The notes beneath the pieces were generated by a model that ran no database searches, had not been told where the DNA came from, and worked only from the letters and a program-made list of their open reading frames with translations. The translations under genes and the position numbers were made by a program. Of a stretch of DNA of 64,000 nt, positions 1-64,000 are shown in pieces (positions within the stretch are counted from its first letter, which is position 1; the number at the start of each line of letters is the position of its first letter). The stretch spans positions 98,306-162,305 of the forward strand of contig JAIETH010000002.1 of NCBI GenBank assembly GCA_019745315.1, given 5' to 3'. This DNA comes from Patescibacteria group bacterium (GTDB lineage: Bacteria > Patescibacteriota > Minisyncoccia > Phycocordibacterales > UBA918).

Positions 1-1723
1 CGTTTGAAACGTGGAGCGCAAAGTTTACTGATCCCAAGTTACATACCGCAGTTTCTGTTGCTGAGGTATTGAGGGTAATTTCTGTACACAGATTTGAAGT
101 GTGTACGATACCCGCATGATCTTGAGGAGAGCGAACATTTGATGGATCTTTAAAGGTAATCCATGGATGTCCTGTCTCAAAGAGAGACGCAAGCATTTTT
201 CTCCATAGATCGCGTGCCTTCATATGCTTGAAGAGCTTCATCTCTCCAGCACGAGCCATTGCTTCATACTTTGTGTAGAGTTCTTCAAACTTTTTACCGT
301 ATGTTTCGGTAAGATCTTTTGCTTCGTCTGGCGAGAAAAGTGTCCACTCCCCATCCTCTCGTACCCGCTTCATGAAAAGATCAGAGACCCATGACGCAGT
401 ATTCATGTCATGCGTGCGACGACGCTCGTCTCCTGTGTTTTTTCGAAGCTCTAGGAAGTCTTCAAAATCGTAGTGCCAGTTCTCAAGAGAAACACACGTT
501 GCACCACGTCTGCGACCAGAGCGATTGATTGCAACAGTAACGTCGTTGGCAACCTTAAGAAATGGAATAACTCCCTGACTTGTGATTCCTGAACCCTTGA
601 TGACAGCCCCCGTACCACGAAGCTTGCTCCATGAAGTACCAATACCTCCTGCCCACTTTGAGAGCTGCGCATTATCACCAAATACCTTAAAGATATGAGT
701 GAGGTCGTCCTCTACTATATTGAGATAGCATGATGAGAGCTGCGGGTGTGGCGTGCCTGAGTGGAACAATGTTGGAGTAGATGGAACAAAGCGCAATGTC
801 GACATAACGGTATAAAACTGCTCCGCACGCATTTCTTTGTGCTCCTCATTGAGTGCGATACCCATAGCAACGCGCATCCACATATACTGCGGAGTTTCAA
901 GAACTGTCTTTTCGTTGCTTCGAATGAAGTATCTGTCATTGAGTGTTTCAACTCCAAGGTATTCAAAGAGATCATCTCGCTCAGGAACCAAGAGAGTTGC
1001 AAGGTGTTCAAGATTGAAGCCAAGTATACGCTCATCAAGCTTCTTCTCTGCCACAGCCTGACGAATATTTCTTACAAACGCTGAACGGTACGAACTATCG
1101 AATGTGCTCGTTGAAAACGACTCTTTTCCAATTGCCTCTTTGTAAAGACGAGCACACAACTGGCGAGCAGCAACCTTAGCATACGCTGGATCAAGCTCAA
1201 TGCGTGCGCGGAGCACCATAGTGATCAATCGCGCAAGCTCAGATGTTTTAATATTTGCATACACCTCACGCTCAACCTGAGCGGCGATTGAATCAAGGTC
1301 TACCTCTGTTTCAAAACCACGCACAAATGATCGAAGCGACGCGAGAACTTTCTCTTTTGAAAAAGGCTCCATAACACCATTGCGCTTCTCTACCATCAAG
1401 CGGTTTTCTTCAATATCCTTCACGACACGCTCCTTTCTCTCTTTGGTGTGCTCAAAACGGTACAAAATATAGGACTTAGCAACGCGAAAGTATCCACGCT
1501 CCATCAATGTCTCCTCCACCGTATCCTGCACCTGCTCAACGGTAAGGAGTGTGTCGTGGAAAGCGCTCTCTATCTTTGCAACCACCCTATCGGTCATCTG
1601 ATCTATGACCACATCATCAATTGCTACATTTTCTGCAGCAAAAGCCTTTTTCATCACAATGATAATCTTCCCTTTATCAAAAGGGACAGTATCACCATTT
1701 CGTTTGCGTATTTCTGTGATCAT
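1..1723 (-). CDS. Ribonucleoside-diphosphate reductase large (alpha) subunit, partial: the N-terminal end is in the window and the C-terminus lies beyond base 1. It has an N-terminal ATP-cone.
   Basis: Reverse-strand translation from the ATG at 1721-1723 is continuous to base 1. It reads MITEIRKRNGDTVPFDKGKI... (ATP-cone), then ...GRRRGATCVSLENWHYDFEDFLELRKNTGDERRRTHDMNTASWVSDLFMKRV and the SNLCTEI active-site cysteine motif typical of class I/II RNR catalytic subunits. The ORF track does not list it because there is no stop inside the window. Confidence 0.85.
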   Translation of the reverse strand, partial: MITEIRKRNGDTVPFDKGKIIIVMKKAFAAENVAIDDVVIDQMTDRVVAKIESAFHDTLLTVEQVQDTVEETLMERGYFRVAKSYILYRFEHTKERKERVVKDIEENRLMVEKRNGVMEPFSKEKVLASLRSFVRGFETEVDLDSIAAQVEREVYANIKTSELARLITMVLRARIELDPAYAKVAARQLCARLYKEAIGKESFSTSTFDSSYRSAFVRNIRQAVAEKKLDERILGFNLEHLATLLVPERDDLFEYLGVETLNDRYFIRSNEKTVLETPQYMWMRVAMGIALNEEHKEMRAEQFYTVMSTLRFVPSTPTLFHSGTPHPQLSSCYLNIVEDDLTHIFKVFGDNAQLSKWAGGIGTSWSKLRGTGAVIKGSGITSQGVIPFLKVANDVTVAINRSGRRRGATCVSLENWHYDFEDFLELRKNTGDERRRTHDMNTASWVSDLFMKRVREDGEWTLFSPDEAKDLTETYGKKFEELYTKYEAMARAGEMKLFKHMKARDLWRKMLASLFETGHPWITFKDPSNVRSPQDHAGIVHTSNLCTEITLNTSATETAVCNLGSVNFALHVSN

Positions 1724-1984
1724 AGATGATTAAAATTAATATATAAAATATTTAGGGAGTCATAAGGACACCTATGGCATGTACCATAGCTGTCCTTGAG
1801 ATCCCTCCACCACACGAAGAAGAGCGTGCTTCATAGAGATTTTAGCATGCTTCAAAAAAGACGAAATTCTATCGAAAAACAAAAAGTGAGAAAGAATATA
1901 GACTTTTGGGACAATCACCTTTTTTCTCATGTGGATAACAATACCCACACGTTACATGCAAGACTTGAGTGCTTTTTAAAACCG

Positions 1985-2036
1985 TGTCACAAACAAGAAA
2001 GAGCGGCTTTTCGACCGCCCCTTCTTGTTTGTGACA
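1985..2036. terminator. Long imperfect inverted repeat/hairpin between mscL and the RNR gene, probably a bidirectional terminator
   Basis: gtgtcacaaacaagaaagagcgg...ccgccccttcttgtttgtgacac gives arms of about 22 nt immediately 3' of the mscL stop on the minus strand. Confidence 0.5.
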
Positions 2037-2042
2037 CTCTAT

Positions 2043-2432
2043 TTATCGTTTGTCACGAATCAAGTCTCGTATCTCTCCCAGAAGCCGTGCTTCGTGAGAG
2101 ATTATTTCTTTTGCATCTTCTACAATTCTTTCTTCTGCCCTCTTAAGGCGAGAAATACCTTTTACCGCCACAAAAATCACAAGCGCGATGATTAGAAAAT
2201 CAACAATGCTCTGCAGAAATAATCCGTACTGCACCACAACAGCACCGACGGTCAATGAAAGTGTTGAAAAATTCACTCCTCCCAGGAAAATGCTCAAAAA
2301 CGGCATAATAACCGTATCTACTAATGAGGAGACGATCTTGCCAAATGCAGTACCGATAATGACCGCAATCGCCAGATCAACAACGTTGCCCCGGACAGCA
2401 AAAGCTTTAAACTCTGTAATAAAAGCATTCAT
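2043..2432 (-). CDS. mscL: Large-conductance mechanosensitive channel MscL
   Basis: 129 aa, MNAFITEFKAFAVRGNVVDLAIAVIIGTAFGKIV...; two transmembrane segments and a charged C-terminal helix, the canonical MscL signature. Confidence 0.9.
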   Translation of the reverse strand: MNAFITEFKAFAVRGNVVDLAIAVIIGTAFGKIVSSLVDTVIMPFLSIFLGGVNFSTLSLTVGAVVVQYGLFLQSIVDFLIIALVIFVAVKGISRLKRAEERIVEDAKEIISHEARLLGEIRDLIRDKR

Positions 2433-2564
2433 ATAGCTATACCTAAAAAAGCTGCGCTAAATAAAAGCCAAACCCTGCCCCAATCGCAAACGAAAATACG
2501 CATGCAAAAATAATGTCATTTTTTCCCATTCCCATATTCTACCAGAGAGATACCTTGAAATCAT

Positions 2565-4124
2565 TTAATTATTTTTAGCAAAATACTCCTGAGCTATCTC
2601 TCGATACATATCCCGCTTCTCTTTCGACATTTTCTCGAGTAATTTAGGCATCATTGAGAGGCGGTGCTGTGAAGCGAAGAAGTCTCTGCGCTTTGCAATA
2701 AAGCTCCAATACAATGCTGTCCAAAGATCTTCCCATGACCCAGCTTTATACTTCGACATCTTTTTTATATAGCTACTTCCTGATATATAGGGCTTGGTAG
2801 CAAAAGTACCGCCGTCTGCAAACTGACTCATGCCATACACATTCGGAACCATAACCCAATCATAGGCATCAACATACATCGCCATAAACCATCGACACAC
2901 TTCATCCGGATGAGTTTCCGTAAGGAGCATAAAGTTGCCTATCACCATCAAGCGCTCGATGTGGTGACTATACCCCCATGAAAGAGCTCTGTTTATTGCT
3001 GAATCGAGAGGAACAACGCCAGTAGCACCCTTCCAGAAGCTTTCTCCCAAGGCTCTTGTGTGATTCCAAAAGTTTTTACTTCGCATACTCACTCCGTCGC
3101 ATTCGTAGCTTGCGCGAATAAACTCTCTCCATCCAATAACCTGCCGCACAAAACCTTCAATATTATTAAATTCAATATCATGCTTTTCTCCATACTCTAT
3201 GGCAGCCGATATAACTTCCTGTGGCGTCAATAGTCCACTATTCAGAAGTGGCGAGAGAGTTGAATGAAAGAGTCGCACATGATCCGTCTCAATGGCATCT
3301 TCAAAATCACCAAAATGCTGTAGTCTCTCCGTAATAAAAGCGTGGAGGTATTTTTGAGCGCCCTCATGAGTCCACGGTATCCATACCCTCGTGTCCCCAT
3401 AGCGCTCCGCACGAATTGTTGCAAGCCACTCTAATGCATCTTGTATCTCAGCACTCTCTGCATATTCGCTAATATCGTCAGGCAACAAAAAATCTTTAGG
3501 GATTTTTTTCCTATTTTCTGTGTCAAAACTCCATTCACCATAAAGAGGCGCAGCATCTTCCGTGACTAGTATTTTTTTATCGATACGAAGTTGTTTGTAA
3601 AAGCGGGCCATATGCTTCCCGCTCTTTTGGTAGCGCGTAACAGCTTCTTCTTTGGGTAGCATAAAGAGAGGTGATTCATATCGAACACGAATCAACTTAT
3701 GACGGCGAGACGACTCCTCTATACGCCGTTCAAGCCAATTATCCGTGGTGTCTACAATATGCACATGAGTGACCCCCTCTTTTGCGAGAATACCAAATAC
3801 ACTCGCAGTAGTACTCAAGTTCGCACTATCGAGATACACCACATCAAAGCCCTCACTTTGAAGTCGGCACTTATACGCTTGCATCGAAAGCCTATGGAGA
3901 AGTAACTTCTGAGTATGTATAGGAAACTCCGTGAGAAACAGAGATTCTTCAACTATATAAATAGTTCGCCCCTTCTCGATCGCTGGATGTTTTAAAAAGA
4001 GCTGATGCGGATATACGATTGTGACAGCCTTCATTGCAGTGAGTATACTAGAAATACCAATGCCTAAAAAACTGACAGAGACCAAGTTGTGTGTTGCCTG
4101 CAAGCTTCCCTTCTCCAACCGCAA
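2565..4124 (-). CDS. Cryptochrome/photolyase-family 'photolyase-related protein' (COG3046/TIGR03556-like). The true start is possibly an internal Met (MKAVTIVYPHQLF), about 30 codons in.
   Basis: 519 aa with a FAD-binding photolyase-like C-terminal half (WREF, DAYDWVMVPNVYGMSQFADGG, KPYISGSSYI) and an N-terminal alpha/beta domain; sits next to a TIGR03643-like gene. Confidence 0.75.
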   Translation of the reverse strand: MRLEKGSLQATHNLVSVSFLGIGISSILTAMKAVTIVYPHQLFLKHPAIEKGRTIYIVEESLFLTEFPIHTQKLLLHRLSMQAYKCRLQSEGFDVVYLDSANLSTTASVFGILAKEGVTHVHIVDTTDNWLERRIEESSRRHKLIRVRYESPLFMLPKEEAVTRYQKSGKHMARFYKQLRIDKKILVTEDAAPLYGEWSFDTENRKKIPKDFLLPDDISEYAESAEIQDALEWLATIRAERYGDTRVWIPWTHEGAQKYLHAFITERLQHFGDFEDAIETDHVRLFHSTLSPLLNSGLLTPQEVISAAIEYGEKHDIEFNNIEGFVRQVIGWREFIRASYECDGVSMRSKNFWNHTRALGESFWKGATGVVPLDSAINRALSWGYSHHIERLMVIGNFMLLTETHPDEVCRWFMAMYVDAYDWVMVPNVYGMSQFADGGTFATKPYISGSSYIKKMSKYKAGSWEDLWTALYWSFIAKRRDFFASQHRLSMMPKLLEKMSKEKRDMYREIAQEYFAKNN

Positions 4125-4213
4125 GCGCTGGAGCAGCCGAAAGCAGTGGGATGAAGTACGCTTTTGCTCGGAACGATGTAGAAAAGCAAAGTAATGACAC
4201 CTATCAAGATAGG

Positions 4214-4468
4214 TTACACAGCAAATTTTAGTCGTCGAGAGGTAACCTTTGAGTACGCTTCATGCTTACTACCTGCACCAGCTCTCCGACGTACTCGCTC
4301 TCGCCAACGTCGATACGAATTATGTGATTGGTGAACCCTCATAAAACGCACGAGCTCATTCTCATTCAAACCCCACTCTCGATGTATGACCTCATACGAA
4401 ATACTATCAGCCCATGCCATGAGAATAATATGCTCGACTTCACTTGGAGTAAAATTTCTTTTATTCAT
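4214..4468 (-). CDS. TIGR03643/DUF2805-family small protein, the usual partner of photolyase-related proteins. The start is taken at the internal Met MNKRNFTPSEVEHI.
   Basis: MNKRNFTPSEVEHIILMAWADSISYEVIHREWGLNENELVRFMRV is the conserved core of this family; the upstream 50 codons of the listed ORF look non-coding. Confidence 0.65.
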   Translation of the reverse strand: MNKRNFTPSEVEHIILMAWADSISYEVIHREWGLNENELVRFMRVHQSHNSYRRWRERVRRRAGAGSKHEAYSKVTSRRLKFAV

Positions 4469-4485
4469 ACTTTTTTCGAGTAATT

Positions 4486-4980
4486 TTGTATTATATACCG
4501 ATGCGTAAACTATGGAATCGTCCAAGCGTCCCAGTGTGGAGTCTTGTAACTCGAGATACAGATGGGAACATAAATATGAATATTTGTACGTATGTAACGA
4601 GCATATCGCTGCAACCAAAACTCATGCTAATTGCTCTCTATGCAGGCACAAAGACACTCAAAAATGTACTAGAAACCAAACAGGGTCTCCTGCAACTCTT
4701 AACAGAAGAACTGGCTCCTGTAGTCCGAGTATGTGGACGCACAACAGGCCATACGACTGATAAAATAGCGCGCCTGAAAAAACGGTATCTCCTAAGTGAA
4801 GTCGACGGCTTTTTGTATTTTACTCAAGCAGCTGGATATGTGACTCTCTCTTTTAAAGATGTGATCTCGACCGAAGGAGATCACATACTTGCGATCGCCG
4901 AGGTAATACATACAAAAAATCTGAATGACCTACCCCTCCTCACAACAGACTACCTCAAGAAACATAAATTCGTTCGGTAA
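4486..4980 (+). CDS. Flavin reductase-like (FMN-binding split-barrel) domain protein
   Basis: Motif VPVWSLVTRDTDGNINMNICTYVTSISLQPKLMLIAL resembles the flavin reductase/DIM6-NTAB family. Confidence 0.5.
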   Translation: MYYIPMRKLWNRPSVPVWSLVTRDTDGNINMNICTYVTSISLQPKLMLIALYAGTKTLKNVLETKQGLLQLLTEELAPVVRVCGRTTGHTTDKIARLKKRYLLSEVDGFLYFTQAAGYVTLSFKDVISTEGDHILAIAEVIHTKNLNDLPLLTTDYLKKHKFVR

Positions 4981-5010
4981 AAATTTGCATTGAGATGTAC
5001 CAGCGAGCAA

Positions 5011-5030
5011 AAAGCCCCTTTCGGGGCTCT
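5011..5030 (+). terminator. GC hairpin (agcccc-tttc-ggggct) 3' of the flavin reductase gene; a weak terminator candidate with no strong T-run
   Basis: perfect 6-bp GC stem with a 4-nt loop. Confidence 0.3.
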
Positions 5031-5039
5031 CGCAAATGT

Positions 5040-5059
5040 CTGGGCGGCTACAGTGAATC
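5040..5059 (-). repeat. Direct partial copy (20 bp, 1 mismatch) of the 3' end of tRNA-His
   Basis: ctgggcggctacagTgaatc here versus ctgggcggctacagGgaatc at 5218-5237. Confidence 0.8.
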
Positions 5060-5154
5060 CTCCTTTCCCAAATAATTTCTGTCGTGAACGACTTAGAAAT
5101 TATTCTCCTTAGGAGCCTAGAACTTTTGCTCAGACCAATGGCGCAAAAGTTTCC

Positions 5155-5177
5155 TTCGATTCCCTGTAGTCCTGCCC
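5155..5177 (+). repeat. Inverted partial copy of the tRNA-His T-arm/acceptor 3' half (ttcgattccctgtagtcctgccc)
   Basis: matches tRNA-His 3' half GGTTCGATTCCCTGTAGCCGCCC but sits on the opposite strand. Confidence 0.65.
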
Positions 5178-5220
5178 TTCATCACAAAACCTGACCATAT
5201 GGTCAGGTTTTGTTCTTCTG

Positions 5221-5293
5221 GGCGGCTACAGGGAATCGAACCCTGATTGAGGGCTCCACAAGCCCCAGTGTTAACCGTTACACCATAGCCGCC
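5221..5293 (-). tRNA. tRNA-His (anticodon GTG) with genomically encoded G-1
   Basis: Reverse complement reads G-1/GCGGCTA...TAGCCGC/C73. D-arm is GTGT/AACGGTTA/ACAC, anticodon stem-loop GGGGC-TTGTGGA-GCCCT, T-arm CAGGG-TTCGATT-CCCTG. CCA is not encoded. Confidence 0.85.
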
Positions 5294-5414
5294 ATCTCTC
5301 AACACCCCAATATAGAGGTATCTATTTATAACGATTTTACAGCTAAAAGTCGAGGACTCGCGTATCTATACTCAAAAACAAAAAGAGCCGACCGAAGTCG
5401 GATCTTTTTATTAG

Positions 5415-5496
5415 TGCCCAGGACTGGACTTGAACCAGCATGCAATTACGCGCTACCACCTCAAGGTAGTGGGTCTACCAATTTCCCCACCTGGGC
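5415..5496 (-). tRNA. tRNA-Leu (anticodon GAG), long variable arm
   Basis: Reverse complement reads GCCCAGG TG GGG...CCC A CTACC-TTGAGGT-GGTAG with a 13-nt variable arm, GCTGG-TTCAAGT-CCAGT and CCTGGGC A. Confidence 0.85.
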
Positions 5497-5551
5497 AACA
5501 TGCGCATCTCTACGCCGTAGCATTATGCACAAAAAACCATTTAGTATCAAG

Positions 5552-5583
5552 AAAAAAACGGAGCGTGTGCTCCGTTTTTTTCT
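5552..5583. terminator. Intrinsic terminator 3' of rplS (bidirectional hairpin)
   Basis: aaaaaaacggagc-gtgt-gctccgttttttt. Confidence 0.75.
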
Positions 5584-6180
5584 TTATACTACCTCTTCTT
5601 TCTTTTCTTCTGTCGGAGTCTCTTCTGGAGCTTCAGCAGGAACTTCTGGTTCTGGAGTATTGAGAGCTTCTTCTGCGGCCACGCGAGCTGCTTCGGCCTC
5701 CTCTGCAGCCTTGGCTTCAGCAGCGAGCGCTGCTGCCTTAGCCTCTTCTTCTGCCTTGTCTGCAGCGGCTTTTGCTACCCTCTTCTGCTCCACTTCAACA
5801 CCGCTTTCTGTTGCAAGAGATGCATTGGTCATACGGCGCATGAGACGACGAGCCTCACGAGCAACTTTCTCACGAATATGATAGAGCTTTGAACGTCGCA
5901 CTTTTGCGCGGCGGATAATCTCGATTTTGTCGATAAGTGGAGAATAGAGCGGAAAAATCTTCTCTACACCAATACCATCTACCACCTTTCGAACGGTAAA
6001 AGTACCTCCTGCTTCGTTTCCATGCTTACGAGCAAGCACAAGACCTTCGAAAAGCTGGATACGTGTCTTCCCTTTATCCTGAATCTTCTGATATACGCGA
6101 ACAGTATCGCCAGACTTGATGCCGATACTTGTGCGGTCCTCCATATTTACCGGAGAAATGATGACGCCTGTAGTGTTCAT
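5584..6180 (-). CDS. rplS: 50S ribosomal protein L19, with a roughly 70-aa Ala/Glu/Lys-rich low-complexity C-terminal extension. Start taken at MNTTGV.
   Basis: GDTVRVYQKIQDKGKTRIQLFEGLVLARKHGNEAGGTFTVRKVVDGIGVEKIFPLYSPLIDKIEIIRRAKVRRSKLY is a canonical L19 core; the tail reads AKAAADKAEEEAKAAALAAEAKAAEEAEAARVAAEEAL... Confidence 0.9.
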   Translation of the reverse strand: MNTTGVIISPVNMEDRTSIGIKSGDTVRVYQKIQDKGKTRIQLFEGLVLARKHGNEAGGTFTVRKVVDGIGVEKIFPLYSPLIDKIEIIRRAKVRRSKLYHIREKVAREARRLMRRMTNASLATESGVEVEQKRVAKAAADKAEEEAKAAALAAEAKAAEEAEAARVAAEEALNTPEPEVPAEAPEETPTEEKKEEVV

Positions 6181-6258
6181 ATAAACTATAAAATAGTACG
6201 CGGTACTGTACCACATGGTGATAAAAGCTGCAATCTTAAGGACTTTGTCGAGAAACCC

Positions 6259-6999
6259 CTAAGAAACCTTGCCTGCCCCGCCGTCAGCATCCATGACTTT
6301 CAGCGCTCGCTCAAACTCATCTGGGAGAGGAGCAATAAATGTCTGCTCTCCAGCGCTCGGAAGCATAATTTTCAGAGAATATGCATGAAGTGCAAGTCTC
6401 CCAAAACCTAAATCGCACGGAAATGTAGGCGCATAGAGCTGATCGCACACAATAGGATGGTTGATTGCCTTGAGATGTACACGAATCTGGTGCGTTCGAC
6501 CTGTCTTTGGCATCACACGCAGATACGCATGTGTGCCACTCTGACGTATCAGCTCCCAGTTAGTAACTGCCGGACGCAAGAGTCCTCGCGCGCCACGCTG
6601 CGCTGAGCGTTGACGAAAGTCTTTTGAGCTTCGACCTATTGGTCTATCGATAGTGCCCCACTCTTTTTTCATCGTGCCATATACACATGTTCTATACTCC
6701 TTCTCTACAAGTCGATCATGAAATTGTGCCTTAAGATGGAGAAAAACATCTTGTGTTTTTGCAAGAATCATCACTCCTGAAGTCTCTCGGTCAAGTCTAT
6801 GCACAATTCCCGATCGCGGTAGCGAGGCTCCATCACGCAGTCGCTCAACCTCACCTACACCATAGGAATCCGGGGAACGCTCTAAAAACCAGTCAACAAG
6901 TGTCGCTTCAGTACTCGCCTCAGTATCCTTATGTACCAACATGCCCCACGGCTTATTAACCACCAGCACGTCAGCGTCTTCGTATATAACGGTAACCAT
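6259..6999 (-). CDS. RluA-family 23S rRNA/tRNA pseudouridine synthase
   Basis: HRLDRETSGVMILAKT catalytic-Asp motif with the RluA-family core; no S4 domain. Confidence 0.85.
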   Translation of the reverse strand: MVTVIYEDADVLVVNKPWGMLVHKDTEASTEATLVDWFLERSPDSYGVGEVERLRDGASLPRSGIVHRLDRETSGVMILAKTQDVFLHLKAQFHDRLVEKEYRTCVYGTMKKEWGTIDRPIGRSSKDFRQRSAQRGARGLLRPAVTNWELIRQSGTHAYLRVMPKTGRTHQIRVHLKAINHPIVCDQLYAPTFPCDLGFGRLALHAYSLKIMLPSAGEQTFIAPLPDEFERALKVMDADGGAGKVS

Positions 7000-7007
7000 A
7001 CCTAAGA

Positions 7008-7694
7008 CTATATACCAAAATTGCGTTTTCGTGCGCTATAGCTCTCCAAAATTTCTAGAAACTCCTTTTCGGTAAATGCTGGCCATTCCGTTTTGGTAAA
7101 AAATAATTCGCTATAGACTGACTGCCATGGCAAAAAATTAGAAAGCCTCATCTCTCCTCCTGTTCGTATGATTAAATCGGGGTCAGGAATCCCTGCTGTC
7201 CATAAGTGAGACGCAAAGGTTTCTTCCGTCACCTCTTTTTCATCTTTCATTTTCTTTATCGCCTCAAGTATTTCAAGCCTTCCTCCATACGAAACCGCAA
7301 TATTCACAGTACGAACCTCCACGTGTGCAGTTCTGTGCTCCAGTGATTCCATTAACACTTGTGTGTCCAGAGAAAAACGCGTGCGGTCTCCTATAAAACG
7401 AACACGTACAGGATTTTCTAGATCACTGCATATTTTTTCTGCATCATGTATTAAAAATGTCTGAAAAAGCTTCAGCAAGTGACCAACCTCATCTTCTCCT
7501 CGTTTCCAGTTCTCAGTCGAAAACGCATACGCAACAACATGAGTAACTCCTGCCGTCTTCGCCCAACCCAAAAAATCCTTGAACCGCGCATATCCTTCAG
7601 TGTGACCTTCAAAAGAACGACGCTCATGAGCACGTGCCCAACGCCTATTGCCATCCATAATCACCCCAATGCACGCAGGAATAACACTATCCAT
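7008..7694 (-). CDS. uppS: Undecaprenyl diphosphate synthase (cis-isoprenyl transferase). Start taken at MDSVIPACIGVIMDGNRRWA.
   Basis: IMDGNRRWA, AFSTENWKR and SNFLPWQS motifs. Confidence 0.9.
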   Translation of the reverse strand: MDSVIPACIGVIMDGNRRWARAHERRSFEGHTEGYARFKDFLGWAKTAGVTHVVAYAFSTENWKRGEDEVGHLLKLFQTFLIHDAEKICSDLENPVRVRFIGDRTRFSLDTQVLMESLEHRTAHVEVRTVNIAVSYGGRLEILEAIKKMKDEKEVTEETFASHLWTAGIPDPDLIIRTGGEMRLSNFLPWQSVYSELFFTKTEWPAFTEKEFLEILESYSARKRNFGI

Positions 7695-7695
7695 A

Positions 7696-7974
7696 TTAGA
7701 CGTATACAATAGTGAAATCGTCAAAATGACCTGATGGTGCGCGCCAGTCAACCGCAACAGAGTCCACACGAGAAAGGATCGACCCCTCATGAAGCAGTTC
7801 GATATAACGCCTCAATGTATCTGGCTCCCCTTGTGCCACCACCTCTACCGATCCATCGGGTAAATTCTTCACCCACCCAACAAGATCAAAACCTCGAGCC
7901 TTGCGTTGCGCAAAATCTCGAAACATAACCATTTGCACCCTACCTTCTATACGACAGTGAATTTCCTCAAACAT
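7696..7974 (-). CDS. acyP: Acylphosphatase
   Basis: MFEEIHCRIEGRVQMVMFRDFAQRKARGFDLVGWVKNLPDGSVEVVAQGE is the acylphosphatase signature. Confidence 0.8.
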   Translation of the reverse strand: MFEEIHCRIEGRVQMVMFRDFAQRKARGFDLVGWVKNLPDGSVEVVAQGEPDTLRRYIELLHEGSILSRVDSVAVDWRAPSGHFDDFTIVYV

Positions 7975-8073
7975 ATAAATAGTTCCCTTACTGTACATTG
8001 TTTTTAGAAAGATTCATATTTAAAAAAACACCATACTCTCCTAAAAGTATGATGTTTGCAGAAATTTCACAGA

Positions 8074-8340
8074 CTAGCAGCATCGACGATCGTTGCGGCG
8101 ATGGTCGTTTCTACGGTTGGTACCACTTCGTTCGCGAGCACGCTGGTTCTGCTCTCGCCAGCTTTCTGGCCCCATGTCGCGCCACTGGGTACCAGTGCGA
8201 GGATCATAGATATATTCTCCTGAACCCTGGTAGCCACGTCCGTACCCTCGGTAATCTGTAACGGTATTAACGATCTTAAGTTCACCACAACCCGGGAGCA
8301 AGATCACGACGAGCACAAAAAGTGCGGTGCGGTATGACAT
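8074..8340 (-). CDS. Small predicted lipoprotein (signal peptide plus LPGC lipobox), hypothetical
   Basis: MSYRTALFVLVVILLPGC..., Arg/Asn-rich C-terminus. Confidence 0.45.
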   Translation of the reverse strand: MSYRTALFVLVVILLPGCGELKIVNTVTDYRGYGRGYQGSGEYIYDPRTGTQWRDMGPESWREQNQRARERSGTNRRNDHRRNDRRCC

Positions 8341-8450
8341 GGACGATTTCTCCCTTTCTGAATAAATTATACTATATTTATAGTAATTTGTCTATATATT
8401 CGCAAAAAGAAATTGAATAAATCTAATAACCGTGTACAATCGTATGCGTA

Positions 8451-8523
8451 GGGCGATTAGCTCAGTTGGTAGAGCGGCTCATTTACACTGAGATGGTCGG
8501 GGGTTCAAGTCCCTCATCGCCCA
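8451..8523 (+). tRNA. tRNA-Val (anticodon TAC)
   Basis: GGGCGAT TA GCTC AGTTGGTA GAGC...TTTACAC...GGGGG-TTCAAGT-CCCTC ATCGCCC A; close to E. coli tRNA-Val(UAC). Confidence 0.85.
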
Positions 8524-8530
8524 CAAATAC

Positions 8531-8566
8531 AAAAAGACAGGCCTCACGCCTGTCTTTTTGTATTTT
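8531..8566. terminator. Intrinsic terminator after tRNA-Val
   Basis: aaaaagacaggc-ctcac-gcctgtctttttgtatttt. Confidence 0.8.
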
Positions 8567-8706
8567 GCGATAAGGGACTTGAAGAGCGGAAGAAAACAGT
8601 CTGGGAGACTGTTTTCTGAGCTGGGGTCGAGAGCACTTAGACTTTTGCGAATACTTGGAGCAAAAGTCTAAGTGACTCGTGACCAAGCCCTCTCAATCGA
8701 GCCTCG

Positions 8707-8752
8707 CTTTCTCGGTCGGTAACTCACCTTGTTCGTGTCCTCCCGGCAGGAA
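8707..8752 (-). repeat. 46-bp perfect direct repeat, copy 1. It comprises the 3'-terminal 15 nt of tRNA-Arg(TCT) plus 31 bp of its 3' flank, and continues into a degenerate T-arm-like sequence.
   Basis: ctttctcggtcggtaactcaccttgttcgtgtcctcccggcaggaa is identical at 8856-8901. Confidence 0.85.
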
Positions 8753-8827
8753 GTTCGAAGTTTACAACTTCAGTACAGGTTGTCGCCATTTTGATTCGTA
8801 AAAACTCTCAAAATTGCTGGCAACCTT

Positions 8828-8847
8828 TTCGATTCCTGCACGAAAGC
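8828..8847 (+). repeat. Inverted T-arm-like fragment TTCGATTCCTGCACGAAAGC, related to the tRNA-Arg T-arm and to 15388-15410
   Basis: The sequence TTCGATTCCTGCACG[A/G]AAGC recurs, inverted, downstream of both tRNA-Arg genes. Confidence 0.6.
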
Positions 8848-8886
8848 ACCCCGTACTTTCTCGGTCGGTAACTCACCTTGTTCGTG

Positions 8887-8958
8887 TCCTCCCGGCAGGA
8901 ATCGAACCTACATCAAGAGCTTAGAAGTCTCCTGTTCTATCCATTGAACTACGGGAGG
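8887..8958 (-). tRNA. tRNA-Arg (anticodon TCT)
   Basis: Reverse complement reads CCTCCCG TA GTTC AATGGATA GAAC A GGAGA-CTTCTAA-GCTCT TGAT GTAGG-TTCGATT-CCTGC CGGGAGG A. There is one A/G mismatch at the base of the anticodon stem. Confidence 0.75.
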
Positions 8959-8964
8959 AATACA

Positions 8965-9372
8965 CTACTCTACCTTAATACCCCCAGTCTGCAAATCGAC
9001 TGTGGATTCTTCTTTTGCAGGCGTAGATGTTCCAGAAGTGGTTGTACTTATGGACGACTCCTCGGGAACGACCTTTATATCGAGCGCCTTAAATCTTTCT
9101 AATCGCGCACCATATTCTTGCACCATACGCACAACAAGATCCTCATCGTACGTCACATCAAGAGCCACATCCCCATTTACAACACCCTCATCAACCTGCT
9201 TGAGCGCAGAAGAAAAAAGTATATAGGCATACGACGCCCCCGCACACACGAGAGTGACCGCTAAAAGTACTCCTAAAAACCACTCACGTTCTGGGTATAT
9301 TTTTCTAAACTCACGAAAGCTCAATCGAGACTTATACGCTTCTATTACTTTACGGAAATTCCATTTCATCAT
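8965..9372 (-). CDS. Hypothetical membrane-anchored protein, last gene of the pilMNO operon and a possible PilP analogue
   Basis: N-terminal transmembrane segment (WFLGVLLAVTLVCAGASYAYILF), Thr/Ser-rich tail; only the operon position suggests a role. Confidence 0.4.
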   Translation of the reverse strand: MMKWNFRKVIEAYKSRLSFREFRKIYPEREWFLGVLLAVTLVCAGASYAYILFSSALKQVDEGVVNGDVALDVTYDEDLVVRMVQEYGARLERFKALDIKVVPEESSISTTTSGTSTPAKEESTVDLQTGGIKVE

Positions 9373-9905
9373 AGCGGTTTCTTTTTTACTACTGCAACCT
9401 CGAGAACACCTTTCCAATCTACTTCCTCACCTAATTCATTAGTCTGACTTAGAGAAACATTCATGACCTCAGACTGGTACGGTAAAGATTCAATAACTGG
9501 AAGAAACGCTTGGAGCTCGTCATACGCACCTGAAAGCTCTAAAGAAATATTGAGTGTTTCAAAATTAGTCACATCCTTTATCGGCACCACCTCAACGGAT
9601 TTAATTCGTGCTTCAAGCCCTTGATGTCGCGCGGCGCCTTCAATCAAAGCAAGTACATATGCTACATCCTCATGGGCAACCACAAATTCCGATAAGATTT
9701 TTCGATTCTCCTCTGAGTCTATATACATTTTTTCCAGCTCAGCAAACTGCTGATCACGCGCAACGCTTTCAGCATGAGCACGTGCCTGCTCTTTCACTTT
9801 TTTATCTTGTCGATTAACTTCATACAAAAGTCCCCCGTAAACACAAAGCGAAATACCTAATACGAGAAGCGATGTGAGGAGTATTTTTTTTGCAAACGGC
9901 GTCAT
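9369..9905 (-). CDS. pilO: Type IV pilus assembly protein PilO-like
   Basis: 178 aa, N-terminal transmembrane segment then a coiled-coil periplasmic domain; sits directly after pilN. Confidence 0.6.
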   Translation of the reverse strand: MTPFAKKILLTSLLVLGISLCVYGGLLYEVNRQDKKVKEQARAHAESVARDQQFAELEKMYIDSEENRKILSEFVVAHEDVAYVLALIEGAARHQGLEARIKSVEVVPIKDVTNFETLNISLELSGAYDELQAFLPVIESLPYQSEVMNVSLSQTNELGEEVDWKGVLEVAVVKKKPL

Positions 9906-9906
9906 A

Positions 9907-10452
9907 CTATGGTTTTTGCGCTACCAATAACGTCACTACAAATGCATTATCTACTTCAGGAGCAAGATCTGATACGGGAATACTAACACTACTCCAAAAT
10001 GAATCTTGTTTGAGTCTTTCCACAAATGACTGAAGGTCGCTGCGCGAACGTGCGCGACCCTCGACGCGAACCTGAGCAGCATGTACTTTTTTAGGGAGGT
10101 CCGGTGCAATCGCAATGCCCACAAGTGAAATACTCGGCGCAAGCGCCTGTTCTATGTGTGGCATCACGGCTGACGCATGAAGAGACTGTTTTGATGCAGA
10201 AAGCTGTGTAGCAAATATGTGCGCCTCAGCGAGCGTTTGTTTCATTTCATCAAACGTTTGTTGTTTTTGCGTACCACCATCCTCTGACATATCAGCTTGG
10301 AGACGGTGTACTGATAAAACGTACGTAGGTAGTAATAACGCTGCCGAAACAAAAAATGATAGTGCGCCAAGTATTATCCACACAGATAAAAACCGCGCGA
10401 CATACTCCCCTCCTATTCTTTTTTTTGCCCCTGGAGGAATGAGGTTAATCAT
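9907..10452 (-). CDS. pilN: Type IV pilus assembly protein PilN-like
   Basis: MINLIPPGAKKRIGGEYVARFLSVWIILGALSFFV is the conserved PilN N-terminus followed by a transmembrane segment. Confidence 0.7.
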   Translation of the reverse strand: MINLIPPGAKKRIGGEYVARFLSVWIILGALSFFVSAALLLPTYVLSVHRLQADMSEDGGTQKQQTFDEMKQTLAEAHIFATQLSASKQSLHASAVMPHIEQALAPSISLVGIAIAPDLPKKVHAAQVRVEGRARSRSDLQSFVERLKQDSFWSSVSIPVSDLAPEVDNAFVVTLLVAQKP

Positions 10453-11545
10453 GGTTTTTTAAAAAGTCTGTCAACGCAAGACCTATTGCCGTGGCATACC
10501 CATACGAGTGGGCGCGACCTATAGGAGGTATTTCTTCTGAAAAAAGAAATGCATTTTGCCATACTGCTGCCCGTTCAGTTGACACCTCAAGCTCTTCAGT
10601 CAAATACTCGGTGAGCCCTGCAAGATTAGCGCTTCCTCCACACAAAATAACTTTATCAATAGTACGACCCTTTGACCCCTCGCTTCGCAAGTTCCAGTAA
10701 TTGATTCGTATATTAAGCTCATCTTTAAGCGACGCAATACTCGCTACTATCGCCTTCACCACCTCGTCTCCCCCCTCACTACTTCTCAAGAGACCTTGCT
10801 CGTTTTTTATACGGGTTATTTCTTTTTCATCGATAGCACCGAGAGATCGACGCATAGCATCACTAATATGTACTCCTCCGATCTCGATTGTAGAGGTAAA
10901 CATCAACACTCCATTATGAACAATACCAATCCCCGTTCGGGTGTGTCCAAAGTCAACGATCATGTGAGTACCGGTATGCCCTGACGGAATAATGGCACGC
11001 GCAACGGCCTGTGCTTCCACTTCAAATGAAAGCGGGTAAAAACCTGCTTCACGGTATGACTCGTAATAGCCGGTTATCGTATCTCGAGCATACACGGCGA
11101 CACTTACCCGAGCCCCTCCTGTAACCGCATCTCTCCCTACAACCGTATAGTCAAACAATGCCTCACGCGGAGCAAGCGGAACGTTTTCTTCAAGATGAAA
11201 TTCAATCATGCTCCGAATAGCACTTGCTTCAACGCCCCTATCAAGGGTTGTTTCGAATAGATACGCTCGCTCCTCTGGTAGAGAAACTCGCACAAACTCT
11301 GTATGCAAACGACGACGCAGATCTTTGAGCACGGAGACGAGCGCATCTTTATTAACAACAGTGCCCCGAGCTACCGTCTCTGCAACGATGGGCATATCTC
11401 CCCATGATTCGAGAGTAAGTCTATGTCCTGCACCACGAAACTGTACGTACTTAAGCGACGCATCAGAAATATCGACTCCAACATTTGGAAGAGTCATAAA
11501 ACGAGGTGGTGGAAATACACGAGAAAACGCTTTGAGTATACTCAT
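10445..11545 (-). CDS. pilM: Type IV pilus assembly protein PilM (actin-like ATPase fold)
   Basis: 366 aa; GVDISDASLKYVQF and the overall FtsA/PilM-like architecture; pilN is adjacent. Confidence 0.8.
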   Translation of the reverse strand: MSILKAFSRVFPPPRFMTLPNVGVDISDASLKYVQFRGAGHRLTLESWGDMPIVAETVARGTVVNKDALVSVLKDLRRRLHTEFVRVSLPEERAYLFETTLDRGVEASAIRSMIEFHLEENVPLAPREALFDYTVVGRDAVTGGARVSVAVYARDTITGYYESYREAGFYPLSFEVEAQAVARAIIPSGHTGTHMIVDFGHTRTGIGIVHNGVLMFTSTIEIGGVHISDAMRRSLGAIDEKEITRIKNEQGLLRSSEGGDEVVKAIVASIASLKDELNIRINYWNLRSEGSKGRTIDKVILCGGSANLAGLTEYLTEELEVSTERAAVWQNAFLFSEEIPPIGRAHSYGYATAIGLALTDFLKNHD

Positions 11546-11603
11546 AGATACTGAGTATTATACGACGCACGCCCCGTTATTGCGTGGGGACATACTCACA
11601 TTC

Positions 11604-11933
11604 TTATTTTATTTTTGTACCAGGTGGAAGCGAACTGCTTGGCGACAAAAGAGCAAATGACCCCTCCGGAGTACTCGCAGCAAGAATCATTCCCTGACTC
11701 TCTATGCCACGTATGGTTCTATATTCAAGATTTATCAAGAAAGGAAGCGTCTGTCCTACAAGAATCTGTGGATCTTCAAAAAAAGTTCGAATACCCGATA
11801 CGATAGTACGCGGAGTTTCTTCTCCCACATCAACTGAAAGCTTCAGCAGTTTGTCAGCCCCTTCAACAACCTCTACCTCACGAATGAGACCAAGGGCTAT
11901 ATGCAGTTTTGCAAAATCGTCATATGAAATCAT
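11604..11933 (-). CDS. tRNA-binding domain protein (CsaA/EMAP-II-like OB fold)
   Basis: FAKLHIALGLIREVEVVEGADKLLKLSVDVGEETPRTIVSGI is a Myf/CsaA-type tRNA-binding domain. Confidence 0.75.
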   Translation of the reverse strand: MISYDDFAKLHIALGLIREVEVVEGADKLLKLSVDVGEETPRTIVSGIRTFFEDPQILVGQTLPFLINLEYRTIRGIESQGMILAASTPEGSFALLSPSSSLPPGTKIK

Positions 11934-12319
11934 GTTGTATGTTTTATCCGTGATAAATAGCTATTGAGAATAATAGTTGCTGCTGCAGCGTCTGTCATAT
12001 CATTTCTTCCCTGTTCACGAATGGCTTCTTGAGTAGTAAATACTTCAGACTCAAAATATACGGGGGTGTGAGAAATATCACCAAGCGCCGCGGCACATGC
12101 AGCAGCTCCTTCTGCTACAGGATTATCCTTCCCTCCGAGGGTGTGTGATTTACCAAAAACAATAGCGCCAACTTTCTCTTTTAGAACAAGCGAAGAGAGT
12201 ACCTCGACAAGATCTTTTGTGTTTGGAATAACACTATGGGGAAATGCCATAGCTCCTCCCTCATCAGAAAGGGAAATACCCACCCGCCGCGTACCATAAT
12301 CTATACCCATATACCGCAT
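11930..12319 (-). CDS. ruvX: Holliday-junction resolvase-like / pre-16S rRNA nuclease YqgF (RuvX). Start taken at the internal Met MRYMGIDYG.
   Basis: MGIDYGTRRVGISLSD...GKDNPVAEGAAACAAAL... is the YqgF signature. The 114 upstream codons of the listed ORF overlap tRNA-Ser and are non-coding. Confidence 0.8.
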   Translation of the reverse strand: MRYMGIDYGTRRVGISLSDEGGAMAFPHSVIPNTKDLVEVLSSLVLKEKVGAIVFGKSHTLGGKDNPVAEGAAACAAALGDISHTPVYFESEVFTTQEAIREQGRNDMTDAAAATIILNSYLSRIKHTT

Positions 12320-12409
12320 AAAAAGAGAATACCATAGCAGCCGCTTTTGTTGGAATCTGGAGGTATTTCTGATACTATCGTGTAACGCTTTTACCGAAGC
12401 GAGATTCCT

Positions 12410-12497
12410 GGAGGAGTCGCATAGTGGTTTAGTGCAGCGGTCTTGAAAACCGCCAGGCCGCAAGGTCTCGAGAGTTCGAATCTCTCCTCCTCCGCCA
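12410..12497 (+). tRNA. tRNA-Ser (anticodon TGA) with encoded CCA
   Basis: GGAGGAG...GCGGT-CTTGAAA-ACCGC, long variable arm CAGGCCGCAAGGTCTCG, GAGAG-TTCGAAT-CTCTC CTCCTCC G CCA. Confidence 0.9.
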
Positions 12498-12500
12498 CAG

Positions 12501-12530
12501 AAAAACAGCCCCTTATTAGGGGTTGTTTTT
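12501..12530. terminator. Intrinsic terminator after tRNA-Ser
   Basis: aaaaacagcccc-ttattag-gggttgttttt. Confidence 0.8.
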
Positions 12531-12634
12531 GTAGACAGCAGAGAGAAAGCTCTGGGAGAGCATTCGTGAAAGATTCGAAAAGGTTGTCGAGATTTTCTGA
12601 AAGAAAATATCATACAACCTGAACAGAATTTGTA

Positions 12635-12660
12635 GAATTCGAATCTCTCCTCCTCCGCCA
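12635..12660 (+). repeat. Direct copy of the last about 25 nt of tRNA-Ser, including CCA, 138 bp downstream of the gene
   Basis: gaattcgaatctctcctcctccgcca here versus gagttcgaatctctcctcctccgcca in the gene. Confidence 0.85.
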
Positions 12661-12667
12661 CAACAAT

Positions 12668-13684
12668 TTGTATATATTCCTTGTATACTTATTCTCAATG
12701 AGAAGTCTGTCTCTCTACCTTACACCCATACTGGCGCTGCTTTTTTTGTCTTCTTTTCTCACGGAAACACTCACAGGAAGCAGTCCTGTGAGTGTTTTTT
12801 TCCAACCTATTGTTTTTATACTTTTTATTACCGTCGGATATGGATTTCCCGTCCTCATTATTCGAGAAATATATGTGCGAAAAAATCTAAGTATTCTTAG
12901 TCTCTTTGTACTTGGTTTTGCGTATGGACTATGGAACGAAGGCCTCTTTGCACAAACAATTTTTTATCCACTTCATTCACCCATCTTGAGTTTCGCTGAA
13001 TATGGACTTATTGAAAATATCAGAGTTCCTTTTGCGCTCACCATAAGCTCGTGGCACGCACTCTATGCTGTTATATACCCCATTCTTTTTGTAAGTTATC
13101 TATTTCCAAAGTTACAAGAGACGCCGTGGATTTCTAAAAAAACTGCGTGGATTCTCGGAATTGCCAGCGTTCTTTTTGGAAGCCTTGGCTTTTTTAATAA
13201 TCTACGTGATGTTGAATTTGGAGAGATCGGAACACAGATTACTGGAAACCTTGAACATTACGTATTTCTACTGATTATCTCAATCATTCTGATAACCACT
13301 GCCCTAGTCCTACCGCGGCGACAAAAAACTGCATTCCCTAACAACACCACAATTTCAACAAAGAAACTTATTTTGTATGGCATTGCACTCTATTGTGCAG
13401 TTTTCTTTCTTCCCTATGTATTTTCACTTCTTAAGCTTCCCGCTCTACTATTTTTTGTATATTTCTTTTCTCTATGGAGCGCTGGAGCATACCTATACAC
13501 CCGACTGCCACCCCTCTCTCTTCGAGAAAAAGTACTTGTAGGCCTCTCAGGAGAGATTCCCGTTATGCTTCTTGGCCTCACACTTGCACTTCTGTCGTTT
13601 AATATACCGCAAAGTATTTTTGTATTCTTTCTTTTGTGTCTCTGCATCGTACTGATTCGATACGTACACATACAAAAAATATAA
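12668..13684 (+). CDS. Polytopic integral membrane protein, hypothetical
   Basis: 338 aa with about 9-10 hydrophobic segments and no recognised motif. Confidence 0.5.
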   Translation: MYIFLVYLFSMRSLSLYLTPILALLFLSSFLTETLTGSSPVSVFFQPIVFILFITVGYGFPVLIIREIYVRKNLSILSLFVLGFAYGLWNEGLFAQTIFYPLHSPILSFAEYGLIENIRVPFALTISSWHALYAVIYPILFVSYLFPKLQETPWISKKTAWILGIASVLFGSLGFFNNLRDVEFGEIGTQITGNLEHYVFLLIISIILITTALVLPRRQKTAFPNNTTISTKKLILYGIALYCAVFFLPYVFSLLKLPALLFFVYFFSLWSAGAYLYTRLPPLSLREKVLVGLSGEIPVMLLGLTLALLSFNIPQSIFVFFLLCLCIVLIRYVHIQKI

Positions 13685-13715
13685 CTGTAGCTGGCTTTTG
13701 TATTACAATCGCATT

Positions 13716-14324
13716 ATGAAAAAAACTTTTATTGGCATCATTTGTCTTGCATTGATTTTTGGCACTTATTTCTTTTTTATATACAAAACCCCTATCACCA
13801 ACAAAAACTCCACGGGACAAACCATAGTGGCTTTTGGTGATAGCTTGGTATATGGCACTGGATCAACACAAGGGAATGACTTTGTTTCACTTGTCTCAAA
13901 TGAACTCGGACAGCCTATTATTAACCTTGGGGTACCAGGAAATACCAGCGCCTCAGGACTTGCACGGATTGAGGAAGTTATTGCGCTTAAACCAAAGATT
14001 GTGATAGTTCTCTTTGGCGGAAATGACTTTTTACAGAAGATACCTATCGATACGACTTTCCAAAATATTGATGAGATAGTCACACGCATACACAATACGG
14101 GATCAGCGGTTATCCTCCTTGGAGTACGAGGAGGACTCCTTACCGATCCCTATGCAGATAGATTTGAAGAGATTGCAAAAAATCGCAATACTGCATATGT
14201 ACCAAATATTTTAAGTGGCCTTATTGGAAATACCTCACGCATGAGTGATGCAATTCACCCAAACGATACGGGATATAAAATAATTGCTGATAAGGTACTA
14301 ACTGTTTTTACTAAAGAATTCTAA
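13716..14324 (+). CDS. SGNH/GDSL-family hydrolase (TesA/arylesterase-like), secreted
   Basis: GDSLVYG block I, GGNDF block III, DAIHPN block V; N-terminal signal/transmembrane segment. Confidence 0.8.
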   Translation: MKKTFIGIICLALIFGTYFFFIYKTPITNKNSTGQTIVAFGDSLVYGTGSTQGNDFVSLVSNELGQPIINLGVPGNTSASGLARIEEVIALKPKIVIVLFGGNDFLQKIPIDTTFQNIDEIVTRIHNTGSAVILLGVRGGLLTDPYADRFEEIAKNRNTAYVPNILSGLIGNTSRMSDAIHPNDTGYKIIADKVLTVFTKEF

Positions 14325-14397
14325 TGCGATCACTCCAGAAAGCATATTCATAGAATAAAAAATATTTCTAGAAAATGTTCGTGCTAAAATAACAGCA

Positions 14398-14913
14398 ATG
14401 CGTTACGAAGAATATATTGGAGATCTTTCCCCTACCTCCGAAAACACAGGGAGGCTTCGTGAAATATCCTGGGAAGCACCTGAACACCATCACACTGAGA
14501 AAGGAAGTGATTGGTATTGGGCTCTCGGTATTATTACTATTGCCGGAGCAATTACTACCATTATCTTTGGCAATGTTCTTTTTGGAGTAGTTATATTACT
14601 CGCAGGTCTTATGACCGCGCTCATATCTTCTCGCCCGCCACGAACCGTCACCTACTCAATATCAGTCCGAGGAATTCGCATTGGAACAGAACTCTACCCA
14701 TACAGCAGCCTTACGTGTTTTTATATCAATGAAGAACATCATCATCATTTACAACTCCTGATTCAAACAACAAGCTTTTTTACCCCCCTTCTCGTCATTC
14801 CTATGCCAGACGAGGCACTTGAGGATGTAGAAGAGATTTTAGAGCCACGACTTCCTGAAAAGTACCTAGAAGAGTCTCTTGGTCAACGCATACTGGAATT
14901 TTTAGGATTTTAA
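14398..14913 (+). CDS. Hypothetical membrane protein with two His-rich patches
   Basis: 171 aa, two transmembrane segments, HHHTEKG and EEHHHH motifs. Confidence 0.4.
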   Translation: MRYEEYIGDLSPTSENTGRLREISWEAPEHHHTEKGSDWYWALGIITIAGAITTIIFGNVLFGVVILLAGLMTALISSRPPRTVTYSISVRGIRIGTELYPYSSLTCFYINEEHHHHLQLLIQTTSFFTPLLVIPMPDEALEDVEEILEPRLPEKYLEESLGQRILEFLGF

Positions 14914-15142
14914 GGTATGCTGGGTTTTATCGTATTTGCGTAATAGTAAATTCGAGCAGGAACTCTCCTTACAGGAGCTGTACACCTTTTGGATATTTTT
15001 GTTCGTTTTGTGAACTCTAAAAATATCTCAAAAGGTCCTGCGAAATCCTTTTACAAAGGCGGTATACCTTACAGACTTTTCCTTGAAAAGATCTGTAAGG
15101 TCTTGCGACATGCTCCCAGCATGTCTCACCCCGCACTTTCTC

Positions 15143-15214
15143 GCTCTCGTCGTTCAACGGATAGGACACAAGCTTGCGGAGCTTGTAATGTAGGTTCGAT
15201 TCCTGCCGAGAGCA
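15143..15214 (+). tRNA. tRNA-Arg (anticodon GCG), missed by the ORF track, which calls a 121-aa ORF here
   Basis: GCTCTCG TC GTTC AACGGATA GGAC A CAAGC-TTGCGGA-GCTTG TAAT GTAGG-TTCGATT-CCTGC CGAGAGC A. All stems pair, and the T-arm is identical to tRNA-Arg(TCT). Confidence 0.75.
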
Positions 15215-15222
15215 CTAAGAGA

Positions 15223-15253
15223 CACAAAACGAGACCTGCGTCTCGTTTTGTGC
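15223..15253 (+). terminator. Intrinsic terminator after tRNA-Arg(GCG)
   Basis: cacaaaacgagac-ctgc-gtctcgttttgtg. Confidence 0.8.
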
Positions 15254-15387
15254 GTTTAGTGAAGCGGAGCTATGTCGCCCCGCGACAGGCGAGCTCGGGC
15301 AGGAGCCGCTTAGCATCTTTCCGAATACTTGGAGGAAAGTGCTTAGCGAGCTGACGCCATACTTGTGCTCGAGAGGAAGCGCGGGGC

Positions 15388-15410
15388 GCTTCCGTGCAGG
15401 AATCGAAGCC
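15388..15410 (-). repeat. Inverted T-arm-like fragment (reverse complement ggcttcgattcctgcacggaagc) downstream of tRNA-Arg(GCG)
   Basis: near-identical to 8828-8847; lies within a GC palindrome gaagcgcggggcgcttc. Confidence 0.6.
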
Positions 15411-15558
15411 TGATTGAGCATTTTTTGGAAAGCTTTGCTTGAACAAAAAAATCCAATCAGGGTACTGGTTCTGTAGGAACCGAATTTCCTGGGAAAAGTA
15501 TAGAAGCAGGTTTCGCTTGAGCTGTCTTCTTCTGCACTTTCCAACAACCCACCTCAAC

Positions 15559-15588
15559 AAAAAAGACCCCGCGAGGGATCTTTTTTGT
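15559..15588. terminator. Terminator 3' of rpsT (an A-run precedes and a T-run follows the hairpin)
   Basis: aaaaagacccc-gcga-gggatctttttt. Confidence 0.7.
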
Positions 15589-15594
15589 CTTCAA

Positions 15595-15858
15595 CTACAC
15601 CATCTTCTTGATTTGGGCCGCAAGGCGAGACTTCTTTCGAGCGGCAGTATTTGGCTTGATAACGCCACGCTTTGCAGCTTTATCGATAGCCTGACTTACC
15701 TCTTTCATCATAGCTTCGGCATCAGCCTTGCTACCTGCAGTTACTTTTTGATACGTTTTTTTAAGAATGTCGCGCATTGCGTTTTGGCGACGCACGTTGT
15801 ACACACGCTTCTTGAGAGAAGACCGGAGTGCTTTTTTTGCTCCTTTGATAATTGGCAT
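15595..15858 (-). CDS. rpsT: 30S ribosomal protein S20
   Basis: MPIIKGAKKALRSSLKKRVYNVRRQNAMRDILKK...; 87 aa, basic. Confidence 0.9.
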   Translation of the reverse strand: MPIIKGAKKALRSSLKKRVYNVRRQNAMRDILKKTYQKVTAGSKADAEAMMKEVSQAIDKAAKRGVIKPNTAARKKSRLAAQIKKMV

Positions 15859-15951
15859 GTCCCGTACTGTACCTCAAAACTCTTGAAAGTGCAATACAGC
15901 GAGGAGTCTTTACGATTTTCCGTAGAGCCAGCTCTACGGTATGATGGTGGA

Positions 15952-16527
15952 ATGATACGCAGCGTTCAGGGAACCCTTATAGATATACGCGTAGGCCAGG
16001 TTGTTATTGATATCGGAGGCTTAGGATATCTCGTATTTCTCCCTTCGGGAGTGACTTCCGACCTCCAGATAGGGACACGTGCGATATTTCATACATACCT
16101 CGCCGTCCGAGAAGACTCACTCACCCTTTATGGCTTCGTAACCCGCGACGACCTTGAGATGTTTGAGCATCTTATAAATCTTCCCAAGATTGGACCGAAG
16201 TCAGCTCTTCAAATATTGTCCCAAGCGCCCATTGAGCTTATCAAAAAAGCAGTCGCCTCCGGAGATCCTGAACACTTAAGCAAGCTCTCAGGTATGGGCA
16301 AAAAAACTGCGGAGAAGATTGTGATTGGACTCAAAGATCTCTTTGGTGACGCTACACACTTCGGAACCCACGACCGCGGATCAAGCGATGTCGTTGATGC
16401 TCTACTCACATTGGGATACTCTCAAAAAGAAGCGCGTGACGTACTTGCTAAAATTGACCCAGAACTTATTGAGACAAATGCACGAGTCAAAGAGGCTCTT
16501 CGTATCCTCTCTTCCGAGAGAATGTAG
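15952..16527 (+). CDS. ruvA: Holliday junction DNA helicase subunit RuvA
   Basis: MIRSVQGTLIDIRVGQVVIDIGGLGYLVFLP...; two HhH motifs (LINLPKIGPKSA, LSKLSGMGKKTAEKI). The 170 upstream codons of the listed ORF are antisense to rpsT and are discarded. Confidence 0.9.
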   Translation: MIRSVQGTLIDIRVGQVVIDIGGLGYLVFLPSGVTSDLQIGTRAIFHTYLAVREDSLTLYGFVTRDDLEMFEHLINLPKIGPKSALQILSQAPIELIKKAVASGDPEHLSKLSGMGKKTAEKIVIGLKDLFGDATHFGTHDRGSSDVVDALLTLGYSQKEARDVLAKIDPELIETNARVKEALRILSSERM

Positions 16528-16536
16528 TATAGAAAA

Positions 16537-16570
16537 ATAAAAAACCCCGATTATCGGGGTTTTTTATTTT
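16537..16570. terminator. Bidirectional terminator between ruvA and the large surface-protein gene
   Basis: aaaaaaccccga-tta-tcggggttttttatttt. Confidence 0.85.
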
Positions 16571-16580
16571 TCTTTGTATT

Positions 16581-18767
16581 TTATTCTTCTGTAAAGATCG
16601 GCTTGATGGAGACGGTTCCAGTAACAGGTGAACCTCCCCACGTAGTACACGTCATGCTATATGTGGTTTCTCCGAGTACTGGTCCTGTAGTGCGTGAGTA
16701 GGTAGTGCCTGAAACCGCCACCGAATCAGCTGTTCCAGAAATATTTTCTCCCGCAATAACACACCCTGTATGACCATTAAGATTTCCTGATACAACCGTT
16801 GAACCATTTTTATCTACAACAGCTGGACTTACGCTCATTGTAGGTGGCGGCATTGGCAACTGCACATTAAGAGAAACGCTATCTGTCACTGGAGAACCAC
16901 CATTGTTACATGAGACCGTATATGAGATTGCACCTACTGATGGCTCACTCACGGCCGCATCACTATTTGTGGTTCCGCTTGTAGCTCCTCCCGTACTAAA
17001 GTTAAGTCCTGAACACGTACTCGCATTTGTTGAAGACCATCGGAGATCTACGTGCTGACCTTGTGCAATCTGGGCAGAGGTTGACCATGTAGAGCTTGCA
17101 CGAGGCTTAATCTCTAGTGTTGCCGTTGGAGATGGAGATGGAGGGTTTGCGCATGTAAAATCTTTTCCAGGAGTTGCAGCGCTCAATACTCCGTTATTAA
17201 TTCCATGCACCCACGTCCTATACGTTCTCCCTACTACTCCTGTAAACGGATAGCTGGTACTTGTGTAGTAATCTAGACATACATCGCCTGAGTTTTGAGT
17301 TGCGGCACAGCTCCCCACCCATGGATTACTTGTATCGTTGATACGCAACGCGTATGAGCTATTGTTGCTTCCTGCGCTCCAGCTCACATTTGCAGCTGTT
17401 CCAACACACGATGCCTGCAAATTTGTTGGCGTACTTGGACTATTACATCTAAATGTAACTATTCCAGCTGTTGGATTATATGGGGGGTCTGAGTGTACCC
17501 AAAAGTCGTAATTTTTGTCAGGCGAAATAGGCAGGTTTGCAACTGAGGTACCATATGGCCAATTATTAGTATAACAAGTACCAATACCATCTCCGACAGG
17601 AGCACCGTCAACCCATTGCCAACCAATACTGTCACAAGCCGCCTTTGTATAATCTCGAATACGTGGATGGTAGGTTGTTGCCCCAGGAACCGCATCCCAA
17701 TACGCAGTAGCGCTGGTGTTGCCGGCATTACAGGTCGCTCTCACATTTGTTGGGACAGCTGCTACGGGACAAGATATAGCTTGAGGTGAACCACCCAATA
17801 GAGGGTTGCCAGCATTACCATGAGATCCTTCATCAATAGCGTATACATAAAATGAGTGACTCGCTGTGTCTGGCAAAGCAATAGGGACTGAGTACGCATG
17901 ATATGCATTCCCTCCACAAACTCCTGCAAGGTCACCTCTGTGTAAATTGGCAACGCTCTGCCCTACATATATCCCACCACCACCCGCCGGCCCATCTCTG
18001 TACACATGCACAGAGAGCGGAGTATTGTAATTATTAGGATCACATGTCCACCCCCACACCTGCGAGCAACTTATTCCATCATGGTACCCTATTGGTGCAG
18101 CAGGTGTGGGCGGAGGTGGAGCACAGCTAAATGCTGGTCCTGCAACATAATTACTACATCCAGCTGCATTACACGCAGCAACTGACCACCTATAGTCTCC
18201 TCCATACAAACCTGACACTGTTTTTTGAGTACCGTATATATTCTCTTCTGGCCACTGATAGCTCGTCTGAGCATCATGAAGTACAAACTTTGTATATGTC
18301 GCAGAAGAAGGTACTGACCAATTTATCGTGGCCGTATTACTTGAACAACTCGCAGATCCATTTGTAGGCTCGCCTGGAGGAGGCATGCACGAACCGTCCC
18401 CTGCTCGCAAAAATCGATACTCACGACCAGCTTGCCCATCTCTGTACTGCCACCACTGCCAATCATTAGCTCCTCCCTCGGCTCCCGTACAATATGTATT
18501 CCAACACTCTTCGCTTGTGTGAGGATAATTCGACTCGCACGAAGCAGGAACAAGAGAGCCGCCACTTACCCCCAAGGGAGAGTGAGATGCGTACTCTAGC
18601 TCTGCACGATGCATGCTGTCATCTTGGGTCAAATAAACCACACCTACCAAAGATATAAATAACCCAAGTACGATACCAAATAAAGGTAAGGAGATTTTTT
18701 TATTTTTTATAAAAAGTGTACTTCTTTTAAAAACGCGCCCATACGACCTGAGTAAATGTTTAAACAT
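16581..18767 (-). CDS. Large secreted/cell-surface protein rich in Cys, Gly, Trp and Thr with repeated beta-sandwich-like segments. Hypothetical adhesin-like.
   Basis: 728 aa; N-terminal transmembrane/signal segment (ISLPLFGIVLGLFISLVGVVYL) and more than 30 Cys. Recurring segments (for example ...SCS/C[A/V]APPPPTP...) are possibly Fn3/PKD-like, but this cannot be confirmed by eye. Confidence 0.5.
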   Translation of the reverse strand: MFKHLLRSYGRVFKRSTLFIKNKKISLPLFGIVLGLFISLVGVVYLTQDDSMHRAELEYASHSPLGVSGGSLVPASCESNYPHTSEECWNTYCTGAEGGANDWQWWQYRDGQAGREYRFLRAGDGSCMPPPGEPTNGSASCSSNTATINWSVPSSATYTKFVLHDAQTSYQWPEENIYGTQKTVSGLYGGDYRWSVAACNAAGCSNYVAGPAFSCAPPPPTPAAPIGYHDGISCSQVWGWTCDPNNYNTPLSVHVYRDGPAGGGGIYVGQSVANLHRGDLAGVCGGNAYHAYSVPIALPDTASHSFYVYAIDEGSHGNAGNPLLGGSPQAISCPVAAVPTNVRATCNAGNTSATAYWDAVPGATTYHPRIRDYTKAACDSIGWQWVDGAPVGDGIGTCYTNNWPYGTSVANLPISPDKNYDFWVHSDPPYNPTAGIVTFRCNSPSTPTNLQASCVGTAANVSWSAGSNNSSYALRINDTSNPWVGSCAATQNSGDVCLDYYTSTSYPFTGVVGRTYRTWVHGINNGVLSAATPGKDFTCANPPSPSPTATLEIKPRASSTWSTSAQIAQGQHVDLRWSSTNASTCSGLNFSTGGATSGTTNSDAAVSEPSVGAISYTVSCNNGGSPVTDSVSLNVQLPMPPPTMSVSPAVVDKNGSTVVSGNLNGHTGCVIAGENISGTADSVAVSGTTYSRTTGPVLGETTYSMTCTTWGGSPVTGTVSIKPIFTEE

Positions 18768-18806
18768 ATAGCTACATTGTAACTGAAAAAAAACTCAATT
18801 TATTAG

Positions 18807-19613
18807 TTATTCACTTCTTTTTGTGCGAACTAGTAGAAGATTTGCCTCCACTGATGCGAGCGTTGCTCGATACCCTTCTTCGTATACTCGAGGATCATTC
18901 CCAGGATATGCTCCCCCCCATCTCTCCGGATTCATTGAGAGAAAGCCATTTTGGGACTTTTGCAAAAACTTCTCTGCTTCTTCGTACTCGCCTCTATTGA
19001 GCAATGCCACGCCGAGAGCATTTGCGAGCCATGGGTTATCAGGCGAATACTCCAAGCCTTGCCGCGCATATTTTTCTGCATTAATAAAATCTGCCTGCCT
19101 AAAAAAAACCCAAGCAATATCGTTATGCCCCGCCCAACTAGTCGGTCTCTCTTCAAGAAATCTTTTAAAATCCTCTACCGCAGCACTGAATTGACCCAAG
19201 TAGCCGTAGGTAAGACCACGCATATAATATGCCTGCATAAACGTAGGATCTTCCTCTAGTTGTGTATTGAAATAAAGAACCGCCTCATCTAAATCACCTT
19301 TTATGAAGGCGATCCGCCCCACTTGGTAGTAAATAGGATTTTTGTCAGAGTTTTCAAATACAAGAGCCTGCTCAAAACTCCACAAAGCAGCATCTAAATC
19401 ATAGGCCTTGCCTCCAAAATAATAATTCCCCCGCTCAAAAAGCAAGGTTGAGGTAGAGAACCTCCCCTCTTTTATGAGTTCCCATGTATTTCCTGTGTAC
19501 AAAAAAAATCCAGCGTATGTAAGTACCGCCACCACGAGCGCACCCAATATCGCTCTGACAAATACACTACTGGAGTATTTGTCAGAAAAAAACTGCAGAC
19601 GTTGCATATGCAA
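18807..19613 (-). CDS. Membrane-anchored tetratricopeptide-repeat (TPR) protein
   Basis: N-terminal transmembrane segment then about 6 TPR-like 34-aa repeats (AxxxxxAxxYY/NLG pattern). Confidence 0.65.
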   Translation of the reverse strand: MHMQRLQFFSDKYSSSVFVRAILGALVVAVLTYAGFFLYTGNTWELIKEGRFSTSTLLFERGNYYFGGKAYDLDAALWSFEQALVFENSDKNPIYYQVGRIAFIKGDLDEAVLYFNTQLEEDPTFMQAYYMRGLTYGYLGQFSAAVEDFKRFLEERPTSWAGHNDIAWVFFRQADFINAEKYARQGLEYSPDNPWLANALGVALLNRGEYEEAEKFLQKSQNGFLSMNPERWGGAYPGNDPRVYEEGYRATLASVEANLLLVRTKRSE

Positions 19614-19677
19614 GAATTATACATCCTTGGTATTACTTTTAAAAAACCCCTCCTAACGCTTTTGCTATACTTACGCT

Positions 19678-21501
19678 ATGTTCAAATTCTTGCAAAACGA
19701 GTACAGACTATACCTTTCCCATCAAAGACGCCGTGATGCTTTTTTTATATGGATTCAAAAGAGTCTTCACGAAAAATCAGTGGTCTATGTAAAAGATGTG
19801 CAGTTATGGGGTACTCAAATATATAGCGTAGAAAAAGGTAGCGCCAAGAGAATACGCCAAGAGAATCAAATAGACTATATATTACGCACCCCTCACGAAG
19901 TAGTTGAAGAAATTAGATCTCATGAATGGTCTATGATTTTTAAAACACCAGTTTTAGAAATATGGAAAAAAACAAGTGTACGCACTAAATATGTATTCGA
20001 TACTGAGCTTAGTAAAGATGAAATGAGCTCTTTATCGAAGTCAGTACGCCTTATGCTCAAGGAGTATCTAGAAACCCACAAACGTCCTCATCACCCATTT
20101 CTTCAGAATGCTAAATTTAGCAAATCATATGGCGTCGATATAGGTTTGTGGGTATCGGGGAAAATGCATGGATCAAAGATATCTTTCAAAAATACCTTGC
20201 GAGAAAGCTTGGTTGAAGCCCTCATGGCGTCTGCCACCGATGAACGCTTTAAGGCGTTTACACTTAACGATTTACCAAACACGATCATTGAAATTTCTAT
20301 ACTTTCAACATTGCACATCCCTCTCAGAAAAGAAGAGATTGCATCTCACCAAATCTATTTTGATATGGGTTATGTTGCTCAAAAACATGGCAAGCCCGTA
20401 GGTTGGTATATACCAATGGTTTTCAATGATATGACCCACTTCAAAAGCTTTAGTGACTTTACAGAAAGCCTTGTTTTTAAAAAAGCGACACTCCCTGACA
20501 GGTCTTCTTTAGATGTAGATATCAACGTGTTTACGGTACACAACTTTATTGAGTCCGCTAACCACTCTGGCACACTACCACTTCAAGGTCCTATTCCCCT
20601 ATACACTCAAATAAATACTTCTGACCTATTCCAGCGTACTGCTGAGTGGATTATTCAAAATACGCACACAGATGGATATATAGAACCCGTAACTACACAA
20701 CCACCTAGAGAAATTGCGCTTGACGTAGTGCGGCAGATGTTTACCGCATATGCATTAGCGGCATATAGCATCATTACACTAAACAACGGAGGTCTGGCAG
20801 CTGCTAGAAAAATTGCATTATTCGCTCATTCGCATATCCCTCATATAACAAACGAGAATCAATCGCTCCTTGCAGAAATATATTACGCCCTCTATCTTGA
20901 TGTACTTGGTGAAAAAAAACTAGCATCCGCCATATGCACTCTTGTCAGCAAATCTATTTCTGAAAAGACAGATACTATCACTCTGTCGCAATTTACCATC
21001 TTAAGCACAAGAGTAACCCCCCATAAACTTGAAGAAATATCTAAATATATAGCAATTCTTTTAAAGCGCTTTAAACACTCACAGGAACACGCCTCTTTAG
21101 CAGAATACGCTGAACTTTTACCACTCACCAAAAAATATAATGAAGTGATTTACCCATCCATCTCTCGCTGGTACATCTCGCTCCAGCATGAATTAGGTTA
21201 TTTCCCTAACAAAAAAAATGATGGTTTTTACTACACCAGAGGGACTGGAAAAGTACTAGAGGCATGCGCAGCAAGTGGTGACTTCACAGAAGAAGTCAAA
21301 AAGGGTCTTGTGTGGCTTGCGCGCTCTCAATATACAGACGATACGCTGTACCACATACCAACACGCGAACGAGGGCGATATCGTGGAGGATTCCGCCACG
21401 ATATCTTTAATCGAGATGCTTGGGTCGACTCAGCAGGCCACGCACTACTGACTGGCGTATATTTATTAAAAAATCAGCTTAATACGTCTTTGAAACAATA
21501 G
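19678..21501 (+). CDS. Hypothetical protein (607 aa), no motif recognised
   Basis: long ORF with normal codon use, unrecognised. Confidence 0.45.
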   Translation: MFKFLQNEYRLYLSHQRRRDAFFIWIQKSLHEKSVVYVKDVQLWGTQIYSVEKGSAKRIRQENQIDYILRTPHEVVEEIRSHEWSMIFKTPVLEIWKKTSVRTKYVFDTELSKDEMSSLSKSVRLMLKEYLETHKRPHHPFLQNAKFSKSYGVDIGLWVSGKMHGSKISFKNTLRESLVEALMASATDERFKAFTLNDLPNTIIEISILSTLHIPLRKEEIASHQIYFDMGYVAQKHGKPVGWYIPMVFNDMTHFKSFSDFTESLVFKKATLPDRSSLDVDINVFTVHNFIESANHSGTLPLQGPIPLYTQINTSDLFQRTAEWIIQNTHTDGYIEPVTTQPPREIALDVVRQMFTAYALAAYSIITLNNGGLAAARKIALFAHSHIPHITNENQSLLAEIYYALYLDVLGEKKLASAICTLVSKSISEKTDTITLSQFTILSTRVTPHKLEEISKYIAILLKRFKHSQEHASLAEYAELLPLTKKYNEVIYPSISRWYISLQHELGYFPNKKNDGFYYTRGTGKVLEACAASGDFTEEVKKGLVWLARSQYTDDTLYHIPTRERGRYRGGFRHDIFNRDAWVDSAGHALLTGVYLLKNQLNTSLKQ

Positions 21502-23075
21502 ATTTCATTAGCAAATGTTGTTACGAAAACTAAGTTGTCTTTAAATAAAACAGGGTTGGTGATACGTTCTGAAACAATCTGACTGGCATGTATAGCGCCC
21601 GTCTCACTATTACATATATATAACATCCCATCATTACTCCCAACATATACTCTATTTTTTTGCACTACCGGGGAGGAAAATATTCTTCCTTCTGTCTCTC
21701 TTTCCCATACAATGGTCTTTTTCTCTAGATCAATACAATATATGTATTTATCTAGAGAAGTCACATACGCACGAGAACCCACTACGCATGGCGTTGCATG
21801 AAGCCACTCCGCAACAGGAATTTCAAAACGCATCTTCCCAGATAATACAGACAGAGAAACGAGTAATCCTTTTTGTGTCGAAAATAGCACACCCCTTTCT
21901 TCGTCATACACAGATCCTGCATCCTCAACGCCGTCAACTTTTTGAGACCACATAGTCTTTCCTGAGTTTACTTGCAAGCAATGTACCACGCCATCAGAGC
22001 CTTGAAATATAAGGCTATCTGAAACCTGTGTGAAATTACCAGACACAGCGCCAGCAACCTGTCGCTCCCATACTATCTCCCTTCGTGACAAGGAATACCC
22101 TATTATGGCAGAGCGGTACAAAGGACCACCAACCTTCACAGCACAGCACAAAATATCTCCTTTAATTACTGGAGCTGATGTAATCCTCTCTCCAAAAGAT
22201 TCTTTATATAAAATTTTACCTTTGAGATCTAGCACGTACAAAGAACCGTTTATACTCCCCACGTAAAGTCGATCTCCATGGAGAAGTAAGTCGGTAAAGG
22301 TTGCCTTCTTTTTGCGAACACGCCACATCAACAACTTGCTCCATAGCACCTTTCCTGTTCCAGTATCAATACACCATATATATCCAGAGTCTGAGGTTGC
22401 ATACAAAAACTCCCCAAAAAGTACTGGCTGGGATCTCTTTTCTACTAAGGGAAAGTGTGGTTTTACTGGACCAAAATACCACATGCGATCTAAAGTCTTT
22501 TTTTGCTGACCTCTACTTGCTTTTAAAGCTAGATCTTCCAATGAAAAGAGTGAATAAATTTTAATTCCACGTTCAGTAAAAAAAGAATATGCAGAATCAT
22601 CAAAAAAACGCACAATAGCAAAGATCGCATAGACCCTCTTTCCCTCTTTTTCAAGAATATGAACCTGTTTCTCAAAACTTGCCCCCGTATTCAAAACATC
22701 ATCGACAAGCACGATAGGCAAATCGGTAACAATTCCCTCTATTTGCTTTGACTCTCCCTTTTTTTTGCGTGACTTACGAATATAAAAACCTGACGCATTT
22801 TCTTCTTTCATCACACACGCTGTGATAATAGGAAGAGACGCGGACTCAAGTCCACCAATCTGTATTTGGCTTCCCTCACCCAAAACTTTCCAAAAAAGAC
22901 TTGCGACCGCCTCTAAAAAGGCTTTTTCAAAAAGAATGTTCCTGAAATCAAAAAAAAATGCTATCTGGGAATGTTGGAAACTTAGAAGTGAATCTTTATA
23001 CCTTTCCCTATCAAAATAGGCTTTTTCCAAAATACACTTTTTAACATATTCCCGCATATCTTTCATATAAAACAT
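21474..23075 (-). CDS. Fusion protein: an N-terminal type-I phosphoribosyltransferase domain and a C-terminal PQQ-like beta-propeller repeat domain
   Basis: PRTase PRPP-binding loop IVLVDDVLNTGASF within an OPRT-like N-terminus. About 7 repeats follow of the form ...LY[AVC]GSxDGxLYxLDxxTGxxxWxxx..., typical of PQQ/BamB-like propellers. Confidence 0.6.
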   Translation of the reverse strand: MFYMKDMREYVKKCILEKAYFDRERYKDSLLSFQHSQIAFFFDFRNILFEKAFLEAVASLFWKVLGEGSQIQIGGLESASLPIITACVMKEENASGFYIRKSRKKKGESKQIEGIVTDLPIVLVDDVLNTGASFEKQVHILEKEGKRVYAIFAIVRFFDDSAYSFFTERGIKIYSLFSLEDLALKASRGQQKKTLDRMWYFGPVKPHFPLVEKRSQPVLFGEFLYATSDSGYIWCIDTGTGKVLWSKLLMWRVRKKKATFTDLLLHGDRLYVGSINGSLYVLDLKGKILYKESFGERITSAPVIKGDILCCAVKVGGPLYRSAIIGYSLSRREIVWERQVAGAVSGNFTQVSDSLIFQGSDGVVHCLQVNSGKTMWSQKVDGVEDAGSVYDEERGVLFSTQKGLLVSLSVLSGKMRFEIPVAEWLHATPCVVGSRAYVTSLDKYIYCIDLEKKTIVWERETEGRIFSSPVVQKNRVYVGSNDGMLYICNSETGAIHASQIVSERITNPVLFKDNLVFVTTFANEIYCFKDVLS

Positions 23076-23105
23076 ACTGTACTATATATTGATATAGAAC
23101 GTAAT

Positions 23106-23567
23106 ATGAATTTATTTTTTAAAAATCTTATGACACAACCTGCCATCACCACAGGACTCACAGTACTTATTACAGCCCTAGTAGTATCTTGCGCAATATA
23201 CCTCACGCCCCTTAAGCACCTCAATATCATTGAGCCTACCATCAATGATATACCAGCAACAGACTTCCAAGAGCTATACACTCAAAATAAAGATGAATAC
23301 CTCTTTATCGATGTACGATCTCCTCAGGCATATGCAGATGGACATGCCGAAGGATCTATCAATATACCCCTCCATGAGTTTTACAATCAGCGCACTTTCT
23401 TTCCCAAGAAAGGAAAAGAAATTATACTTATCTGTAGTGGTGGAGTCGCTTCTGGTGTTGCATACAGCTACCTAGAGCATTATGGATTCTTCAACATGAA
23501 GCGCATAGAAGGCGGCATAGAGTCTTGGAGAGCGTCAGAGTTACCTATGGTGTATAAAAGTGAGTAA
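23106..23567 (+). CDS. Rhodanese-domain sulfurtransferase, membrane-anchored
   Basis: FIDVRSPQAYADGHAEGSINIP...ICSGGVASGVA gives the active-site Cys loop; N-terminal transmembrane segment. Confidence 0.75.
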   Translation: MNLFFKNLMTQPAITTGLTVLITALVVSCAIYLTPLKHLNIIEPTINDIPATDFQELYTQNKDEYLFIDVRSPQAYADGHAEGSINIPLHEFYNQRTFFPKKGKEIILICSGGVASGVAYSYLEHYGFFNMKRIEGGIESWRASELPMVYKSE

Positions 23568-23592
23568 ATAATTACTGTTAAAATTCAAAATT

Positions 23593-23841
23593 ATGAGCGA
23601 GCAAAGAAAAAAAGTTAGTCGATTCATGCGGTCTTTTGTATACGGGGGTATATTTTTTATGGTTACCTATATAACCTCTTTGCCTGTTTTTTCTAGAAAC
23701 TTCTCAAATCAAGCTCCCGTTATTCCTTCAGCACTTGCTGATATTCCCTCAGATAGCTATATTCCTCCAACTAGCGATGGTGACGGCTCTTGTGACGGTA
23801 GCTCTGACGCCCCAAGTGACTGCAGCGATAGTCCTGAGTAA
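23593..23841 (+). CDS. Small membrane/secreted protein with an acidic Asp/Ser/Cys-rich tail, hypothetical
   Basis: 82 aa, a single transmembrane segment; DGDGSCDGSSDAPSDCSDSPE tail. Confidence 0.35.
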   Translation: MSEQRKKVSRFMRSFVYGGIFFMVTYITSLPVFSRNFSNQAPVIPSALADIPSDSYIPPTSDGDGSCDGSSDAPSDCSDSPE

Positions 23842-23852
23842 TTTTTAAAATC

Positions 23853-24953
23853 ATGTCTACAACAAAAACCTTATATATATTACTAGGAATACTTACTATC
23901 ATTTTAGCAGGACTTTCATATTACTTTCTACGTCACACAGAAAAAGATTCTTCTCCGACCCCTGAAAAAGGAAGCATAGAAGAACTATATTCTGAAAGAC
24001 AAGGAAGTACATTCCTGATTGCAAACACGGCATTTAATGCTCGTCTTTACAACCCTGACTCACGACCACTCCTAGAGCAATCGCTCCTTGAGGCAACCTC
24101 ACCCATCCAGGAGGCACATATTAAATACAAAATCGCCCTTACGTACACTTACGAAAACCCGACTCGAGCGGTTGAGCTTATGAAAGAGATTGCAGCAAAT
24201 GCAACATATCCTTCTCAACAAAAAGCATACGCGCTCCAGCATATATTCAGAATGTACAGTAGCCTTGTTTCAGGTCAAATTCCTTTAGCAAAAATATTTG
24301 AAGGAGATCCTTACCAGTCATTTTACACACAAGGAGATACCCCTCTTTCTTTAAAGAAGTTTCACGAATACACACTTTCTTTTGGAGAAAGTCCAATAAG
24401 CACAGCCGAGCTTGCTATTTGGTATGCTGATGAGGTTGCAAATAACGCAGACCTCTCTCAGTCAGAGAAAGAGAATTATGTAGTTCTTGCAAAAGAATTT
24501 ATAGCAACTTCTGAAAAGTATGTGGATGAAAAGAGTGAAGTGATGAACGACAAAGAGCTTATACCTAAAACTCTCGTAACGCTTGCGTCCGCATATGGTT
24601 TTCTTGCGCAGGCAAATATTGAACCTTACCGTAGCAACTATGGAGATATGTTCATAAGAGCTATTACTGTGAGCGATCTTGGCAACACCTATCAGAGCAA
24701 TGGAGCTCGTGATGCATACGCATACTTCTCTCTTTCACTCAAAGATGAAGCTGAGTGGGCGCGAGCACAAGTACTTTTTGATGAACTCATAGATAACATT
24801 GATTCATTTGGAACCATGAAGGCTGTATACATGAGAAGACAGCTGAATCCATCTGACTATCGAGATCGTACCGTATTTGTTGCAAATGAATATTCCAAGT
24901 TTAAGGATTTCTTGATAACACTCGGGTGGACAGAAGAAGACTTTGCCCGCTAA
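23853..24953 (+). CDS. Hypothetical membrane-anchored protein
   Basis: 366 aa, N-terminal transmembrane segment, helical. Confidence 0.45.
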   Translation: MSTTKTLYILLGILTIILAGLSYYFLRHTEKDSSPTPEKGSIEELYSERQGSTFLIANTAFNARLYNPDSRPLLEQSLLEATSPIQEAHIKYKIALTYTYENPTRAVELMKEIAANATYPSQQKAYALQHIFRMYSSLVSGQIPLAKIFEGDPYQSFYTQGDTPLSLKKFHEYTLSFGESPISTAELAIWYADEVANNADLSQSEKENYVVLAKEFIATSEKYVDEKSEVMNDKELIPKTLVTLASAYGFLAQANIEPYRSNYGDMFIRAITVSDLGNTYQSNGARDAYAYFSLSLKDEAEWARAQVLFDELIDNIDSFGTMKAVYMRRQLNPSDYRDRTVFVANEYSKFKDFLITLGWTEEDFAR

Positions 24954-24959
24954 AATAAA

Positions 24960-25655
24960 ATGCTTCAATACACCAAATATATATCGAGACATACCGTACT
25001 CGCCTCTTCTCTGGCCCTATTACTCGTACTTGTTTCCAGTTATATATATATTGAAAAAGAAAGAAGTACTTTACAGGACGACGCTGAACAGAAACAAATA
25101 GAGACTAATAAAAAGCTACTCTTACTTCCCACAAAAAACGATGTGGTTATTAACCCTGGCAATAAGATCACAATAGTCGTCTACGAAGACACGGACTGCA
25201 GGTTCTGTAGAGAGTATGAACATATACTTGACTCTGTCGCACAAAAGAACCCCGACGTTGTTAGTCTTTACTTTCGATATAAACTACTCCCAATCTACAG
25301 ACACTCCCGAGTAGAGGCTGAGCTTTTAGAGTGTGTAAAAAAAATAAACACCCCAGCGTACTCTGACTTTAAAAAAGATCTTTTCAGTATCAACTCTTCT
25401 GAAAATCTTGATCTTGAAAAGTTACTGTCTATGGCATATATGTATGCCGATAAAAATACACTGCGTACGTGCTCTGAAGACACAGAAGCGGGGAATACTG
25501 TTCGAGATATTGAAGCTACTGCCTCTATTCTTGGTGTAACCAAAGTACCTTATACTTTTATATTTAGCGAAACATCTCCCCTCATTACTCTTGTAGGCGT
25601 TCAATCTGAAAGCGCCCTAAAACAGATTATTGAAAACATACAAACATATGAATAG
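24960..25655 (+). CDS. DsbA-like thioredoxin-fold thiol:disulfide oxidoreductase, membrane-anchored
   Basis: YEDTDCRFCREY CxxC active site; N-terminal transmembrane segment. Confidence 0.6.
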   Translation: MLQYTKYISRHTVLASSLALLLVLVSSYIYIEKERSTLQDDAEQKQIETNKKLLLLPTKNDVVINPGNKITIVVYEDTDCRFCREYEHILDSVAQKNPDVVSLYFRYKLLPIYRHSRVEAELLECVKKINTPAYSDFKKDLFSINSSENLDLEKLLSMAYMYADKNTLRTCSEDTEAGNTVRDIEATASILGVTKVPYTFIFSETSPLITLVGVQSESALKQIIENIQTYE

Positions 25656-26133
25656 ACGGATCAGGCTAGCAGCATTCTTTTCAGTTGTTTTTTTAACTAC
25701 ACTCTATTTTTTTTCACTGATTGCAAACGGATCCTCTACCATTACGACACTCTCAAGCCCTCTTCCCTTTTTGCTTAAAATACATCTTTTTTTTCAAGCT
25801 CCCTATCTTACGTATTTAAATACTTCTTTATTAGCGTTTTTTATTTTTTTGGTTAATATTTTGCTAACCTCAATCTATATATTCCAAATACGCTATAAAC
25901 TAGAAATCGTTCGGGCACTACGCTCAGCATACGGATTATCTGGATCTTTTTTAAGCATACTGAGTGTTGGGTGTGTTGCATGCGGCTCTTTTATTACACC
26001 AACCGCGCTCTTGCTGGGGCTAGGCATCCCCTTTTCTGCTCTCTCACCTCTCACGTTAGGTGTTGGACTTTTTGGTACAGGATTACTTATACTAGGAAAT
26101 ATTGTCCTTTATCGACACATACGACCCCTGTAG
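25630..26133 (+). CDS. Polytopic membrane protein with an intramembrane CxxC (GCVACGS). A possible DsbB/VKOR-type redox partner of the upstream DsbA-like protein.
   Basis: 167 aa, 4-5 transmembrane segments, CxxC in a transmembrane segment; overlaps the upstream gene by 26 nt. Confidence 0.35.
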   Translation: MKTYKHMNRRIRLAAFFSVVFLTTLYFFSLIANGSSTITTLSSPLPFLLKIHLFFQAPYLTYLNTSLLAFFIFLVNILLTSIYIFQIRYKLEIVRALRSAYGLSGSFLSILSVGCVACGSFITPTALLLGLGIPFSALSPLTLGVGLFGTGLLILGNIVLYRHIRPL

Positions 26134-26145
26134 CGCCACGCATGC

Positions 26146-26826
26146 ATGAACCAATTTCTTGGAAACAATACACGCGTTATTCTCATGCCTGGAGGCAGCG
26201 GGGTTTTAGGAAATGCGCTACACGATCTTCTTGATAAGGAGGAATTTTTCTTTATCAACATAAGCAAAAAGACTCCGCTTAAGGGAGAGAATGTACACAA
26301 TTACTATTGCGATCTACGTGTAACAAACCTTGAAAAGATAGTTTCCAATATCGCCAACATAACGCCACGACTAGACTTTATAGTAAATGCTGCTTACTCC
26401 CACGACTTTAGATCTGTTACTAAACTTGAAAAAAATATCTTTCTTGAGGAAGTCTATCTCGATTCATACGTACCAATAAAACTCAGCCTCTTGTGTGCTG
26501 AACATTTTTGGTCTCCTATAGATAAATCTTATAACATTGAAACAGGTCGAACAGTGATAAACATATCAAGCGGAGCGTCACTTGGAAGAACGCAACGCCC
26601 CGAACTTGCTTCATACGGAGCAGCAAAGGCAGCGCTCAACATACTAACAAGCTATCTTCACGATGAATTATGGAGCAATTATGGTGTTTCTGCACACATA
26701 CTAACCCCAGGAAGCTTTTCAGATAAAAATACTCTAACTCAAACCGCCAATACCATTGCTGGGCTCATCGGATCAAAAGAGAGTGGTATAATTGATCCCT
26801 ATGTCGACATTTCTCGAAAGATTTAA
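26146..26826 (+). CDS. Short-chain dehydrogenase/reductase (SDR) family oxidoreductase
   Basis: GGSGVLGNAL Rossmann motif; SGAS...YGAAKAA catalytic Ser-Tyr-Lys. Confidence 0.8.
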   Translation: MNQFLGNNTRVILMPGGSGVLGNALHDLLDKEEFFFINISKKTPLKGENVHNYYCDLRVTNLEKIVSNIANITPRLDFIVNAAYSHDFRSVTKLEKNIFLEEVYLDSYVPIKLSLLCAEHFWSPIDKSYNIETGRTVINISSGASLGRTQRPELASYGAAKAALNILTSYLHDELWSNYGVSAHILTPGSFSDKNTLTQTANTIAGLIGSKESGIIDPYVDISRKI

Positions 26827-27610
26827 AACAACCCTTGAAAAGAAATATCTTGCCACACAAGAATCAGTTGATCTTGATACATATATACAAAATAAAAAAA
26901 TAGAAATAACACAAAGCCCCTTCCCTCATCTGACGGCGGACAATTTTTTTAACAACGAGATACATTCAGAAATAAAAAAGTACTTTAGTAGTGTATTTTC
27001 ACGAGGGCTTGTAGAAAATCAAGACCCAAACTACTTTAAACCTTTTATATATAAAAATTCTTCTCGCGAATACGATGGATATCTGTACACACCTCGACAC
27101 AACGAGGACGCTATATTAAAGACTTTTTTTAGTAATACGTGGAATTTATTTTTCTCAAATCTTTTTTCTCAACCTACTGGTATTTGTACATCGCTTGCGC
27201 TTCACTACCATCCTCCGGGTGACAAAACCGGGTTTGTTCATCATGATTTTGCTCCAAAATGGTTTTCTGCACTCGACACAGCAGGAAATAACATGCTGTA
27301 TCGAGATCGATCAGAGCCAGTTGGCATAAATCTCACAAAACAAATGCGTGCAATAACGCTGATTTATTATATTGATTTAGATAAAAATGTATGGAAAGAA
27401 GGGGATGGTGGAGAGACAGGAATTTATGAAAAAAAAGACGGTGAGCCTGTTAAACTCATAACTCCCAAAGATAATAGATTATTTGCATTTCAAGTATCAC
27501 CTCACTCATTCCATGCATTTCAGGCAAATCAAAAGCCTCGTGCATCAATTATTCAATGGTTCCATATAGACCCTGCGTGGTGTGAAAAAAAGTATAAGAC
27601 GAAATCATAG
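26792..27610 (+). CDS. Putative 2-oxoglutarate/Fe(II)-dependent oxygenase-like protein
   Basis: A spacing like HxD...H is present (FVHHDF ... SPHSFHAF). No clear homolog can be named from sequence alone. Confidence 0.35.
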   Translation: MIPMSTFLERFKTTLEKKYLATQESVDLDTYIQNKKIEITQSPFPHLTADNFFNNEIHSEIKKYFSSVFSRGLVENQDPNYFKPFIYKNSSREYDGYLYTPRHNEDAILKTFFSNTWNLFFSNLFSQPTGICTSLALHYHPPGDKTGFVHHDFAPKWFSALDTAGNNMLYRDRSEPVGINLTKQMRAITLIYYIDLDKNVWKEGDGGETGIYEKKDGEPVKLITPKDNRLFAFQVSPHSFHAFQANQKPRASIIQWFHIDPAWCEKKYKTKS

Positions 27611-27661
27611 ATAGAAAAAAGGCTGCGGCTTTCAAGCAGCAACCTTCTAGAATCTTCTGGA

Positions 27662-28228
27662 TCACCGGGAGGGCGCAATCTCCACCCTGGAAGCCGTGAT
27701 CTGGAGAATGGGGCCATGACGCCCGTCCGGCATCCTGCCGGGGGGCATGAACTGCCTCATCTCGAGCGCCACACCCGACAGCGCACCCGACGTGACGATC
27801 GTCGCCTCCCCTGTCCGCGGAATCGACGAGCCGCCAAGACCGTCAAGGCATCGAACCCTCGCGACCTGGAGGCTCATGCCGGCCACCATACGTTCCTCAC
27901 GTCCGAGAAGCTCGCAGTCGCGCACCTCGCGCGACGCCCGGTTCTCGAAGTAGTCCTGGTAGCGACAGGTAGAGAAGCCTTCATTCCATCGCTTCCCCAC
28001 CTCCAGACTGTCCGGCGGCAAGTAGCAGGAGAAGAGCAGCCCCCCCGCTTCTTCTTGGCGACCAGGTCCCGTATTGATGCCCGGACGGAGATTCTCGCGA
28101 TCGTACATGACGACCATAGCCCGAGCTTCTGGGTTGCGCGAAGAAACGGGACGGGAATCATTCCCTCCCGTGACACACCCCCCAAGAATGATTGCTGCCG
28201 CAAGGAGCGGACCGATTGACTGCCTCAT
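27662..28228 (-). CDS. Lipoprotein of unknown function encoded in a sharply high-GC island. Start taken at MRQSIGPLLAAAIILGGC.
   Basis: Signal peptide plus lipobox ILGGC. GC content is well over 60% across 27645-28270 against a low-GC background. The antisense Arg-rich ORF is an artefact. Confidence 0.55.
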   Translation of the reverse strand: MRQSIGPLLAAAIILGGCVTGGNDSRPVSSRNPEARAMVVMYDRENLRPGINTGPGRQEEAGGLLFSCYLPPDSLEVGKRWNEGFSTCRYQDYFENRASREVRDCELLGREERMVAGMSLQVARVRCLDGLGGSSIPRTGEATIVTSGALSGVALEMRQFMPPGRMPDGRHGPILQITASRVEIAPSR

Positions 28229-28321
28229 CTTTCGAAGTCCTCCATTTTTCAGCAACACGATCGTCACCGAAATCTAAAAGGACTATACCATGCTCACAAT
28301 TTTTGTCAAAAAAATATTTAC

Positions 28322-29212
28322 TTACCCGATATGAGTATCTCCTAGCATTTCTGTTCTGGTGACATAGGTGTGCCCTGGACGTGCCGCAACAAACTTAACT
28401 TCTGGATTCATAAAACGCATAGCCCAATCAAACTCTTCTTCAACTACAGCGCTCGGGCGAACATACTCCATCAAACCATTCCATACACTCTTGTTGTAAC
28501 AACCAATAAGTGAAACAACTTTTGTTTGTATTCTATGCGCCAAAAGAGCAGCTTGACCTGGGCTTAAACAGGATAATTCAGATATGGAACGATTTCCTTC
28601 CGCGTCTTTTATCTGTAGAGAATTTCCACTCGCATTTACAAATAACACATCTACATTCAAGTTATTAAATTTTTCCCAGACAGCATCCAATGTGAGCATC
28701 TGCCTATTGCGATTGCCTGCGGGATCGGCGATATGTAAAAGTGATCCTTGCTTACTAAATACATGCCACGCAAGATGTCCTGAGACTGTATGAGTATAGG
28801 CACGGATAGTCAAAGAACCTATAGTACAAGATTCCCCATCCACAAATCCTTGCGCGCGCACATCAAGCCCTTTTTCTCTAAAAAGAGAGTCTAAAATATC
28901 TTGATTGTCTTTTTTGAGCGTCGGATATCCAAACAGAGGTGATGAAGCGGTTGTTTTTGAAAAAATATCTAGTATATCTTTTTTGGGTGCATGGTGAGTA
29001 TGAAAATGGGAAACAAACACAGCGTCAACAGGCATATATTCCTCAACATTTGCATATCCTTGAGGCAACTGAAAATCAATAGTGCTGTGCCCCACAAGAC
29101 TTTCAAGAACAGGATACTTTACCGTACTGCTGGTAAACCATGGATCAATCAAAATATGAGTATCTCCTTCGCGAATACTTATTCCTGCATGTGCTATAAA
29201 CTGTATTTTCAT
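28322..29212 (-). CDS. Metallo-beta-lactamase-fold hydrolase
   Basis: FVSHFHTHHA is an HxHxDH-type motif, with a Gly/Asp-rich beta-sheet core. Confidence 0.7.
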   Translation of the reverse strand: MKIQFIAHAGISIREGDTHILIDPWFTSSTVKYPVLESLVGHSTIDFQLPQGYANVEEYMPVDAVFVSHFHTHHAPKKDILDIFSKTTASSPLFGYPTLKKDNQDILDSLFREKGLDVRAQGFVDGESCTIGSLTIRAYTHTVSGHLAWHVFSKQGSLLHIADPAGNRNRQMLTLDAVWEKFNNLNVDVLFVNASGNSLQIKDAEGNRSISELSCLSPGQAALLAHRIQTKVVSLIGCYNKSVWNGLMEYVRPSAVVEEEFDWAMRFMNPEVKFVAARPGHTYVTRTEMLGDTHIG

Positions 29213-29317
29213 AAGATAGGTATTATATCAAAAAATAATTTTAAGCGTCTTTGGCCAGTAAATAACCCTGGCTCAAGCTATTGTGTCAGAAAAAGCGTTC
29301 TGAGATATACTATAGGG

Positions 29318-30619
29318 ATGGACACGATACTTTATAATCTGAAGAAGCTCGTTCCCCACCAACTCTTGGCACTTCTTCGACCTCCCTATCATTATATACT
29401 CACGCTCTGTGGGGCAGTATTCTATGGCTTCCCTTCTCGTGAAATAACCGTTATTGGAGTTACGGGAACAAAAGGAAAATCAACGGTAACTGAGCTCATC
29501 GCCGCAATCTTTGAAGCCGATGGTAAGCGCACGGCTGTTGCGAGCACAATACGATTTAAGATCGGCGAACGGAGCGAACCAAACCTCTATAAGATGACTA
29601 TGCCCGGACGATTTTTTATACAAAAATTTCTTCGTGATGCAGTCTCTGCTGGATGTACTGTTGCCATTGTCGAGATGACGAGCGAAGGAGCTCGTCAGTA
29701 CCGGCACAAGTTTATTGATCTTGATGCTCTGGTGTTCACCAACCTTTCTCCCGAGCATATAGAATCTCATGGGTCATTTGAGAAATACAAACAGGCAAAA
29801 CTATCGCTTGCTCATGCCCTCGAAGAATCCCGAAAACGACCTCGCCGTATCATTGCAAACGTTGATGACATACACGGGAAAGACTTCTTATTTATTGATG
29901 TTGAGAAAAAAATACCATACTCACTACAAGACCCAGAGCTTCATACACTTACAAAAGATGGCGTGAGCGTTGTGTTTAATGGAATCACAATCCGCACACC
30001 ACTTGTTGGTCTCTTTAATGTATATAACGTAATTGCAGCTATTTCTTGTGCTGAATCTTTTGGCATACCTCTCAAAATTATTGAGCGCGCCTTAGGAAGC
30101 CTCGCACCCATTAAAGGTCGTGTTGAAAAAATATCAACTCCTTCTGGCGCATCAAAAAATATTACTGCAGTTGTTGATTACGCCCATACACCAGACTCGC
30201 TTGAGAAACTCTATAAAGCTTTCAATGATATTCCGAAGATTTGCGTGCTGGGGAATACAGGAGGTGGACGCGATACATGGAAGCGACCAGAAATGGGTCG
30301 CATTGCTGGAGAATATTGTGATCATGTAGTGTTAACTGACGAAGACCCCTACGACGAAAATCCAAATCTTATTGTTGAAGCAATGAAAAATGGTATTACC
30401 GATCAAAACAAAGTGACTGTGATAATGGATCGTCGCGAAGCAATACGCCATGCGCTGCGCATTGCGCCCGATAAGTCCGTAGTTCTTATTAGCGGCAAAG
30501 GTACAGACCCATACATAATGGGACCTCGAAATACAAAAACTCCGTGGAGTGACGCCGAAACTGTTCGAGGAGAAATTGCATACCTTTTTCCAGTAGAATC
30601 ACGAAAACGCCATGGCTGA
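29318..30619 (+). CDS. murE: Mur ligase family protein, probably UDP-N-acetylmuramoyl-L-alanyl-D-glutamate--2,6-diaminopimelate ligase (MurE-like). Start taken at MDTILYN.
   Basis: VIGVTGTKGKSTV P-loop; Mur ligase middle and C-terminal domains (DYAHTPDSL, GNTGGGRD). The upstream 109 codons of the listed ORF are antisense to the MBL gene. Confidence 0.75.
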   Translation: MDTILYNLKKLVPHQLLALLRPPYHYILTLCGAVFYGFPSREITVIGVTGTKGKSTVTELIAAIFEADGKRTAVASTIRFKIGERSEPNLYKMTMPGRFFIQKFLRDAVSAGCTVAIVEMTSEGARQYRHKFIDLDALVFTNLSPEHIESHGSFEKYKQAKLSLAHALEESRKRPRRIIANVDDIHGKDFLFIDVEKKIPYSLQDPELHTLTKDGVSVVFNGITIRTPLVGLFNVYNVIAAISCAESFGIPLKIIERALGSLAPIKGRVEKISTPSGASKNITAVVDYAHTPDSLEKLYKAFNDIPKICVLGNTGGGRDTWKRPEMGRIAGEYCDHVVLTDEDPYDENPNLIVEAMKNGITDQNKVTVIMDRREAIRHALRIAPDKSVVLISGKGTDPYIMGPRNTKTPWSDAETVRGEIAYLFPVESRKRHG

Positions 30620-30830
30620 TGAAAAAGGTGGAGGAGGAGGAGGTGACAGCGGACTTGGATTCTTTTTAATATTTTTTGGAGCAATTTTTGCTTTCTGGCT
30701 CATCTCAGGCGGAGGGCAAGGAGGAGGTATTTTTGGAAACGCAACGTCTTCCTTCTTTGGCGTATACAGCAGTACAACCATAGAAAGCTACACATCAGAA
30801 GAAAGTAACCAAGGTTCTTTTGTAAGATAA
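30612..30830 (+). CDS. Small Gly-rich membrane protein, hypothetical
   Basis: 72 aa; GGGGGGD...GGGQGGG flanking one transmembrane segment; overlaps the murE stop by 8 nt. Confidence 0.35.
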   Translation: MADEKGGGGGGDSGLGFFLIFFGAIFAFWLISGGGQGGGIFGNATSSFFGVYSSTTIESYTSEESNQGSFVR

Positions 30831-30859
30831 CTCTGGTCTAATTTTTATATACCCCACTT

Positions 30860-31231
30860 ATGCTCTCGATATTCCCCATCATGTTCTTGTCGTTACTGGC
30901 TCATGCAATTCTACGCGTAGCAACTGGGGCTGTACTCATCGCTTTTGGAATTCAGAATTTTCGAAAGATACAGAGCGGCACTCAACATACACACCTTTTC
31001 CTCGTGACCATCTGTGCCCTTTATGAAGTGGTATGTGGAGCACTTTTGGTGGTTGGGTACTTAACGCAAGCAGCCGCACTTACTCTTGTGGGATACGCAC
31101 TCCTTATTTCTTTTGTGCGAAGAAGCGGAGTCTCGACACTGCCGGCGTCGACTCGTATTTTGTTAGCTGGTATAGGTCTCTCACTTTTTATAACAGGAGC
31201 AGGCGCATTTGCTGTTGACATGCCTTTTTAA
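30860..31231 (+). CDS. DoxX-family membrane protein
   Basis: 123 aa, 4 transmembrane segments, RVATGAVLIAFGIQNF DoxX-like N-terminus. Confidence 0.6.
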   Translation: MLSIFPIMFLSLLAHAILRVATGAVLIAFGIQNFRKIQSGTQHTHLFLVTICALYEVVCGALLVVGYLTQAAALTLVGYALLISFVRRSGVSTLPASTRILLAGIGLSLFITGAGAFAVDMPF

Positions 31232-31320
31232 TCACTTTTTTGTAAGTGGTGACATTTCACAAAATACTGGTATAGTGGACGCGAGCGTAAGCTCTTTTTT
31301 GTTTTGTAGAAACAAAAGAT

Positions 31321-31500
31321 TATATCCGCCCGTGGCTCAGTCAGGTAGGCGTAGAAAGTACCCCGCACTTTCTACCCTTTTAAGGAGAAGATCTTCATCC
31401 AAACACAATATATCCGCCCGTAGCTCACATCAGTGAGCGTAGACAGCATCCCATGCTCTCTACCCTTTTAACGAGAAGGTACATTTATCGTTAACACATA
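31321..31500 (+). repeat. Two tandem units of about 89 bp, each a degenerate tRNA-Lys 5' half carrying a 9-11-bp hairpin insertion and an anticodon-loop-like CCCTTTTAA(G/C)GAGAAG, immediately upstream of the intact tRNA-Lys
   Basis: Units start atatccgcccgtGgctca (31321) and atatccgcccgtAgctca (31409); the gene starts atccgcccgtagctca (31501). Hairpins are gtagaaagt-acccc gc-actttctac and gtagacagcat-ccc-atgctctctac. Confidence 0.8.
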
Positions 31501-31502
31501 CA

Positions 31503-31578
31503 TCCGCCCGTAGCTCAGTCGGTAGAGCAGCTCCCTTTTAAGGAGATGGTCGTAGGTTCAATTCCTACCGGGCGGACC
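31503..31578 (+). tRNA. tRNA-Lys (anticodon TTT) with encoded CCA
   Basis: CCGCCCG TA GCTC AGTCGGTA GAGC A GCTCC-CTTTTAA-GGAGA TGGTC GTAGG-TTCAATT-CCTAC CGGGCGG A CCA. Confidence 0.85.
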
Positions 31579-31618
31579 AAAAGAAAAAACAGCACGCAGG
31601 TGCTGTTTTTTCTTTTGG
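31576..31618 (+). terminator. Long intrinsic terminator after tRNA-Lys
   Basis: ccaaaagaaaaaacagcac-gcag-gtgctgttttttcttttgg. Confidence 0.85.
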
Positions 31619-31739
31619 TCCGAAACAGAGCCATGTCGCAAGGCGACGGCGAGTTGGGGTCGCGAGATTTTCTTTAGAAAATACTCGTGACGACCTTTTA
31701 GCCCGAGGCGCAGCTATGTCGCTTTTGCGACCGCGAGTC

Positions 31740-31778
31740 GGGATCACAAATAAATTTCCGTAAGGAAATTTATTTGTG
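31740..31778. other. Perfect 17-bp inverted repeat (ATCACAAATAAATTTCC-gtaa-GGAAATTTATTTGTGAT) 3' of holA. A terminator or protein-binding palindrome.
   Basis: exact palindrome, AT-rich. Confidence 0.5.
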
Positions 31779-31799
31779 ATGACAAATTGTCCGAGCCCC

Positions 31800-32495
31800 C
31801 TACACCCGAAGCAGAAACCTCTCTAAATCAATACTCATATCGCCTTCGCTATGCCCTCTATGGTACACAGCAAGGAGTGAATTTGATATATCCACCAGAC
31901 TTTCTTTGGTAAAGAGCTTGAGAGCGCCCTTTGCTTTCTTATACGGATACTCTTTCATACCAGCTTGCTCTGCACTCTGTGCAACAGTCACTAGCAGTAA
32001 TGATTTAATTTGCCAAAACAACACTCCTGCAACCTCTTCTGGTGAAACACCTGAAGCATATGCACGCATAAGCAATACCCATAAAGACTTTTTATCTCTT
32101 CGCAAAAAAGCGTCAGCAAGTAGAAATGTGTTGAAGCCTTCTTTTTCATCACGCTCTTCGCTCTCTGTATATTTCTCAGCATGAATACGTAATTTTTTTT
32201 CATACGCTGCCCGAGGTTTGGTATCAAGTAAAACGAAGACCCGTTCTGACTGTGCGTAAAGGTCAATATCTTCCTCAAATGATTCAAGGGCTCCATCTGC
32301 TTCAGAGAGAAAGTCGAGAACTACAGGACCAGGACTCTCTCCAAAAAGAGATTGCGCGTATACATGATCAATGAGCATGCCTGGACTATATGACTCTGCA
32401 GTTATACGAACCACCTCTCCTTCCAATGTGTCTAAAAAAACATGCGCATCTTTTCGCACAACAACACCGTCATTACCTACAAATACATAGAGCAT
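31800..32495 (-). CDS. holA: DNA polymerase III delta subunit-like (HolA-like), short form
   Basis: 231 aa; the position immediately downstream of polA and the helical clamp-loader-like C-terminus suggest the call. The sequence match is weak. Confidence 0.4.
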   Translation of the reverse strand: MLYVFVGNDGVVVRKDAHVFLDTLEGEVVRITAESYSPGMLIDHVYAQSLFGESPGPVVLDFLSEADGALESFEEDIDLYAQSERVFVLLDTKPRAAYEKKLRIHAEKYTESEERDEKEGFNTFLLADAFLRRDKKSLWVLLMRAYASGVSPEEVAGVLFWQIKSLLLVTVAQSAEQAGMKEYPYKKAKGALKLFTKESLVDISNSLLAVYHRGHSEGDMSIDLERFLLRV

Positions 32496-32519
32496 ACAAA
32501 AAGTGAGCTTACTACCATT

Positions 32520-34946
32520 TTATGTGAGGTCTTTTTTAATTTTCTTCATATCTCCCCAGCTAGCTCCGACCGCAACCTCTGCAACAATTGGTACACCCTC
32601 ACGTTTCTCGTGCGGCAAAACTTCTTCCAAAATTTCTTTTATCTTCCATATAGGAGCACGGTCGCCCTCCCTAACTTCAAATACCAACTCATCATGAACC
32701 TGCAAAAGCATGTGAACACCTTCGATATTTTTTAAATAGTCATCAATACGTATCATAGCAACACGAAGCATATCCGCTCCTGTACCCTGAACAGGGGCAT
32801 TAATCGCCATGCGTTCAGCGCTCGCTCGCACAAACGGTATAGTTGAACGAATGCCTGGGAAATACCGACGTCGTCCAAAGAGAGTTTCGGTGTACCCATG
32901 CTTGTATGCAAACGCCTTCGTGTCTTCAAGATACTGAGTAAGTTTAGTAAACGTATGGAAATATGCATTTAAGAACTCCTGCGCCTCAGCACGCGTTGTG
33001 CCTTCTCCTAAATTGGCACGGAGCGCATTAACCCCCATACCGTAGAGAATACCGAAGTTGATGACTTTTGCTTTCCTGCGCATCTCTGCATCAACTTTTT
33101 CTTGAGGCACTCCAAATACACGCGATGCAACACCGCTATGTACGTCTTCGCCTCGTGCAAAAATCTCAATGAATTTCGGATCACATGAAAGGAATGCAGC
33201 GATACGCAACTCAATCTGAGAGTAATCGATTGAAACCAGCTCAAAACCTGGAGCGGCAATAAATGCTTTTCGAATAGCTCTCCCCTCTTCCGTGCGAATA
33301 GGAATATTTTGGAGGTTAGGATTTTGAGAAGACATTCGTCCTGTTGTTGTACCTGCCTGAAGAAAGGTTGTATGAATACGACCATCTGCGCCAACAAGTG
33401 TAGGCAAGCTGTCGACATACGTAGAAAGGAGTTTTTGTAACTCTCTATATCTAAGAATCTGATCAATAATAGGATGTTGATCTCGCAACTTTTCGAGCTC
33501 TGACTCTCGGGTCGAACGCTGTCCCGTAGCAGTACGTTTTTGATTTTTTACTCCGAGACCAAGCACATCATACAAAATGTCCCCCATTTGTTTTGGTGAA
33601 TTAATATTGAAGACCTGCCCTGCAATACGATGAATCTCATCTTCTTTTTCTTTTAATTCTTTATGGAAAATAACCGAAAGCCCCTTGAGATACTCAATAT
33701 TAAGAGTAATTCCATACTTCTCCATAGTACGCAGTACAGGCATCAGTGGAACTTCAATATCTTCATATACTTTTTTTAACGAGAGACGATCAAGTTCTGC
33801 AAAAATAAAAGCTTTTGTTTCAGAAAAATTTGACGCCTTCCCTTCGGTGCGCCCAAATTCCAAAATTTCTTCTAACGTAGGATTTGTAGTATCTGATCGC
33901 AAAACCCAGAGAGCCAAGGCTGTGTGTGCAACTTCATCTTCAGGAATCACCTCCTCTTCTTTTTGCTGCTCCTCTACAAGAACACCTCCAAAGAGCGTCC
34001 TAATGCGGTCAGAGAGCGTCCGGAAACCGAGCTCTGCAAAAAGCGTAAGCACAACCTCTGTATCGAGAGCTTCGCGCCACGAAGTATGTGGCAAAACAAA
34101 GTCTATCGGGGCGTCTATTCGTATAGTAGCGAGCATCTTAGAAAAACGCGCCTCTTCTTCATTATCTTTGAGGAGATTAATGATTCGAGGAGTGAGACCC
34201 AAGCGCGCAACAGATGCCTCATCCTTCTTAAGCACAGCGTACATTTTTTCTATAGTGCGGTACTCAGAAATTAATATGGTTGCTGTTTTTTCCCCAATAC
34301 CCACAATTCCAGGAATATTATCTGAAGGATCCCCACGCAAACCCTTATAGTCAGGTATTGATGTCGGCCCAAAACCAAAACGCTCAACCACAGCTTTTTC
34401 ATCATACATAACGGTATCTTTTATACCCTTCCGTAGGGTATACACCTGCACACGAGTACCCTCAATGAGTTGGAGGGTATCCATATCTCCCGAAGCAATA
34501 ACAACATCAATATCTTTTCTATTCTTCATCGTATGGGCAATAGTGCCGAGCATATCGTCTGCTTCGAAACCACCATATTCGACGAGCGGAATACCGAAAG
34601 CCGCAAACACATCTCGAGAACGATTTATCTGAGCAACAAGAGCTTCGTCCGTCTTCACACGTCCGGCCTTATACCCCTCAAATGCCTGATGTCTGTAGGT
34701 TGGCTCAGGCAGATCAAAACATGCAACGATATATGTGGGCTTAAGTTCTTCGACAATCTTTAGCACCATTGTCACAAGGCCGTAGAGAGCGCCCGTCGGC
34801 TCACCTTTTGGAGAAGCGAAATCAGGGAGAGCGTGGTACGCGCGGTGCAATATTGCATGAGCATCAAGCAACACAAGGCGCTCTCGCGTAGCGTTTTCTT
34901 TTTTTACACGAACCTTCGCGCTTTTTTTTGAAACAGAGTCAGTCAT
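32520..34946 (-). CDS. polA: DNA polymerase I (5'-3' exonuclease plus polymerase domains). Start taken at MTDSVSKK.
   Basis: 5' nuclease motifs (LVLLDAHAILHRAYHAL, GIPGIVGIGEKTA); pol motifs A (DYSQIELRI), B (RRKAKVINFGILYGMG) and C (QVHDELVFE). Confidence 0.9.
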   Translation of the reverse strand: MTDSVSKKSAKVRVKKENATRERLVLLDAHAILHRAYHALPDFASPKGEPTGALYGLVTMVLKIVEELKPTYIVACFDLPEPTYRHQAFEGYKAGRVKTDEALVAQINRSRDVFAAFGIPLVEYGGFEADDMLGTIAHTMKNRKDIDVVIASGDMDTLQLIEGTRVQVYTLRKGIKDTVMYDEKAVVERFGFGPTSIPDYKGLRGDPSDNIPGIVGIGEKTATILISEYRTIEKMYAVLKKDEASVARLGLTPRIINLLKDNEEEARFSKMLATIRIDAPIDFVLPHTSWREALDTEVVLTLFAELGFRTLSDRIRTLFGGVLVEEQQKEEEVIPEDEVAHTALALWVLRSDTTNPTLEEILEFGRTEGKASNFSETKAFIFAELDRLSLKKVYEDIEVPLMPVLRTMEKYGITLNIEYLKGLSVIFHKELKEKEDEIHRIAGQVFNINSPKQMGDILYDVLGLGVKNQKRTATGQRSTRESELEKLRDQHPIIDQILRYRELQKLLSTYVDSLPTLVGADGRIHTTFLQAGTTTGRMSSQNPNLQNIPIRTEEGRAIRKAFIAAPGFELVSIDYSQIELRIAAFLSCDPKFIEIFARGEDVHSGVASRVFGVPQEKVDAEMRRKAKVINFGILYGMGVNALRANLGEGTTRAEAQEFLNAYFHTFTKLTQYLEDTKAFAYKHGYTETLFGRRRYFPGIRSTIPFVRASAERMAINAPVQGTGADMLRVAMIRIDDYLKNIEGVHMLLQVHDELVFEVREGDRAPIWKIKEILEEVLPHEKREGVPIVAEVAVGASWGDMKKIKKDLT

Positions 34947-35412
34947 TATGTATGCCAAACACCTTAACGTTTCGCACCCCATCCCCCACAACAATAAAGT
35001 CTATATGGAGGGTTTCTTTGAGTGCGGCATGCATACGCTCAACCCATTCAACCACAACAAGAGAGTGCTCGCTACTAAGGATATTCTCTATATCAAGAGA
35101 ACGAAGCTCGCGAGCATCTTCAATGCGATACGCGTCCATGTGAATAAAACTGGCAAAATCAGGGTGTGTGGTTGTATATCGTTTTTGTATTACAAATGTA
35201 GGACTTGTTACGATTTCAGCAACTCCAAGAACTCGAGCAAGAGACTGACTAAATGTCGTTTTGCCTGCGCCTAAATCTCCAGAAATTCCACACACAGTCG
35301 CCCCTATCTTGGGACGGTGACGTAGAAGCATATCAAGAACCTCCGAAGCAAATATATCGACTTCTGCAAGGGTGATGTTTTTTTCTACGAGAAGAGATAG
35401 TGTTGGATCCAT
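34939..35412 (-). CDS. tsaE: tRNA threonylcarbamoyladenosine biosynthesis protein TsaE (YjeE P-loop ATPase)
   Basis: GDLGAGKTTF Walker A, SPTFVIQKRY; the start is uncertain (internal Met MDPTLS used). Confidence 0.75.
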   Translation of the reverse strand: MDPTLSLLVEKNITLAEVDIFASEVLDMLLRHRPKIGATVCGISGDLGAGKTTFSQSLARVLGVAEIVTSPTFVIQKRYTTTHPDFASFIHMDAYRIEDARELRSLDIENILSSEHSLVVVEWVERMHAALKETLHIDFIVVGDGVRNVKVFGIHND

Positions 35413-35509
35413 ATCAGAGAGAAGTATAGCAATAAATACACGGGGCGTCAGATACGAGAAACTGTTATTTTCCAACAAACAACCGTGTCGCTCGTGCTAC
35501 CATACAGAC

Positions 35510-37165
35510 ATGGCTCAATTTGACGATCTTTCCCATAAAGTATCTGAACTCTACCGCACAGAGGAAGAGGAGCTCATGAAAGCCCTCTCGGTGCGATATG
35601 GACACCAATACATAAATCTTATGGGTGTAGTGATAAACACCGAGGCATTACGACTTATAGACGAAAAAACCGCCAAAATAGCAGAGTGTGCTGTTTTTGC
35701 GCGAAGCGCCACCAAACTATCTATAGCAGTACGAAATCCTAATAAAAAAGAAACTGTCGACCTGCTTCAATCTCTCAAAGAGCGGAATTTTTCTACACAA
35801 ATTTTTATGGCTTCAACCGGGAGTCTTTCCCATGCATGGGAAAGATATCACGACGTCGTCCCTGCAACAGCGAGCGAAAAAGGTGTGCTTGGTATTACCT
35901 CAGCAGAAATTGCACATATGGCTGAGACACTTACCACCGTCGCGGATGTGACCACGACAGTAAATAACCTCCAAATTAGTGACGGGCATCGCAACGTGTC
36001 TACTATTCTTACCGCACTTTTGGGAGGAGCTCTTTCGCTTGGTGCGTCTGACCTTCATGTTGAACCCGAAGAAGACACCACCCGTATCCGCTATCGACTT
36101 GATGGAGCATTGTTTGATATTTGTACTGTAGATACCCATTCATACTCACTTATTCGTGCACGACTCAAGCTACTTGCAGGACTGAAGTTAAATATTACAA
36201 ATCAAGCGCAAGATGGCCGCTTTACTATCGATGTAGGCTCTAAGCAGTACGAGATACGTCTTTCTGCTATACCTGGCGCATACGGAGAATCTATTGTTAT
36301 GCGTTTTCTTGACCCATCAAGCATTCAAGTCAAAATTGAAGACTTTGGCATTAATGAATATTTACTCCCTATCATCCACCGCGAATTAAAACGACCTGAA
36401 GGAATGATAATCACAACAGGTCCGACAGGGTCTGGAAAAACAACAACACTCTATACATTTTTACAAATGGTACACAATTCTGAGGTCAAAATTATCACAC
36501 TTGAAGATCCTATTGAATATCATCTCGATGGCGTTGTGCAAACCCAGATTGCCGACAAGTATTCCTTTGCCAGCGGCTTACGTTCTATTCTGCGCCAAGA
36601 CCCTGATGTAATTCTTGTAGGAGAAATTCGAGACAGCGAAGTAGCTGAAACCGCAATGAATGCCGCACTCACAGGACACCTTGTCTTTTCAACGCTTCAC
36701 ACAAACAGCGCAGCGGCAGCGTTCCCACGACTCCGCGATCTCGGCATTGACCCACGAACAATGGGGAGCGGACTCCACTTGGTTCTTGCGCAACGCTTAG
36801 TCCGAAAACTATGCCTTACATGCAGAAAAGAACGAGCGCTCGAAGAATCTGAGCGTGAACTGTTTACTCATATATTAGAAACATATCCGACCCACGTGTC
36901 ACTTGAAAATGCTCAGGTATTTGAGCCTGTAGGATGTCCAGCATGCGGAGGAAGCGGATACAAAGGACGAATGGGTGTATATGAAGGCATTTGTATTGAC
37001 GAGCAGGTAAGCGAAGTTTTACTTTCGGATATGCGAGAGCGCGCCATCATTGAAGCGGCTCAGCCACAAAAAATCCCCTCTCTTAAGCAAGATGGGGTTA
37101 TGAAAGTCCTCTCTGGAATTACAGCTCTTTCTGAGCTTGAAAAAGTCGTTGATTTACATGGATAA
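35510..37165 (+). CDS. pilB: Type IV pilus assembly ATPase PilB / GspE-family secretion ATPase
   Basis: MAQFDDL... start; GPTGSGKTTT Walker A; Asp box; His box (TLHTNSAAAA); tetra-Cys zinc site CLTCRK...CPACGGSGYKGR. Confidence 0.9.
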   Translation: MAQFDDLSHKVSELYRTEEEELMKALSVRYGHQYINLMGVVINTEALRLIDEKTAKIAECAVFARSATKLSIAVRNPNKKETVDLLQSLKERNFSTQIFMASTGSLSHAWERYHDVVPATASEKGVLGITSAEIAHMAETLTTVADVTTTVNNLQISDGHRNVSTILTALLGGALSLGASDLHVEPEEDTTRIRYRLDGALFDICTVDTHSYSLIRARLKLLAGLKLNITNQAQDGRFTIDVGSKQYEIRLSAIPGAYGESIVMRFLDPSSIQVKIEDFGINEYLLPIIHRELKRPEGMIITTGPTGSGKTTTLYTFLQMVHNSEVKIITLEDPIEYHLDGVVQTQIADKYSFASGLRSILRQDPDVILVGEIRDSEVAETAMNAALTGHLVFSTLHTNSAAAAFPRLRDLGIDPRTMGSGLHLVLAQRLVRKLCLTCRKERALEESERELFTHILETYPTHVSLENAQVFEPVGCPACGGSGYKGRMGVYEGICIDEQVSEVLLSDMRERAIIEAAQPQKIPSLKQDGVMKVLSGITALSELEKVVDLHG

Positions 37166-37276
37166 AAAAACTGATTTGAGCGTGCACATATATATAGCGT
37201 GCGGTCAATATTTCTCTTAAGGACGTATATGCTATAGTCGAAGAGAAGTGCTCTTTTGAGATGAAATCCAGAATAT

Positions 37277-37400
37277 AACCCTCTTTGCAAACCTTTTGAA
37301 TGAAAAGTGACAAACAACGCTAAGGTGTGCCCCAGTGATTTTTGCGTAAAGCAAAAGACCAAAGCATCCTCGTATAGTTGCCAACGTTGCAAAGAGGGTT
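37277..37400. other. Inverted repeat of about 15 nt (aaccctctttgcaaac ... gttgcaaagagggtt) enclosing about 92 nt in the 350-bp pilB-ruvB intergenic region. Candidate structured RNA or regulatory element.
   Basis: the two arms are perfect complements apart from a 1-nt bulge. Confidence 0.3.
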
Positions 37401-37521
37401 ATCGTCTGGATTAACGAAACCCGAGTATATAATTGTGGTGAGCGCCTTAAACCATAGTGGTATAAGGAAAGAAATTCCGATTTCAACCGGAAAGGAACAT
37501 ACACAAAAATATTAGCATGGA

Positions 37522-38502
37522 TTGATTTTTATGTCAAGTACTACACCAACCTCACATCTTGATCAAACACTCCGTCCCATTTTATGGGAAGAATATGTGG
37601 GTCAAAGTAAGGTTAAAGAAAACCTTAGAATCCTACTCACCGCCGCACGAGAACGCGGCCACGCAGCAGAACACATCCTCCTTTACGGACCCCCAGGACT
37701 AGGAAAGACGACCCTTGCCCACCTCATAGCACGAACACTTGGAACAAATATGCGCATAACGTCCGGACCAGCCATTGAGCGTGTTGGAGACCTTGCGGCA
37801 ATACTTACCAATCTTGCTCCTGGCGACGTACTTTTTATAGACGAGATACACCGACTCTCAAAATCAATTGAAGAAGTACTCTACCCTGCCATGGAATCTG
37901 GCGTACTCGATATTATTATAGGCAAAGGGCCATCAGCACGAACTGTTCAGCTTGATTTACCTCCATTCACCTTGGTGGCAGCAACAACGCGCATATCACT
38001 TCTCTCCGCCCCCCTTCGTTCTCGATTTTCGGGAGGAACCTTTCGTCTTGAGTTTTATTCAGATGATGAAATGATCACCATCCTTAAGAGATCGGCGTCT
38101 GTGCTTGGTATACCAGCGGACGATGTAGTTTTTTCTCATATTGCATCTCGAAGTCGTGCGACGCCGCGAACTGCAAACTACCTTCTCAAGCGATGCAGAG
38201 ATCTCGCACAACTTGAAGGAAGCGAACTGACTGCTTCTATCATCGACAGAACATTTGCACTTCTTGATATCGATACAAAAGGACTGCATGCACCGGACAG
38301 AGAGCTCTTGCGAACCATTATTGAGAAATTTAAAGGAGGGCCTGTCGGACTTAACACCCTGGCTGCAGCTCTAAGTGAAGAACAAGCGACTATTGAGGAT
38401 GTTATTGAGCCATATCTCCTTCGACTCGGTCTTATTGAACGAAGTCCTCGTGGTCGCATGGCAACCCATAAGGCATATGAACATCTAGAGCGTGAAGGAT
38501 AA
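37522..38502 (+). CDS. ruvB: Holliday junction DNA helicase RuvB
   Basis: GPPGLGKTTLA Walker A, DEIHRL Walker B, RuvB winged-helix C-terminus. Confidence 0.95.
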   Translation: MIFMSSTTPTSHLDQTLRPILWEEYVGQSKVKENLRILLTAARERGHAAEHILLYGPPGLGKTTLAHLIARTLGTNMRITSGPAIERVGDLAAILTNLAPGDVLFIDEIHRLSKSIEEVLYPAMESGVLDIIIGKGPSARTVQLDLPPFTLVAATTRISLLSAPLRSRFSGGTFRLEFYSDDEMITILKRSASVLGIPADDVVFSHIASRSRATPRTANYLLKRCRDLAQLEGSELTASIIDRTFALLDIDTKGLHAPDRELLRTIIEKFKGGPVGLNTLAAALSEEQATIEDVIEPYLLRLGLIERSPRGRMATHKAYEHLEREG

Positions 38503-38519
38503 ACCAAAAACTATTTAGT

Positions 38520-39059
38520 ATGTCGGGACACAATAAGTGGTCAAAAATAAAACACAAGAAGGCTGCAACTGACGCGCGTAAGAGTAAAGTTTTTACCAAA
38601 CATGCACGATCTATTGCTATAGAATCAAAAAAAGTTGACGGTAACAAGAATTCGCCAAGTCTTCGTGCCGCAATTGAGCGTGCACGAGCAGATTTAATGC
38701 CAAATGAAAATATAGAGCGAGCGATCTCAAAAGGAATAGGCGCTGATGTTGAAATAACTGAAGAAATTCTCTACGAAACATATGGTGGTGGAGGTGTAGG
38801 AATTTTAATAAGCACGATCACAGATAACAGAAACCGCACGAGCCAAGAGATAAAACACATTCTTTCAAAGTTTGGATATCAACTTGGTGTCCCTGGATCT
38901 GCTTCGTGGGCTTTCACAAAGCGTGAGAACGGTTTTGTTCCGAACGCCCCTATTGTTCTATCTGAAGAACAAGGAGAGAGTTTAGCACTCTTTGTTGAGG
39001 CGCTTGAGGAACATGACGATGTTCAAGATGTGTATACTACAGCAGATGATGCCTACTAA
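38520..39059 (+). CDS. yebC: YebC/PmpR-family DNA-binding regulator (short form)
   Basis: MSGHNKWSKIKHKKAATDARKSKVFTKHARSIAIE is the conserved YebC N-terminus. Confidence 0.8.
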   Translation: MSGHNKWSKIKHKKAATDARKSKVFTKHARSIAIESKKVDGNKNSPSLRAAIERARADLMPNENIERAISKGIGADVEITEEILYETYGGGGVGILISTITDNRNRTSQEIKHILSKFGYQLGVPGSASWAFTKRENGFVPNAPIVLSEEQGESLALFVEALEEHDDVQDVYTTADDAY

Positions 39060-39060
39060 T

Positions 39061-39531
39061 ATGCGCGTACTCGCCATAGATCCTGGATATGATCGACTTG
39101 GTGTTGCCGTTCTTGATAAAAACCTAAAGAATGGTGACCTTTTGTTTTCTACGTGTATTATCACTGAAAAAGCAGATGATTTTTCAGTGCGGATGAAACA
39201 TATTGCACACAAAGTAGAAAATTTACTCCTTACATACAAGCCGACCATCGTAGCGCTTGAGCGACTTTATTTTAATACGAATCAGAAGACTGCTTTACAG
39301 GTTGCAGAAGTACGGGGTGTTATGGTATATCTTGCAAAGACTCATTCATGCACCTTGGTCGAGTACACTCCACAAGAAATAAAGGTGGCAGTAACTGGCT
39401 ACGGTAAGAGTGATAAAAAGCAAGTTGCCTTTATGGTGAAGCGGCTTATCACTAACGTAAAAGAAGGGGCGCTTGATGATGAGTATGACGCAATTGCTAT
39501 AGGGATAACGGCTTTGGCACGCGAACGCTAG
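39061..39531 (+). CDS. ruvC: Crossover junction endodeoxyribonuclease RuvC
   Basis: MRVLAIDPGYDRLGVAVLD...; catalytic Asp/Glu positions, ALERLYF, DEYDAIAIGITA. Confidence 0.9.
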   Translation: MRVLAIDPGYDRLGVAVLDKNLKNGDLLFSTCIITEKADDFSVRMKHIAHKVENLLLTYKPTIVALERLYFNTNQKTALQVAEVRGVMVYLAKTHSCTLVEYTPQEIKVAVTGYGKSDKKQVAFMVKRLITNVKEGALDDEYDAIAIGITALARER

Positions 39532-39644
39532 AAGCGTAAACACATAACGCTCCCTATGTGGATGCATTATCCACATAGGAGGTTGTAAAGAAAAAAATTA
39601 CTACGTACACTCTCATACAACTACTAATAAGAAACGATATCGAC

Positions 39645-39944
39645 ATGCTTGCATTTGTACAACACGATGACGAAATAGAAGAAGAGATCGATGAAGACGA
39701 TCTCGTTCTTCCGGCTGAGGGGATTGAACTACCAGAGGAGGATGAGGAGGAGCTTGCTGAGGATGTTATCGACGGCCTCGGACTTGACCCAGCACTCATT
39801 GACGGCGACCTCGTAGAAGAGGTTGCAAAAGAGAAGCCTGTAGAGGATATTGATGCCCTTGATGAGCCACCAGCAGCATACGAAGAGGATGAAGATGGAG
39901 ATCTCGAAGGAGATTACGACTCATTTGATGATGAGGACGAATAA
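39645..39944 (+). CDS. Small highly acidic protein (about 45% Asp+Glu), hypothetical
   Basis: 99 aa MLAFVQHDDEIEEEIDEDDLV...; followed by a perfect 22-bp-arm terminator hairpin. The antisense Ser-rich ORF is rejected. Confidence 0.5.
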   Translation: MLAFVQHDDEIEEEIDEDDLVLPAEGIELPEEDEEELAEDVIDGLGLDPALIDGDLVEEVAKEKPVEDIDALDEPPAAYEEDEDGDLEGDYDSFDDEDE

Positions 39945-39979
39945 AAAAAGCCCCGTACGGGGCTTTTTTTATTCGTCCT
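39932..39979 (+). terminator. Strong terminator: 22-bp perfect inverted repeat with a GTAC loop and flanking A/T runs
   Basis: gaggacgaataaaaaaagcccc-gtac-ggggctttttttattcgtcctc. Confidence 0.85.
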
Positions 39980-39998
39980 CACTCTTTGGTTAGCATCA

Positions 39999-42221
39999 TT
40001 GACAATAGGGTTTACGCTAAGTATGGTACTATTTTACTTACATATGCATAAACTATCAGAGAAAACAAAGCAAAGAATCATACATATCGGCATAGATGTT
40101 GCCATTGGAGTAGGTGTGCTTGGACTACTTATCGGAGGAGTGCTTCTTTTATGGGTCTCTACCCTCGAAATCCCTGACCTATCAGCGTTCGAGCAGCGTC
40201 GCGTCCTCCAATCAACAAAGATATATGATCGCACAGGCGAGGTGCTTCTCTATGACCTTCATCAAGATGTCAAAAGAACAATTGTGCCGTATGAAGAAAT
40301 ATCGCGTCACATAAAGAACGCCACCGTTGCCATTGAGGACGACAGTTTCTTTGAGCATAGTGGTATTCGTCCCCTTTCTATAATTCGTGCAGTACTTGCA
40401 AACCTCCAGGGAGGAAACCTCCTCGGAGGACAGGGAGGATCAACCATAACTCAGCAAGTGATAAAAAACTCAGTACTCATGCAGGAAAAAACTCTTTCAC
40501 GGAAAGTAAAAGAGTGGATCCTCGCTTTGAAGCTCGAACGGGAATTAAGCAAGGATCAAATCCTTGGTCACTACCTCAATGAATCTCCGTACGGGGGAAC
40601 ACTGTATGGTGTGGAAGAAGCAAGCCGTGCTTTTTTTGGTAAATCCGCAAGCAACGTAACCTTGGCAGAAGCAGCGTATATCGCTTCCCTTCCCCAAGCG
40701 CCGACATATCTCTCTCCATACGGACAACACAGAGACGCCCTTGAGGCACGCAAAAATCTAACTCTCAAGCGCATGTATGAATTGGGGTCTATTACAGAAG
40801 AAGAATATAACGCCGCTCTTACTGAGGAGGTTTCCTTTAAAACTCAAATAACCACAGGGATCAGAGCCCCGCACTTCGTGTTTTATGTACGCGAATATCT
40901 TGCGCGAACATATGGCGAAGAACTACTTGCAGAGCGAGGGTTTAAGGTCATCACCACTCTTGACGCAGAACTTCAAGAAAAAGCCGAGGAGATAGTAAAG
41001 AAGTATGCTCTACAAAACGAAACTACCTATAATGCTGAAAATGCAGCACTCGTTGCCACAGATCCAAAAACTGGAGACATTTTGGTTATGGTTGGGTCAC
41101 GCGATTATTTTGATGAAAATATAGATGGTGAATACAACATCGCTCTTGCAAACCGTCAACCAGGGTCTTCTTTTAAACCTTTTGTGTACGCGACGGCTTT
41201 CAAAGAGGGTTATACTCCTGATACCGTAGTATTTGATCTTAAAACACAGTTTTCTACCAGCTGTGAACCCTCTTTCCTTGAAACAACTGACACCTGTTAC
41301 GCCCCTGGAAACTATGATGATGCATTCCGTGGGCCAATGTCTTTTAGAAATGCCCTTGCTCAATCAATAAACGTACCGGCTGTTAAGGCTCTTTATCTCG
41401 TAGGTATCTCTGACGCCATTAAAACTGCTCAAGATCTTGGAATAACTACCCTTGCGGATAAGGCGCGCTATGGGCTCACATTAGTACTTGGAGGTGGAGA
41501 GGTAAAGCTTTTAGAGATGGTTGGAGCATACGGAACATTTGCTAATGAGGGAGAGCGTAACGACGTCACTGGCATCCTTCGCATTGAGGACGCGAGCGGA
41601 AACATTGTTGAAGAACAAAAGCTTAATCCTCGTCGGATGATCGATCGGCAAGTAGCACTTCAAATCTCTGACGTGCTCTCTGACAATGCAGCACGCACAC
41701 CTTCGTATGGAGCAAGCTCCCCTCTTCATTTTCCTGGACGAGATGTGGCTGTAAAAACAGGAACGACGAACGACTATCGTGATACATGGATAGTAGGATA
41801 CACACCTACAATTGCGGTTGGTGCGTGGGCAGGAAATAATGATAATAGTTCAATGGCGAAAAAGGTTGCTGGTTTTATCGTTTCTCCTCTATGGCGTGAA
41901 TTTATGGACTTTGCCATAACAAAACGTCCTGACGAAAATTTTGCTGAGCCGGAAGCAACTCCTACCAACCTAAAACCTATATTGCGAGGCATATGGTTTG
42001 ACACAGACACTCTTTCTTCAAGAAGCGGAAGTATCCCTGACACCTCTCTCCAGAACACTATTTCTAGTGCACATGATATTTTGTACTTCGTAGACAAAGA
42101 CAATCCACAAGGACCTAACCCACGTAATCCAGAGAATGATCCTCAATTTTCATACTGGGAATACCCTGTTTCTTTGTGGAAGTCAGGGCTTATTGGTGCT
42201 TCACAAACAAGCGGAAACTAA
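39999..42221 (+). CDS. Class A penicillin-binding protein (PBP1A; glycosyltransferase plus transpeptidase)
   Basis: GT51 motifs (EDDSFFEHSGIRP, GGSTITQQV); transpeptidase SxxK (SSFKPF), SxN and KTGT motifs. Confidence 0.9.
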   Translation: MTIGFTLSMVLFYLHMHKLSEKTKQRIIHIGIDVAIGVGVLGLLIGGVLLLWVSTLEIPDLSAFEQRRVLQSTKIYDRTGEVLLYDLHQDVKRTIVPYEEISRHIKNATVAIEDDSFFEHSGIRPLSIIRAVLANLQGGNLLGGQGGSTITQQVIKNSVLMQEKTLSRKVKEWILALKLERELSKDQILGHYLNESPYGGTLYGVEEASRAFFGKSASNVTLAEAAYIASLPQAPTYLSPYGQHRDALEARKNLTLKRMYELGSITEEEYNAALTEEVSFKTQITTGIRAPHFVFYVREYLARTYGEELLAERGFKVITTLDAELQEKAEEIVKKYALQNETTYNAENAALVATDPKTGDILVMVGSRDYFDENIDGEYNIALANRQPGSSFKPFVYATAFKEGYTPDTVVFDLKTQFSTSCEPSFLETTDTCYAPGNYDDAFRGPMSFRNALAQSINVPAVKALYLVGISDAIKTAQDLGITTLADKARYGLTLVLGGGEVKLLEMVGAYGTFANEGERNDVTGILRIEDASGNIVEEQKLNPRRMIDRQVALQISDVLSDNAARTPSYGASSPLHFPGRDVAVKTGTTNDYRDTWIVGYTPTIAVGAWAGNNDNSSMAKKVAGFIVSPLWREFMDFAITKRPDENFAEPEATPTNLKPILRGIWFDTDTLSSRSGSIPDTSLQNTISSAHDILYFVDKDNPQGPNPRNPENDPQFSYWEYPVSLWKSGLIGASQTSGN

Positions 42222-42511
42222 ATGAGTGCTTGAGGGGTTTGCGACCCTAATTCTTCTGAGCACTTCTCAAGAATTTGTTTTTTTCTCAAAAGTAATTCTG
42301 TTTTAGCTGGACCAGAAAGAGTTATAGAGAGTGTTTTATTGTGTGCGTTATATCGCACATATTCTTTTTTTAGAGCAAAACCACATACTTCATATACGAC
42401 TTTTATACAAACCTGTACAACAGTACCTTGTGGGGCTTTAAGGTTTTTATATTTTAAAAGGAGGTTACCTACTGTTTGTATATTTTTTCCTCGAACACCT
42501 CCGTGATCCAT
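42218..42511 (-). CDS. DUF721/DciA-like small protein downstream of dnaN
   Basis: 97 aa; the conserved dnaN-adjacent position and a central PQGTVVQVC...LSITL region suggest the family. Low sequence certainty. Confidence 0.45.
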   Translation of the reverse strand: MDHGGVRGKNIQTVGNLLLKYKNLKAPQGTVVQVCIKVVYEVCGFALKKEYVRYNAHNKTLSITLSGPAKTELLLRKKQILEKCSEELGSQTPQALI

Positions 42512-42512
42512 A

Positions 42513-43607
42513 TTATTTATTCATCGGCATTACAAGGTAGCGAATGGTGTTTTCCCGTACACTCTCCATAACCATAGGCCTTCCTACGCCCGCAAAATGC
42601 ATCACAACGCTTTCTCCAGGCATATGTGCGAGTGGATCACTTAAATACTTCTGATTGAAGCTGAGGGCTAACTCTTCTCCTTCTAGAGATGCTGGCACCC
42701 TGCCCTCTGTTTTCCCTGACTCGCCTCCATCACTCGAGACCACAAGAGTATTCTGATTGAGGGTTAACTTCACCTGTAGAAACTTGTTTGCAAATAAGTT
42801 TGTCATTTTAAGCGCATGCTCGAGATCAGCACTCAACAGCGTGACATGCGAAACAAACTCTTTTGGAATAATTTGCACATAATCAGGAAAAGATCCTTCT
42901 GTGAGTCGTGTTGTTATATATGTTCCGTCTTTAAAATAAAATGCCATTTGACCCTCCCCAACCACACAATCAGGGTCAGAGCCCATAACCTCAAGGACTC
43001 GAGCAATTTCAAGAGCGTTTTTCTGAGGAATGAGAAGTGGGTTTTCAAGAGTTATATTTGACTGAGAAACTGTTTTTTCCACCAAACGAAATGAGTCTGT
43101 CGCAACAAACGTAAGACTTCGTTCTTTCTTTTGAGCAACATATACACTCCCCAACTCTGGCTTAATCGTCGATTGGGATGCAGCGAAGGCTACAGTCTTT
43201 ATACCAAGAGCAAACAGTGCTCCATCAAGTCGTTCTTTTTTTCCTTGCAACTCTGGTATATGAGGAAACTCTTGTGGTGGAAATACGTTTACGGTAGTTT
43301 GTGAACCTCGAGAGTTTATAACTAAAACCTCTCCATCTGTCTTCAGTGTAATAACGTCATCCTGCATAAGAGAGATCGTTTGAAGGAGAAGTGAACTTGG
43401 AACAGCAACAGTCCCTTCCTCAGAAACAACACCAGAAACGAGTGAGGTAATACCTATCTCTAAATTAGTTCCCGAAAAGAGGGCGCCATTCTCCACTGTT
43501 GTTATAGAGACACATTGAAGTATTGGAAGCGTAGGATGTTTTGTTGCGACTCGAGCTATAAGCTCTAGCTTTTTCAACAAGTCATTCTTTTTAATTTCTA
43601 TGTGCAT
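42513..43607 (-). CDS. dnaN: DNA polymerase III beta sliding clamp
   Basis: 364 aa, three-domain clamp; MHIEIKKNDLLKKLELIARV N-terminus; dnaA is adjacent. Confidence 0.9.
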   Translation of the reverse strand: MHIEIKKNDLLKKLELIARVATKHPTLPILQCVSITTVENGALFSGTNLEIGITSLVSGVVSEEGTVAVPSSLLLQTISLMQDDVITLKTDGEVLVINSRGSQTTVNVFPPQEFPHIPELQGKKERLDGALFALGIKTVAFAASQSTIKPELGSVYVAQKKERSLTFVATDSFRLVEKTVSQSNITLENPLLIPQKNALEIARVLEVMGSDPDCVVGEGQMAFYFKDGTYITTRLTEGSFPDYVQIIPKEFVSHVTLLSADLEHALKMTNLFANKFLQVKLTLNQNTLVVSSDGGESGKTEGRVPASLEGEELALSFNQKYLSDPLAHMPGESVVMHFAGVGRPMVMESVRENTIRYLVMPMNK

Positions 43608-43855
43608 AACTTTATTGTATCTTTTTAATTAAAAAATATTTTTACTATTAGGGGTGTTGATATGGGTATTTCTCTATAAAACGTTTTAAAATAAAGTCTT
43701 TTTACCCCCAGACTATTAGAGAGATGTGTAATTTGTATCCACAGACAGAAATATTTTTTTGCATGTGGGTATAACTACACCCTTTGGAGTACCTCTTTGT
43801 GTTGATAGGAACAATTTTTCCTACATATACACATGAGAAATCCACACCTTATCCC
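43608..43855. other. Candidate oriC: the dnaA-dnaN intergenic region carries DnaA-box-like 9-mers and an AT-rich unwinding stretch
   Basis: tgtatccaca, aaatccaca, ttatccctc and tgtgggtataa (reverse complement ttatacccaca), plus ttttaattaaaaaatatttttac. The rpmH-dnaA spacer (45254-45432) carries further boxes: tatcccaca, tgtgtatag, tctccacag. Confidence 0.6.
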
Positions 43856-45253
43856 TCACTTTAAAAGAGCACGAATCTGACCAAGTTCTTCTTCGAGGAG
43901 TGTATCCCCTTTTAAATCTTTTTTAATCTTTTCGCATGAGTGGATTACTGTAGTGTGATCTCTTCCTCCCATCTTTTGTCCGATGGCTGGGTACGATATT
44001 TGGAAATCTTCTCGAAGGATATACATAATGAGTTGTCGAGGCTTCACCACCTCTTTCCGACGAGTCTTCTCATAAATACTTTCAGGTTCAATATCAAAGA
44101 AGCGTGCTATTTTTTCAACAACATCTGCTACTGCAAGAGACTTACGTGGACGAGTGCTGTTTTTTATAAGAGATTTTACTTCGTCTATCTCAAGTGCGCG
44201 TCCAGAGAGCTGAGACTGACACATGATGGTGTTAAGTGCTCCTTCGAGCTCACGAATATTTCCCTCAATTGTTTGAGCAAGGTGTTCGATAACGCTCTCG
44301 GTAAGCATTATGTTGTTTTGTGCCGCCTTTGCACGAAGTATTGCTATGCGTGACTCAAAATCAGTGCGAGGTATATCAACAATCATTCCCTGCGCAAATC
44401 GTGACTGAAGACGCTCTTCCATGTTGTGCATAAGGCGCGGATGAACATCAGATGAAAACACAATCTGCTTGTTATTGTCGTGAAGCGCATTAAATAGATG
44501 AAAGAGCTCTTCTTGAGTTTTCTCCTTATTAGAGAGAAACTGCACATCGTCCATGATGAGTGTGTCGTACTGGCGGTACTTGTCCTTAAAGTTATTGGCG
44601 GTTCCGTTTTGAAGAGAGTTCATATAATCCACAGTAAAACGCTCGCTCGTGACGTAAAAAACTTTTTTCCCTTGTTTTTTAAGGTGGTTACCAATCGCTT
44701 GGATCAAGTGTGTCTTTCCGTGACCTGTAGGTCCATATATAAACAGTGGGTTGTAGGCTATTCCAGGCTCACGAGCAACTGTCTGAGCAGCTGCATGGGC
44801 AAGTTGATTAAATGGACCAACAACAAAACTCTGAAAGGTATATTTCGGATTAAGATTGTCGCTCTTATTTATGTAGTACTCCTCAAGAGGGAGCGCCGCA
44901 TTCACTGTTTGAGGCTTTACCTTATCTATTTTCTTGTCAGTGCGTGCAACAACCGTATATTCGACATTCCGCACATGGTGTGAAAGGTCGCGCAGTGTTT
45001 TTAGTATGAGGCTATGGAATTTATCGGAAAGCCAGTCACGTACAAACACACTTGGTACACCGAGGGTTATGGTCCCATCTTCGAAAGACACTATATGTGT
45101 ATCTCGGAACCACGTTTTAAAGTTAGCAGTTGATATTGAGAGCTCAATATTGACCAACGAATTGTCCCACAGCTGTTTTACATCAAGATATTCAGTACGA
45201 AGTGCATGTATTGAGGTTTGAGAAGAAGCATTCATACAAAAAGTCTTAAGCAT
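43856..45253 (-). CDS. dnaA: Chromosomal replication initiator DnaA. Start taken at MLKTFCMNASS, which is preceded by GGAGAG.
   Basis: GPTGHGKTHL Walker A, AAA+ box VII, C-terminal DnaA-box-binding HTH (YPAIGQKMGGRDHTTVIHSCEKI). The 94 upstream codons of the listed ORF fall in the AT-rich origin spacer. Confidence 0.9.
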   Translation of the reverse strand: MLKTFCMNASSQTSIHALRTEYLDVKQLWDNSLVNIELSISTANFKTWFRDTHIVSFEDGTITLGVPSVFVRDWLSDKFHSLILKTLRDLSHHVRNVEYTVVARTDKKIDKVKPQTVNAALPLEEYYINKSDNLNPKYTFQSFVVGPFNQLAHAAAQTVAREPGIAYNPLFIYGPTGHGKTHLIQAIGNHLKKQGKKVFYVTSERFTVDYMNSLQNGTANNFKDKYRQYDTLIMDDVQFLSNKEKTQEELFHLFNALHDNNKQIVFSSDVHPRLMHNMEERLQSRFAQGMIVDIPRTDFESRIAILRAKAAQNNIMLTESVIEHLAQTIEGNIRELEGALNTIMCQSQLSGRALEIDEVKSLIKNSTRPRKSLAVADVVEKIARFFDIEPESIYEKTRRKEVVKPRQLIMYILREDFQISYPAIGQKMGGRDHTTVIHSCEKIKKDLKGDTLLEEELGQIRALLK

Positions 45254-45432
45254 TATACTCTCCACAGTCTGCATGTAAACAGCTGAGCGTAAAAAATACA
45301 AAACTAGTGTGAAATAACGATATCCCACACCCAAAATAGATGACTGTGTACAACTCTGTGTATAGCTGTATATAAAAAAGCTCGTCAAGTACGGTGGTTG
45401 AAATATGTTTGTGTATGGTGTATTGTGTGCGC

Positions 45433-45570
45433 ATGTCAAAAAGAACCTATCAGCCAAAGAAGCGCAAGCGTGCAACCACCCACGGTTTCTTGGCGCGCAC
45501 AAAAACAGCAGGAGGAAAGGCTGTGCTTCAGGCACGTCGAAGAAAGGGACGAGCTAAATTAGCTGTCTAA
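45433..45570 (+). CDS. rpmH: 50S ribosomal protein L34
   Basis: [45 protein letters not shown], 45 aa. Below the ORF-track length cutoff, so not listed there. Confidence 0.95.
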
Positions 45571-45571
45571 T

Positions 45572-45919
45572 ATGCTGAAAGCGAGCGCTCGTCTCTCTCG
45601 AGAGGAGTTTATGAAAGCTTTTAAAGGCGCACGAAGAGTGCGCTTTCCTGGTATTCAGGTTTTGTATTCCCCAGACTCGTCCTTCAAGGTTTCGGCAGTT
45701 GTTTCTAAAAAAATAGCCTCTACGGCGGTGAGGAGAAATTATATGCGTCGGTCAGTCTATGCTGCTGCACGAGACTGGTATACGAGTGCTCCACACGCTA
45801 CGGGTACATATATATTTGTCCTCCAGTCTGACGCAAAATCTATATCCATAAGCACACTTCATGATTCTGTGATGCTGGGTATAGAATCTTTCCTTCCCCC
45901 AACCACGTATTCAAGGTAG
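45572..45919 (+). CDS. rnpA: RNase P protein component
   Basis: basic 115-aa protein directly after rpmH; RNR-like motif KIASTAVRRNYMRR. Confidence 0.85.
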   Translation: MLKASARLSREEFMKAFKGARRVRFPGIQVLYSPDSSFKVSAVVSKKIASTAVRRNYMRRSVYAAARDWYTSAPHATGTYIFVLQSDAKSISISTLHDSVMLGIESFLPPTTYSR

Positions 45920-45929
45920 AATAGCGACC

Positions 45930-46670
45930 ATGTGGACTACCATTTGGCATACTTTCTTTTTTGATCCAACATACAACCTTCTTATTTTTATTGCTGGGCT
46001 TGTGCCTGGAGGGGATGTTGGTATTGCTATTATTGCATTCACCATCGTGATGAAGCTTATACTCCTCCCCCTTTCCCTAAAGGCTGCGCATACACAGTAT
46101 GTTATGCGACTGTTGGAGCCTCGTCTAAATGAGATTAAAGAAAAGTATAAAGAAAATAGAGAGGAGCTTGCTAAGAAAACAATGGCTGCCTACAAAGAGG
46201 CTGGTGTTAATCCACTCCTGAGCATTCTTCTGTTGTTCATCCAAATTCCAATACTCATAGCACTTTTCTTTGCAGTTGCTTCTGGAGGGGGCGTTAAGTT
46301 GCCCGATGTTAATGTGGATCTTCTGTATTCATTCATCTCGCACCCAGGGATGCTCACCATGCAGTTTTTTGGTGCCTTCGATATAACTCAAAAGAGTATC
46401 GTGCTAGCACTCTTGGCGGGTGTTACACAATATATACAAGGACATATATCCCTTCCCCCTCTTAAGGAAAAGACGAGTACAGAGCCAAATCTTAAAGACG
46501 ACCTTGCACGTAGTATGCAGCTCCAAATGAAGTATATGATGCCTATCGTCATCGCTATCGCTGCATTTACTACCTCTGCTGCGATTGCTCTCTACTTTGT
46601 GGTCAGTAACCTCATGGCTATTGCTCAAGAGTATGTTGTACGGAAACAGATTCCTAATCGCCACGTATAA
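45930..46670 (+). CDS. yidC: Membrane protein insertase YidC (short form)
   Basis: 246 aa, 5 transmembrane segments, MKLILLPLSLK, GVNPLLSILLLFIQIPILIALF. Confidence 0.9.
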   Translation: MWTTIWHTFFFDPTYNLLIFIAGLVPGGDVGIAIIAFTIVMKLILLPLSLKAAHTQYVMRLLEPRLNEIKEKYKENREELAKKTMAAYKEAGVNPLLSILLLFIQIPILIALFFAVASGGGVKLPDVNVDLLYSFISHPGMLTMQFFGAFDITQKSIVLALLAGVTQYIQGHISLPPLKEKTSTEPNLKDDLARSMQLQMKYMMPIVIAIAAFTTSAAIALYFVVSNLMAIAQEYVVRKQIPNRHV

Positions 46671-46676
46671 ACAAAG

Positions 46677-46706
46677 AAAAAGACCTCGCAAAGCGAGGTG
46701 TTTTTC
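46677..46706. terminator. Terminator after yidC
   Basis: aaaagacctcgc-aaag-cgaggtgttttt. Confidence 0.8.
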
Positions 46707-46729
46707 TAGTTGCTTTCAACTCTTGTAAA

Positions 46730-47917
46730 TTACTGAGGTATGTTATGAAGCCAAAGGCTGTCATCCTTTTTATTTTTGAAAATTGCTCGATATTCGGACA
46801 CGCGTAGGTCTAGCACATCTATCTCTTCTCGAGATTTCTGAGTCAGGTCAAGCGCCACAGAAGTCGCCCCTGTCGATGTTCCCACGGTAAAGAGTGTATC
46901 TGCGTAGGAGACAGTGCCTCTATACCAGTCAACAGGAAATGAGGTTGTTTTCGCGCTATCACTTGCCGCACACAACATGCGTATCTCTGACGCCCCACAT
47001 TTCTCTCGCAAAGTTGCGAGAGAGACAAAGTTTCCAATCCCCGTTTGTATGTTTAAAAGAAGTCCGTACGGATCACTTCCTGAGTTTTTGGTAACCAAGA
47101 GTGTATTGGCATCTATGCGGAGAGCCACAAGGTTTTTTGATTGGTCTATTTTAACGAGATTGTTTCCTGATATTCCGTACAGATAGCCCATAAATCCAAT
47201 CGCTGGTTTTGTGTAGACGTAATGTTTTTTATTCTCCCAGATATCCCACAAAACGGCTCCTTCTCCGAAAGGTAGAGAGAAGATTTGTGAAGCCGTACCA
47301 CTTTGGAGGTTTCGTGAATACCCCAAAAGACCACCCTCCGTACTCTTTCGTGTATAAAAGAGTTGTCCTTGTGCTCCAAATGCAATATTTTCTAGGCGTG
47401 GCGTTTCTTCAAGTGATATTTCAACAGATCCGCTATCTCCTGTGGCGAGGCTTCCAATGAATGTTTCTCCTTGTGTGCCATCTATATCGGTAATAATAAC
47501 GACGCGATTACCCGATGGTGACCAATATGATTCTACAACATACGGAATTGTTTGATTTGACACTCGTGTTTCTATCCCTGTTTCAAGTGAGATGTCGTAT
47601 ACATGCCCTGTACCCTTAGTCATGTAACGTACTACAAGCCCATCCGTGGTTGAGGCGATTACAGCCCCGGCTACAGGCCGTTCGGTGAGCTTGGTAAGCT
47701 CTGCTCCGATAGGTATTGTTCTGTCTTCTTCATAGTCGTCGACCTGATCTTCCAAGGCAACAGGAGTGGGCCCCGTGCTTACTGTAGTATTTTCACCAAA
47801 GATATTGTCCCGAATATCCTCAATGCTTTTTGGAGCACCATTGAGTAATAGATATATCCATACTCCCCCAAGAATGAGGATAAGAAGTACAAGGATGAGT
47901 ATAAATATTTTTTTCAT
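46730..47917 (-). CDS. Secreted protein (signal peptide), beta-rich; last gene of the T4SS-like cluster
   Basis: 395 aa, N-terminal transmembrane/signal segment MKKIFILILVLLILILGGVWIYLL. Confidence 0.5.
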   Translation of the reverse strand: MKKIFILILVLLILILGGVWIYLLLNGAPKSIEDIRDNIFGENTTVSTGPTPVALEDQVDDYEEDRTIPIGAELTKLTERPVAGAVIASTTDGLVVRYMTKGTGHVYDISLETGIETRVSNQTIPYVVESYWSPSGNRVVIITDIDGTQGETFIGSLATGDSGSVEISLEETPRLENIAFGAQGQLFYTRKSTEGGLLGYSRNLQSGTASQIFSLPFGEGAVLWDIWENKKHYVYTKPAIGFMGYLYGISGNNLVKIDQSKNLVALRIDANTLLVTKNSGSDPYGLLLNIQTGIGNFVSLATLREKCGASEIRMLCAASDSAKTTSFPVDWYRGTVSYADTLFTVGTSTGATSVALDLTQKSREEIDVLDLRVSEYRAIFKNKKDDSLWLHNIPQ

Positions 47918-47958
47918 AAAGTATTAATTAAAAGAAAGATCATGCATATAAAAAGTTT

Positions 47959-48612
47959 TTAAGGTACAAGACCTGTACATCTTCGACAAATACCTCCTGC
48001 AGCTCTACATTGCGGCACATTATTTTCCGCACAACAAAGTACTGTGTTGGTGTCGCATGTCCTACATTCAGGAGTTCCGTCTGGAAATCTTCTCCCTGTA
48101 AAGTTTAGATTGCTTCCTGTGCAACCAGCGACGTCGCTCGTGGTCGCTGTCCCCCCAGTAGTCGCTCCAGGGCTTTGTGTTGCAATCGAAACCGGAGGTG
48201 CACCACGTAACGGATCAAGTTTTATCTCTCCTGAAATAGTCTCCAAAATGAGTACCGTGGAAAGTATTAAGAGAAGCCCCGCAAGAGACGCAGTTATGGT
48301 TGCTTTTGCCTCCCCCATCCCCCCATGATTCCCAGCCGAAGAGAGGTATTTGAAACCAGCAAAGCTAATTTGGAATACTGCAGCAAGTGCACCAATGGTT
48401 ATGGCAAGTCGGTACCCAGCATTTAAGAGGTTTACGAGTCTATCCTCATCTCGTCCACCTATGTCGGTGAGTCCTGGGATACCAGCGAGAGGTTGGAATT
48501 CTTGAGCAAAGGTATGGGTTGGGGCTATATATACAGAAAGAAGGAGGATAGCGAGAATATAAAAATACAGAAAAAAGAAAAGTCCTACTGAAGCTTTTTT
48601 ATTTCTAACCAT
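47959..48612 (-). CDS. VirB2/TrbC-like pilin-family protein, paralog 1: a signal peptide, a two-transmembrane-helix pilin-like core, and a short Cys-rich C-terminal tail
   Basis: Core QEFQPLAGIPGLT...LAITIGALAAVFQISFAGFKYL...ATITASLAGLLLILSTVLILE; tail with CxxC pairs (CRTCDTNTVLCCAENNVPQCRAAGGICRRC). Confidence 0.45.
   Translation of the reverse strand: MVRNKKASVGLFFFLYFYILAILLLSVYIAPTHTFAQEFQPLAGIPGLTDIGGRDEDRLVNLLNAGYRLAITIGALAAVFQISFAGFKYLSSAGNHGGMGEAKATITASLAGLLLILSTVLILETISGEIKLDPLRGAPPVSIATQSPGATTGGTATTSDVAGCTGSNLNFTGRRFPDGTPECRTCDTNTVLCCAENNVPQCRAAGGICRRCTGLVP
48163..48531. repeat. 369-bp segment 100% identical to 49080-49448, the shared core of the two pilin-like genes
   Basis: Exact nucleotide identity checked by eye from ccccagtagtcgctccagggc... 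to ...caaaggtatgggttgg. Both flanks diverge. Confidence 0.9.
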
Positions 48613-48703
48613 AATTAGTAGTCACAAAGAAATATCTTGCGTATCGTCATGTGTATCTATGATACCACTGGTTTCTGCGTGGATAAGTATATGTACACAA
48701 ACA

Positions 48704-49564
48704 TTACTGGGTTAGATAACAGGTGCCACCTCTGGGATCATACCCCTCTCTACATTCAGTTTCTATAGTTCCGTACGAGTACAAAAGACATCCTGCTTGC
48801 CCTCCTCCGGGGGGTTGTACGAATTGATACCCGGATTCGCACTGCGCATCTCCAGAAGGTTCTGTAAGTAGTGGTACGCATCCAGAGTTACCCCACTGCA
48901 CATTGAGACTGCCATCACATCCAACTTCTATATATATAGGCTCAGGCTCACGTTCAGTGCTGGTTTCTATTGGGGGAGTCGTGTTCGGGGTGCAATTTGT
49001 TGACGATCCTTGTGATGCTCCAGGTTGACAGACTCTGCCGATCTCAGGATTTCCTGTTCCGCCTGTCAGTGCTCCACTCCCCCCAGTAGTCGCTCCAGGG
49101 CTTTGTGTTGCAATCGAAACCGGAGGTGCACCACGTAACGGATCAAGTTTTATCTCTCCTGAAATAGTCTCCAAAATGAGTACCGTGGAAAGTATTAAGA
49201 GAAGCCCCGCAAGAGACGCAGTTATGGTTGCTTTTGCCTCCCCCATCCCCCCATGATTCCCAGCCGAAGAGAGGTATTTGAAACCAGCAAAGCTAATTTG
49301 GAATACTGCAGCAAGTGCACCAATGGTTATGGCAAGTCGGTACCCAGCATTTAAGAGGTTTACGAGTCTATCCTCATCTCGTCCACCTATGTCGGTGAGT
49401 CCTGGGATACCAGCGAGAGGTTGGAATTCTTGAGCAAAGGTATGGGTTGGTGTTCCGTGCAGAGAGAAAATAATATTCCCAAGAAGGATTGCGTGGGCAA
49501 GAAAGAACAATACTTTTGATCCTCGCATACTACTTAAAGTCCACCCTAAAGGTGTTTTCTGCAT
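48704..49564 (-). CDS. VirB2/TrbC-like pilin-family protein, paralog 2: a different signal peptide, an identical core, and a longer Cys-rich C-terminal domain
   Basis: 286 aa; C-terminal 130 aa has 8 Cys (VCQPG...NCTPN...GCDGS...GCVPL...CESGY...CLLYS...CREGY...CYLTQ). Confidence 0.45.
   Translation of the reverse strand: MQKTPLGWTLSSMRGSKVLFFLAHAILLGNIIFSLHGTPTHTFAQEFQPLAGIPGLTDIGGRDEDRLVNLLNAGYRLAITIGALAAVFQISFAGFKYLSSAGNHGGMGEAKATITASLAGLLLILSTVLILETISGEIKLDPLRGAPPVSIATQSPGATTGGSGALTGGTGNPEIGRVCQPGASQGSSTNCTPNTTPPIETSTEREPEPIYIEVGCDGSLNVQWGNSGCVPLLTEPSGDAQCESGYQFVQPPGGGQAGCLLYSYGTIETECREGYDPRGGTCYLTQ
49080..49448. repeat. Second copy of the 369-bp identical pilin-core segment
   Basis: see 48163-48531. 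Confidence 0.9.
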
Positions 49565-50504
49565 ACTGAGAAAGCACTGCGAGATTGCGAAGAGAGAAAC
49601 CGATGGTCGATACTCCTCCAGATCCTGATTTCTGAAGTGTGATTACTTGAGGATCACTCGTTGTATTATTCACACGCCCACCGTCTATTGTCCAACCATA
49701 TTCTGCGTTGTTGTATACAGTCGAGTCTATTGAATACGGCTGCGCACGGAGAGTCACTTCGTTTGTTGTTTGATAGTAAGAATCTTGTATTGCATTTCTA
49801 GAGAGTCCTGTAAGTGGACTGTAGGTATAAAATTGTAACGAAGGCTCCTCGGTCTCAATATAAAATGTCTTTTCATAGGTAGCTGATCCGTCGCGAGATG
49901 TTGCTGACAGAAGTACTAACGGGCTTCCGAATATTGGCAAAACCAGATCAAGAACAGGTCGCCCGCCATTCTCAATTATTTTATCGTCTACATTCCAACT
50001 ATAAAGTACGTCAGAGGGAGGAACTGGGGTGCCATTTGCATAGAACATCCGCGGAGCTGCGGTAATGCGAGCACGTGTTCCAATACTCGGAGTTGCTCTT
50101 CCTTGGTAAAAATAAGGAGCCATACTGGTGCCCTCTGTAATAATGTCTATTTCTTGAGGAACTACTATAGTGGAGATCTTCCCTCCTCCGCGAGAAACTT
50201 CTATTTTCATAGGTTCACCGAAGGCCGGAGCTACAAGCACAATAGCCATCTGATTTTTTTTATCAGGTTGCAGTACGCCGTTTATATACCAGGAAATATC
50301 GCCGCTGCCCAAAGTACCACTGTAATCTCCTAGGCGAGCAGTGAAGTTTGCCCCAGCTGTCACATTTAAAGGAGACAGTTCAATTGCTGCTGCTTGTCCG
50401 CCAAGGCTAGTTGTTTGTGCTGAAGCTTGATTCCCCCCAAGTATCAAAAATGCACAAAAAATAAGACCTAGAAAAATAGAATGCGTAGTGTTAGATGAAA
50501 TCAT
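49530..50504 (-). CDS. Secreted hypothetical protein of the T4SS-like cluster
   Basis: 324 aa, signal peptide (IFLGLIFCAFLILGGNQASA); overlaps neighbouring genes by 4 and 35 nt. Confidence 0.5.
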   Translation of the reverse strand: MISSNTTHSIFLGLIFCAFLILGGNQASAQTTSLGGQAAAIELSPLNVTAGANFTARLGDYSGTLGSGDISWYINGVLQPDKKNQMAIVLVAPAFGEPMKIEVSRGGGKISTIVVPQEIDIITEGTSMAPYFYQGRATPSIGTRARITAAPRMFYANGTPVPPSDVLYSWNVDDKIIENGGRPVLDLVLPIFGSPLVLLSATSRDGSATYEKTFYIETEEPSLQFYTYSPLTGLSRNAIQDSYYQTTNEVTLRAQPYSIDSTVYNNAEYGWTIDGGRVNNTTSDPQVITLQKSGSGGVSTIGFSLRNLAVLSQYAENTFRVDFK

Positions 50505-50935
50505 GCGTTATTTAAAGATGCTCTGCGGGCAACAATTTCAGATCGTCGTATACGTTGCTGACGTCTCATTTCTTGCTGAGCTTCTTCTAGTCTAGCATTT
50601 TGTTGTGCTCTCTCCTTGTCTTCAAGGCGAGAAGTGTGAATGACTCGCCATGTCCACCACGTAAGAGAAGGCATAAATTGCCCTGCAAGCGGTGTAAATT
50701 CAGATATAAAAACCACAAAAATGCTTTTAGTAGTAAAAGGTGTTACGTTGCTTATCATAAAGATAAAGCTATAGACAACGAGTATAAAAATTGTAAGGGC
50801 AAAGCTGAGCGCAATGGCAACTATCGAAAATACAAGGGTAAAAAAAAGAAATCCAAGTAGTACTTGAATTCCGTCACAAATTATAGCGAACAACAGTAAT
50901 CCAAATCGTGTTGTGTCTGAAATGCGGTGTTCCAC
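50501..50935 (-). CDS. Small polytopic membrane protein of the T4SS-like cluster
   Basis: 144 aa, 3 transmembrane segments, basic coiled C-terminus. Confidence 0.45.
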   Translation of the reverse strand: MEHRISDTTRFGLLLFAIICDGIQVLLGFLFFTLVFSIVAIALSFALTIFILVVYSFIFMISNVTPFTTKSIFVVFISEFTPLAGQFMPSLTWWTWRVIHTSRLEDKERAQQNARLEEAQQEMRRQQRIRRSEIVARRASLNNA

Positions 50936-50941
50936 AAAATA

Positions 50942-52756
50942 CTATTGAGTAGCGTTTAATTCCTCGCGGGCTTTTTTGATCTGCAAAAGTTGTGATGGAT
51001 CAGATGTTATGATCTGGTCTTCAGTATAGGACGCTATGATTTTAATAGCGACATGTTTAAGTCCCGCAAAGAAAATTCCTTCCCCTACTCCCGACTCGAG
51101 AAGAAGGAATTTTTCTTCGTCGGTGAGGTTAAATGCTTTTTGGAGACTATCAATCGTTGTTGGAGATTGCTTCATTAAGAGCTGTATGGAAGAGTTTGTG
51201 AGCATTGGAACTCCATATGGAGAGTTAAGAAAGTCGTTTACATCTTGAGTGATGGTTGCAAGTCCCAAATAGTACTTACGGCCACGTTTCGCAATACCAA
51301 AAAGGAATGACGCAGTATCTTCTGACTTCATCATCCACCACGCTTCATCTATCACAAGAAGTCGCTTCTTAAGTGTGCGGCGTACTGCGCTCCAGATATG
51401 GTGCGTAATCATGTACATAGCAATGGTTTTCAATTCCTCCTCCATGTCGCGAAGTGAAAACACGATAAAGTGCTCATTAATATCAACATTTGTTGGACGA
51501 TTCATGAAGCCTTCCCATGTACCTCGTGTGTATTTAGAGAGGCGCTGTACCAACGACTCGCTTCCCTCCATGCCAGAAAGTATCATTTCAAGATCTGAAA
51601 GAAGTGGTGGCTCCATGCCACTAAAGTCACTGTGCTGGGTTATGTCCTTAAGGGCATATGTCTCAGTGATAGCCCTATCGATGATTGCGTCCTCGTCAGG
51701 AGTGAGGCCGGAAAGCATAAGTCTAAAGAGACCCACAAGATTTATGATATGAGAGCGTAACACCTCCTCTGGTGTTTCGTCTGCAAGAAGTTCAGGCAGG
51801 TCAAAGGGGTTGATGTGGTGAGGTGACGAAAGTGAGATATTGAAGAAGCGCCCCCCTGTCGCTTCTGCGAGGTATTCGTATTCATGCTCAGGGTCTATGA
51901 CGATCACTTCCGTACCAAACATAAGCGAGCGAAGGATTTCGAGCTTTGCGGCGTACGACTTACCTGATCCAGACGTTGCAAATGTTACTGAGTTGTAGTT
52001 TTCAAGAGAGAATCTATCAAAGAGTACGAGAGAAGAGTTGTGTCTATTGATACCGTAGAGAATCCCTGTATCAGCGGTAAGGTCAAATGAGGTAAAGGGG
52101 AAAAAGCTTGAAAGAGGCTCCGAGTTGAACTTCGAGTTCACAGAAAGCTCGTCGTTTCCTATTGGTATAGACGAGCGAAACCCTTCTTCTTGTTGAAAGA
52201 GAGCTGGTTTAAGGTAGATCAGGCGTGAGTCAAGAATTGATCGAACATCAGACTCCGTCTTGTCCAACTCTTCTTCGTTCATTCCGTAGATGGTGATATA
52301 GAGACCTACATCAAAAAGCCTCTCTTCAGCTTGTTGGAGTTTATCGCGGAGAGCTTCAAGGTTTTGATACGCAGCTTCGAGCTGCGGATCTCGCACAAAC
52401 CCCTTCTCTTCCCTCGTGCTCATCTGGCTTTGAACCTCAGCAACCTTTTTTCTGAAGCTCTTAAGGACATCATTTGTATCCATTGGGTGCACAAAAATGG
52501 ATACATCAAAAACTTTTTCCAAGTTAAGTATTGGTTCAAGCCATCCCTCACTCAGATAGCGAGGATATGCAACAACAAAAAAAGATCGAGCAAGGCGGCC
52601 GCTGACATTGATCTGACGAGGTGTTACCCCTATCGCCGAGGGGGCTATAACATCCTTAAGGTCAAGCGAGCTGGCATCATAAATCTCCTGAGGGAGCGCT
52701 CCTTCAGCGTCTTGTCCTTTTTTCTTTTGTATAAAGTCAAATAATCCCATGCTCAC
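50942..52756 (-). CDS. VirB4/TrbE/CagE-family conjugal-transfer-type ATPase, C-terminal (ATPase) portion. It is separated from its N-terminal domain by a single in-frame TAA.
   Basis: Walker A TSGSGKSY, Walker B LLVIDEAW, VirB4-typical RKYYLGLATITQ; the listed start is a GTG. Confidence 0.8.
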   Translation of the reverse strand: MSMGLFDFIQKKKGQDAEGALPQEIYDASSLDLKDVIAPSAIGVTPRQINVSGRLARSFFVVAYPRYLSEGWLEPILNLEKVFDVSIFVHPMDTNDVLKSFRKKVAEVQSQMSTREEKGFVRDPQLEAAYQNLEALRDKLQQAEERLFDVGLYITIYGMNEEELDKTESDVRSILDSRLIYLKPALFQQEEGFRSSIPIGNDELSVNSKFNSEPLSSFFPFTSFDLTADTGILYGINRHNSSLVLFDRFSLENYNSVTFATSGSGKSYAAKLEILRSLMFGTEVIVIDPEHEYEYLAEATGGRFFNISLSSPHHINPFDLPELLADETPEEVLRSHIINLVGLFRLMLSGLTPDEDAIIDRAITETYALKDITQHSDFSGMEPPLLSDLEMILSGMEGSESLVQRLSKYTRGTWEGFMNRPTNVDINEHFIVFSLRDMEEELKTIAMYMITHHIWSAVRRTLKKRLLVIDEAWWMMKSEDTASFLFGIAKRGRKYYLGLATITQDVNDFLNSPYGVPMLTNSSIQLLMKQSPTTIDSLQKAFNLTDEEKFLLLESGVGEGIFFAGLKHVAIKIIASYTEDQIITSDPSQLLQIKKAREELNATQ

Positions 52757-52762
52757 TGTTTG

Positions 52763-53386
52763 TTATTGTGGCGGCAGTGCCTTCTTCCCTTCGTTAGGAT
52801 TAAATATGTGATAAAAGAGGTCAACAACTTCATTTGTTCCAAGGGTGACTGTTCGTACTCCAACGCGCGCAAGTCCCTGCTCCACCACTGCGATGCGTTG
52901 TTCGAGCTGAGAACGATCCTCCTCAAATGCATCGTCAGGCAAGACATTCTTTTTTTTGGAATTTCCAAAGAGTGACTTCAATCCTTTCGACACATCAACT
53001 TTTGCGGGAACATACGAAACAATGACAAAAAAGCTCTTTGTCATAATATCAGTATCATGAGCAAATGATCGAATAAAACCGATGTATTCTCGCAACTGTA
53101 CCTTCATGAGATCGTTCTTTTGTCCGGCTTCGCGCGAAGCAAGGAGTTCGAGATAGGGATTGATATCAAGCTCTCGTGATTGTACGTAGAATTGTACTGA
53201 AAAATCGAGGGTGTTGAGGAAGTTTTGAAATTGACTGAGTATCGCCTGTTGCTCATCACTTGATTTAAGCGCAAAGTTAATTGAAGAAGCCATAAGAACA
53301 GCACGCAGGCTCCCATCCTTAAGAACCACGACCCCGTCACGGATCTCCTCAAGTGGTACAAATGATTGGGTTGGGTCAGTCGCCAT
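52763..53386 (-). CDS. VirB4-family N-terminal domain, encoded as a separate ORF
   Basis: SFVPLEEIRDGVVVLKDGSLRAVLMASSINFALKSSDEQQAI is the characteristic VirB4/TraC N-terminus. It ends with TAA at 52763-52765, in the same frame as the downstream ATPase ORF. Confidence 0.7.
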   Translation of the reverse strand: MATDPTQSFVPLEEIRDGVVVLKDGSLRAVLMASSINFALKSSDEQQAILSQFQNFLNTLDFSVQFYVQSRELDINPYLELLASREAGQKNDLMKVQLREYIGFIRSFAHDTDIMTKSFFVIVSYVPAKVDVSKGLKSLFGNSKKKNVLPDDAFEEDRSQLEQRIAVVEQGLARVGVRTVTLGTNEVVDLFYHIFNPNEGKKALPPQ

Positions 53387-53389
53387 ATA

Positions 53390-53800
53390 CTATCGTTTGT
53401 TTTGTAGGGCATTAATTTCAAGCTTACGCGCCATAGATGCAAGGCTGCTTGAGCTCGGAGGAACATAGCTTTGTGTGGCTGCGCCCTCTTTCTTCACTAT
53501 CTTTTTACTCTCTTTTCTCCACAGGTACAGTTTTGAGTGCATGAGATATCCAACAAATGATTCGAGGGTATTCACAAAGGGGCGCTCATTGTATCTATAG
53601 AATGCGAGCGCAACGGCGAGTGCCGCTATAGGTGTTCCGAATATAATGACAAATATAAATGGCAAAAAAGTGTAGAGAATAAAGAGTGAGCCCGCTCCTC
53701 CCACAAGATAAATAAATTGCTTCCACGTAAAGGGGCCAAAAATTTTATCTTCAATCTCGATAAATTGAGGGACTTCAAAACGCATACACGTATTATACAT
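53390..53800 (-). CDS. PrgI/TcpE-like small membrane protein (VirB3 analogue of Gram-positive-type T4SS)
   Basis: EVPQFIEIEDKIFGPFTWKQFIYLVGGAG followed by two transmembrane segments. Confidence 0.55.
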   Translation of the reverse strand: MYNTCMRFEVPQFIEIEDKIFGPFTWKQFIYLVGGAGSLFILYTFLPFIFVIIFGTPIAALAVALAFYRYNERPFVNTLESFVGYLMHSKLYLWRKESKKIVKKEGAATQSYVPPSSSSLASMARKLEINALQNKR

Positions 53801-53832
53801 GTGACGAGCGTATAGTTACGCACAGTGCTGTA

Positions 53833-54360
53833 TTACTCAGGCTTTTCTCTGTAGGGATCCTCAGTGTACTGAGGCATATTCGTCAGAGGTTTTGTGTATG
53901 ACGGAGGTTGGTATTGGGGAGTTGCTAAAGGTGAGGCTGATACGGGAGTGGCTTCTTCGATCAAGCGTTTTTGAAACACAGGCGTTGATTTTGCTACAGG
54001 CATGGTCTCCTTTGGAAGACTTGCTTCATGCACCTTTCTTTCATTCCATGCCTGCTTCATCTCTTCTCGCGCTTCCACAAAAATCGTTGTATCAATATCG
54101 CGTGCGATACTTGTAGCAACTGAGCCTGGGATGAGTAATTCTTCCATGATACGTTCCTCAAAACGATTACTGTCTTCAAAAGTGAGAAGTGTTAAGGTAA
54201 CCATTTCTCGAAGAATGCCAGCTTTGTCTTCAGGTAAGCGATGTTTTTCTGCAACAATCTGCACCGAAGAAGCAAGAGAGGGACGCATGATCAGGTTCTG
54301 CAGTTTTTCCGGCAGGCTCTCGAAACGTTCTCGTAATAGTGTAATAAATTGAGGATCCAT
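53833..54360 (-). CDS. Hypothetical protein of the T4SS-like cluster
   Basis: 175 aa, helical, no transmembrane segment. Confidence 0.4.
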   Translation of the reverse strand: MDPQFITLLRERFESLPEKLQNLIMRPSLASSVQIVAEKHRLPEDKAGILREMVTLTLLTFEDSNRFEERIMEELLIPGSVATSIARDIDTTIFVEAREEMKQAWNERKVHEASLPKETMPVAKSTPVFQKRLIEEATPVSASPLATPQYQPPSYTKPLTNMPQYTEDPYREKPE

Positions 54361-54380
54361 ATACTTTCTATGTCTTTAAT

Positions 54381-56288
54381 TTAATGATGGTCTCCACCCC
54401 CGCCACCATGTCCACCACCTCCGTGATCATCTCCGTGACCGCCGCCAGCATCAGGCTTGTGATCATCTTTTGGTTTTGATTCTCCACCCCCACCTCCTTT
54501 TTCCTTAGCTTTCTTTTCGGGTGGTTTATATTCTTCGCCCTTTTTAGCACTCTTTTTTTGCTTCTCAATATCATCTTTAATTGCTTTTTCAATAGCTCCC
54601 CCTTCTTTTTTATCATGCCCCGCTACGAGTCGACTGAACCAACTTCTGTCTTTTACTATCTGTGCGTATGAAGCTTGATTGGCGGTTTCTTTCTTTGCGA
54701 TTTCAGCCCGCTTGTCTGAAGAGCTTTCTTTATAATATTCCATCTCCATCTTTGCCTTCTCTGCCGCTTCTTTGTTTTTCTCTCTATTTGCTTCTTTGAG
54801 CTTTTCCTCTGCGGCATGAAGTGCGTCTGTGTCTTTTTTGAGAGCAGCTTTTTCAGCTTCTATTTCAGGAGTATCCTTCACATTAAGTGATCGAGCATAA
54901 TCCGCTTCGTCTTGTTTTTTACCTTTCAGCCAAGATTCGTAGTTTTCTTTTGAAGCTTTGCCTACGTCAAGATCCATTCCTTTTGTAAATTTACCGACGA
55001 GCCCATTAGCGCGAGCATCAAAAGAGCTTTTCTGTACCGATGTAATTCCTCCTGCGCCTACCCGAGCAAGTCCTCGGGTTATAGCCCAACTATTTTTGTT
55101 TGCTTGAACGCTCTTCAGGCCAGCAAGTCTTTTTTGAACAGCCTCACTATTGGCTGCTCGACCGATGGTCATTCTGCCCATATATCCGGTTGCTCCAAGA
55201 CTCGCTCCTACAGCTTTTCCTGCCCACCCCATCATTTTTGTGGTTTGAGACGCTCCTGCTGTGCTCATCTGTTTTGCCATTTTTGTTGTGCCTACTATCA
55301 GCACCATTGCAACAATGTAAAACATGAGAGTAGCGAGCGCAGCACTTTTGTCTCCCGGCAAGAAAAGTCCTCGTAGATTACCACTTTGTCCGTAGGGGGT
55401 GCCTTGAAGTATTAGCAAAGAAATATAGAGACCAAAAAGGTATATAGGGGCAAGAAATGCTTGGCTTGTGAGAGTAGACCACCACTGTTTTTTGTATTTA
55501 CCAAGCATAGGAACTTCACTTGGTAGAAATGCAATTGGAGACGTGATCATAAGTATAATAAGCATTGCAAATCGAGTGATGAGAAGAAAGGCCCCAAGTC
55601 CAAATGCTATTGCAAGAAGAAACATGAGGATACTACCTCCTACGGTGTATACAACTGCGTATGCGATACCTCCGCCATTTGGCTGCATAAATTGACTGAG
55701 CGCAGCTCTCTGCCCCGCACTATCTCCGCCTGCTTGAATAGACATGATGCCCATGCGAGCCATAAAAGCATCACTTATACCTCGCCCTTCTGCGCGACTC
55801 GCTGCATCAGATACCATTTTTTTATATACCGAGTCAGCAACAATATTAGAGACATCAATAATTGCTTTGGTAAAGAAGAGGCTAAAGTTTACGAGGAGCG
55901 CTGCGACAATAACTGAGGCGAGTCCTTTTTTAAGCCCCCCCATGCTGCCATGTACAATGGTCATAATACCTATGTATATAAGAGAGAAAACAAAAGTAAG
56001 GTTAACGATATCTCTAAACACAGACCATAATTGATCGATAGAAGATCCAAAGCCTTGCGTGCGAACCATTCCACCCATACCGATCACAAGTTGTGTTACG
56101 GCAAGGTTAAGGAGCCACCCCATAACACCCAAGAACCAGCCAAAAAGACTCAAGATTCCTACAAGAAGCCACATCACAACATCACCGACTGCGTCAGTGA
56201 TTCCCCAGAATGCAGAAGCTTCGTGGGGAATACCAAAAAGTCCAATGAGTACAAGTGCTGCTGTGCTGTAAAAAGTAACGCGTTTCAT
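54381..56288 (-). CDS. VirB6/TrbL-like polytopic membrane protein with a long Lys/Glu-rich and terminal Gly/His-rich cytoplasmic tail
   Basis: 635 aa; at least 7 transmembrane segments in the first 350 aa; tail ...GGGGGESKPKDDHKPDAGGGHGDDHGGGGHGGGGGDHH. Confidence 0.45.
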   Translation of the reverse strand: MKRVTFYSTAALVLIGLFGIPHEASAFWGITDAVGDVVMWLLVGILSLFGWFLGVMGWLLNLAVTQLVIGMGGMVRTQGFGSSIDQLWSVFRDIVNLTFVFSLIYIGIMTIVHGSMGGLKKGLASVIVAALLVNFSLFFTKAIIDVSNIVADSVYKKMVSDAASRAEGRGISDAFMARMGIMSIQAGGDSAGQRAALSQFMQPNGGGIAYAVVYTVGGSILMFLLAIAFGLGAFLLITRFAMLIILMITSPIAFLPSEVPMLGKYKKQWWSTLTSQAFLAPIYLFGLYISLLILQGTPYGQSGNLRGLFLPGDKSAALATLMFYIVAMVLIVGTTKMAKQMSTAGASQTTKMMGWAGKAVGASLGATGYMGRMTIGRAANSEAVQKRLAGLKSVQANKNSWAITRGLARVGAGGITSVQKSSFDARANGLVGKFTKGMDLDVGKASKENYESWLKGKKQDEADYARSLNVKDTPEIEAEKAALKKDTDALHAAEEKLKEANREKNKEAAEKAKMEMEYYKESSSDKRAEIAKKETANQASYAQIVKDRSWFSRLVAGHDKKEGGAIEKAIKDDIEKQKKSAKKGEEYKPPEKKAKEKGGGGGESKPKDDHKPDAGGGHGDDHGGGGHGGGGGDHH

Positions 56289-56294
56289 GTGTCT

Positions 56295-57872
56295 TTAGTC
56301 GCCACCTCCTCCACCATCATTATTGCCACGTGATCTTCGTGGGCACGGTTGAATCTCTGACGCCAATGCTTCAATGGTGGGTATTTTTTGATCCACCTCA
56401 AATTTGATGCCTGAATTTGTAATTGAAGTGTGTAGTGTTCCGGAAGACAGTATGGTTCCAAATTTCGTATACGACGAAAGCTTTTCTTCTTCAGATCCTT
56501 CATCTACCTTCTTTTGAAGCACCACAAGTTCCTCTACCGTTTTTTCTGATGCGACAATAGCAGAAAGAGCGATATCTTTTTCATCTTGGGCTTTTTTAAT
56601 CACCATATCATTTATGGTACACACTATAACTTCTTCTCCTTCAAGAATATCTTCTTCTGATGCAGCCGCTTCATCTTTTGCTTTTGTGATAATTGCGTCA
56701 GCAGCATTAACAATGCGTCGCTGTATTGCTTGGTATGTTTTTTCATCACTTATTGCAACAGCTATGGATCCTGCACCTGAGTAACCAACTGTGCCGCCGC
56801 TGCTGTACCCAGGATTACAGCCTTCAGTATTGATCTGTTCTATGTAGGTAAGTGAGTTACACAAATCGCTATTGCCCGCGCTTCCATCAAATCGCGAGGA
56901 GCTGTAGGTGTTGCTACTCCCCGTCAAAAGTCCTCGCGCCGCGGTAAGTCCTTGTTTAAGTGCTTGTCCAAGCAATGCTCCTATGATTTCGTTAATTTCG
57001 TCAGCCTCCAGAAGGGCTCGTTCTGTACCTTGGACAGTAAAGGAGAGTGACTGTGCGATAGTATCTCCCGGGGTTACGGTACGACATTTTTTAGGAGTTG
57101 CTTCGATCGGTGCGCCACTTTGTGTAGGTCCTTGTTGTGCGCCGCCAGTACATACTTCCCTACTTAAGAAGCCTCTTCCCCAATTTGCTTGGGTTTGGGC
57201 TCTTCCTTGGCTGCTAGAAATACTCGCTTGAAGTTGGATCGAACCAAAGACCCCCGACCCCATGGTTGAATTGATTGGACTTGTATTGATATCAAGCCAT
57301 GCTGGCCAGCCTCCAGCCATAAAGTTTCCTTGGATAAAGCGATCAACGTTTCCGACTGCGCCGCTCAATGTACACTGGACAGGTTTTCTGTTTCGTGAAT
57401 TTTGATATGCAAGATTGAGGCTAATACGAAGGTTGATAGGGCTACAAAGAAAGGCAAGATCGCTTCCATAAAGCACCTCTCCTGCTGCTTCGTCTGCAAT
57501 ATTGAGCATAAACGCCTGTGGATCCGTCATAAACATCGGACTTCCCTGGAATCCGCTATTGATCCAGCTTACTGTGCTTCGCGCCATCTCGGTTGCCACT
57601 CTTTTGGCAAGGAAGAATGCGACGCCATCAAGTGTCCACTCTTTTAAGTTCATTGCACTGAGCATTGAGGCGTTTATGCTTGTGCCGGCTGCGGTAATTG
57701 TATCTTGAAGCCATGACCCCCAGCTTTGAGGTGTGGCGTCAGCGACAACCTCTACAGGTATGGCGTGTGTTGTTTGAGGATTAATCGTTAATACTGAAGA
57801 GGCGAAAAGTATTGCCAAAAAGAAAGAGGCGAAAGTCTTGTTCTTTAAAAATAGAATATTTGAAAATTTCAT
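56295..57872 (-). CDS. Large secreted hypothetical protein of the T4SS-like cluster
   Basis: 525 aa with a signal peptide; 4-nt overlap with the upstream gene. Confidence 0.45.
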   Translation of the reverse strand: MKFSNILFLKNKTFASFFLAILFASSVLTINPQTTHAIPVEVVADATPQSWGSWLQDTITAAGTSINASMLSAMNLKEWTLDGVAFFLAKRVATEMARSTVSWINSGFQGSPMFMTDPQAFMLNIADEAAGEVLYGSDLAFLCSPINLRISLNLAYQNSRNRKPVQCTLSGAVGNVDRFIQGNFMAGGWPAWLDINTSPINSTMGSGVFGSIQLQASISSSQGRAQTQANWGRGFLSREVCTGGAQQGPTQSGAPIEATPKKCRTVTPGDTIAQSLSFTVQGTERALLEADEINEIIGALLGQALKQGLTAARGLLTGSSNTYSSSRFDGSAGNSDLCNSLTYIEQINTEGCNPGYSSGGTVGYSGAGSIAVAISDEKTYQAIQRRIVNAADAIITKAKDEAAASEEDILEGEEVIVCTINDMVIKKAQDEKDIALSAIVASEKTVEELVVLQKKVDEGSEEEKLSSYTKFGTILSSGTLHTSITNSGIKFEVDQKIPTIEALASEIQPCPRRSRGNNDGGGGGD

Positions 57873-58771
57873 ATATTCTCTAGGGAATTTTTTAAGGCAA
57901 TCAAGAAATACCCGGGCTCCAAAAGATCATAGGTAATTCCTTGAGAAGTAAGGTTGTTTGTAACTCCAATAAAAGCTTGTCCGAGCATCTCTGCCTCAGG
58001 AAGGTATTGCTGAAATCTCATGAGCGCAGGTAGTGGATCTGTTGGCATGTTACGCATTGCAAGTATGGTTGCATAGATAACCTGAAGTTGATTCAACAGG
58101 GCTAGATGTTCTTGGACAATGCTTTTGGGTACAACTACAGCGCGCACATCTTTGATAGTTCCTTCGTATGTTGCAATGATCGGATCTAGATCCTTTAGTT
58201 CTTCGTCATTTTCTGATTCAACTGCACGTTTAAATATTAGAAGCTCTCCTTCGTTTTTTAGTGGATGGTTAATAAATGCTGTGGCGAGACTATTGCCGTA
58301 GGCTCGTAGGGTCTCAGCATCTATTGCATTTGTCACAACAATATCTCTCTCAGTAAGGAGTCTGTCATTAACTACCATGTTCATGTCAACTAGGGAGCGT
58401 TCAAGCATTTTCTGCTTCTCTTCATCGGTCATTGATGTTTCTCCGGTCTTTTGGAGAAATTCACCAAAAAAGCGTTGTGCAAAGCGACTTGTGACAGTAT
58501 CAGGTACGGAAACAGGCTCAGCAGCTTTCTTTTTTGTTTCTGGAGAAGTATCTTTTACGAGAGGATTGGTGCCCTGGAGCTCCTCTTCCCAATCGAGTAC
58601 GCCATCGCCATCGGTATCTTTTACTCGTTGATAGTCGCGTGTTTCAGTTGAAGTGATCACTACCGCAGCGTTTTCCGTGCTGTCGCTCACTTGAGGACGT
58701 AAAAAGAGCGCGGTACCCATAAGTCCCACTGCGAGAAATGCAGCCCCTCCAATTTTCTTGTTCACACGCAT
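57869..58771 (-). CDS. Membrane-anchored hypothetical protein, first gene of the T4SS-like cluster (possible VirB8-like topology)
   Basis: 300 aa, a single N-terminal transmembrane segment, periplasmic domain. Confidence 0.4.
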   Translation of the reverse strand: MRVNKKIGGAAFLAVGLMGTALFLRPQVSDSTENAAVVITSTETRDYQRVKDTDGDGVLDWEEELQGTNPLVKDTSPETKKKAAEPVSVPDTVTSRFAQRFFGEFLQKTGETSMTDEEKQKMLERSLVDMNMVVNDRLLTERDIVVTNAIDAETLRAYGNSLATAFINHPLKNEGELLIFKRAVESENDEELKDLDPIIATYEGTIKDVRAVVVPKSIVQEHLALLNQLQVIYATILAMRNMPTDPLPALMRFQQYLPEAEMLGQAFIGVTNNLTSQGITYDLLEPGYFLIALKNSLENI

Positions 58772-58824
58772 GTTCCTGACACCTCTAGTATAGCAGGTGC
58801 ATACTTCTTTCTTCCTGGATCTTA

Positions 58825-59619
58825 TTACAAATTGGGTATTTCTTTCGCGAGTTCAACCCATTTTTCTATCGGTAAATCCTCTCCGCGAGCATCAGGTGGT
58901 ATTTTGAGGTTGGTAAAGATTGACACAAGGTTTTCTCGAGAGGTGAGCACAGAGAGATTGCCCAGCAAATGCTTTCGTTTAGCTTTGAGACCCGTCTTTA
59001 TCACAGTAAAAAAGTGATCTTCTGCAACTCCTCCCAATCTTTGTTTAGATATATTACTTATTTGCAGTATTGCAGAGTCTACTCCTGGTATCGGAGAGAA
59101 GTTTCCGCGGGAAACGGTATCGATATAGCGAGGTATGCCATAGATCTTGATCGAAAGAGATAGTATTGACTCCTTTTTGCTCCGCGCAATACGCTCTGCA
59201 ACCTCTTTCTGAACCAAAAAAACGATAGTCTCAGGCTGGTGGTTCTGTTCAAGCATGGCTGCAAAGAGCATTCCTGAGAGATAGTACGGGATATTGGCTG
59301 CCACTTTGTATTTTTCTGGCAAAGTAAGTGTTTGCAGGTCGAGCGTGCGCATATCTCCATGGACAAGCGTAAGAAGTCCGCTCCGTATCTCCTCTCTGAA
59401 AGTTTCTTCGAGGGTTTCAATTGCGCGAATATCGGCCTCAACAGCAATAACTCGTGCTCCTTCATGTATAAGAGCTCGTGTGAGCATCCCTGTTCCTGGC
59501 CCAATCTCAAAAACGGTATCACCCGGCGTTATGAGTGCAGATTGTGCTATTTTCTCTGCAATTTTGGGGTTAGTAAGGAAATTTTGCCCAAGAGATTTTT
59601 TGGCGAGGAATGGGTACAT
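58825..59619 (-). CDS. rsmA: 16S rRNA (adenine1518/1519-N6)-dimethyltransferase
   Basis: LGQNFL, FEIGPGTGMLT SAM motif, NIPY. Confidence 0.9.
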   Translation of the reverse strand: MYPFLAKKSLGQNFLTNPKIAEKIAQSALITPGDTVFEIGPGTGMLTRALIHEGARVIAVEADIRAIETLEETFREEIRSGLLTLVHGDMRTLDLQTLTLPEKYKVAANIPYYLSGMLFAAMLEQNHQPETIVFLVQKEVAERIARSKKESILSLSIKIYGIPRYIDTVSRGNFSPIPGVDSAILQISNISKQRLGGVAEDHFFTVIKTGLKAKRKHLLGNLSVLTSRENLVSIFTNLKIPPDARGEDLPIEKWVELAKEIPNL

Positions 59620-59760
59620 GGGTTTTAGTATAGCTCGCGCACTGTTTCGGTGAAAGAGTCTTTAGGGAGCCATCAGCGAAGTGGTATTGATATTTAAAAA
59701 CCAGACCTACCCCAACCTTTTTAAATATCAATACCACTTCGCTCCTTTCAAGAGAATTAT

Positions 59761-61698
59761 TTAGTCCAAGTATACAGTACGTTCATAACCAGACTCCTTA
59801 GGATTTGCTGAAACAATATGCGCCTCACTTATGTCTGAAATAAATGATGAAGGAGCATTAATGCGTTGACTGCCGTAGACGGTGCGGATTCCTGCAAATG
59901 AGAGAAATACTTTCTTTTCGGCTCGAGTGAGCGCCACATAGAAGAGACGGCGTTCTTCTTCGTCGTCTGTCTTTTCGTCTCCCATGCGCTCGTGTGGAAA
60001 CAGTCCTTCTTCGAGGCCAGCAATGAATACGTATGGGAATTCGAGTCCTTTTGCGGCGTGTACGGTCATGAGCTTCACCCCCTCTTTGTTCTGGTCTTTC
60101 TCATCAAGTGCGTCCTGATCGCTTTGGAGTGCTGCATCTTCAAGTAACTTCTCTGCACCAGTAAGTTCTGTGTACTCGTCGTAGCGTGTTGCGAGAGATA
60201 CGAGCTCTCCAATGTTTTCAAGTCGTTCAAGTTCCGCCTCCCCTCCTGTTTTGAGCTCACCTTCAAGTCCACTTGCGCGAATTATGTATTTGAGCGCTGT
60301 GGAGAGCGGTTTTGTACTGAGTTCCGCTCGTATTGTATCCATCATTTCATAAAATGCACTTACTTGTGCGCGTGTTTTGCCTGAAATAGTATCAGTCTTT
60401 CCTTCAAGAAGCTTAAGAACTGTCACTTTACCAATGCCGCGCGCAGGAACGTTAATGATCCGAGCAAGATCATTCGTGCTCTGGGGATTGAGTGCGAGGC
60501 GTACATAGGAAAGCACATCTTTTACCTCTCGTCGCTCAAAGAAACGAGTTCCCAACATCTGATACTGAACGTTATATTCAAGAAAAGCATCTTCTAATAC
60601 GCGTGATTGAAAATTTGCTCTATACAAAACGGCAATTCCTGAGGGATCTGCTCCATCGCGAATCAAGTCTCGTGCTGTTCGCGCTATGTAAGAAGCCTCT
60701 TCCGTTTCGTTGAATGCAGCATAGAGAGAAAGTGGCTCACCTTCAGCATTTTTTGTGAATACTGTTTTTGGTATGCGTTCCTTATTTTTTTCTATAACGT
60801 CATTAGATGCTGCAATGATTGTTTGTGTTGAGCGATAGTTTTCTTCGAGGAGAACCACTTCTGCGCCCTTGAAATGTCGTTCAAACTGAAGAATATTGTG
60901 CATATCTGCTCCACGCCACGAGTAGATATTTTGATCCACGTCCCCTACCGCGCAGAGATGCGCAGCTTCTCCTGCGAGGAGGCGCATAATCTCGTACTGA
61001 ACTTTATTCGTGTCCTGATACTCATCGACATGGATGTATCGAAAGCGTTCTTGGTAGTGTATTCGTACATGCTCATGGTTTCGGAGCATGGTAAGGGTTC
61101 GAAGGAGGAGGTCGTCAAAATCCAATGCTTCATTTTCTCGCAGTATGGTTTCATATCGCGCCCATACATCTTTTACCACACGCTCAATATAGGATGATGC
61201 TTTTTCTCCATAGTCCTGCGCTGTCTGGGCATCCCCTTTTGCTTTCGATATATGGCTCAAGATTTTCCGAGGTTCAAATTGCTTTGTACCATACCCAAGA
61301 GCTTCAAGCCCTTGTTTGACTGCGGTAAGAGAGTCCGCTCTATCATAGATGGTGAAGTGCTTCTTAAGGCCAAGTACTTGGTGTTGTTCCCGTAGCAACA
61401 TGACTCCGAGAGAGTGAAATGTTGATACTGTCGGGCTTGTATCAGGGAGAATGCGACCGAGCGCCGGGTTTGTTTTAATGAGCTTTATAACTCGTTCGCG
61501 CATCTCACGCGCTGCTTTGTTAGTAAATGTTACAGCGAGAATGTTATGAGGTAGCACTCCTTTATCTATAAGATGGAGGATTCTGTAGGTAATCACGCGT
61601 GTTTTACCCGATCCAGCGCCCGCAAGTACCAACAGAGGGCCTTCTGTTTTCGTTACTGCACTTTGCTGTGCCTGATTAAGCTCTTTGAGATACTCCAT
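59761..61698 (-). CDS. pcrA: ATP-dependent DNA helicase PcrA/UvrD (superfamily 1A)
   Basis: AGAGSGKTRV Walker A, helicase motifs II (VDEYQDTN), IV and VI (VALTRA). Confidence 0.9.
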   Translation of the reverse strand: MEYLKELNQAQQSAVTKTEGPLLVLAGAGSGKTRVITYRILHLIDKGVLPHNILAVTFTNKAAREMRERVIKLIKTNPALGRILPDTSPTVSTFHSLGVMLLREQHQVLGLKKHFTIYDRADSLTAVKQGLEALGYGTKQFEPRKILSHISKAKGDAQTAQDYGEKASSYIERVVKDVWARYETILRENEALDFDDLLLRTLTMLRNHEHVRIHYQERFRYIHVDEYQDTNKVQYEIMRLLAGEAAHLCAVGDVDQNIYSWRGADMHNILQFERHFKGAEVVLLEENYRSTQTIIAASNDVIEKNKERIPKTVFTKNAEGEPLSLYAAFNETEEASYIARTARDLIRDGADPSGIAVLYRANFQSRVLEDAFLEYNVQYQMLGTRFFERREVKDVLSYVRLALNPQSTNDLARIINVPARGIGKVTVLKLLEGKTDTISGKTRAQVSAFYEMMDTIRAELSTKPLSTALKYIIRASGLEGELKTGGEAELERLENIGELVSLATRYDEYTELTGAEKLLEDAALQSDQDALDEKDQNKEGVKLMTVHAAKGLEFPYVFIAGLEEGLFPHERMGDEKTDDEEERRLFYVALTRAEKKVFLSFAGIRTVYGSQRINAPSSFISDISEAHIVSANPKESGYERTVYLD

Positions 61699-62008
61699 GG
61701 TTTCAAACTATAGCACGCGCATTCCGACTACAGGTGTGTATAGGCCTTTTTAAAAAACGCTCTTTTTTATTACATCTTTTAAAATAAGAAACAAAAGTAA
61801 TATCAAGTCAATAGCTTAAAAGTGACTGTATATAAGGGTGAAATACGCATTTTTTCTGTCTGTGGAAAACGTTGATGTATTCCATTGACGCACCTTTTGG
61901 GCGGGATATAGTAATGCTTGTCCACACGTTGTGGGCGTTCATCTGGGGTGATGAATAGAGCTGAGGCTCTATTTTCTTTCCTCCCCTTTCCCGAAAATAC
62001 AGTCACGG

Positions 62009-63082
62009 TTGTATGGCGGCGCGTCCGTAATAACACGACTTATTCAACCCTACTTTAAAAATCTAATGCTGCGCGCAAGGGCGATGGCTGAAGTGACATA
62101 TACGTACAAACGAACGTCTCTCACGCGATCTTTTATCGTTTCAGCGTTGCTCCTCCTGTCTCCTCTCTTTGTGCATGCGGGTGTTTTTGATGCGCTCCTT
62201 GGTTTTGTTGCAGAGGCAGACTCTGCTCCTGTTGAGACTGCTGATAATCCTCAAACGATCTCTCTTTTGCATGGAGGTATGGGAACCGACGGTGCTCTAG
62301 GAGGGGGAGATATTCTGGTAAGTGAAGACGGTACCCTTGTGCCTGGTGGTCCAGGAGGTGGCGAGGTCGGAGATTACTCAGGAGAAATTAGTGAATATGT
62401 GGTGCGTGAAGCTGACTCGCTGTCTCAAATTGCCGATATGTTCGGCGTTTCCGTGAACACTATTCTGTGGGCAAATGAAATTAAGGATTCAAATACTATA
62501 CAGCCAGGTGATACCTTGATTATCCTCCCTGTCTCAGGTGTTCGCCATGTGGTGAAGGCGGGTGATACGCTCAAAGCGATTGCGGCTAAGTACCAGGGAG
62601 ATATTGATGATATTGTTGCGTATAACTTACTTACAGATACAACGAACCTTGTTCCTGGAACCACGATTGTCGTTCCGGGGGGAGAAGTTAAGTCTGAGAC
62701 TCCAAAGAAGGCTGCAGGAAAAGCAGCCGGTGGTGGCGGAAAATACTTTATACACCCACTTCCAGGATCAGTTCGTACACAAGGTATTCACGGGTATAAC
62801 GGTGTTGACCTCGGTGCTTCTGCTGGAACTCCAATACGTGCTGCTGCTGACGGAACCGTTATCCTCTCTCGATCAGGAGGATGGAATGGAGGCTATGGAA
62901 ACTATGTTGTGATTAAGCATGGAAATGGTACCCAGACACTCTATGCGCATAACAGTAGTAATGCTGTTGCTACAGGAGAAACTGTTACCCAGGGTCAAGT
63001 TATTGGCTATGTAGGTTCGACGGGCCGCTCAACAGGTATGCATCTACACTTTGAAGTTCGAGGAGCAACCAATCCTTTTTAG
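62009..63082 (+). CDS. Secreted peptidoglycan hydrolase with two LysM domains and a C-terminal M23 metallopeptidase domain
   Basis: LysM (YVVREADSLSQIADMFGV, HVVKAGDTLKAIAAKYQG); M23 HxxxD/HxH (GIHGYNGVDL ... GRSTGMHLHFEV). Confidence 0.85.
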   Translation: MYGGASVITRLIQPYFKNLMLRARAMAEVTYTYKRTSLTRSFIVSALLLLSPLFVHAGVFDALLGFVAEADSAPVETADNPQTISLLHGGMGTDGALGGGDILVSEDGTLVPGGPGGGEVGDYSGEISEYVVREADSLSQIADMFGVSVNTILWANEIKDSNTIQPGDTLIILPVSGVRHVVKAGDTLKAIAAKYQGDIDDIVAYNLLTDTTNLVPGTTIVVPGGEVKSETPKKAAGKAAGGGGKYFIHPLPGSVRTQGIHGYNGVDLGASAGTPIRAAADGTVILSRSGGWNGGYGNYVVIKHGNGTQTLYAHNSSNAVATGETVTQGQVIGYVGSTGRSTGMHLHFEVRGATNPF

Positions 63083-63103
63083 TCAGTCTCCATGGAAGAA
63101 TTA

Positions 63104-63136
63104 TAAAAAAACCTCTAGATATCTAGAGGTTTTTTT
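63104..63136. terminator. Bidirectional terminator between the M23 peptidase gene and the convergent pilin gene
   Basis: aaaaaaacctctagat-atctagaggttttttt. Confidence 0.85.
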
Positions 63137-63161
63137 ATAAACATACTTTTGTTGGTATGGC

Positions 63162-63659
63162 TTACGGGCATCGCGCGACGCCACCACTTATAAGTGGTGC
63201 CCCCGTTGAACCAAAGTTGATAGACACTTCCTTTGCAGCGCCTCCCGCATCCACGCACCAGCCAGTATTTGATCCTGTTGGACTATGCAGAGGAAGTGCA
63301 AGAGCCCATGAGTCAGCATATACCGCACAAAAAGTGCGACCACTTGGTATGGTGCTTTGAATACTATTCATCATCACTCCAATGCCATCACTCAAAGCGT
63401 CATCAAATACTGTATTTAGGAGCAAATTACATTCACCAATGGTGTCTTGATGACTCGCGCTTCCAGTATTTGTATACGAACCACGGTTGGCAAAAAAGAG
63501 CGCGGCTTGTTTGCGTGCCTGCTCCATTTGAGACTTAATTGCAGCATCACGAGACTTAGTTCGTGCCGTACTGAGGCTTGTAAGTACGATGCTTGCAAGG
63601 AGGCCTATGATCGCAATCACTACAAGAAGTTCAATAAGAGTAAAGCCGGACTTTTTCAT
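63162..63659 (-). CDS. Type IV prepilin (N-terminal cleavage/methylation domain); a PilA-like major pilin candidate
   Basis: [26 protein letters not shown] is the class III signal sequence with G-1/F+1/E+5; Cys pair near the C-terminus. Confidence 0.85.
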
Positions 63660-63704
63660 ATACGAAAATTTAAAATCACGTATATCAATACTATCACGAT
63701 AGTT

Positions 63705-64000
63705 CTATAGGCGTGTTCGGTACTGAAGGGCCTCAAGTATATGAGAAATTTCAATTGTATCTGAGCTAGCAAGGTCAGCGATGGTGCGCGCTACTTTAAT
63801 GGTGCGGTGATATCCTCGTGGAGAGAGTTTTAATTTTGTTGCAGATTCAGCAAGAATCTGAGCCACTTCTGCCCTAAGTGGAATATGATTTTCTATATCC
63901 CGTGCACTCATTGTCGCATTTGTTTTTATTTCAGATTGAAATCGCTCGCATTGCCGTGCACGTGCTTTGAGTATCGCGCTTCGCGCATGTGCGGTTTCTT
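63705..64000 (-). CDS. YifB/ComM-family Mg-chelatase-like AAA+ protein, C-terminal end only (partial; the N-terminus lies beyond the window)
   Basis: ...LSPRGYHRTIKVARTIADLASSDTIEISHILEALQYRTRL is the conserved ComM/YifB C-terminus. The reading frame stays open to base 64000. Confidence 0.65.
   Translation of the reverse strand, partial: ETAHARSAILKARARQCERFQSEIKTNATMSARDIENHIPLRAEVAQILAESATKLKLSPRGYHRTIKVARTIADLASSDTIEISHILEALQYRTRL

Follow-up and report, generated by a model that had tools for sequence, protein, structure and literature searches.

The twelve co-directional minus-strand genes at 46730-58771 of the window (by which we mean the whole 64,000-nucleotide stretch analysed here) most probably represent the form taken in the class Paceibacteria by the chromosomal type IV secretion system (T4SS) that is nearly universal in Patescibacteria (CPR), functioning as a host-contact machine and not in DNA conjugation; we put the probability of this reading at about 80%. 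The module encodes a monoderm-type inner-membrane translocon, comprising a TrsD-like protein with VirB4, a PrgI/VirB3 protein and an extended VirB6, as well as VirB2-like pilin subunits and six lineage-specific envelope or accessory proteins. A sequence-only reading of this DNA had proposed a T4SS-like apparatus built around VirB4, PrgI/VirB3, a VirB6-like protein and VirB2-like pilins, which the present analysis supports, and had suggested that the system might be undescribed, which is not the case: the cluster is a chromosomal, relaxase-free Patescibacteria T4SS of the kind described between 2023 and 2025, so that the finding is correct but not new. The VirB4 proteins of such systems branch as a clade within the monoderm MPF-FATA class (Quinonero-Coronel et al. 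2025, PMC12102498); the systems have been reviewed (PMC12857230) and, in a Saccharibacterium, were found by Tn-seq to be essential for epibiotic growth, pilins included (Wang et al. 2023, PMC10633639). What we add is the Paceibacteria pilin core joined to a hypervariable Cys-rich domain, with YkuD at that place in two relatives, a rare tandem pair of pilin genes identical over a 373-nt core, and the β-propeller and Ig-like accessory proteins.

Architecture and chromosomal setting

The features discussed below are as follows, with the cluster genes in order of transcription.

57869-58771, minus: g300, first cluster gene; bitopic protein with an N-terminal TM segment (residues 6-24), a TSP3-type calcium-binding motif, then a domain of unknown fold
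56295-57872, minus: g525, secreted; signal peptide, 8 Cys, conserved N-terminal domain and C-terminal helical bundle
54381-56288, minus: extended VirB6/TrbL-like polytopic membrane protein, 635 aa, at least six TM segments, assigned through orthologue matches
53833-54360, minus: g175, small soluble protein encoded between VirB6 and PrgI
53390-53800, minus: PrgI family protein (VirB3 equivalent), a membrane hairpin
52763-53386, minus: TrsD-like protein, the VirB4 N-terminal domain as its own gene, 207 aa
50942-52756, minus: VirB4-type ATPase, 604 aa; middle and C-terminal P-loop domains, Walker A ATSGSGKS, Walker B LLVIDEAW
50501-50935, minus: g144, small membrane protein; by TM profile hydrophobic in its N-terminal half, with a charged C-terminal tail rich in R/Q/E
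49530-50504, minus: g324, secreted; Ig-like β-sandwich domains, apparently three repeats, each with W-x-x-(N/D)G
48704-49564, minus: pilin paralogue B; signal peptide, T4SS_pilin (VirB2-like) two-helix core, Cys-rich C-terminal tail
47959-48612, minus: pilin paralogue A, aligned with paralogue B
46730-47917, minus: g395, last cluster gene; N-terminal TM anchor and extracytoplasmic β-propeller (TolB/acylaminoacyl-peptidase type)
48150-48522 and 49078-49450: two copies of a 373-nt block, 100% identical, spanning the mature pilin core
46683-46699: bidirectional terminator-like hairpin between the convergent yidC and last cluster gene; 7-bp stem with 5 GC pairs, T-run on both strands
62009-63082, plus: peptidase with two LysM domains and an M23 domain, 3.2 kb upstream on the opposite strand

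Every ORF of the cluster is intact, and the count of 12 put forward earlier holds provided that the TrsD-like and VirB4 ORFs are taken as two genes. The tight packing claimed for the run is real at all junctions (4-nt overlaps, gaps of 3-41 nt) except one, the 91 nt that separate the pilin genes. Nine of the 12 products carry a signal peptide or a TM anchor, and the hairpin beyond g395 is likely to mark the 3' end of the operon.

Only 59 nt separate the end of the cluster from yidC; the 1.2 kb previously given for this distance applies instead to dnaA, which is about 1.2-1.4 kb away. Nor is the DNA low in GC, as had been stated, its content being moderate (~44%) and uniform. Conservation of the neighbourhood, which had been suggested as a check, proved complete: all 45 full-length related loci retain both housekeeping flanks (ksgA and uvrD on one side, yidC, rnpA, rpmH, dnaA and dnaN on the other) in the same order, uvrD-ksgA-cluster-yidC-rnpA-dnaA-dnaN. 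The loci compared include those of Kaiser-, Nomura-, Taylor-, Zambryski-, Campbell- and Wolfebacteria. This constancy indicates that the locus is vertically inherited and is not a mobile element, bearing out the earlier placement in the core chromosome beside the origin genes of this ultra-small, Paceibacteria-type genome. Iterative searches of 81 loci recovered each of the 12 cluster genes in related loci.

The VirB4, TrsD-like and PrgI proteins

The VirB4 ATPase scores 372 bits against the NCBIfam conju_CD1110 profile (cutoff 325; profile positions 182-733) and 88 bits against Pfam P-loop_TraG, whilst its best solved relative is the C-terminal domain of a monoderm VirB4 (PDB 4AG5, E 1.3e-39). 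The Walker residues are invariant across the alignment. Among the best 120 of 8000 relatives scored (E ≤ 1e-10), identity ranges from 73 to 100% and all those with a named source are Patescibacteria. Over 80 loci VirB4 is at least 70% identical, indicating long vertical inheritance.

The sequence-only reading had treated 50942-53386 as a single VirB4/TrbE ATPase. The family assignment stands, but an in-frame TAA at 52763-52765 divides the region into two ORFs, of which the upstream one matches NCBIfam TrsD (E 3.6e-7) and the N-terminus of VirB4_plasma (E 3.7e-9) and covers positions 2-102 of conju_CD1110 and 18-174 of Pfam TraC_F_IV. We considered whether the split might reflect sequencing error or readthrough and rejected both: 79 of 80 related loci have the TrsD-like gene as a separate ORF of 206-226 aa, and this ORF is not fixed in frame relative to VirB4, the three frame relations being seen in 41, 20 and 18 loci.

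The TrsD-like and PrgI genes lie directly upstream of VirB4. The proposed PrgI/VirB3 analogue passes its Pfam threshold (PF12666, 43.3 bits against a cutoff of 27) and its gene is present in 78 of 81 loci. In known systems, hairpins of the PrgI/VirB3 type anchor VirB4.

The VirB6-like protein and the pilin pair

The VirB6/TrbL-like protein has a long, hydrophilic, K/E-rich C-terminal part ending in the Gly/His tail remarked on earlier, a tail that is lineage-specific (found in one of 56 orthologues examined). The protein itself has no match in Pfam or NCBIfam; six of 31 orthologues do match TrbL (PF04610, best E 2e-8), and it is these orthologues that support its identification as a VirB6. A similar picture holds for the two proposed VirB2/TrbC-like pilins. 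Each falls below the threshold of the T4SS_pilin family PF18895 (18.6 bits against 26.6; E 0.002), although 27 of 30 orthologues match it, with a best E of 4.7e-10. That the window pilins and VirB6, taken alone, fall short of HMM thresholds counts against our preferred reading.

The paralogues share a common core and differ in signal peptide and Cys-rich C-terminal tail. Paralogue B, with two hydrophobic helices, 8 Cys and a unique tail, probably starts at an internal ATG (49528) to give a 274-aa protein, and a product of this length is annotated in an independent assembly. The tandem pair is also present in an independent assembly, at 99.3% identity, and in the sister strain L084 the two core copies are 97% identical across a 300-nt reference stretch. 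The identity of the block suggests that duplication or gene conversion took place recently. Such tandem duplication is rare, 66 of 70 related loci having a single pilin gene.

More generally, the Paceibacteria pilin consists of a conserved core followed by a hypervariable Cys-rich C-terminal domain, with tails of 50-430 aa on 64 of 74 pilins. In two relatives the core is fused to YkuD (L,D-transpeptidase), above Pfam thresholds, and in another the tail gives a weak Peptidase_M15_4 match; most tails, including both of those in the window, contain no recognisable enzyme domain. A core bearing a large enzyme domain such as YkuD would not readily pack into the helix of a canonical VirB2 pilus, another point against the preferred reading.

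Accessory proteins

For g395 (70 of 81 loci), an AF2 model (pLDDT 88.3, pTM 0.79) predicts a membrane-anchored β-propeller, the top Foldseek hits in the PDB being the propellers of oligogalacturonate lyase, acylaminoacyl peptidase and TolB (E about 1e-8); two distant homologues also carry PG_binding_1. The g324 orthologue profile matches the Ig domains of phage T4 Hoc (E 3.1e-6), with BiPBP_C detected in nine and Ig_3 in four of 30 orthologues; the gene occurs in 76 of 81 loci. In g300 the motif D-x-D-x-DG-x-x-DW-x-E scores 23 bits against Pfam TSP3_bac, under the cutoff of 25, and its profile matched nothing in the PDB beyond this calcium-binding motif. The gene recurs in 51 of 81 loci and shares the strand of VirB4 in every one.

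The N-terminal domain of g525, a protein so far known only from Patescibacteria, is marked by the motifs W-INSGF-GSP-F and LCSPF. Neither g175 nor g144 matches a Pfam or NCBIfam family, and g175 also lacks TM segments and a signal peptide. Iterative search places g175 in 69 of 81 loci, with the strand unchanged, and g144 in 46 of 81, where 44 of the 45 matches beyond the window share the strand of VirB4.

No protein resembling VirB8 or VirB1 was recognised within the cluster, which also tells against our preferred reading, and neither a lysozyme-like nor an NTF2-like protein was detected there. The nearby LysM-M23 protein (Peptidase_M23, 112 bits; LysM, 87 bits) is a possible VirB1-type cell-wall hydrolase partner, though the association is uncertain. 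Its gene is found at the equivalent position in 12 related loci, and CD419-type VirB1 homologues with M23/LysM domains associate with virB4 in Paceibacteria (PMC12102498).

Relationship to known systems

The Patescibacteria-clade T4SS of PMC12102498 shows no essential difference from the window cluster. The two agree in VirB4 affinity, in having TrsD, PrgI, VirB6 and VirB2-like pilins next to virB4, in their setting near dnaA/dnaN/rnpA/ksgA (the latter reported for the Paceibacteria locus) and in having no relaxase or T4CP nearby; that study, too, concluded that the role is likely to be non-conjugative. The six accessory proteins and the variable pilin tails go undiscussed there, and the window differs in having two pilin genes with an identical core. 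The Southlakia epibionticum system (SEML1_0005/0006-0019; PMC10633639) likewise has VirB4, TrsD-like, PrgI, VirB6-like and T4SS_pilin genes, has no recognisable relaxase or coupling protein and, judging by its low locus numbers, is origin-proximal. It differs in its accessory set: Saccharibacteria have six short pilins in an array, a triple lysozyme-like protein, a PEGA/Ig exported protein and an NTF2-like protein, where the window has long-tailed pilins, the β-propeller g395, the Ig-like g324, and g525, g300, g175 and g144.

The conjugative MPF-FATA systems (CTn/CD1110 type, pGO1 Trs, pCF10 Prg) share with the window the CD1110-family VirB4, the TrsD and PrgI families and the lack of the outer-membrane components VirB7, VirB9 and VirB10. 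Unlike them, the window cluster has pilin genes but no T4CP, relaxase, oriT or mobile-element context, and no recognised VirB1 hydrolase or VirB8-like protein. The closest plasmid VirB4s in PLSDB, on plasmid unnamed2 of Embleya sp. NBC_00896 (36% identity) and on the 898-kb plasmid of Pontibacillus sp. ALD_SL1 (33%), lie in modules of the same order as the window, T4SS_pilin-VirB6/TrbL-PrgI-(TrsD)-VirB4, and the 349-aa "PrgI family protein" of Embleya also fits the TrsD profile, suggesting a PrgI-TrsD fusion. Their pilins exceed the Pfam threshold (72.4 and 47.4 bits, respectively) and, unlike those of the window, are short (145-176 aa) and without long tails. The downstream genes differ as well: in Embleya a T4CP, a relaxase and an NlpC/P60 protein follow directly, making that system conjugative in type, whilst in Pontibacillus a 1050-aa DD-metalloendopeptidase is encoded downstream and flagellar genes lie close by.

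Possible function

On our preferred reading, a VirB4 hexamer would dock on the VirB6 channel through PrgI and the TrsD-like protein and pull pilin-like subunits out of the membrane, to be polymerised or displayed on the surface of a wall-bound cell that has no outer membrane. The hypervariable, disulfide-rich C-terminal domains would form the exposed part of these subunits, and the Ig-like, β-propeller and helical secreted proteins might make up or stabilise the wall-spanning section. Upon contact with a host cell, the machine could then move proteins or other macromolecules, or maintain attachment, without conjugating DNA.

An ordinary integrative conjugative element, with its relaxase, coupling protein and integrase just beyond the window, is very unlikely and strongly disfavoured. 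The VirB4 family is named for conjugative elements, a T4CP and relaxase adjoin VirB4 in Embleya, and on one side the window extends only about 5 kb beyond the cluster. Against this, as the sequence-only reading had noted, no VirD4/coupling protein, relaxase or integrase occurs among the window ORFs scanned (all those of at least 500 aa and about a dozen of 230-370 aa); the cluster edges show no tRNA gene, repeat boundary or GC shift in the window; and the conserved flanks and high VirB4 identity speak for vertical descent. Across 3,035 genomes, moreover, relaxases were found in only 103, and only 15 lie near virB4 (PMC12102498). The same study finds VirD4 homologues in most Patescibacteria genomes, at a distance from virB4; that a coupling protein may be encoded elsewhere in this genome is a point against our preferred reading. 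It is scarcely credible that the cluster is a decaying, functionless remnant of an ancient conjugative system. The lack of a nearby relaxase or T4CP and a VirB4 that looks split might suggest as much, but the level of conservation refutes it: all 12 ORFs are intact and the Walker motifs invariant, TrsD and VirB4 are kept as two genes across related loci, identity to the nearest VirB4 relatives listed is 73-100%, and the homologous Southlakia system is essential.

Two further readings accept a working machine. Helicobacter pylori ComB, built from VirB2-, VirB3-, VirB4- and VirB6-like parts, functions without a relaxase or VirD4, neither of which is in view here, and a similar apparatus could take up host DNA to supply nucleotides to an organism unable to synthesise them. 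We consider this unlikely. The sequence-only reading had also suggested DNA uptake, or else contact-dependent exchange with a host cell, and both speculations appear in the literature. Such a role has been proposed for the Saccharibacteria T4SS, competence being dispensable for growth and the T4SS essential (PMC11665869), but natural transformation in Southlakia needs type IV pili and ComEC, and since comEC can be deleted without loss of viability, the essential role of the T4SS is not exerted via ComEC. No cluster product is predicted to bind or process DNA, and ComB is a diderm system with VirB7-10 homologues whose sequence affinity to the window's monoderm MPF-FATA derivative is limited to generic VirB4. 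It is also quite improbable that VirB4 and VirB6 serve envelope biogenesis, forming no conduit but inserting or exporting membrane-anchored "pilin-core" proteins that remodel the cell's own or the host's peptidoglycan. The YkuD fusions and weak Peptidase_M15_4 match, the peptidoglycan-binding domain on distant g395 homologues, the conserved LysM-M23 peptidase and tails atypical of a polymerising VirB2 would all fit, but the general lack of enzyme domains in the tails does not, and Saccharibacteria pilins are short and arrayed as true pilins are.

Separately from the cluster, the window contains type IV pilus genes, as had been noted before: PilB at 35372-37165, PilM at 10445-11545 and a pilin at 63162-63659.

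Organisation of the T4SS-like cluster

The T4SS-like cluster consists of 12 intact, co-directional minus-strand ORFs in the order g300, g525, VirB6-like, g175, PrgI, TrsD-like, VirB4, g144, g324, pilin B, pilin A and g395, where the g numbers denote six accessory gene products and the two pilins are tandem paralogues.

46730-58771 (-), twelve-gene T4SS-like cluster
46683-46699, bidirectional terminator-like hairpin between the last cluster gene and the convergent yidC

A sequence-only reading had proposed the cluster at this position, and its extent and direction stand, with the corrections described below. Adjacent ORFs overlap by 4 nt or lie 3-41 nt apart, except that 91 nt separate pilin B from pilin A; the tight packing claimed earlier (gaps of 50 nt or less) therefore applies to most junctions but not to that between the pilin genes. 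GC content is even across the cluster (~0.43-0.46). A sigma-70 promoter scan returned fewer sites than shuffled sequence and was uninformative.

Genomic context and conservation

On one flank of the cluster lie dnaN, dnaA, rpmH, rnpA and yidC and on the other ksgA, uvrD/pcrA and genes for a LysM-M23 peptidase and a type IV pilus-type pilin, an origin-proximal chromosomal setting (dnaA, dnaN, rnpA, ksgA) typical of Paceibacteria. The window VirB4 has a 100%-identical counterpart in a 'Patescibacteria group bacterium', and the 119 further best-listed relatives are 73-93% identical, those with a named source coming from Parcubacteria/Paceibacteria-type assemblies. For comparison, we used 80 related loci from a scan of species-representative genomes, with contig titles including Kaiser-, Nomura-, Taylor-, Zambryski-, Campbell- and Wolfebacteria. 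Comparing neighbourhoods across relatives, a check proposed with the original reading, recovered one and the same order at each of the 45 loci whose 10-kb flanks are complete: uvrD-ksgA-g300-g525-VirB6-(g175)-PrgI-TrsD-VirB4-(g144)-g324-(pilin)-g395, then yidC-rnpA and dnaA-dnaN. Iterative profiles find each of the 12 genes in 46-80 of 81 loci, nearly always on the VirB4 strand.

No coupling protein (VirD4/TcpA), relaxase or integrase was found in the cluster, its flanks or the other window ORFs scanned (all those of at least 500 aa plus some dozen between 230 and 370 aa), which encode PolA, Mur ligase, PBP1, RuvA, RuvB, RuvX, PilB, PilM and the like. The absence of these functions, first noted by eye, thus holds for the ORFs scanned, and the view that this is no ordinary conjugative element but part of the core chromosome is upheld by the invariant housekeeping flanks and the lack of an integrase among those ORFs. 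The cluster is a vertically inherited core locus and not an ICE.

VirB4 and its partners

The 604 aa VirB4 ATPase scores 372 bits against NCBIfam conju_CD1110 (cutoff 325; profile positions 182-733) and 88 bits against Pfam P-loop_TraG, and neither its Walker A nor its Walker B residues vary among relatives. The closest solved structure is 4AG5, the VirB4 C-terminal domain from the monoderm Thermoanaerobacter (E 1.3e-39), whereas diderm TrwK is matched at only E 1e-5. Beside virB4 is the gene for PrgI/VirB3 (PF12666, 43.3 bits; cutoff 27), so that both assignments made by eye pass their HMM thresholds.

The proposal of a single virB4 ORF at 50942-53386 has to be abandoned, as a TAA stop at 52763-52765 divides two genes. 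The upstream gene, 6 nt from virB4, encodes a 207 aa TrsD-like protein (NCBIfam TrsD, E 3.6e-7) that matches positions 2-102 of conju_CD1110 and the N-termini of other VirB4 proteins; the two genes jointly make up one VirB4. Because TrsD is a separate ORF (206-226 aa) in 79 of the 80 related loci, in a frame that varies relative to virB4, the split is a conserved arrangement and not an error. Sequencing error, pseudogene formation and programmed readthrough were each considered and ruled out.

The polytopic, 635 aa VirB6-like protein has no Pfam or NCBIfam match of its own, but six of 31 orthologues match TrbL (best E 2e-8) and the topology of the window protein is compatible; the VirB6/TrbL assignment is thus carried by the orthologues and not by a direct HMM match. 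A profile search of the orthologue alignment against PDB sequences returned coiled-coil noise only. The Gly/His-rich tail stressed in the sequence-only reading (GGGHGDDHGGGGHGGGGGDHH, C-terminal codons at 54381-54500) is lineage-specific: it is present in one of 56 orthologues examined, the remaining tails being low-complexity and K/E/D-rich or Gly-rich.

Pilins with unrelated tails

Each of the two pilins has a signal peptide and two hydrophobic helices and matches PF18895 (T4SS_pilin) at E 0.002, under the gathering score. Among their orthologues, 27 of 30 match this family (best E 4.7e-10) and three match TrbC/VirB2. The VirB2/TrbC-like label therefore fails by threshold for the window copies themselves but is sustained by orthologues and topology, and the locus has the VirB2-like pilin genes near virB4 that characterise the Patescibacteria-clade T4SS.

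Across 74 pilin-like ORFs from related loci, the core can be aligned in 2631 of 2701 pairs. A C-terminal tail of 50-431 aa is carried by 64 of these ORFs, and the tails are practically unrelated (20 of 2016 pairs align); in most of them the cysteines are even in number (2-12). Two relatives have a YkuD L,D-transpeptidase domain joined to the core (50.5 and 46.8 bits; cutoff 23.4), both domains being above Pfam thresholds, and the pilin tail at a third related Paceibacteria locus (L077) gives a weak Peptidase_M15_4 match. The majority of the remaining tails are unique and Cys-rich. A term search of PMC12102498 found no mention of pilin tails or fusions.

L062 (related Paceibacteria locus), 7688-8890, pilin-YkuD fusion
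L078 (related Paceibacteria locus), 12860-13852, pilin-YkuD fusion

The window pair is a tandem duplication: a 373-nt block is 100% identical between the two genes, while signal peptides and Cys-rich tails differ.

48150-48522 and 49078-49450, identical blocks of the window pilin genes
L084 (sister strain), 2033-2405 and 2961-3333, the corresponding tandem pair

The identical arrangement in the independent assembly of this 99.3%-identical strain rules out misassembly as the source of the duplication; the sister-strain cores are 97% identical to each other over a 300-nt reference stretch. An identical core with divergent tails suggests recent duplication or ongoing gene conversion. Two pilin genes occur in only four of 70 loci.

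It is possible, though less likely than not, that the Paceibacteria 'pilin' is no plain VirB2 filament subunit but a conserved two-helix core with which the T4SS displays, on the cell surface, a hypervariable disulfide-rich C-terminal domain or, in some lineages, a peptidoglycan-active enzyme (such as YkuD). Were this so, recognition or remodelling of a particular host cell wall would depend on the variable domain, and the window duplication, with one core and two tails, would capture tail diversification in progress. The conserved beta-propeller, Ig-like and helical secreted proteins described next would then belong to the structure of a monoderm T4SS surface organelle, as parts so far unrecognised.

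Accessory proteins and a candidate hydrolase

The confident model of g395 (pLDDT 88, pTM 0.79) has an N-terminal membrane anchor followed by a beta-propeller resembling those of oligogalacturonate lyase, acylaminoacyl peptidase and TolB; two distant homologues carry an added peptidoglycan-binding domain. The secreted g324 has Ig-like domains, with a profile match to T4 Hoc (E 3e-6), and its orthologues match BiPBP_C and Ig_3. Also secreted, g525 is known only from Patescibacteria and has a well-conserved N-terminal Cys-containing domain; AlphaFold models its C-terminal helical bundle confidently and the N-terminal domain without confidence, fold searches were uninformative and its orthologue profile retrieved coiled-coil noise only from PDB sequences. 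Of the others, g300 is membrane-anchored and has a TSP3-type calcium-binding motif besides a further domain, g175 is soluble and g144 is a small membrane protein. NCBIfam and Pfam give no match for g395, g144, g175 or g525, nor directly for g324.

Domain profiles for all 12 products gave no match to an NTF2 domain or a hydrolase, and with predicted structures for two of the six accessory proteins no VirB8-like or VirB1-type protein was recognised in the cluster. The conserved LysM-M23 peptidase, 3.2 kb from the cluster, is a candidate hydrolase partner of the T4SS, consistent with the Paceibacteria VirB1-type homologues bearing M23/LysM domains reported previously (PMC12102498).

Relationship to described systems

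The suggestion that the system might be undescribed does not survive comparison with the literature, in which the Patescibacteria T4SS already appears (PMC12102498, PMC10633639); the kind of system is known and the window adds no new kind. Of 3,035 Patescibacteria genomes, 2,417 encode VirB4, and these VirB4s group as one clade inside the monoderm MPF-FATA class (Quinonero-Coronel et al. 2025, PMC12102498). In these genomes TrsD, PrgI/VirB3, VirB6 and VirB2-like pilins are encoded near virB4, relaxases are almost absent, T4CP homologues are mostly distant from virB4 and, in Paceibacteria, virB4 lies close to dnaA, dnaN, rnpA and ksgA (PMC12102498). The window locus shares the adjacent TrsD, PrgI/VirB3 and pilin genes, the relaxase/T4CP-free cluster and the origin-proximal site. 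As the published description matches the locus, the sequence-only description and its reasoning were otherwise largely right, and its interpretation is upheld in part. The Saccharibacteria homologue, which lacks relaxase and coupling protein, is essential for epibiotic growth by Tn-seq, pilins included (Wang et al. 2023, PMC10633639). A 2025 review treats the patescibacterial systems as newcomers to the T4SS superfamily (PMC12857230), and a 2024 perspective regards their role as completely unknown, speculating on effector delivery or uptake of host molecules or DNA (PMC11665869).

By similarity, the window VirB4 probably belongs to the Patescibacteria clade: in the plasmid collection no VirB4 from outside Patescibacteria exceeds 36% identity, and the nearest are monoderm proteins from Embleya (36%) and Pontibacillus (33%). 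At both plasmid loci, VirB6-PrgI-(TrsD)-VirB4 is immediately preceded by T4SS_pilin genes that score above the Pfam threshold. A pilin-bearing module therefore exists in monoderm elements, and the view that the patescibacterial pilin must have been borrowed from diderm systems is weakened accordingly.

The two plasmid clusters differ in their surroundings. On the 898-kb plasmid of Pontibacillus sp. ALD_SL1 (L085, 351801-361354), two T4SS_pilin genes accompany VirB6/TrbL, PrgI, TrsD, a CD1110-type VirB4 and a 1050 aa DD-metalloendopeptidase; chemotaxis and flagellar genes flank the cluster and neither T4CP nor relaxase is annotated within 9 kb, so that this Firmicutes megaplasmid may carry another non-conjugative pilin-bearing monoderm T4SS. 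Plasmid unnamed2 of Embleya sp. NBC_00896 (L086, 273859-283723), source of the closest plasmid VirB4, has a conjugative-type actinobacterial cluster with T4CP and relaxase after VirB4 and an unannotated T4SS_pilin ORF (72 bits) upstream of VirB6. A TrsD-profile match to its 349 aa 'PrgI family protein' ORF suggests a PrgI-TrsD fusion.

Proposed mechanism and alternatives

What was shown directly is the gene content and its conservation, the predicted topology and a predicted fold for each of two proteins; the mechanism is drawn from established T4SS biology. A VirB4 hexamer would be docked on the VirB6 channel by PrgI and the TrsD domain and would pull pilin-like subunits out of the membrane, to be polymerised or displayed at the surface. 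The wall-spanning part would be built from the secreted and anchored accessory proteins, and the apparatus would act at contact with a host cell. We put the probability of the combined statement, system identity together with a contact-dependent, non-conjugative mechanism, at about 0.8. Identity as a patescibacterial T4SS is a near certainty; the contact-dependent, non-conjugative role is rather probable.

Among the alternatives, a machine for DNA or nucleotide uptake is in keeping with one published speculation but is unlikely, the VirB9 and VirB10 core-complex domains of ComB-type uptake systems not having been found in the window cluster. Slightly less probable still is a device for cell-wall remodelling or display that lacks a conduit. 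An ordinary ICE of the MPF-FATA class would share the conju_CD1110 VirB4 of that monoderm conjugative family, but no T4CP, relaxase domain or integrase was found in the window ORFs scanned, no flanking direct repeats were found, and the constancy of the housekeeping flanks makes this explanation very improbable. That the locus is a dead remnant we regard as scarcely credible.

Few machines are considered to underlie the obligate epibiotic life of a very large bacterial radiation; the patescibacterial T4SS is one of them, and is essential in the one species tested. What the window contributes is a clean Paceibacteria example with a list of conserved accessory genes (g395, g324, g525, g300, g175 and g144), the small new observations concerning these proteins and the pilin tails. 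That list and the pilin of core and hypervariable tail could guide structural and genetic work once Paceibacteria co-cultures can be manipulated.

Other features of the window

Three further ORFs have no Pfam match at E<=1e-4:

16581-18767 (-), 728 aa
23853-24953 (+), 366 aa
12668-13684 (+), 338 aa

Type IV pilus genes are scattered in the window, and the genome therefore has such a system besides the T4SS:

35372-37165, PilB-type ATPase
10445-11545, PilM
63162-63659, pilin with N-terminal methylation motif

Between uvrD and ksgA lies a perfect inverted repeat of 26 nt with 17 nt between its arms (59675-59743), followed by a promoter-like site (59654-59627); the repeat could serve as a uvrD terminator or, from its place upstream of ksgA and the T4SS genes, as a regulatory site. 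Directly upstream of rnpA lies rpmH (L34, 45 aa, ~45440-45575, plus strand), which fell under the ORF-list cutoff. The dnaA ORF (43856-45535, minus strand) encodes 559 aa compared with 472 aa in an independent annotation, and is probably over-extended at its 5' end.

Follow-up and report, generated by a model that had tools for sequence, protein, structure and literature searches.

How can two neighbouring genes share a long internal block that is identical to the last nucleotide and yet carry ends with nothing in common? This question is raised by two adjacent genes on the minus strand of a 64,000-nucleotide (64-kb) stretch of Patescibacteria DNA, henceforth the window. We refer to the genes as para1 and para2; they, their parts and the spacer between them occupy the following positions of the window:

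47959..48612, minus strand: para1, 217 aa (open reading frame, PF18895 match of 18.6 bits, hydropathy, ortholog P0004 in a related strain).
47959..48149, minus strand: tail1 coding region, 63 aa, 8 Cys, net charge +1.
48150..48522, minus strand: core repeat copy 1, exact limits measured, translated.
48613..48703, minus strand: spacer between para2 and para1, 91 bp, unique; three other assemblies (L001, L003 and L004) are colinear across it.
48704..49528, minus strand: para2, 274 aa when read from the ATG at 49528, the length also called for its orthologs P0001 and P0002.
48704..49077, minus strand: tail2 coding region, 124 aa, 8 Cys, net charge -10.
49078..49450, minus strand: core repeat copy 2, 373 bp, 100% identical to copy 1.

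The two core copies form an exact direct repeat of 373 bp (48150-48522 and 49078-49450) with an offset of 928 bp, a perfect match that cannot be chance within 64 kb. The original prediction had recognised this repeat correctly, although the coordinates it gave (48163-48531 and 49080-49448, 369 bp) are a few bases off at the ends and imply mutually inconsistent offsets. The repeat encodes the end of the signal peptide, the mature N-terminus, two hydrophobic helices and a Pro/Thr/Gly linker. The protein block common to para1 and para2 spans 123 aa (THTFAQEF...ATTGG); amino-acid identity is 100% over this core and 87% over 150 aa. Beyond the repeat, identity on the tail side drops abruptly to about 30-36%, and on the signal-peptide side it decays across about 30-50 nt. 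There is no sign of a larger duplication unit, as the spacer, signal-peptide and downstream regions gave noise-level alignments only. Searches of the 64-kb window with the core and both tails (tblastn and blastn) revealed no copies besides the two, and a core-profile HMM search of its six-frame ORFs found no third core. The target/template pair of a diversity-generating retroelement (DGR) was considered and rejected, the repeats being free of any mismatch over 373 bp, adenine positions included.

Each gene is a complete ORF with its own ATG and signal peptide, and the arrangement is operon-like. In para1 the signal peptide and core are followed by a 63-aa tail with 8 Cys, in para2 by an acidic 124-aa tail, also with 8 Cys. 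The longest ORF of para2 (48704-49564) would encode 286 aa, and the true start is likely the ATG at 49528, since this ATG abuts the stop codon of the upstream gene (TAGTATG) and gene calls in other assemblies start there. The signal peptides of the two proteins have diverged, with a cleavage site predicted between TFA and QE, and hydropathy analysis of each protein shows a signal-like hydrophobic segment at the N-terminus, followed by two more hydrophobic helices (residues 3-25, 65-83 and 98-128 in para2, equivalent in para1). The 91-bp spacer has no meaningful similarity to the other flanks. A terminator scan found no convincing terminator between para2 and para1, and a promoter scan found promoter-like sites to be no more frequent than in shuffled sequence.

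Which kind of pilin, if any, do these genes encode? Both proteins match the T4SS_pilin profile PF18895 over positions 3-67 of 71 with 18.6 bits (E 0.002), a score that falls short of direct membership (gathering cut-off 26.6). The same profile is matched by 15 of 16 close relatives (best E 1.1e-5). The family profile retrieves 21,446 representative clusters at E <= 0.001, and three of ten sampled top matches (E about 1e-35 to 1e-63) pass the PF18895 gathering score (P0030 with 34.7, P0087 with 29.5 and P0040 with 67.7 bits), linking para1 and para2 transitively to bona fide PF18895 members. Both also have the signal peptide and the two hydrophobic helices, with a short polar loop between them, of a VirB2-like pilin. 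These sub-threshold and transitive matches indicate that para1 and para2 are divergent VirB2-like T4SS pilins of the PF18895 lineage. A profile search of PDB sequences returned no solved structure even at E <= 10. AlphaFold2 models from an 18-sequence alignment are of low confidence (mean pLDDT 42 and 50) and do not resolve the tails; their low-confidence helices at 51-87 and 92-123 suggest a helical hairpin. Hydropathy and family matches thus bear out the earlier description of pilin-like proteins with a signal, two helices and a variable disulfide-rich C-terminus. A VirB2-like T4SS subunit would not be a tip adhesin (PMC5018250), which corrects the accompanying suggestion of a variable tip or adhesin domain. 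A type IV pilin identity was likewise set aside in favour of the VirB2-like assignment.

The genomic setting is that of a T4SS gene cluster, with VirB4 two genes upstream of the pilins and PrgI, TrsD-like and VirB6-like genes adjacent:

43856..45535, minus strand: dnaA (Pfam), marking the origin-proximal location.
45930-46670, plus strand: yidC (Pfam).
46730..47917, minus strand: conserved 395-aa protein with an N-terminal anchor, directly downstream of the pilin slot in all relatives (synteny).
49530..50504, minus strand: conserved 324-aa secreted or membrane protein, directly upstream of the pilin slot in all relatives (synteny).
50501..50935, minus strand: 144-aa membrane protein (synteny; about 180-250 aa in relatives).
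50942..52756, minus strand: VirB4-like T4SS ATPase, 604 aa (NCBIfam conju_CD1110, 372 bits, cut-off 325; Pfam P-loop_TraG, 5e-25).
52763..53386, minus strand: TrsD/TraC-N-like protein, 207 aa (weak TraC_F_IV match; syntenic genes carry PF26593 TraC-like).
53390..53800, minus strand: PrgI/VirB3-like protein, 136 aa (PF12666 PrgI, 5.6e-11, above cut-off).
54381..56288, minus strand: polytopic membrane protein, 635 aa, with at least 6 hydrophobic segments.

The 635-aa polytopic protein is probably VirB6/TrbL-like; it has no direct Pfam match, and the gene at the equivalent position in L019 gives weak TrbL matches. The 324-aa protein matches no Pfam family. A separate homolog of the VirB4 N-terminus (TrsD/TraC-N-like) is typical of Patescibacteria T4SSs (PMC12102498), and the cluster agrees with their published layout, which includes pilin arrays (PMC12102498, PMC10633639). 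It lies on the chromosome beside dnaA, rnpA, yidC and ksgA, and its gene content and position mark it as the chromosomal, origin-proximal T4SS typical of Patescibacteria. The bacterium itself is uncultured and ultrasmall; its relatives in the genome collection, which are also the nearest named ones, are Candidatus Saccharibacteria MAGs.

A perfect repeat in metagenomic data might also be the work of an assembler that joined alleles of a single pilin gene in tandem or mis-resolved a repeat, in which case the identity itself would be assembler-made. The contigs of the related strains L003 and L004 indeed break inside the repeat, and L002, a contig that closes into a circular unitig through 119 nt of overlap between its ends, has a 923-bp period and gives rise to a chimeric ORF (P0003). 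Consensus building could, moreover, hide rare differences between the copies. However, single contigs cross the junction running from tail2 through the 91-bp spacer into the signal peptide of para1 (sig1), not only in the window but also in L001, L003 and L004, three assemblies that are independent and stem from different samples. Because this unique junction is spanned within single contigs of independent assemblies, we take the tandem to be real. The three assemblies carry orthologs of tail1, tail2, the spacer and the two signal peptides in colinear order, and L001 repeats the entire 6.5-kb arrangement at 99.4% identity to the window. Nor does the spacer resemble the end of the upstream gene or the start of the downstream gene, a likeness that a join of alleles would need. 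An assembly artefact, a danger that the original prediction had itself flagged, is therefore largely refuted, and we regard it as highly implausible. P0003, composed of sig1, core and tail2, was rejected as a recombinant, contig L002 being a circular graph loop whose 119-nt end overlap is the k-mer length. The lineage was recovered only from ENA, Logan and NCBI data; a protein-alignment scan and a degenerate DNA pattern for LSTVLILETI.GE revealed no more strains in JGI metagenome contigs.

If the tandem is real, what keeps its cores identical? Within genomes, the two copies show no difference in the window, in L001 or in what can be seen of L003 and L004 (their contigs break in the repeat and leave 79 and 63 nt of the second copy, respectively), a count in which one or two real differences could hide because short-read assemblers can force near-identical copies to one consensus. 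Between genomes, the core differs at 1, 9-10 and about 41 positions, and derived changes occur in both copies of a genome. Thus, both L001 copies, identical to each other, carry the synonymous change G108A relative to the window. The partial copy 2 of L003 equals its own copy 1 and differs from the window at five sites. L004 has a 6-nt insertion and five substitutions common to both copies within the 63 nt visible for both. Paralogs are hence closer within a genome than orthologs are between genomes, the hallmark of concerted evolution: between the window and L004 the core has a dS of 0.546 (dN 0.007), within the genome a dS of 0. Between strains, no part of the locus has diverged as far as the pilin genes, whose core has a dS of 0.06-0.55 against only 0.02-0.10 in flanking genes; the core is under strong purifying selection (dN/dS 0.01).

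The orthology of the tandem's parts among strains places the duplication before their divergence and shows that the tandem arose before at least four sampled strains separated. Since the core is identical inside each genome yet different between genomes, although the tandem predates the split, the pattern argues that gene conversion, a non-reciprocal form of homologous recombination, has acted repeatedly between the direct repeats and homogenised it. Gene conversion had been proposed from the repeat itself, and the comparison with four related strains gives it stronger evidence than the original prediction could draw on. A very recent duplication with no ongoing conversion, whose tails were later replaced by non-homologous insertion, would also leave perfectly identical copies, as young duplicates do, and eight more distant relatives indeed carry one tailed pilin gene in the same slot. 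We give this scenario next to no credence, because the same tandem with orthologous parts occurs in strains with a core dS of 0.06-0.55, because the copies are identical within each genome with strain-specific changes in both, and because the signal peptides and tails on either side of an unchanged core are no longer recognisable as related at the nucleotide level. Judging from these relatives, the single tailed pilin gene is the ancestral state of the slot; the duplication is confined to one species-level lineage.

The tufA/tufB pair is the textbook case of concerted evolution of bacterial paralogs by gene conversion. The pilin genes resemble it in three respects: the paralogs of one genome are more alike than the orthologs of different genomes, both copies carry the derived changes, and tract ends are sharp where homology stops. 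In contrast to tufA/tufB, conversion here covers only an internal gene module, the repeats are direct and 928 bp apart, and the outcome is a mosaic of diverged signal peptide, homogenised core and non-homologous tail. We infer that the conversion tract ends where homology ends. Its 3' junction with the non-homologous tails would be hard, while its 5' edge, lying in the weakly constrained signal peptide, would be soft and shift by 2-10 nt among strains.

Could conversion also move the tails from gene to gene? In Neisseria pilE/pilS, a type IV pilin system, silent truncated donor cassettes transfer the variable part by conversion. Like that system, the present locus combines a constant part and a variable, Cys-containing C-terminal part with gene conversion between copies, and the original prediction had drawn the analogy to antigenic variation. 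In a programmed antigenic or phase variation of this type, one copy or silent cassettes would donate C-terminal domains to an expression site. The perfectly conserved constant region beside variable regions and the standing of the pilin genes as the divergence hot spot of the locus would fit such a scheme; a crossover between the direct repeats would leave a genome with a tail deleted or amplified, and the hybrid sig1-core-tail2 ORF of L002 could be a real product of unequal crossing-over. However, L002 is fully explained as a graph loop, and searches of the protein database found no deletion product joining the para2 signal peptide and core to tail1 (sig2-core-tail1). Both copies are complete VirB2-like genes with start codon and signal peptide in operon-like order, and conversion acts on the constant part only. 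Within the 64-kb window there is no other core or tail copy that might serve as a silent truncated donor; further silent C-terminal cassettes, for which the original prediction had proposed a search, are thus absent from it. The tails do not qualify as exchangeable segments either, for they are dissimilar, their downstream flanks are unrelated, and homology flanks them on one side only, which permits nothing but irreversible deletion or amplification. As the variable parts are mutually non-homologous, recombination homogenises the constant part alone, except where unequal crossing-over deletes or amplifies. The analogy with antigenic variation fails on these grounds, and we consider programmed variation at this locus very unlikely.

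The tails themselves share no detectable similarity (best blastp alignment 9 aa, E 0.46), in line with the original claim that they differ completely. The earlier sizes of ~60 and ~130 aa, with 8 Cys assigned to the longer tail, become 63 and 124 aa on measurement, with 8 Cys in each. Apart from the L003 ortholog, tail1 has no homolog that we could find, although the dedicated tail1 search missed even the known ortholog P0004. Across strains, tail2 contains a hypervariable stretch between its 4th and 6th Cys: of the 25 amino-acid differences between the window and L003, 17 lie at tail positions 71-95, with all Cys conserved. Tail dN/dS is 0.11-0.30, below 1 throughout, and positive selection on the tails is not demonstrated.

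VirB2-like pilins set Patescibacteria T4SSs apart from other monoderm T4SSs, and in the single species examined for it, epibiotic growth requires the T4SS (PMC10633639, PMC12857230, PMC11665869). The locus resembles the VirB2 pilin arrays described for these bacteria (Quinonero-Coronel et al. 2025, PMC12102498), including the essential array of Southlakia epibionticum (Wang et al. 2023, PMC10633639), in its tandem PF18895-type genes within a chromosomal, relaxase-poor, monoderm-type T4SS cluster; in the VirB4, TrsD, PrgI/VirB3 and VirB6-like components of that cluster; and in its position beside dnaA, rnpA, yidC and ksgA in a Saccharibacteria-related genome. Such arrays comprise two to eleven pilin genes, in tandem or one gene apart, near virB4, a description that covers the two genes here, 91 bp apart. 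Published arrays are, however, divergent in sequence, with a mean of 25% and a maximum of 54% amino-acid identity within an array (PMC12102498), whereas para1 and para2 are 100% identical over 123 aa (373 nt) and 87% over 150 aa. Their differences are confined to the signal peptide and the unrelated Cys-rich tails, and their identity is maintained by conversion. At E 0.002, para1 and para2 would also fall outside the HMM inclusion threshold used for those arrays (i-Evalue < 0.001; PMC12102498). The locus is thus a variant of the known Patescibacteria pilin arrays, set apart by its concerted core and unrelated tails.

A further parallel is found in the VirB2 families of Anaplasma phagocytophilum and A. 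marginale (Al-Khedery et al. 2012, PMC3556328). Their virB2 paralogs, several in tandem, likewise encode two hydrophobic helices and a signal peptide that is conserved, and they vary mainly near the ends of the protein, the vicinity of the C-terminus included (PMC3556328). VirB2 is the most variable T4SS component between Anaplasma strains, as the pilins are here, and this variability has been read as antigenic variation toward the animal immune system (PMC3556328). Unlike the present lineage, Anaplasma is a diderm intracellular pathogen whose small pilins lack an added C-terminal domain, and its paralogs have diverged throughout, with no perfectly homogenised core reported (PMC3556328).

What might a cell gain from one core with two tails? 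We think it probable that para1 and para2 are tandem VirB2-like pilin paralogs in which conversion homogenises the core and the tails act as alternative display modules on one scaffold. After cleavage, both mature proteins would have the same N-terminus and helices, so that the T4SS machinery could handle them as one subunit type and co-assembly would be possible. The cell would gain two alternative surface or ligand-binding modules on a single scaffold, the identical core preserving co-assembly and the tails being free to evolve under host-cell or phage pressure. Co-assembly and surface display are what we infer, since no pilus has been seen for any Patescibacteria T4SS. The identity of the core in both paralogs (dN/dS 0.01) and the unrelated tails with their hypervariable stretch argue for the core as an assembly or machinery-interaction module and for the tail as an outward-facing specificity module. 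The F pilus may provide a geometric basis for such display by analogy, the termini of F pilin (TraA) being on its outside (Costa et al. 2016, PMC5018250). TraA gives no detectable sequence match to para1 or para2 and, unlike them, measures about 70 aa when mature, lacks an appended domain and belongs to a diderm conjugative system.

The same history could have served another function, with the proteins being bitopic membrane-anchored surface proteins (adhesins or channel-associated) and the VirB2-like hairpin a membrane anchor only. Core identity would then serve interaction with a shared T4SS partner instead of co-polymerisation. A filament of the Patescibacteria T4SS has been described as a possibility only, with none seen (PMC12857230). 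In a tightly packed filament, a tail of 63-124 aa on each subunit might take up too much room; in addition, the Pfam match falls short of its threshold and the structure models are of poor quality. Yet profile searches tie the core by homology to PF18895 pilins scoring above the cut-off, and the outward termini of F pilin show that C-terminal additions are geometrically allowed (PMC5018250). We therefore view a pure membrane anchor as a possible but rather unlikely role.

The locus amounts to a natural experiment that splits a pilin into a core that must stay the same and a tail that is free to differ, and its pattern makes the tails stand out as host-recognition candidates. More speculatively, and in our estimate improbably, the two proteins could form a mixed filament or surface structure in which conversion keeps the cores interchangeable and each subunit shows a different disulfide-rich module for recognising host-cell surfaces, a basic one of 63 aa and an acidic one of 124 aa. 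Crossing-over between the repeats, of which the L002 hybrid might be a product, would then generate deletion and amplification variants and act as a population-level switch of the displayed tails. Were this so, Patescibacteria T4SSs would have, in the C-terminal Cys-rich tail of their VirB2-like pilins, a general host-range module that has not been described before. The published surveys consulted do not discuss such tails, yet at least within the best 150 profile matches almost every pilin has a C-terminal tail that holds an even number of Cys.

Two adjacent minus-strand ORFs of the window, para1 and para2, are joined by a direct repeat at an offset of 928 bp. Base-by-base extension set the limits of this block, the core, at 373 bp with no mismatch, bearing out the original prediction of an identical internal block in adjacent paralogs, although the positions it gave for the block were a few bases off.

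Pilin genes and repeat
47959-48612, minus strand: para1 ORF, 217 aa
48704-49564, minus strand: longest para2 ORF, 286 aa, adjoining para1
48704-49528, minus strand: likely para2 product, 274 aa from the ATG at 49528
48150-48522, minus strand: core copy 1, exact 373 bp
49078-49450, minus strand: core copy 2, exact 373 bp, direct repeat of copy 1

The 274-aa product is the likely one for para2 because the end of the upstream 324-aa gene, ...GACTTTAAGTAG followed by T, directly adjoins the ATG at 49528; the para2 orthologs in other assemblies are called with the same start. Identity falls abruptly to ~30-36% on the tail (3') side of the block and fades across a few tens of bases on the signal-peptide (5') side. 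The protein block common to both paralogs spans 123 aa (THTFAQEF...ATTGG), and no similarity was detectable between the tails that follow it: tail1 of para1 has 63 aa, 8 Cys and a net charge of +1, tail2 of para2 124 aa, 8 Cys and a net charge of -10. No third copy of the core, tails or signal peptides was found in the whole window by tblastn and blastn, nor a third core among its six-frame ORFs by HMM search with a core profile. A 19-aa stretch at 55638-55694, in the gene for a 635-aa VirB6-like protein, shares 53% identity with a segment of tail2 (tblastn against the window, E 0.016), a likeness probably due to chance.

The pair is embedded in a cluster of type IV secretion system (T4SS) genes.

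Gene order around the pilin pair
1st upstream, minus strand: 324-aa secreted or membrane protein
2nd upstream, minus strand: 144-aa membrane protein
3rd upstream, 50942-52756, minus strand: VirB4 (NCBIfam CD1110-type, 372 bits)
4th upstream, 52763-53386, minus strand: separate TrsD/TraC-N-like ORF, 207 aa, weakly similar to the TraC/VirB4 N-terminal region
5th upstream, minus strand: PrgI/VirB3
6th upstream, minus strand: 175-aa protein
7th upstream, minus strand: polytopic 635-aa protein, VirB6/TrbL-like by position and topology
Farthest upstream, minus strand: two secreted proteins, then ksgA
Downstream: conserved 395-aa protein
Downstream, opposite strand: yidC
Downstream, 43856-45535: dnaA, 559 aa from the first GTG

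The cluster is an origin-proximal, relaxase-poor, monoderm-type T4SS of Patescibacteria with separate TrsD and VirB2-like pilin genes, an arrangement described for this group, in which the TrsD-like gene is the most abundant T4SS component (PMC12102498). A scan of a genome collection returned uncultured Candidatus Saccharibacteria MAGs as nearest relatives; in Southlakia epibionticum, epibiotic growth requires the T4SS cluster and its pilin series (PMC10633639; PMC12857230). The dnaA ortholog is called at 472 aa in the close relative L001 and at 449-532 aa in more distant ones, and the true start is probably internal to the 559-aa ORF.

Hydropathy agreed with the pilin-like architecture originally proposed. 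It shows an N-terminal signal-like segment and two hydrophobic helices on either side of a polar loop FKYLSSAGNHGGMGEAK; next come a linker rich in Pro, Thr and Gly and the Cys-rich tail. Both paralogs match PF18895 (T4SS_pilin) across nearly the full model at 18.6 bits, below the gathering score of 26.6 bits that defines direct Pfam membership, and the NCBIfam Mbov_0395 pilin-like conjugal transfer family faintly. A collection of 5.8 billion proteins held only 16 close relatives, and 15 of the 16 family members match PF18895. In a search of 1.84 billion representatives that used no word index, the family profile matched 21,446 clusters at E <= 0.001, 9,720 of them at E <= 1e-10; among ten top matches sampled, seven match PF18895 and three of those seven pass the Pfam cut-off. 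Transitive homology, architecture and gene context together place para1 and para2, as predicted members, in the VirB2-like T4SS_pilin lineage. Structure models of both paralogs were of low confidence, and no solved structure matched either. Two proteins from the profile search, P0040 (891 aa; 67.7 bits over three stretches) and P0077 (916 aa), carry three T4SS_pilin cores per polypeptide and are either fused pilin arrays or unrecognised gene fusions.

We compared the locus with four public contigs from other samples that carry close orthologs (L001-L004); no further strains of the lineage were found in JGI metagenomes. L001 (8.2 kb, ENA) matches the window at 99.4% identity across 6.5 kb and contains both pilin genes; L003 (93% identical) covers the end of core 2, tail2, the 91-bp spacer and all of para1 and reaches into the 395-aa gene; and L004 (92% identical, from a freshwater metagenome) spans the 324-aa gene, para2, the spacer and the start of para1. 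The unique junction of tail2, spacer and para1 signal peptide lies inside single contigs of four independent assemblies, and the spacer is unlike the genes on either side of it; this rules out the joining of two alleles. L002 (1,042 bp; ENA ERZ27249659 k119_184458) closes into a circular unitig: its two ends are identical over 119 nt, and its period is 923 bp. It encodes a hybrid ORF, P0003, that combines the para1 signal peptide, the core and tail2. The simplest explanation of L002 is an assembly-graph loop that passes through the tandem repeat, and we therefore rejected P0003 as evidence for a recombinant; a real array amplified by unequal crossing-over in its population would look the same.

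Gene conversion between the paralogs, as originally suspected, was supported by changes that are strain-specific and common to both copies. The two cores of L001 match each other exactly and carry the same synonymous change relative to the window (GGG to GGA at core position 108). Core 1 of L003 differs from the window at 9 sites, and the 79 nt visible of its core 2 are identical to its own core 1 and 5 sites off the window; in L004, the 63 nt visible in both cores are identical to each other and depart from the window by the same 6-nt insertion, which adds Ser-Gln, and the same 5 substitutions. By Nei-Gojobori estimates, the core has a dS of 0.546 and a dN of 0.007 (omega 0.01) between the window and L004, where the adjacent 324-aa gene has a dS of 0.10; against L003, the core has a dS of 0.064 and the 395-aa gene one of 0.022. 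With orthologous tails, spacer and signal peptides, the tandem is older than the sampled strain splits, and without conversion the paralogs should therefore be no more alike than orthologs, with dozens of synonymous differences between them; within the genome none is observed. Between strains the block of identity shifts slightly at its limits, by 2 nt on the 3' side (L003, L002) and by ~10 nt on the 5' side (L004), as expected from independent conversion events. We conclude from these alignments that gene conversion is confined to the core. Eight more distant relatives have a single tailed pilin gene in the same slot and gene order, so the duplication is specific to one species-level lineage.

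Between strains, flanking genes are 97-99% identical (dS 0.02-0.10) and pilin segments 80-95%, with dS in core or tails reaching 0.45-0.55. For tail2 of the window versus L003 (dS 0.45, dN 0.13), 17 of 25 amino-acid differences lie between the fourth and sixth Cys, at tail positions 71-95, and all eight Cys are kept. The tails have dN/dS < 1, and the signal peptide an omega of ~0.9 on few sites. In a sister lineage, L005 and L006 have pilins 64% identical (core 91%, tail 51%) and neighbours 82-98% identical. Measured against L003, L004, L005 and L006, the pilin genes (47959-49528) are a divergence hot spot of a conserved locus, a pattern suggesting that old alleles were imported or that balancing or diversifying selection acts on the gene. 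We claim that parts of the tails are probably under relaxed or diversifying pressure and that old alleles have probably been exchanged, short of proven positive selection.

These comparisons establish how the two genes are built, that they sit among T4SS genes, that conversion is confined to the core and that the tails vary, and we propose the following model. Cleavage of the signal peptide at TFA|QE would yield two mature proteins with a common N-terminus and helices, whose C-terminal tails, by analogy with F pilin TraA (termini outside of the pilus; PMC5018250), may face outward and be disulfide-bonded. Core identity would keep the paralogs interchangeable for the T4SS assembly machinery, so that two different surface modules could sit on one structure. 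The conversion tract would end where homology is lost in the tails and, on the other side, where mismatches have built up in a signal peptide under weak constraint. In the main alternative for function, the hairpin would be only a membrane anchor for surface proteins.

Read as T4SS pilins, the pair differs from published Patescibacteria arrays (2-11 genes, 383 assemblies), which are highly divergent, with a mean identity of 25% and a maximum of 54% (PMC12102498); para1 and para2 are 100% identical over the core and 87% over 150 aa, and at E 0.002 would lie outside the HMM inclusion threshold of that survey (i-Evalue < 0.001). The nearest analogue is the virB2 families of Anaplasma, paralogous VirB2 proteins with variable termini (PMC3556328). 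The suggested analogy to pilE/pilS antigenic variation breaks down at the features that define that system.

The best 150 profile hits (P0017-P0158) yielded 154 single-core proteins, of which 152 extend at the C-terminus by 40 aa or more (median extension 143.5 aa), and 146 of these 152 contain an even, non-zero number of Cys, in a sample biased toward tailed proteins because the query profile included tail columns. Within this biased sample, the predicted architecture of a core plus Cys-rich tail is common in sequence space, and the tail seems to be a general trait of the pilin lineage, one with no mention in the published surveys of these pilins that we consulted. Across the T4SS cluster (46730-58771), Cys is nearly absent from cytoplasmic and membrane proteins (0-2 each). 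Its concentration in the pilin tails (8 each) and in a secreted 525-aa protein (56295-57872; 8 Cys) points to probable extracellular disulfide bonding in this organism.

What the first reader, a model, noticed from the sequence alone, without database searches (positions are those of the whole stretch)
52745..52775. VirB4 ATPase interrupted by a single in-frame TAA between its N-terminal and ATPase domains
The VirB4 N-terminal domain ORF ends with TAA at 52763-52765. The ATPase ORF starts 9 nt downstream (GTG 52756, ATG 52750) in the same reading frame (...PPQ-TAA-T-V/M-S-M-G...). The cause could be a recent nonsense mutation (pseudogene), a sequencing error, a genuinely split two-subunit VirB4, or translational readthrough. 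The rest of the cluster looks intact, which argues against simple decay.
Basis: seen in the sequence. Interest (0 to 1): 0.55.

Follow-up and report, generated by a model that had tools for sequence, protein, structure and literature searches.

The report
Normal two-gene VirB4 (TrsD-like plus ATPase)
The "stop codon inside VirB4" is the ordinary end of a small separate gene (a TrsD-like copy of the front part of VirB4) that sits just upstream of the VirB4 ATPase gene; this two-gene layout is conserved across Patescibacteria and already published, so nothing here is broken or recoded.

Summary
The sequence is as described. On the minus strand a 207-aa ORF ends with TAA at 52765-52763. A 604-aa ORF (GTG 52756; conserved ATG 52750) follows in the same frame. 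The "interrupted gene" reading does not hold.

- **Split is conserved.** All 120 listed homologues of the 207-aa protein (100 to 60% identity) are 203-225 aa long. Of the 150 best representatives at 50% clustering, 149 are short and one is a fused 797-aa form.
- **Frame is chance.** All 78 related genomes in which both genes could be analysed keep a stop followed by a conserved ATG (M-G-L/I-F/L-D-F). They use all three stop codons. With the window counted as a 79th junction, the ATPase frame relative to the upstream gene is 0/+1/+2 in 19/25/35 cases.
- **Not a sequencing error.** The 131-nt junction, TAA included, is identical in two independent metagenome assemblies that differ from the window by SNPs elsewhere.
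- **Position of the split.** It lies inside the VirB4 N-terminal domain, not at the border with the ATPase domain.
- **Already published.** Quiñonero-Coronel et al. 2025 (PMC12102498) describe exactly this: TrsD next to virB4, with PrgI/VirB3, near oriC.

Pseudogene, sequencing error and readthrough are rejected. Verdict: already known, low interest.

The parts
52763..53386 (-). trsD-like gene: a stand-alone 207-aa protein homologous to the first ~200 residues of VirB4/TraC (stop codon included)
   Evidence: NCBIfam: VirB4_plasma positions 104-233, TrsD/TraD NF041427 positions 27-144/201 (E 3.6e-7), CD1110 2-102, VirB4_CagE 18-178. Pfam TraC_F_IV positions 18-174. Precomputed PF26593 TraC-like. 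AlphaFold model pLDDT 77; its top 14 PDB fold matches are all TrwK/VirB4 chains of R388.
52763..52765 (-). TAA stop codon of the trsD-like gene: a genuine gene end, not an interruption
   Evidence: A stop at the equivalent position occurs in all 78 related loci analysed (with the window as a 79th junction: TAA 54, TAG 15, TGA 10). The junction is identical in two independent ENA assemblies.
52751..52762 (-). 12-nt intergenic spacer (caaacagtgagc), with no well-spaced Shine-Dalgarno sequence; contains the mechanical GTG start at 52756
   Evidence: Spacer sequence and length are not conserved in relatives (-4 to 18 nt in 70 of 79 junctions, up to 397 nt).
50942..52750 (-). virB4 gene proper: 602 aa from ATG 52750, comprising the second half of the VirB4 N-terminal domain (residues ~1-225) plus the C-terminal ATPase domain (Walker A GSGKS, Walker B LLVIDEAW)
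   Evidence: NCBIfam conju_CD1110 at 372 bits (cutoff 325), positions 182-733/752. Pfam P-loop_TraG, AAA_10, DUF87. PDB 4AG5 VirB4 C-terminal domain aligns to residues 227-583, E 1.3e-39. The start ATG is conserved as M-G-[LI]-[FL]-D-F.
53390..53800 (-). PrgI (VirB3-like) membrane protein gene, ending 3 nt before the trsD-like start
   Evidence: Pfam PrgI PF12666, E 5.6e-11, 43.3 bits (cutoff 27). The order PrgI, TrsD-like, ATPase is also seen in two ENA contigs and on Geobacillus plasmid pGspE55-1.
47959..58771 (-). Tightly packed minus-strand cluster (T4SS operon). Genes: 300-aa, 525-aa, 635-aa polytopic membrane protein (possibly VirB6-like, unverified), 175-aa, PrgI, TrsD-like, VirB4, 144-aa membrane protein, 324-aa, and two pilin-like genes
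   Evidence: ORF list: gene gaps or overlaps of -35 to +32 nt within the cluster, apart from a 91-nt gap before the last pilin-like gene (48704 to 48612). A weak T4SS_pilin hit for 48704..49564 (E 0.002, below cutoff). No family hits for the other genes.

Best explanation
These are two separate, intact, co-transcribed genes of the chromosomal type IV secretion system of a Patescibacterium. The first is a trsD-like gene (207 aa, corresponding to the first half of the VirB4 N-terminal domain). The second is virB4 (602 aa, the second half of the N-terminal domain plus the ATPase domain). The TAA is the normal stop of the first gene. The ATPase is translated on its own from the conserved ATG at 52750, 12 nt downstream. 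That the two share a reading frame in this genome is coincidence. What is shown: the split, its conservation, the conserved start codon and the homology of each piece. What is inferred: (a) virB4 translation is coupled to termination of trsD-like translation, because the spacer is very short, some relatives have ATGA overlaps and there is no well-placed Shine-Dalgarno sequence; (b) the two proteins assemble non-covalently to rebuild a complete VirB4 N-terminal domain, which in solved T4SS structures anchors the ATPase to VirB3 at the membrane (own knowledge of the R388 structures).
For: (1) 5797 homologues of the 207-aa protein were found, and the best 120 (100 to 60% identity) are all 203-225 aa. 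(2) An exhaustive search of 1.84 billion representatives found 149 of the best 150 (down to ~35% identity) to be 146-443 aa; only P0199 is a 797-aa fusion. P0199 aligns to both pieces, at 46% and 56% identity, so the two genes together equal one VirB4. (3) Of 80 species-level genome loci, all 78 in which both genes could be analysed have a stop followed by a conserved ATG. With the window counted as a 79th junction: stop codons TAA 54, TAG 15, TGA 10; frame offsets 0/+1/+2 = 19/25/35; spacers -4 to 18 nt in 70 of 79; four ATGA overlaps; in-frame double stops in L003 and L055. (4) The 131-nt junction is identical in two independent ENA assemblies that carry 12/2445 and 4/1163 SNPs relative to the window, and both have the genes called separately as 207 + 602 aa. 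(5) Family and fold assignments. (6) Published description: TrsD, a remote homologue of the VirB4 N-terminus, is the most abundant T4SS component in Patescibacteria. It is usually adjacent to virB4, the locus often lies near oriC, and the gene is essential in Ca. Southlakia epibionticum ML1 (PMC12102498). Here dnaA, dnaN, rnpA and yidC lie 2-10 kb away. (7) The same PrgI / TrsD-like / ATPase order occurs on a Geobacillus plasmid, where the two genes overlap in different frames.
Against: No expression or protein data exist for this organism, so separate translation and physical association of the two products are inferred. The score against the curated NCBIfam TrsD/TraD model is only 30 bits (cutoff 200), so strict membership of the staphylococcal TrsD subfamily is not met. 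One fused relative exists (P0199), so fusion is tolerated.
Confidence: 0.94

Rival explanations
1. Programmed or leaky TAA readthrough produces a full-length fused VirB4 from the two in-frame ORFs.
For: In this genome the ORFs are in frame, with only 4 sense codons between the stop and the ATG. A naturally fused homologue exists (P0199).
Against: The in-frame relation is not conserved: 19 of 79 junctions, the least common of the three frames. Relatives include ATGA overlaps, spacers up to 397 nt, all three stop codons and tandem in-frame stops (L003 TGA-TAA, L055 TAA-TAA). The spacer has no conserved sequence or context. A conserved ATG start makes readthrough unnecessary.
Confidence: 0.02
2. 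Recent nonsense mutation: VirB4 is a pseudogene in this lineage.
For: None beyond the in-frame stop itself.
Against: The stop lies at the same boundary in all 78 related genomes analysed, and in 149 of 150 representatives down to ~35% identity. Both pieces are strongly conserved (64% mean column identity in A1; the ATPase motifs are intact). The downstream gene has its own conserved start codon.
Confidence: 0.01
3. Sequencing or assembly error created the TAA.
For: The window comes from a metagenome-type assembly, where single-base errors are possible.
Against: The exact 131-nt junction recurs in two independent assemblies from different samples that differ from the window elsewhere. The boundary is also conserved phylum-wide.
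Confidence: 0.01
4. Stop-codon reassignment: TAA is read as an amino acid in this organism.
For: Some Patescibacteria lineages (Gracilibacteria, Absconditabacteria) use an altered genetic code, though that change affects UGA (own knowledge).
Against: Homologues end at this same boundary with TAA, TAG or TGA interchangeably, and their proteins have the same length. Table-11 ORFs across the window give full-length DnaA, DnaN, YidC, RnpA and VirB4 domain matches.
Confidence: 0.005

Closest known systems
Patescibacteria (CPR) chromosomal T4SS as described by Quiñonero-Coronel et al. 2025 (PMC12102498) and, as cited there, studied genetically in Ca. Southlakia epibionticum ML1 (Wang et al. 2023)
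   Same: Same components and layout: PrgI/VirB3, then TrsD homologue, then VirB4, with pilin-like genes nearby and the locus close to dnaA/oriC. The paper reports 2,272 TrsD homologues, 1,664 of them next to VirB4, and essentiality in strain ML1.
   Different: No material difference. This window is one more instance. The in-frame relation of the two genes here is incidental.
TrsD + TrsE of staphylococcal conjugative plasmid pGO1 (MPF-FATA subclass); NCBIfam NF041427 TrsD/TraD
   Same: A stand-alone protein of about 200 aa with remote homology to the VirB4 N-terminus (PMC12102498). The window protein matches model positions 27-144/201, E 3.6e-7. TrsD lying directly upstream of TrsE in pGO1 is own knowledge and was not checked here.
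   Different: Similarity is weak (30 bits against a cutoff of 200). The staphylococcal system is a plasmid conjugation system, whereas this one is a chromosomal and apparently housekeeping T4SS. [quoted passage not shown]
Full-length VirB4 ATPases (TrwK of R388, PDB 7O41/8RTD; CD1110-type VirB4, NF045971, 752 positions)
   Same: The two window proteins are collinear with a single VirB4: the 207-aa piece matches model positions 2-102 and the 604-aa piece positions 182-733. The fold of the 207-aa piece matches TrwK chains. The ATPase domain matches 4AG5 and TrwK residues 446-741.
   Different: The polypeptide is split about halfway through the N-terminal domain. Fused forms are very rare in this clade (1 of 150 representatives).
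Firmicutes plasmid T4SS clusters such as Geobacillus subterraneus pGspE55-1
   Same: Gene order is PrgI family protein, then a hypothetical protein containing the TrsD-like region (30% identity), then a DUF87 ATPase.
   Different: The middle protein is longer (318 aa). The two genes overlap by 14 nt in different frames. The cluster is on a plasmid.

Membership tests
VirB4 family ATPase (CD1110-type, NF045971) | Score above the curated cutoff of the family model | tested here: met
   The 604-aa protein scores 372.1 bits against a cutoff of 325, over positions 182-733/752.
VirB4 family ATPase (CD1110-type, NF045971) | Walker A and Walker B NTP-binding motifs and a VirB4 C-terminal-domain fold | tested here: met
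   GSGKS and LLVIDEAW are present in the translation. 4AG5 VirB4 C-terminal domain, E 1.3e-39, aligns to residues 227-583.
VirB4 family ATPase (CD1110-type, NF045971) | N-terminal domain and ATPase domain on a single polypeptide | tested here: not met
   Model positions 2-102 are on the separate 207-aa protein. The split is conserved.
TrsD/TraD conjugative transfer protein (NCBIfam NF041427; TrsD of pGO1) | Score above the curated subfamily cutoff | tested here: not met
   30.2 bits against a cutoff of 200; E 3.6e-7, positions 27-144/201. Homologous, but not a strict subfamily member.
TrsD-like / TraC-like N-terminal VirB4 homologue of Patescibacteria (PF26593; 'TrsD' of PMC12102498) | Stand-alone protein of about 200 aa homologous to the VirB4 N-terminus | tested here: met
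   The source databases' precomputed Pfam hit PF26593 TraC-like is attached to this exact protein and to all listed homologues. Profile matches to VirB4 N-termini. Fold match to TrwK.
TrsD-like / TraC-like N-terminal VirB4 homologue of Patescibacteria (PF26593; 'TrsD' of PMC12102498) | Encoded next to virB4 (here immediately upstream), with PrgI/VirB3 in the cluster | tested here: met
.
Patescibacteria T4SS locus (PMC12102498) | Location near the replication origin | tested here: met
   DnaA (43856..45535), DnaN (42513..43607), RnpA and YidC were identified by Pfam 2-10 kb from the cluster.
Patescibacteria T4SS locus (PMC12102498) | VirB6 and VirB2-like pilin genes in the cluster | tested here: inconclusive
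   T4SS_pilin reaches only E 0.002 and 18.6 bits (cutoff 26.6) for 48704..49564. The 635-aa polytopic protein has no family hit.
Programmed stop-codon readthrough | Conserved in-frame relation of the two ORFs and a conserved stop context in relatives | tested here: not met
   Frame offsets 19/25/35; all three stop codons; variable spacers; overlaps and double stops.
Pseudogene by nonsense mutation | Relatives carry an uninterrupted gene, and the stop is lineage-specific | tested here: not met
   All 78 related loci analysed are split, and 149 of 150 representatives are short.

The most novel reading that the evidence does not exclude
In the roughly one quarter of Patescibacteria genomes where the trsD-like and virB4 genes happen to be in frame with a short spacer, a low level of stop-codon readthrough might yield a minor fused full-length VirB4 that is incorporated into the machine. 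More broadly, splitting the VirB4 N-terminal domain into a separate subunit might allow a stoichiometry or assembly order different from that of single-chain VirB4. The rare natural fusion (P0199) would be a handle for testing this.
Probability: 0.03. Interest if true: 0.35.

Novelty: already known. Interest (0 to 1): 0.08.

Why it matters
It matters mainly for annotation. Pipelines and human readers should not flag this boundary as a pseudogene, frameshift or recoding site. The two genes should be named TrsD-like (VirB4 N-terminal homologue) and VirB4. The biological question still open in the literature is what the separate N-terminal piece does in the Patescibacteria T4SS. That system is reported to be essential for the epibiotic lifestyle (PMC12102498). 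This window adds no new information on that beyond one more example.

Tried and rejected
- A sequence search of the 207-aa protein against PDB chains found nothing at E <= 1. The link to VirB4 structure came only from the fold search and from profile models.
- The main text of Guglielmini et al. 2014 (PMC4027160) does not contain the string 'TrsD'. The statement that TrsD is remotely homologous to the VirB4 N-terminus is therefore cited from PMC12102498, not verified in the original.
- The FEMS 2025 T4SS review (PMC12857230) discusses the Patescibacteria T4SS but does not mention TrsD.
- No structure prediction of the complex or of a concatenated chain was run. Paired alignments would have had to be built from locus translations, which the structure tool does not accept.
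- The hypotheses considered and rejected are pseudogene, sequencing error, readthrough and TAA reassignment (see the rival explanations).

Full report
**1. Observation**

On the minus strand, ORF 53386..52763 (207 aa) ends ...ALPPQ-TAA, with the TAA at 52765-52763. ORF 52756..50942 follows in the same reading frame. It is 604 aa from GTG 52756, and there is an ATG at 52750. Otherwise the coordinates are right.

**2. What the two ORFs are**

- **The 207-aa protein** matches only the N-terminal ends of VirB4-type models: VirB4_plasma positions 104-233, CD1110 2-102 and VirB4_CagE 18-178. It also matches the stand-alone TrsD/TraD family (NF041427, positions 27-144 of 201, E 3.6e-7) and Pfam TraC_F_IV positions 18-174.
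- **The 604-aa protein** passes the curated cutoff of the CD1110-type VirB4 model (372 bits against 325), covering positions 182-733 of 752. It carries Walker A (GSGKS) and Walker B (LLVIDEAW) motifs.
- **Position of the split.** The solved C-terminal ATPase domain of VirB4 (4AG5) aligns to residues 227-583 of the downstream protein. TraC_F_IV positions 281-356 fall within its residues 103-182. The gene boundary therefore lies about halfway through the VirB4 N-terminal domain, not at the junction between the N-terminal and ATPase domains.
- **Fold.** An AlphaFold model of the 207-aa protein (pLDDT 77) has TrwK/VirB4 chains of the R388 T4SS as its top 14 PDB matches (probability >= 0.97, TM 0.43-0.51 on the query).
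- **Upstream gene.** Ending 3 nt before the 207-aa ORF is a PrgI (VirB3-like) gene.

**3. Is the split conserved?**

Yes.

- The 207-aa protein has 5797 homologues, and the best 120 (100 to 60% identity) are all 203-225 aa long.
- An exhaustive HMMER scan of 1.84 billion representatives gave 2460 hits. Of the best 150 (down to about 35% identity), 149 are 146-443 aa. One, P0199, is 797 aa. P0199 is a true fusion: its residues 7-210 match the 207-aa piece at 46% identity, and its residues 230-796 match the ATPase piece at 56%. So the two genes together correspond to one VirB4, but the fused state is the rare exception in this clade.

**4. Junction anatomy in relatives**

I fetched 80 species-level genome loci and analysed each junction. 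All 78 loci in which both genes could be analysed have a stop codon followed by a conserved ATG encoding M-G-[LI]-[FL]-D-F. That ATG aligns with window ATG 52750, so this is the likely start rather than GTG 52756. The counts below include the window itself as a 79th junction.

| Feature | Result |
|---|---|
| Stop codon | TAA 54, TAG 15, TGA 10 |
| Frame of ATPase ORF relative to upstream ORF | 0: 19; +1: 25; +2: 35 (chi-square against uniform p = 0.084) |
| Spacer length | -4 to 18 nt in 70 of 79; 43 to 397 nt in the other nine |
| ATGA overlaps | 4 loci |
| Tandem in-frame stops | L003 (TGA-TAA), L055 (TAA-TAA) |

In-frame is the rarest class. Spacer sequence is not conserved. This pattern is what independent initiation at a conserved start predicts. 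It is incompatible with a conserved readthrough mechanism. The in-frame relation in this window is coincidence.

**5. Not an error**

The exact 207-aa protein is encoded on two further contigs from different ENA assemblies (ERZ27249650 and ERZ27249646). In both, the downstream gene is called separately at 602 aa. Their 131-nt junction, TAA included, is identical to the window. They differ from the window by 12/2445 and 4/1163 nt elsewhere, so they are independent observations of related strains.

**6. Mechanism**

- **Shown:** there are two genes with a conserved stop and a conserved start.
- **Inferred, translation:** virB4 translation is probably coupled to termination of the trsD-like gene. 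Spacers are very short, some relatives have ATGA overlaps, and the 12-nt spacer caaacagtgagc has no well-placed Shine-Dalgarno sequence.
- **Inferred, assembly:** the two proteins probably associate to rebuild a complete VirB4 N-terminal domain. In the R388 structures that domain contacts VirB3 at the membrane (own knowledge). The conserved gene order PrgI, TrsD-like, VirB4 fits this.

**7. Comparison with what is known**

Quiñonero-Coronel et al. 2025 (PMC12102498) report the following:

- It is the most abundant T4SS component recovered in Patescibacteria: 2,272 homologues, 1,664 of them associated with VirB4.
- It is otherwise known only from the pGO1-type MPF-FATA subclass.
- It is listed as essential in Ca. 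Southlakia epibionticum ML1.
- The locus often lies near the origin of replication.

In this window DnaA, DnaN, RnpA and YidC lie 2-10 kb from the cluster, and NCBI names the identical protein as from a 'Patescibacteria group bacterium'. A Firmicutes plasmid, Geobacillus pGspE55-1, shows the same order: PrgI, a TrsD-like protein of 318 aa, then a DUF87 ATPase. There the two genes overlap by 14 nt in different frames. Strict membership of the NCBIfam TrsD/TraD subfamily is not met (30 bits against 200). Membership of the broader TraC-like / TrsD-like family (PF26593, precomputed in the source databases) is met.

**8. Verdict**

It is an ordinary, already described gene boundary. Pseudogene, sequencing error, readthrough and codon reassignment are all rejected. 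Novelty: already known. Interest: low.

Noticed in passing
window 48150-48522 and 49078-49450 (minus-strand genes 47959..48612 and 48704..49564): Two adjacent pilin-like genes share a 373-nt block that is 100% identical, encoding the hydrophobic core AQEFQPLAG...ATTGG. Similarity drops abruptly to background on both sides, and the C-terminal Cys-rich tails are entirely different. This could be recent gene conversion or a cassette-like variation of T4SS pilin tips, or it could be a MAG assembly artefact. The literature notes several sequence-divergent VirB2-like pilins in the Southlakia locus.
   Followed up: partly
window 43856-45535 (-): The mechanical DnaA ORF (559 aa, GTG start) has about 120 residues before the DnaA_N domain begins. 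The real start is probably an internal ATG, so the upstream part may be oriC or promoter DNA rather than coding sequence. The dnaA, dnaN, rnpA and yidC genes lie together, marking the replication origin region next to the T4SS cluster.
   Followed up: no
window 54381-56288 (-) and 56295-57872 (-): The 635-aa polytopic membrane protein (a possible VirB6 analogue with no family hit) ends in a long charged tail rich in Lys and Glu, followed by a Gly/His/Asp-rich tip (...GGGHGDDHGGGGHGGGGGDHH). The 525-aa protein upstream also ends in a Gly run (NNDGGGGGD). Neither has a Pfam or NCBIfam match.
   Followed up: no
P0199 (797 aa; representative library): This is the one naturally fused TrsD-like + VirB4 protein among the 150 best representatives (46% and 56% identity to the two window proteins). 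I did not check whether it is a real fusion or a gene-calling or sequencing artefact in its source contig.
   Followed up: partly
L070 4624-5020, L049, L029, L022: A few relatives have long spacers (76-397 nt) between the trsD-like gene and virB4. L049's spacer contains a short tandem repeat (ttattcg repeated). What fills these spacers was not examined.
   Followed up: no
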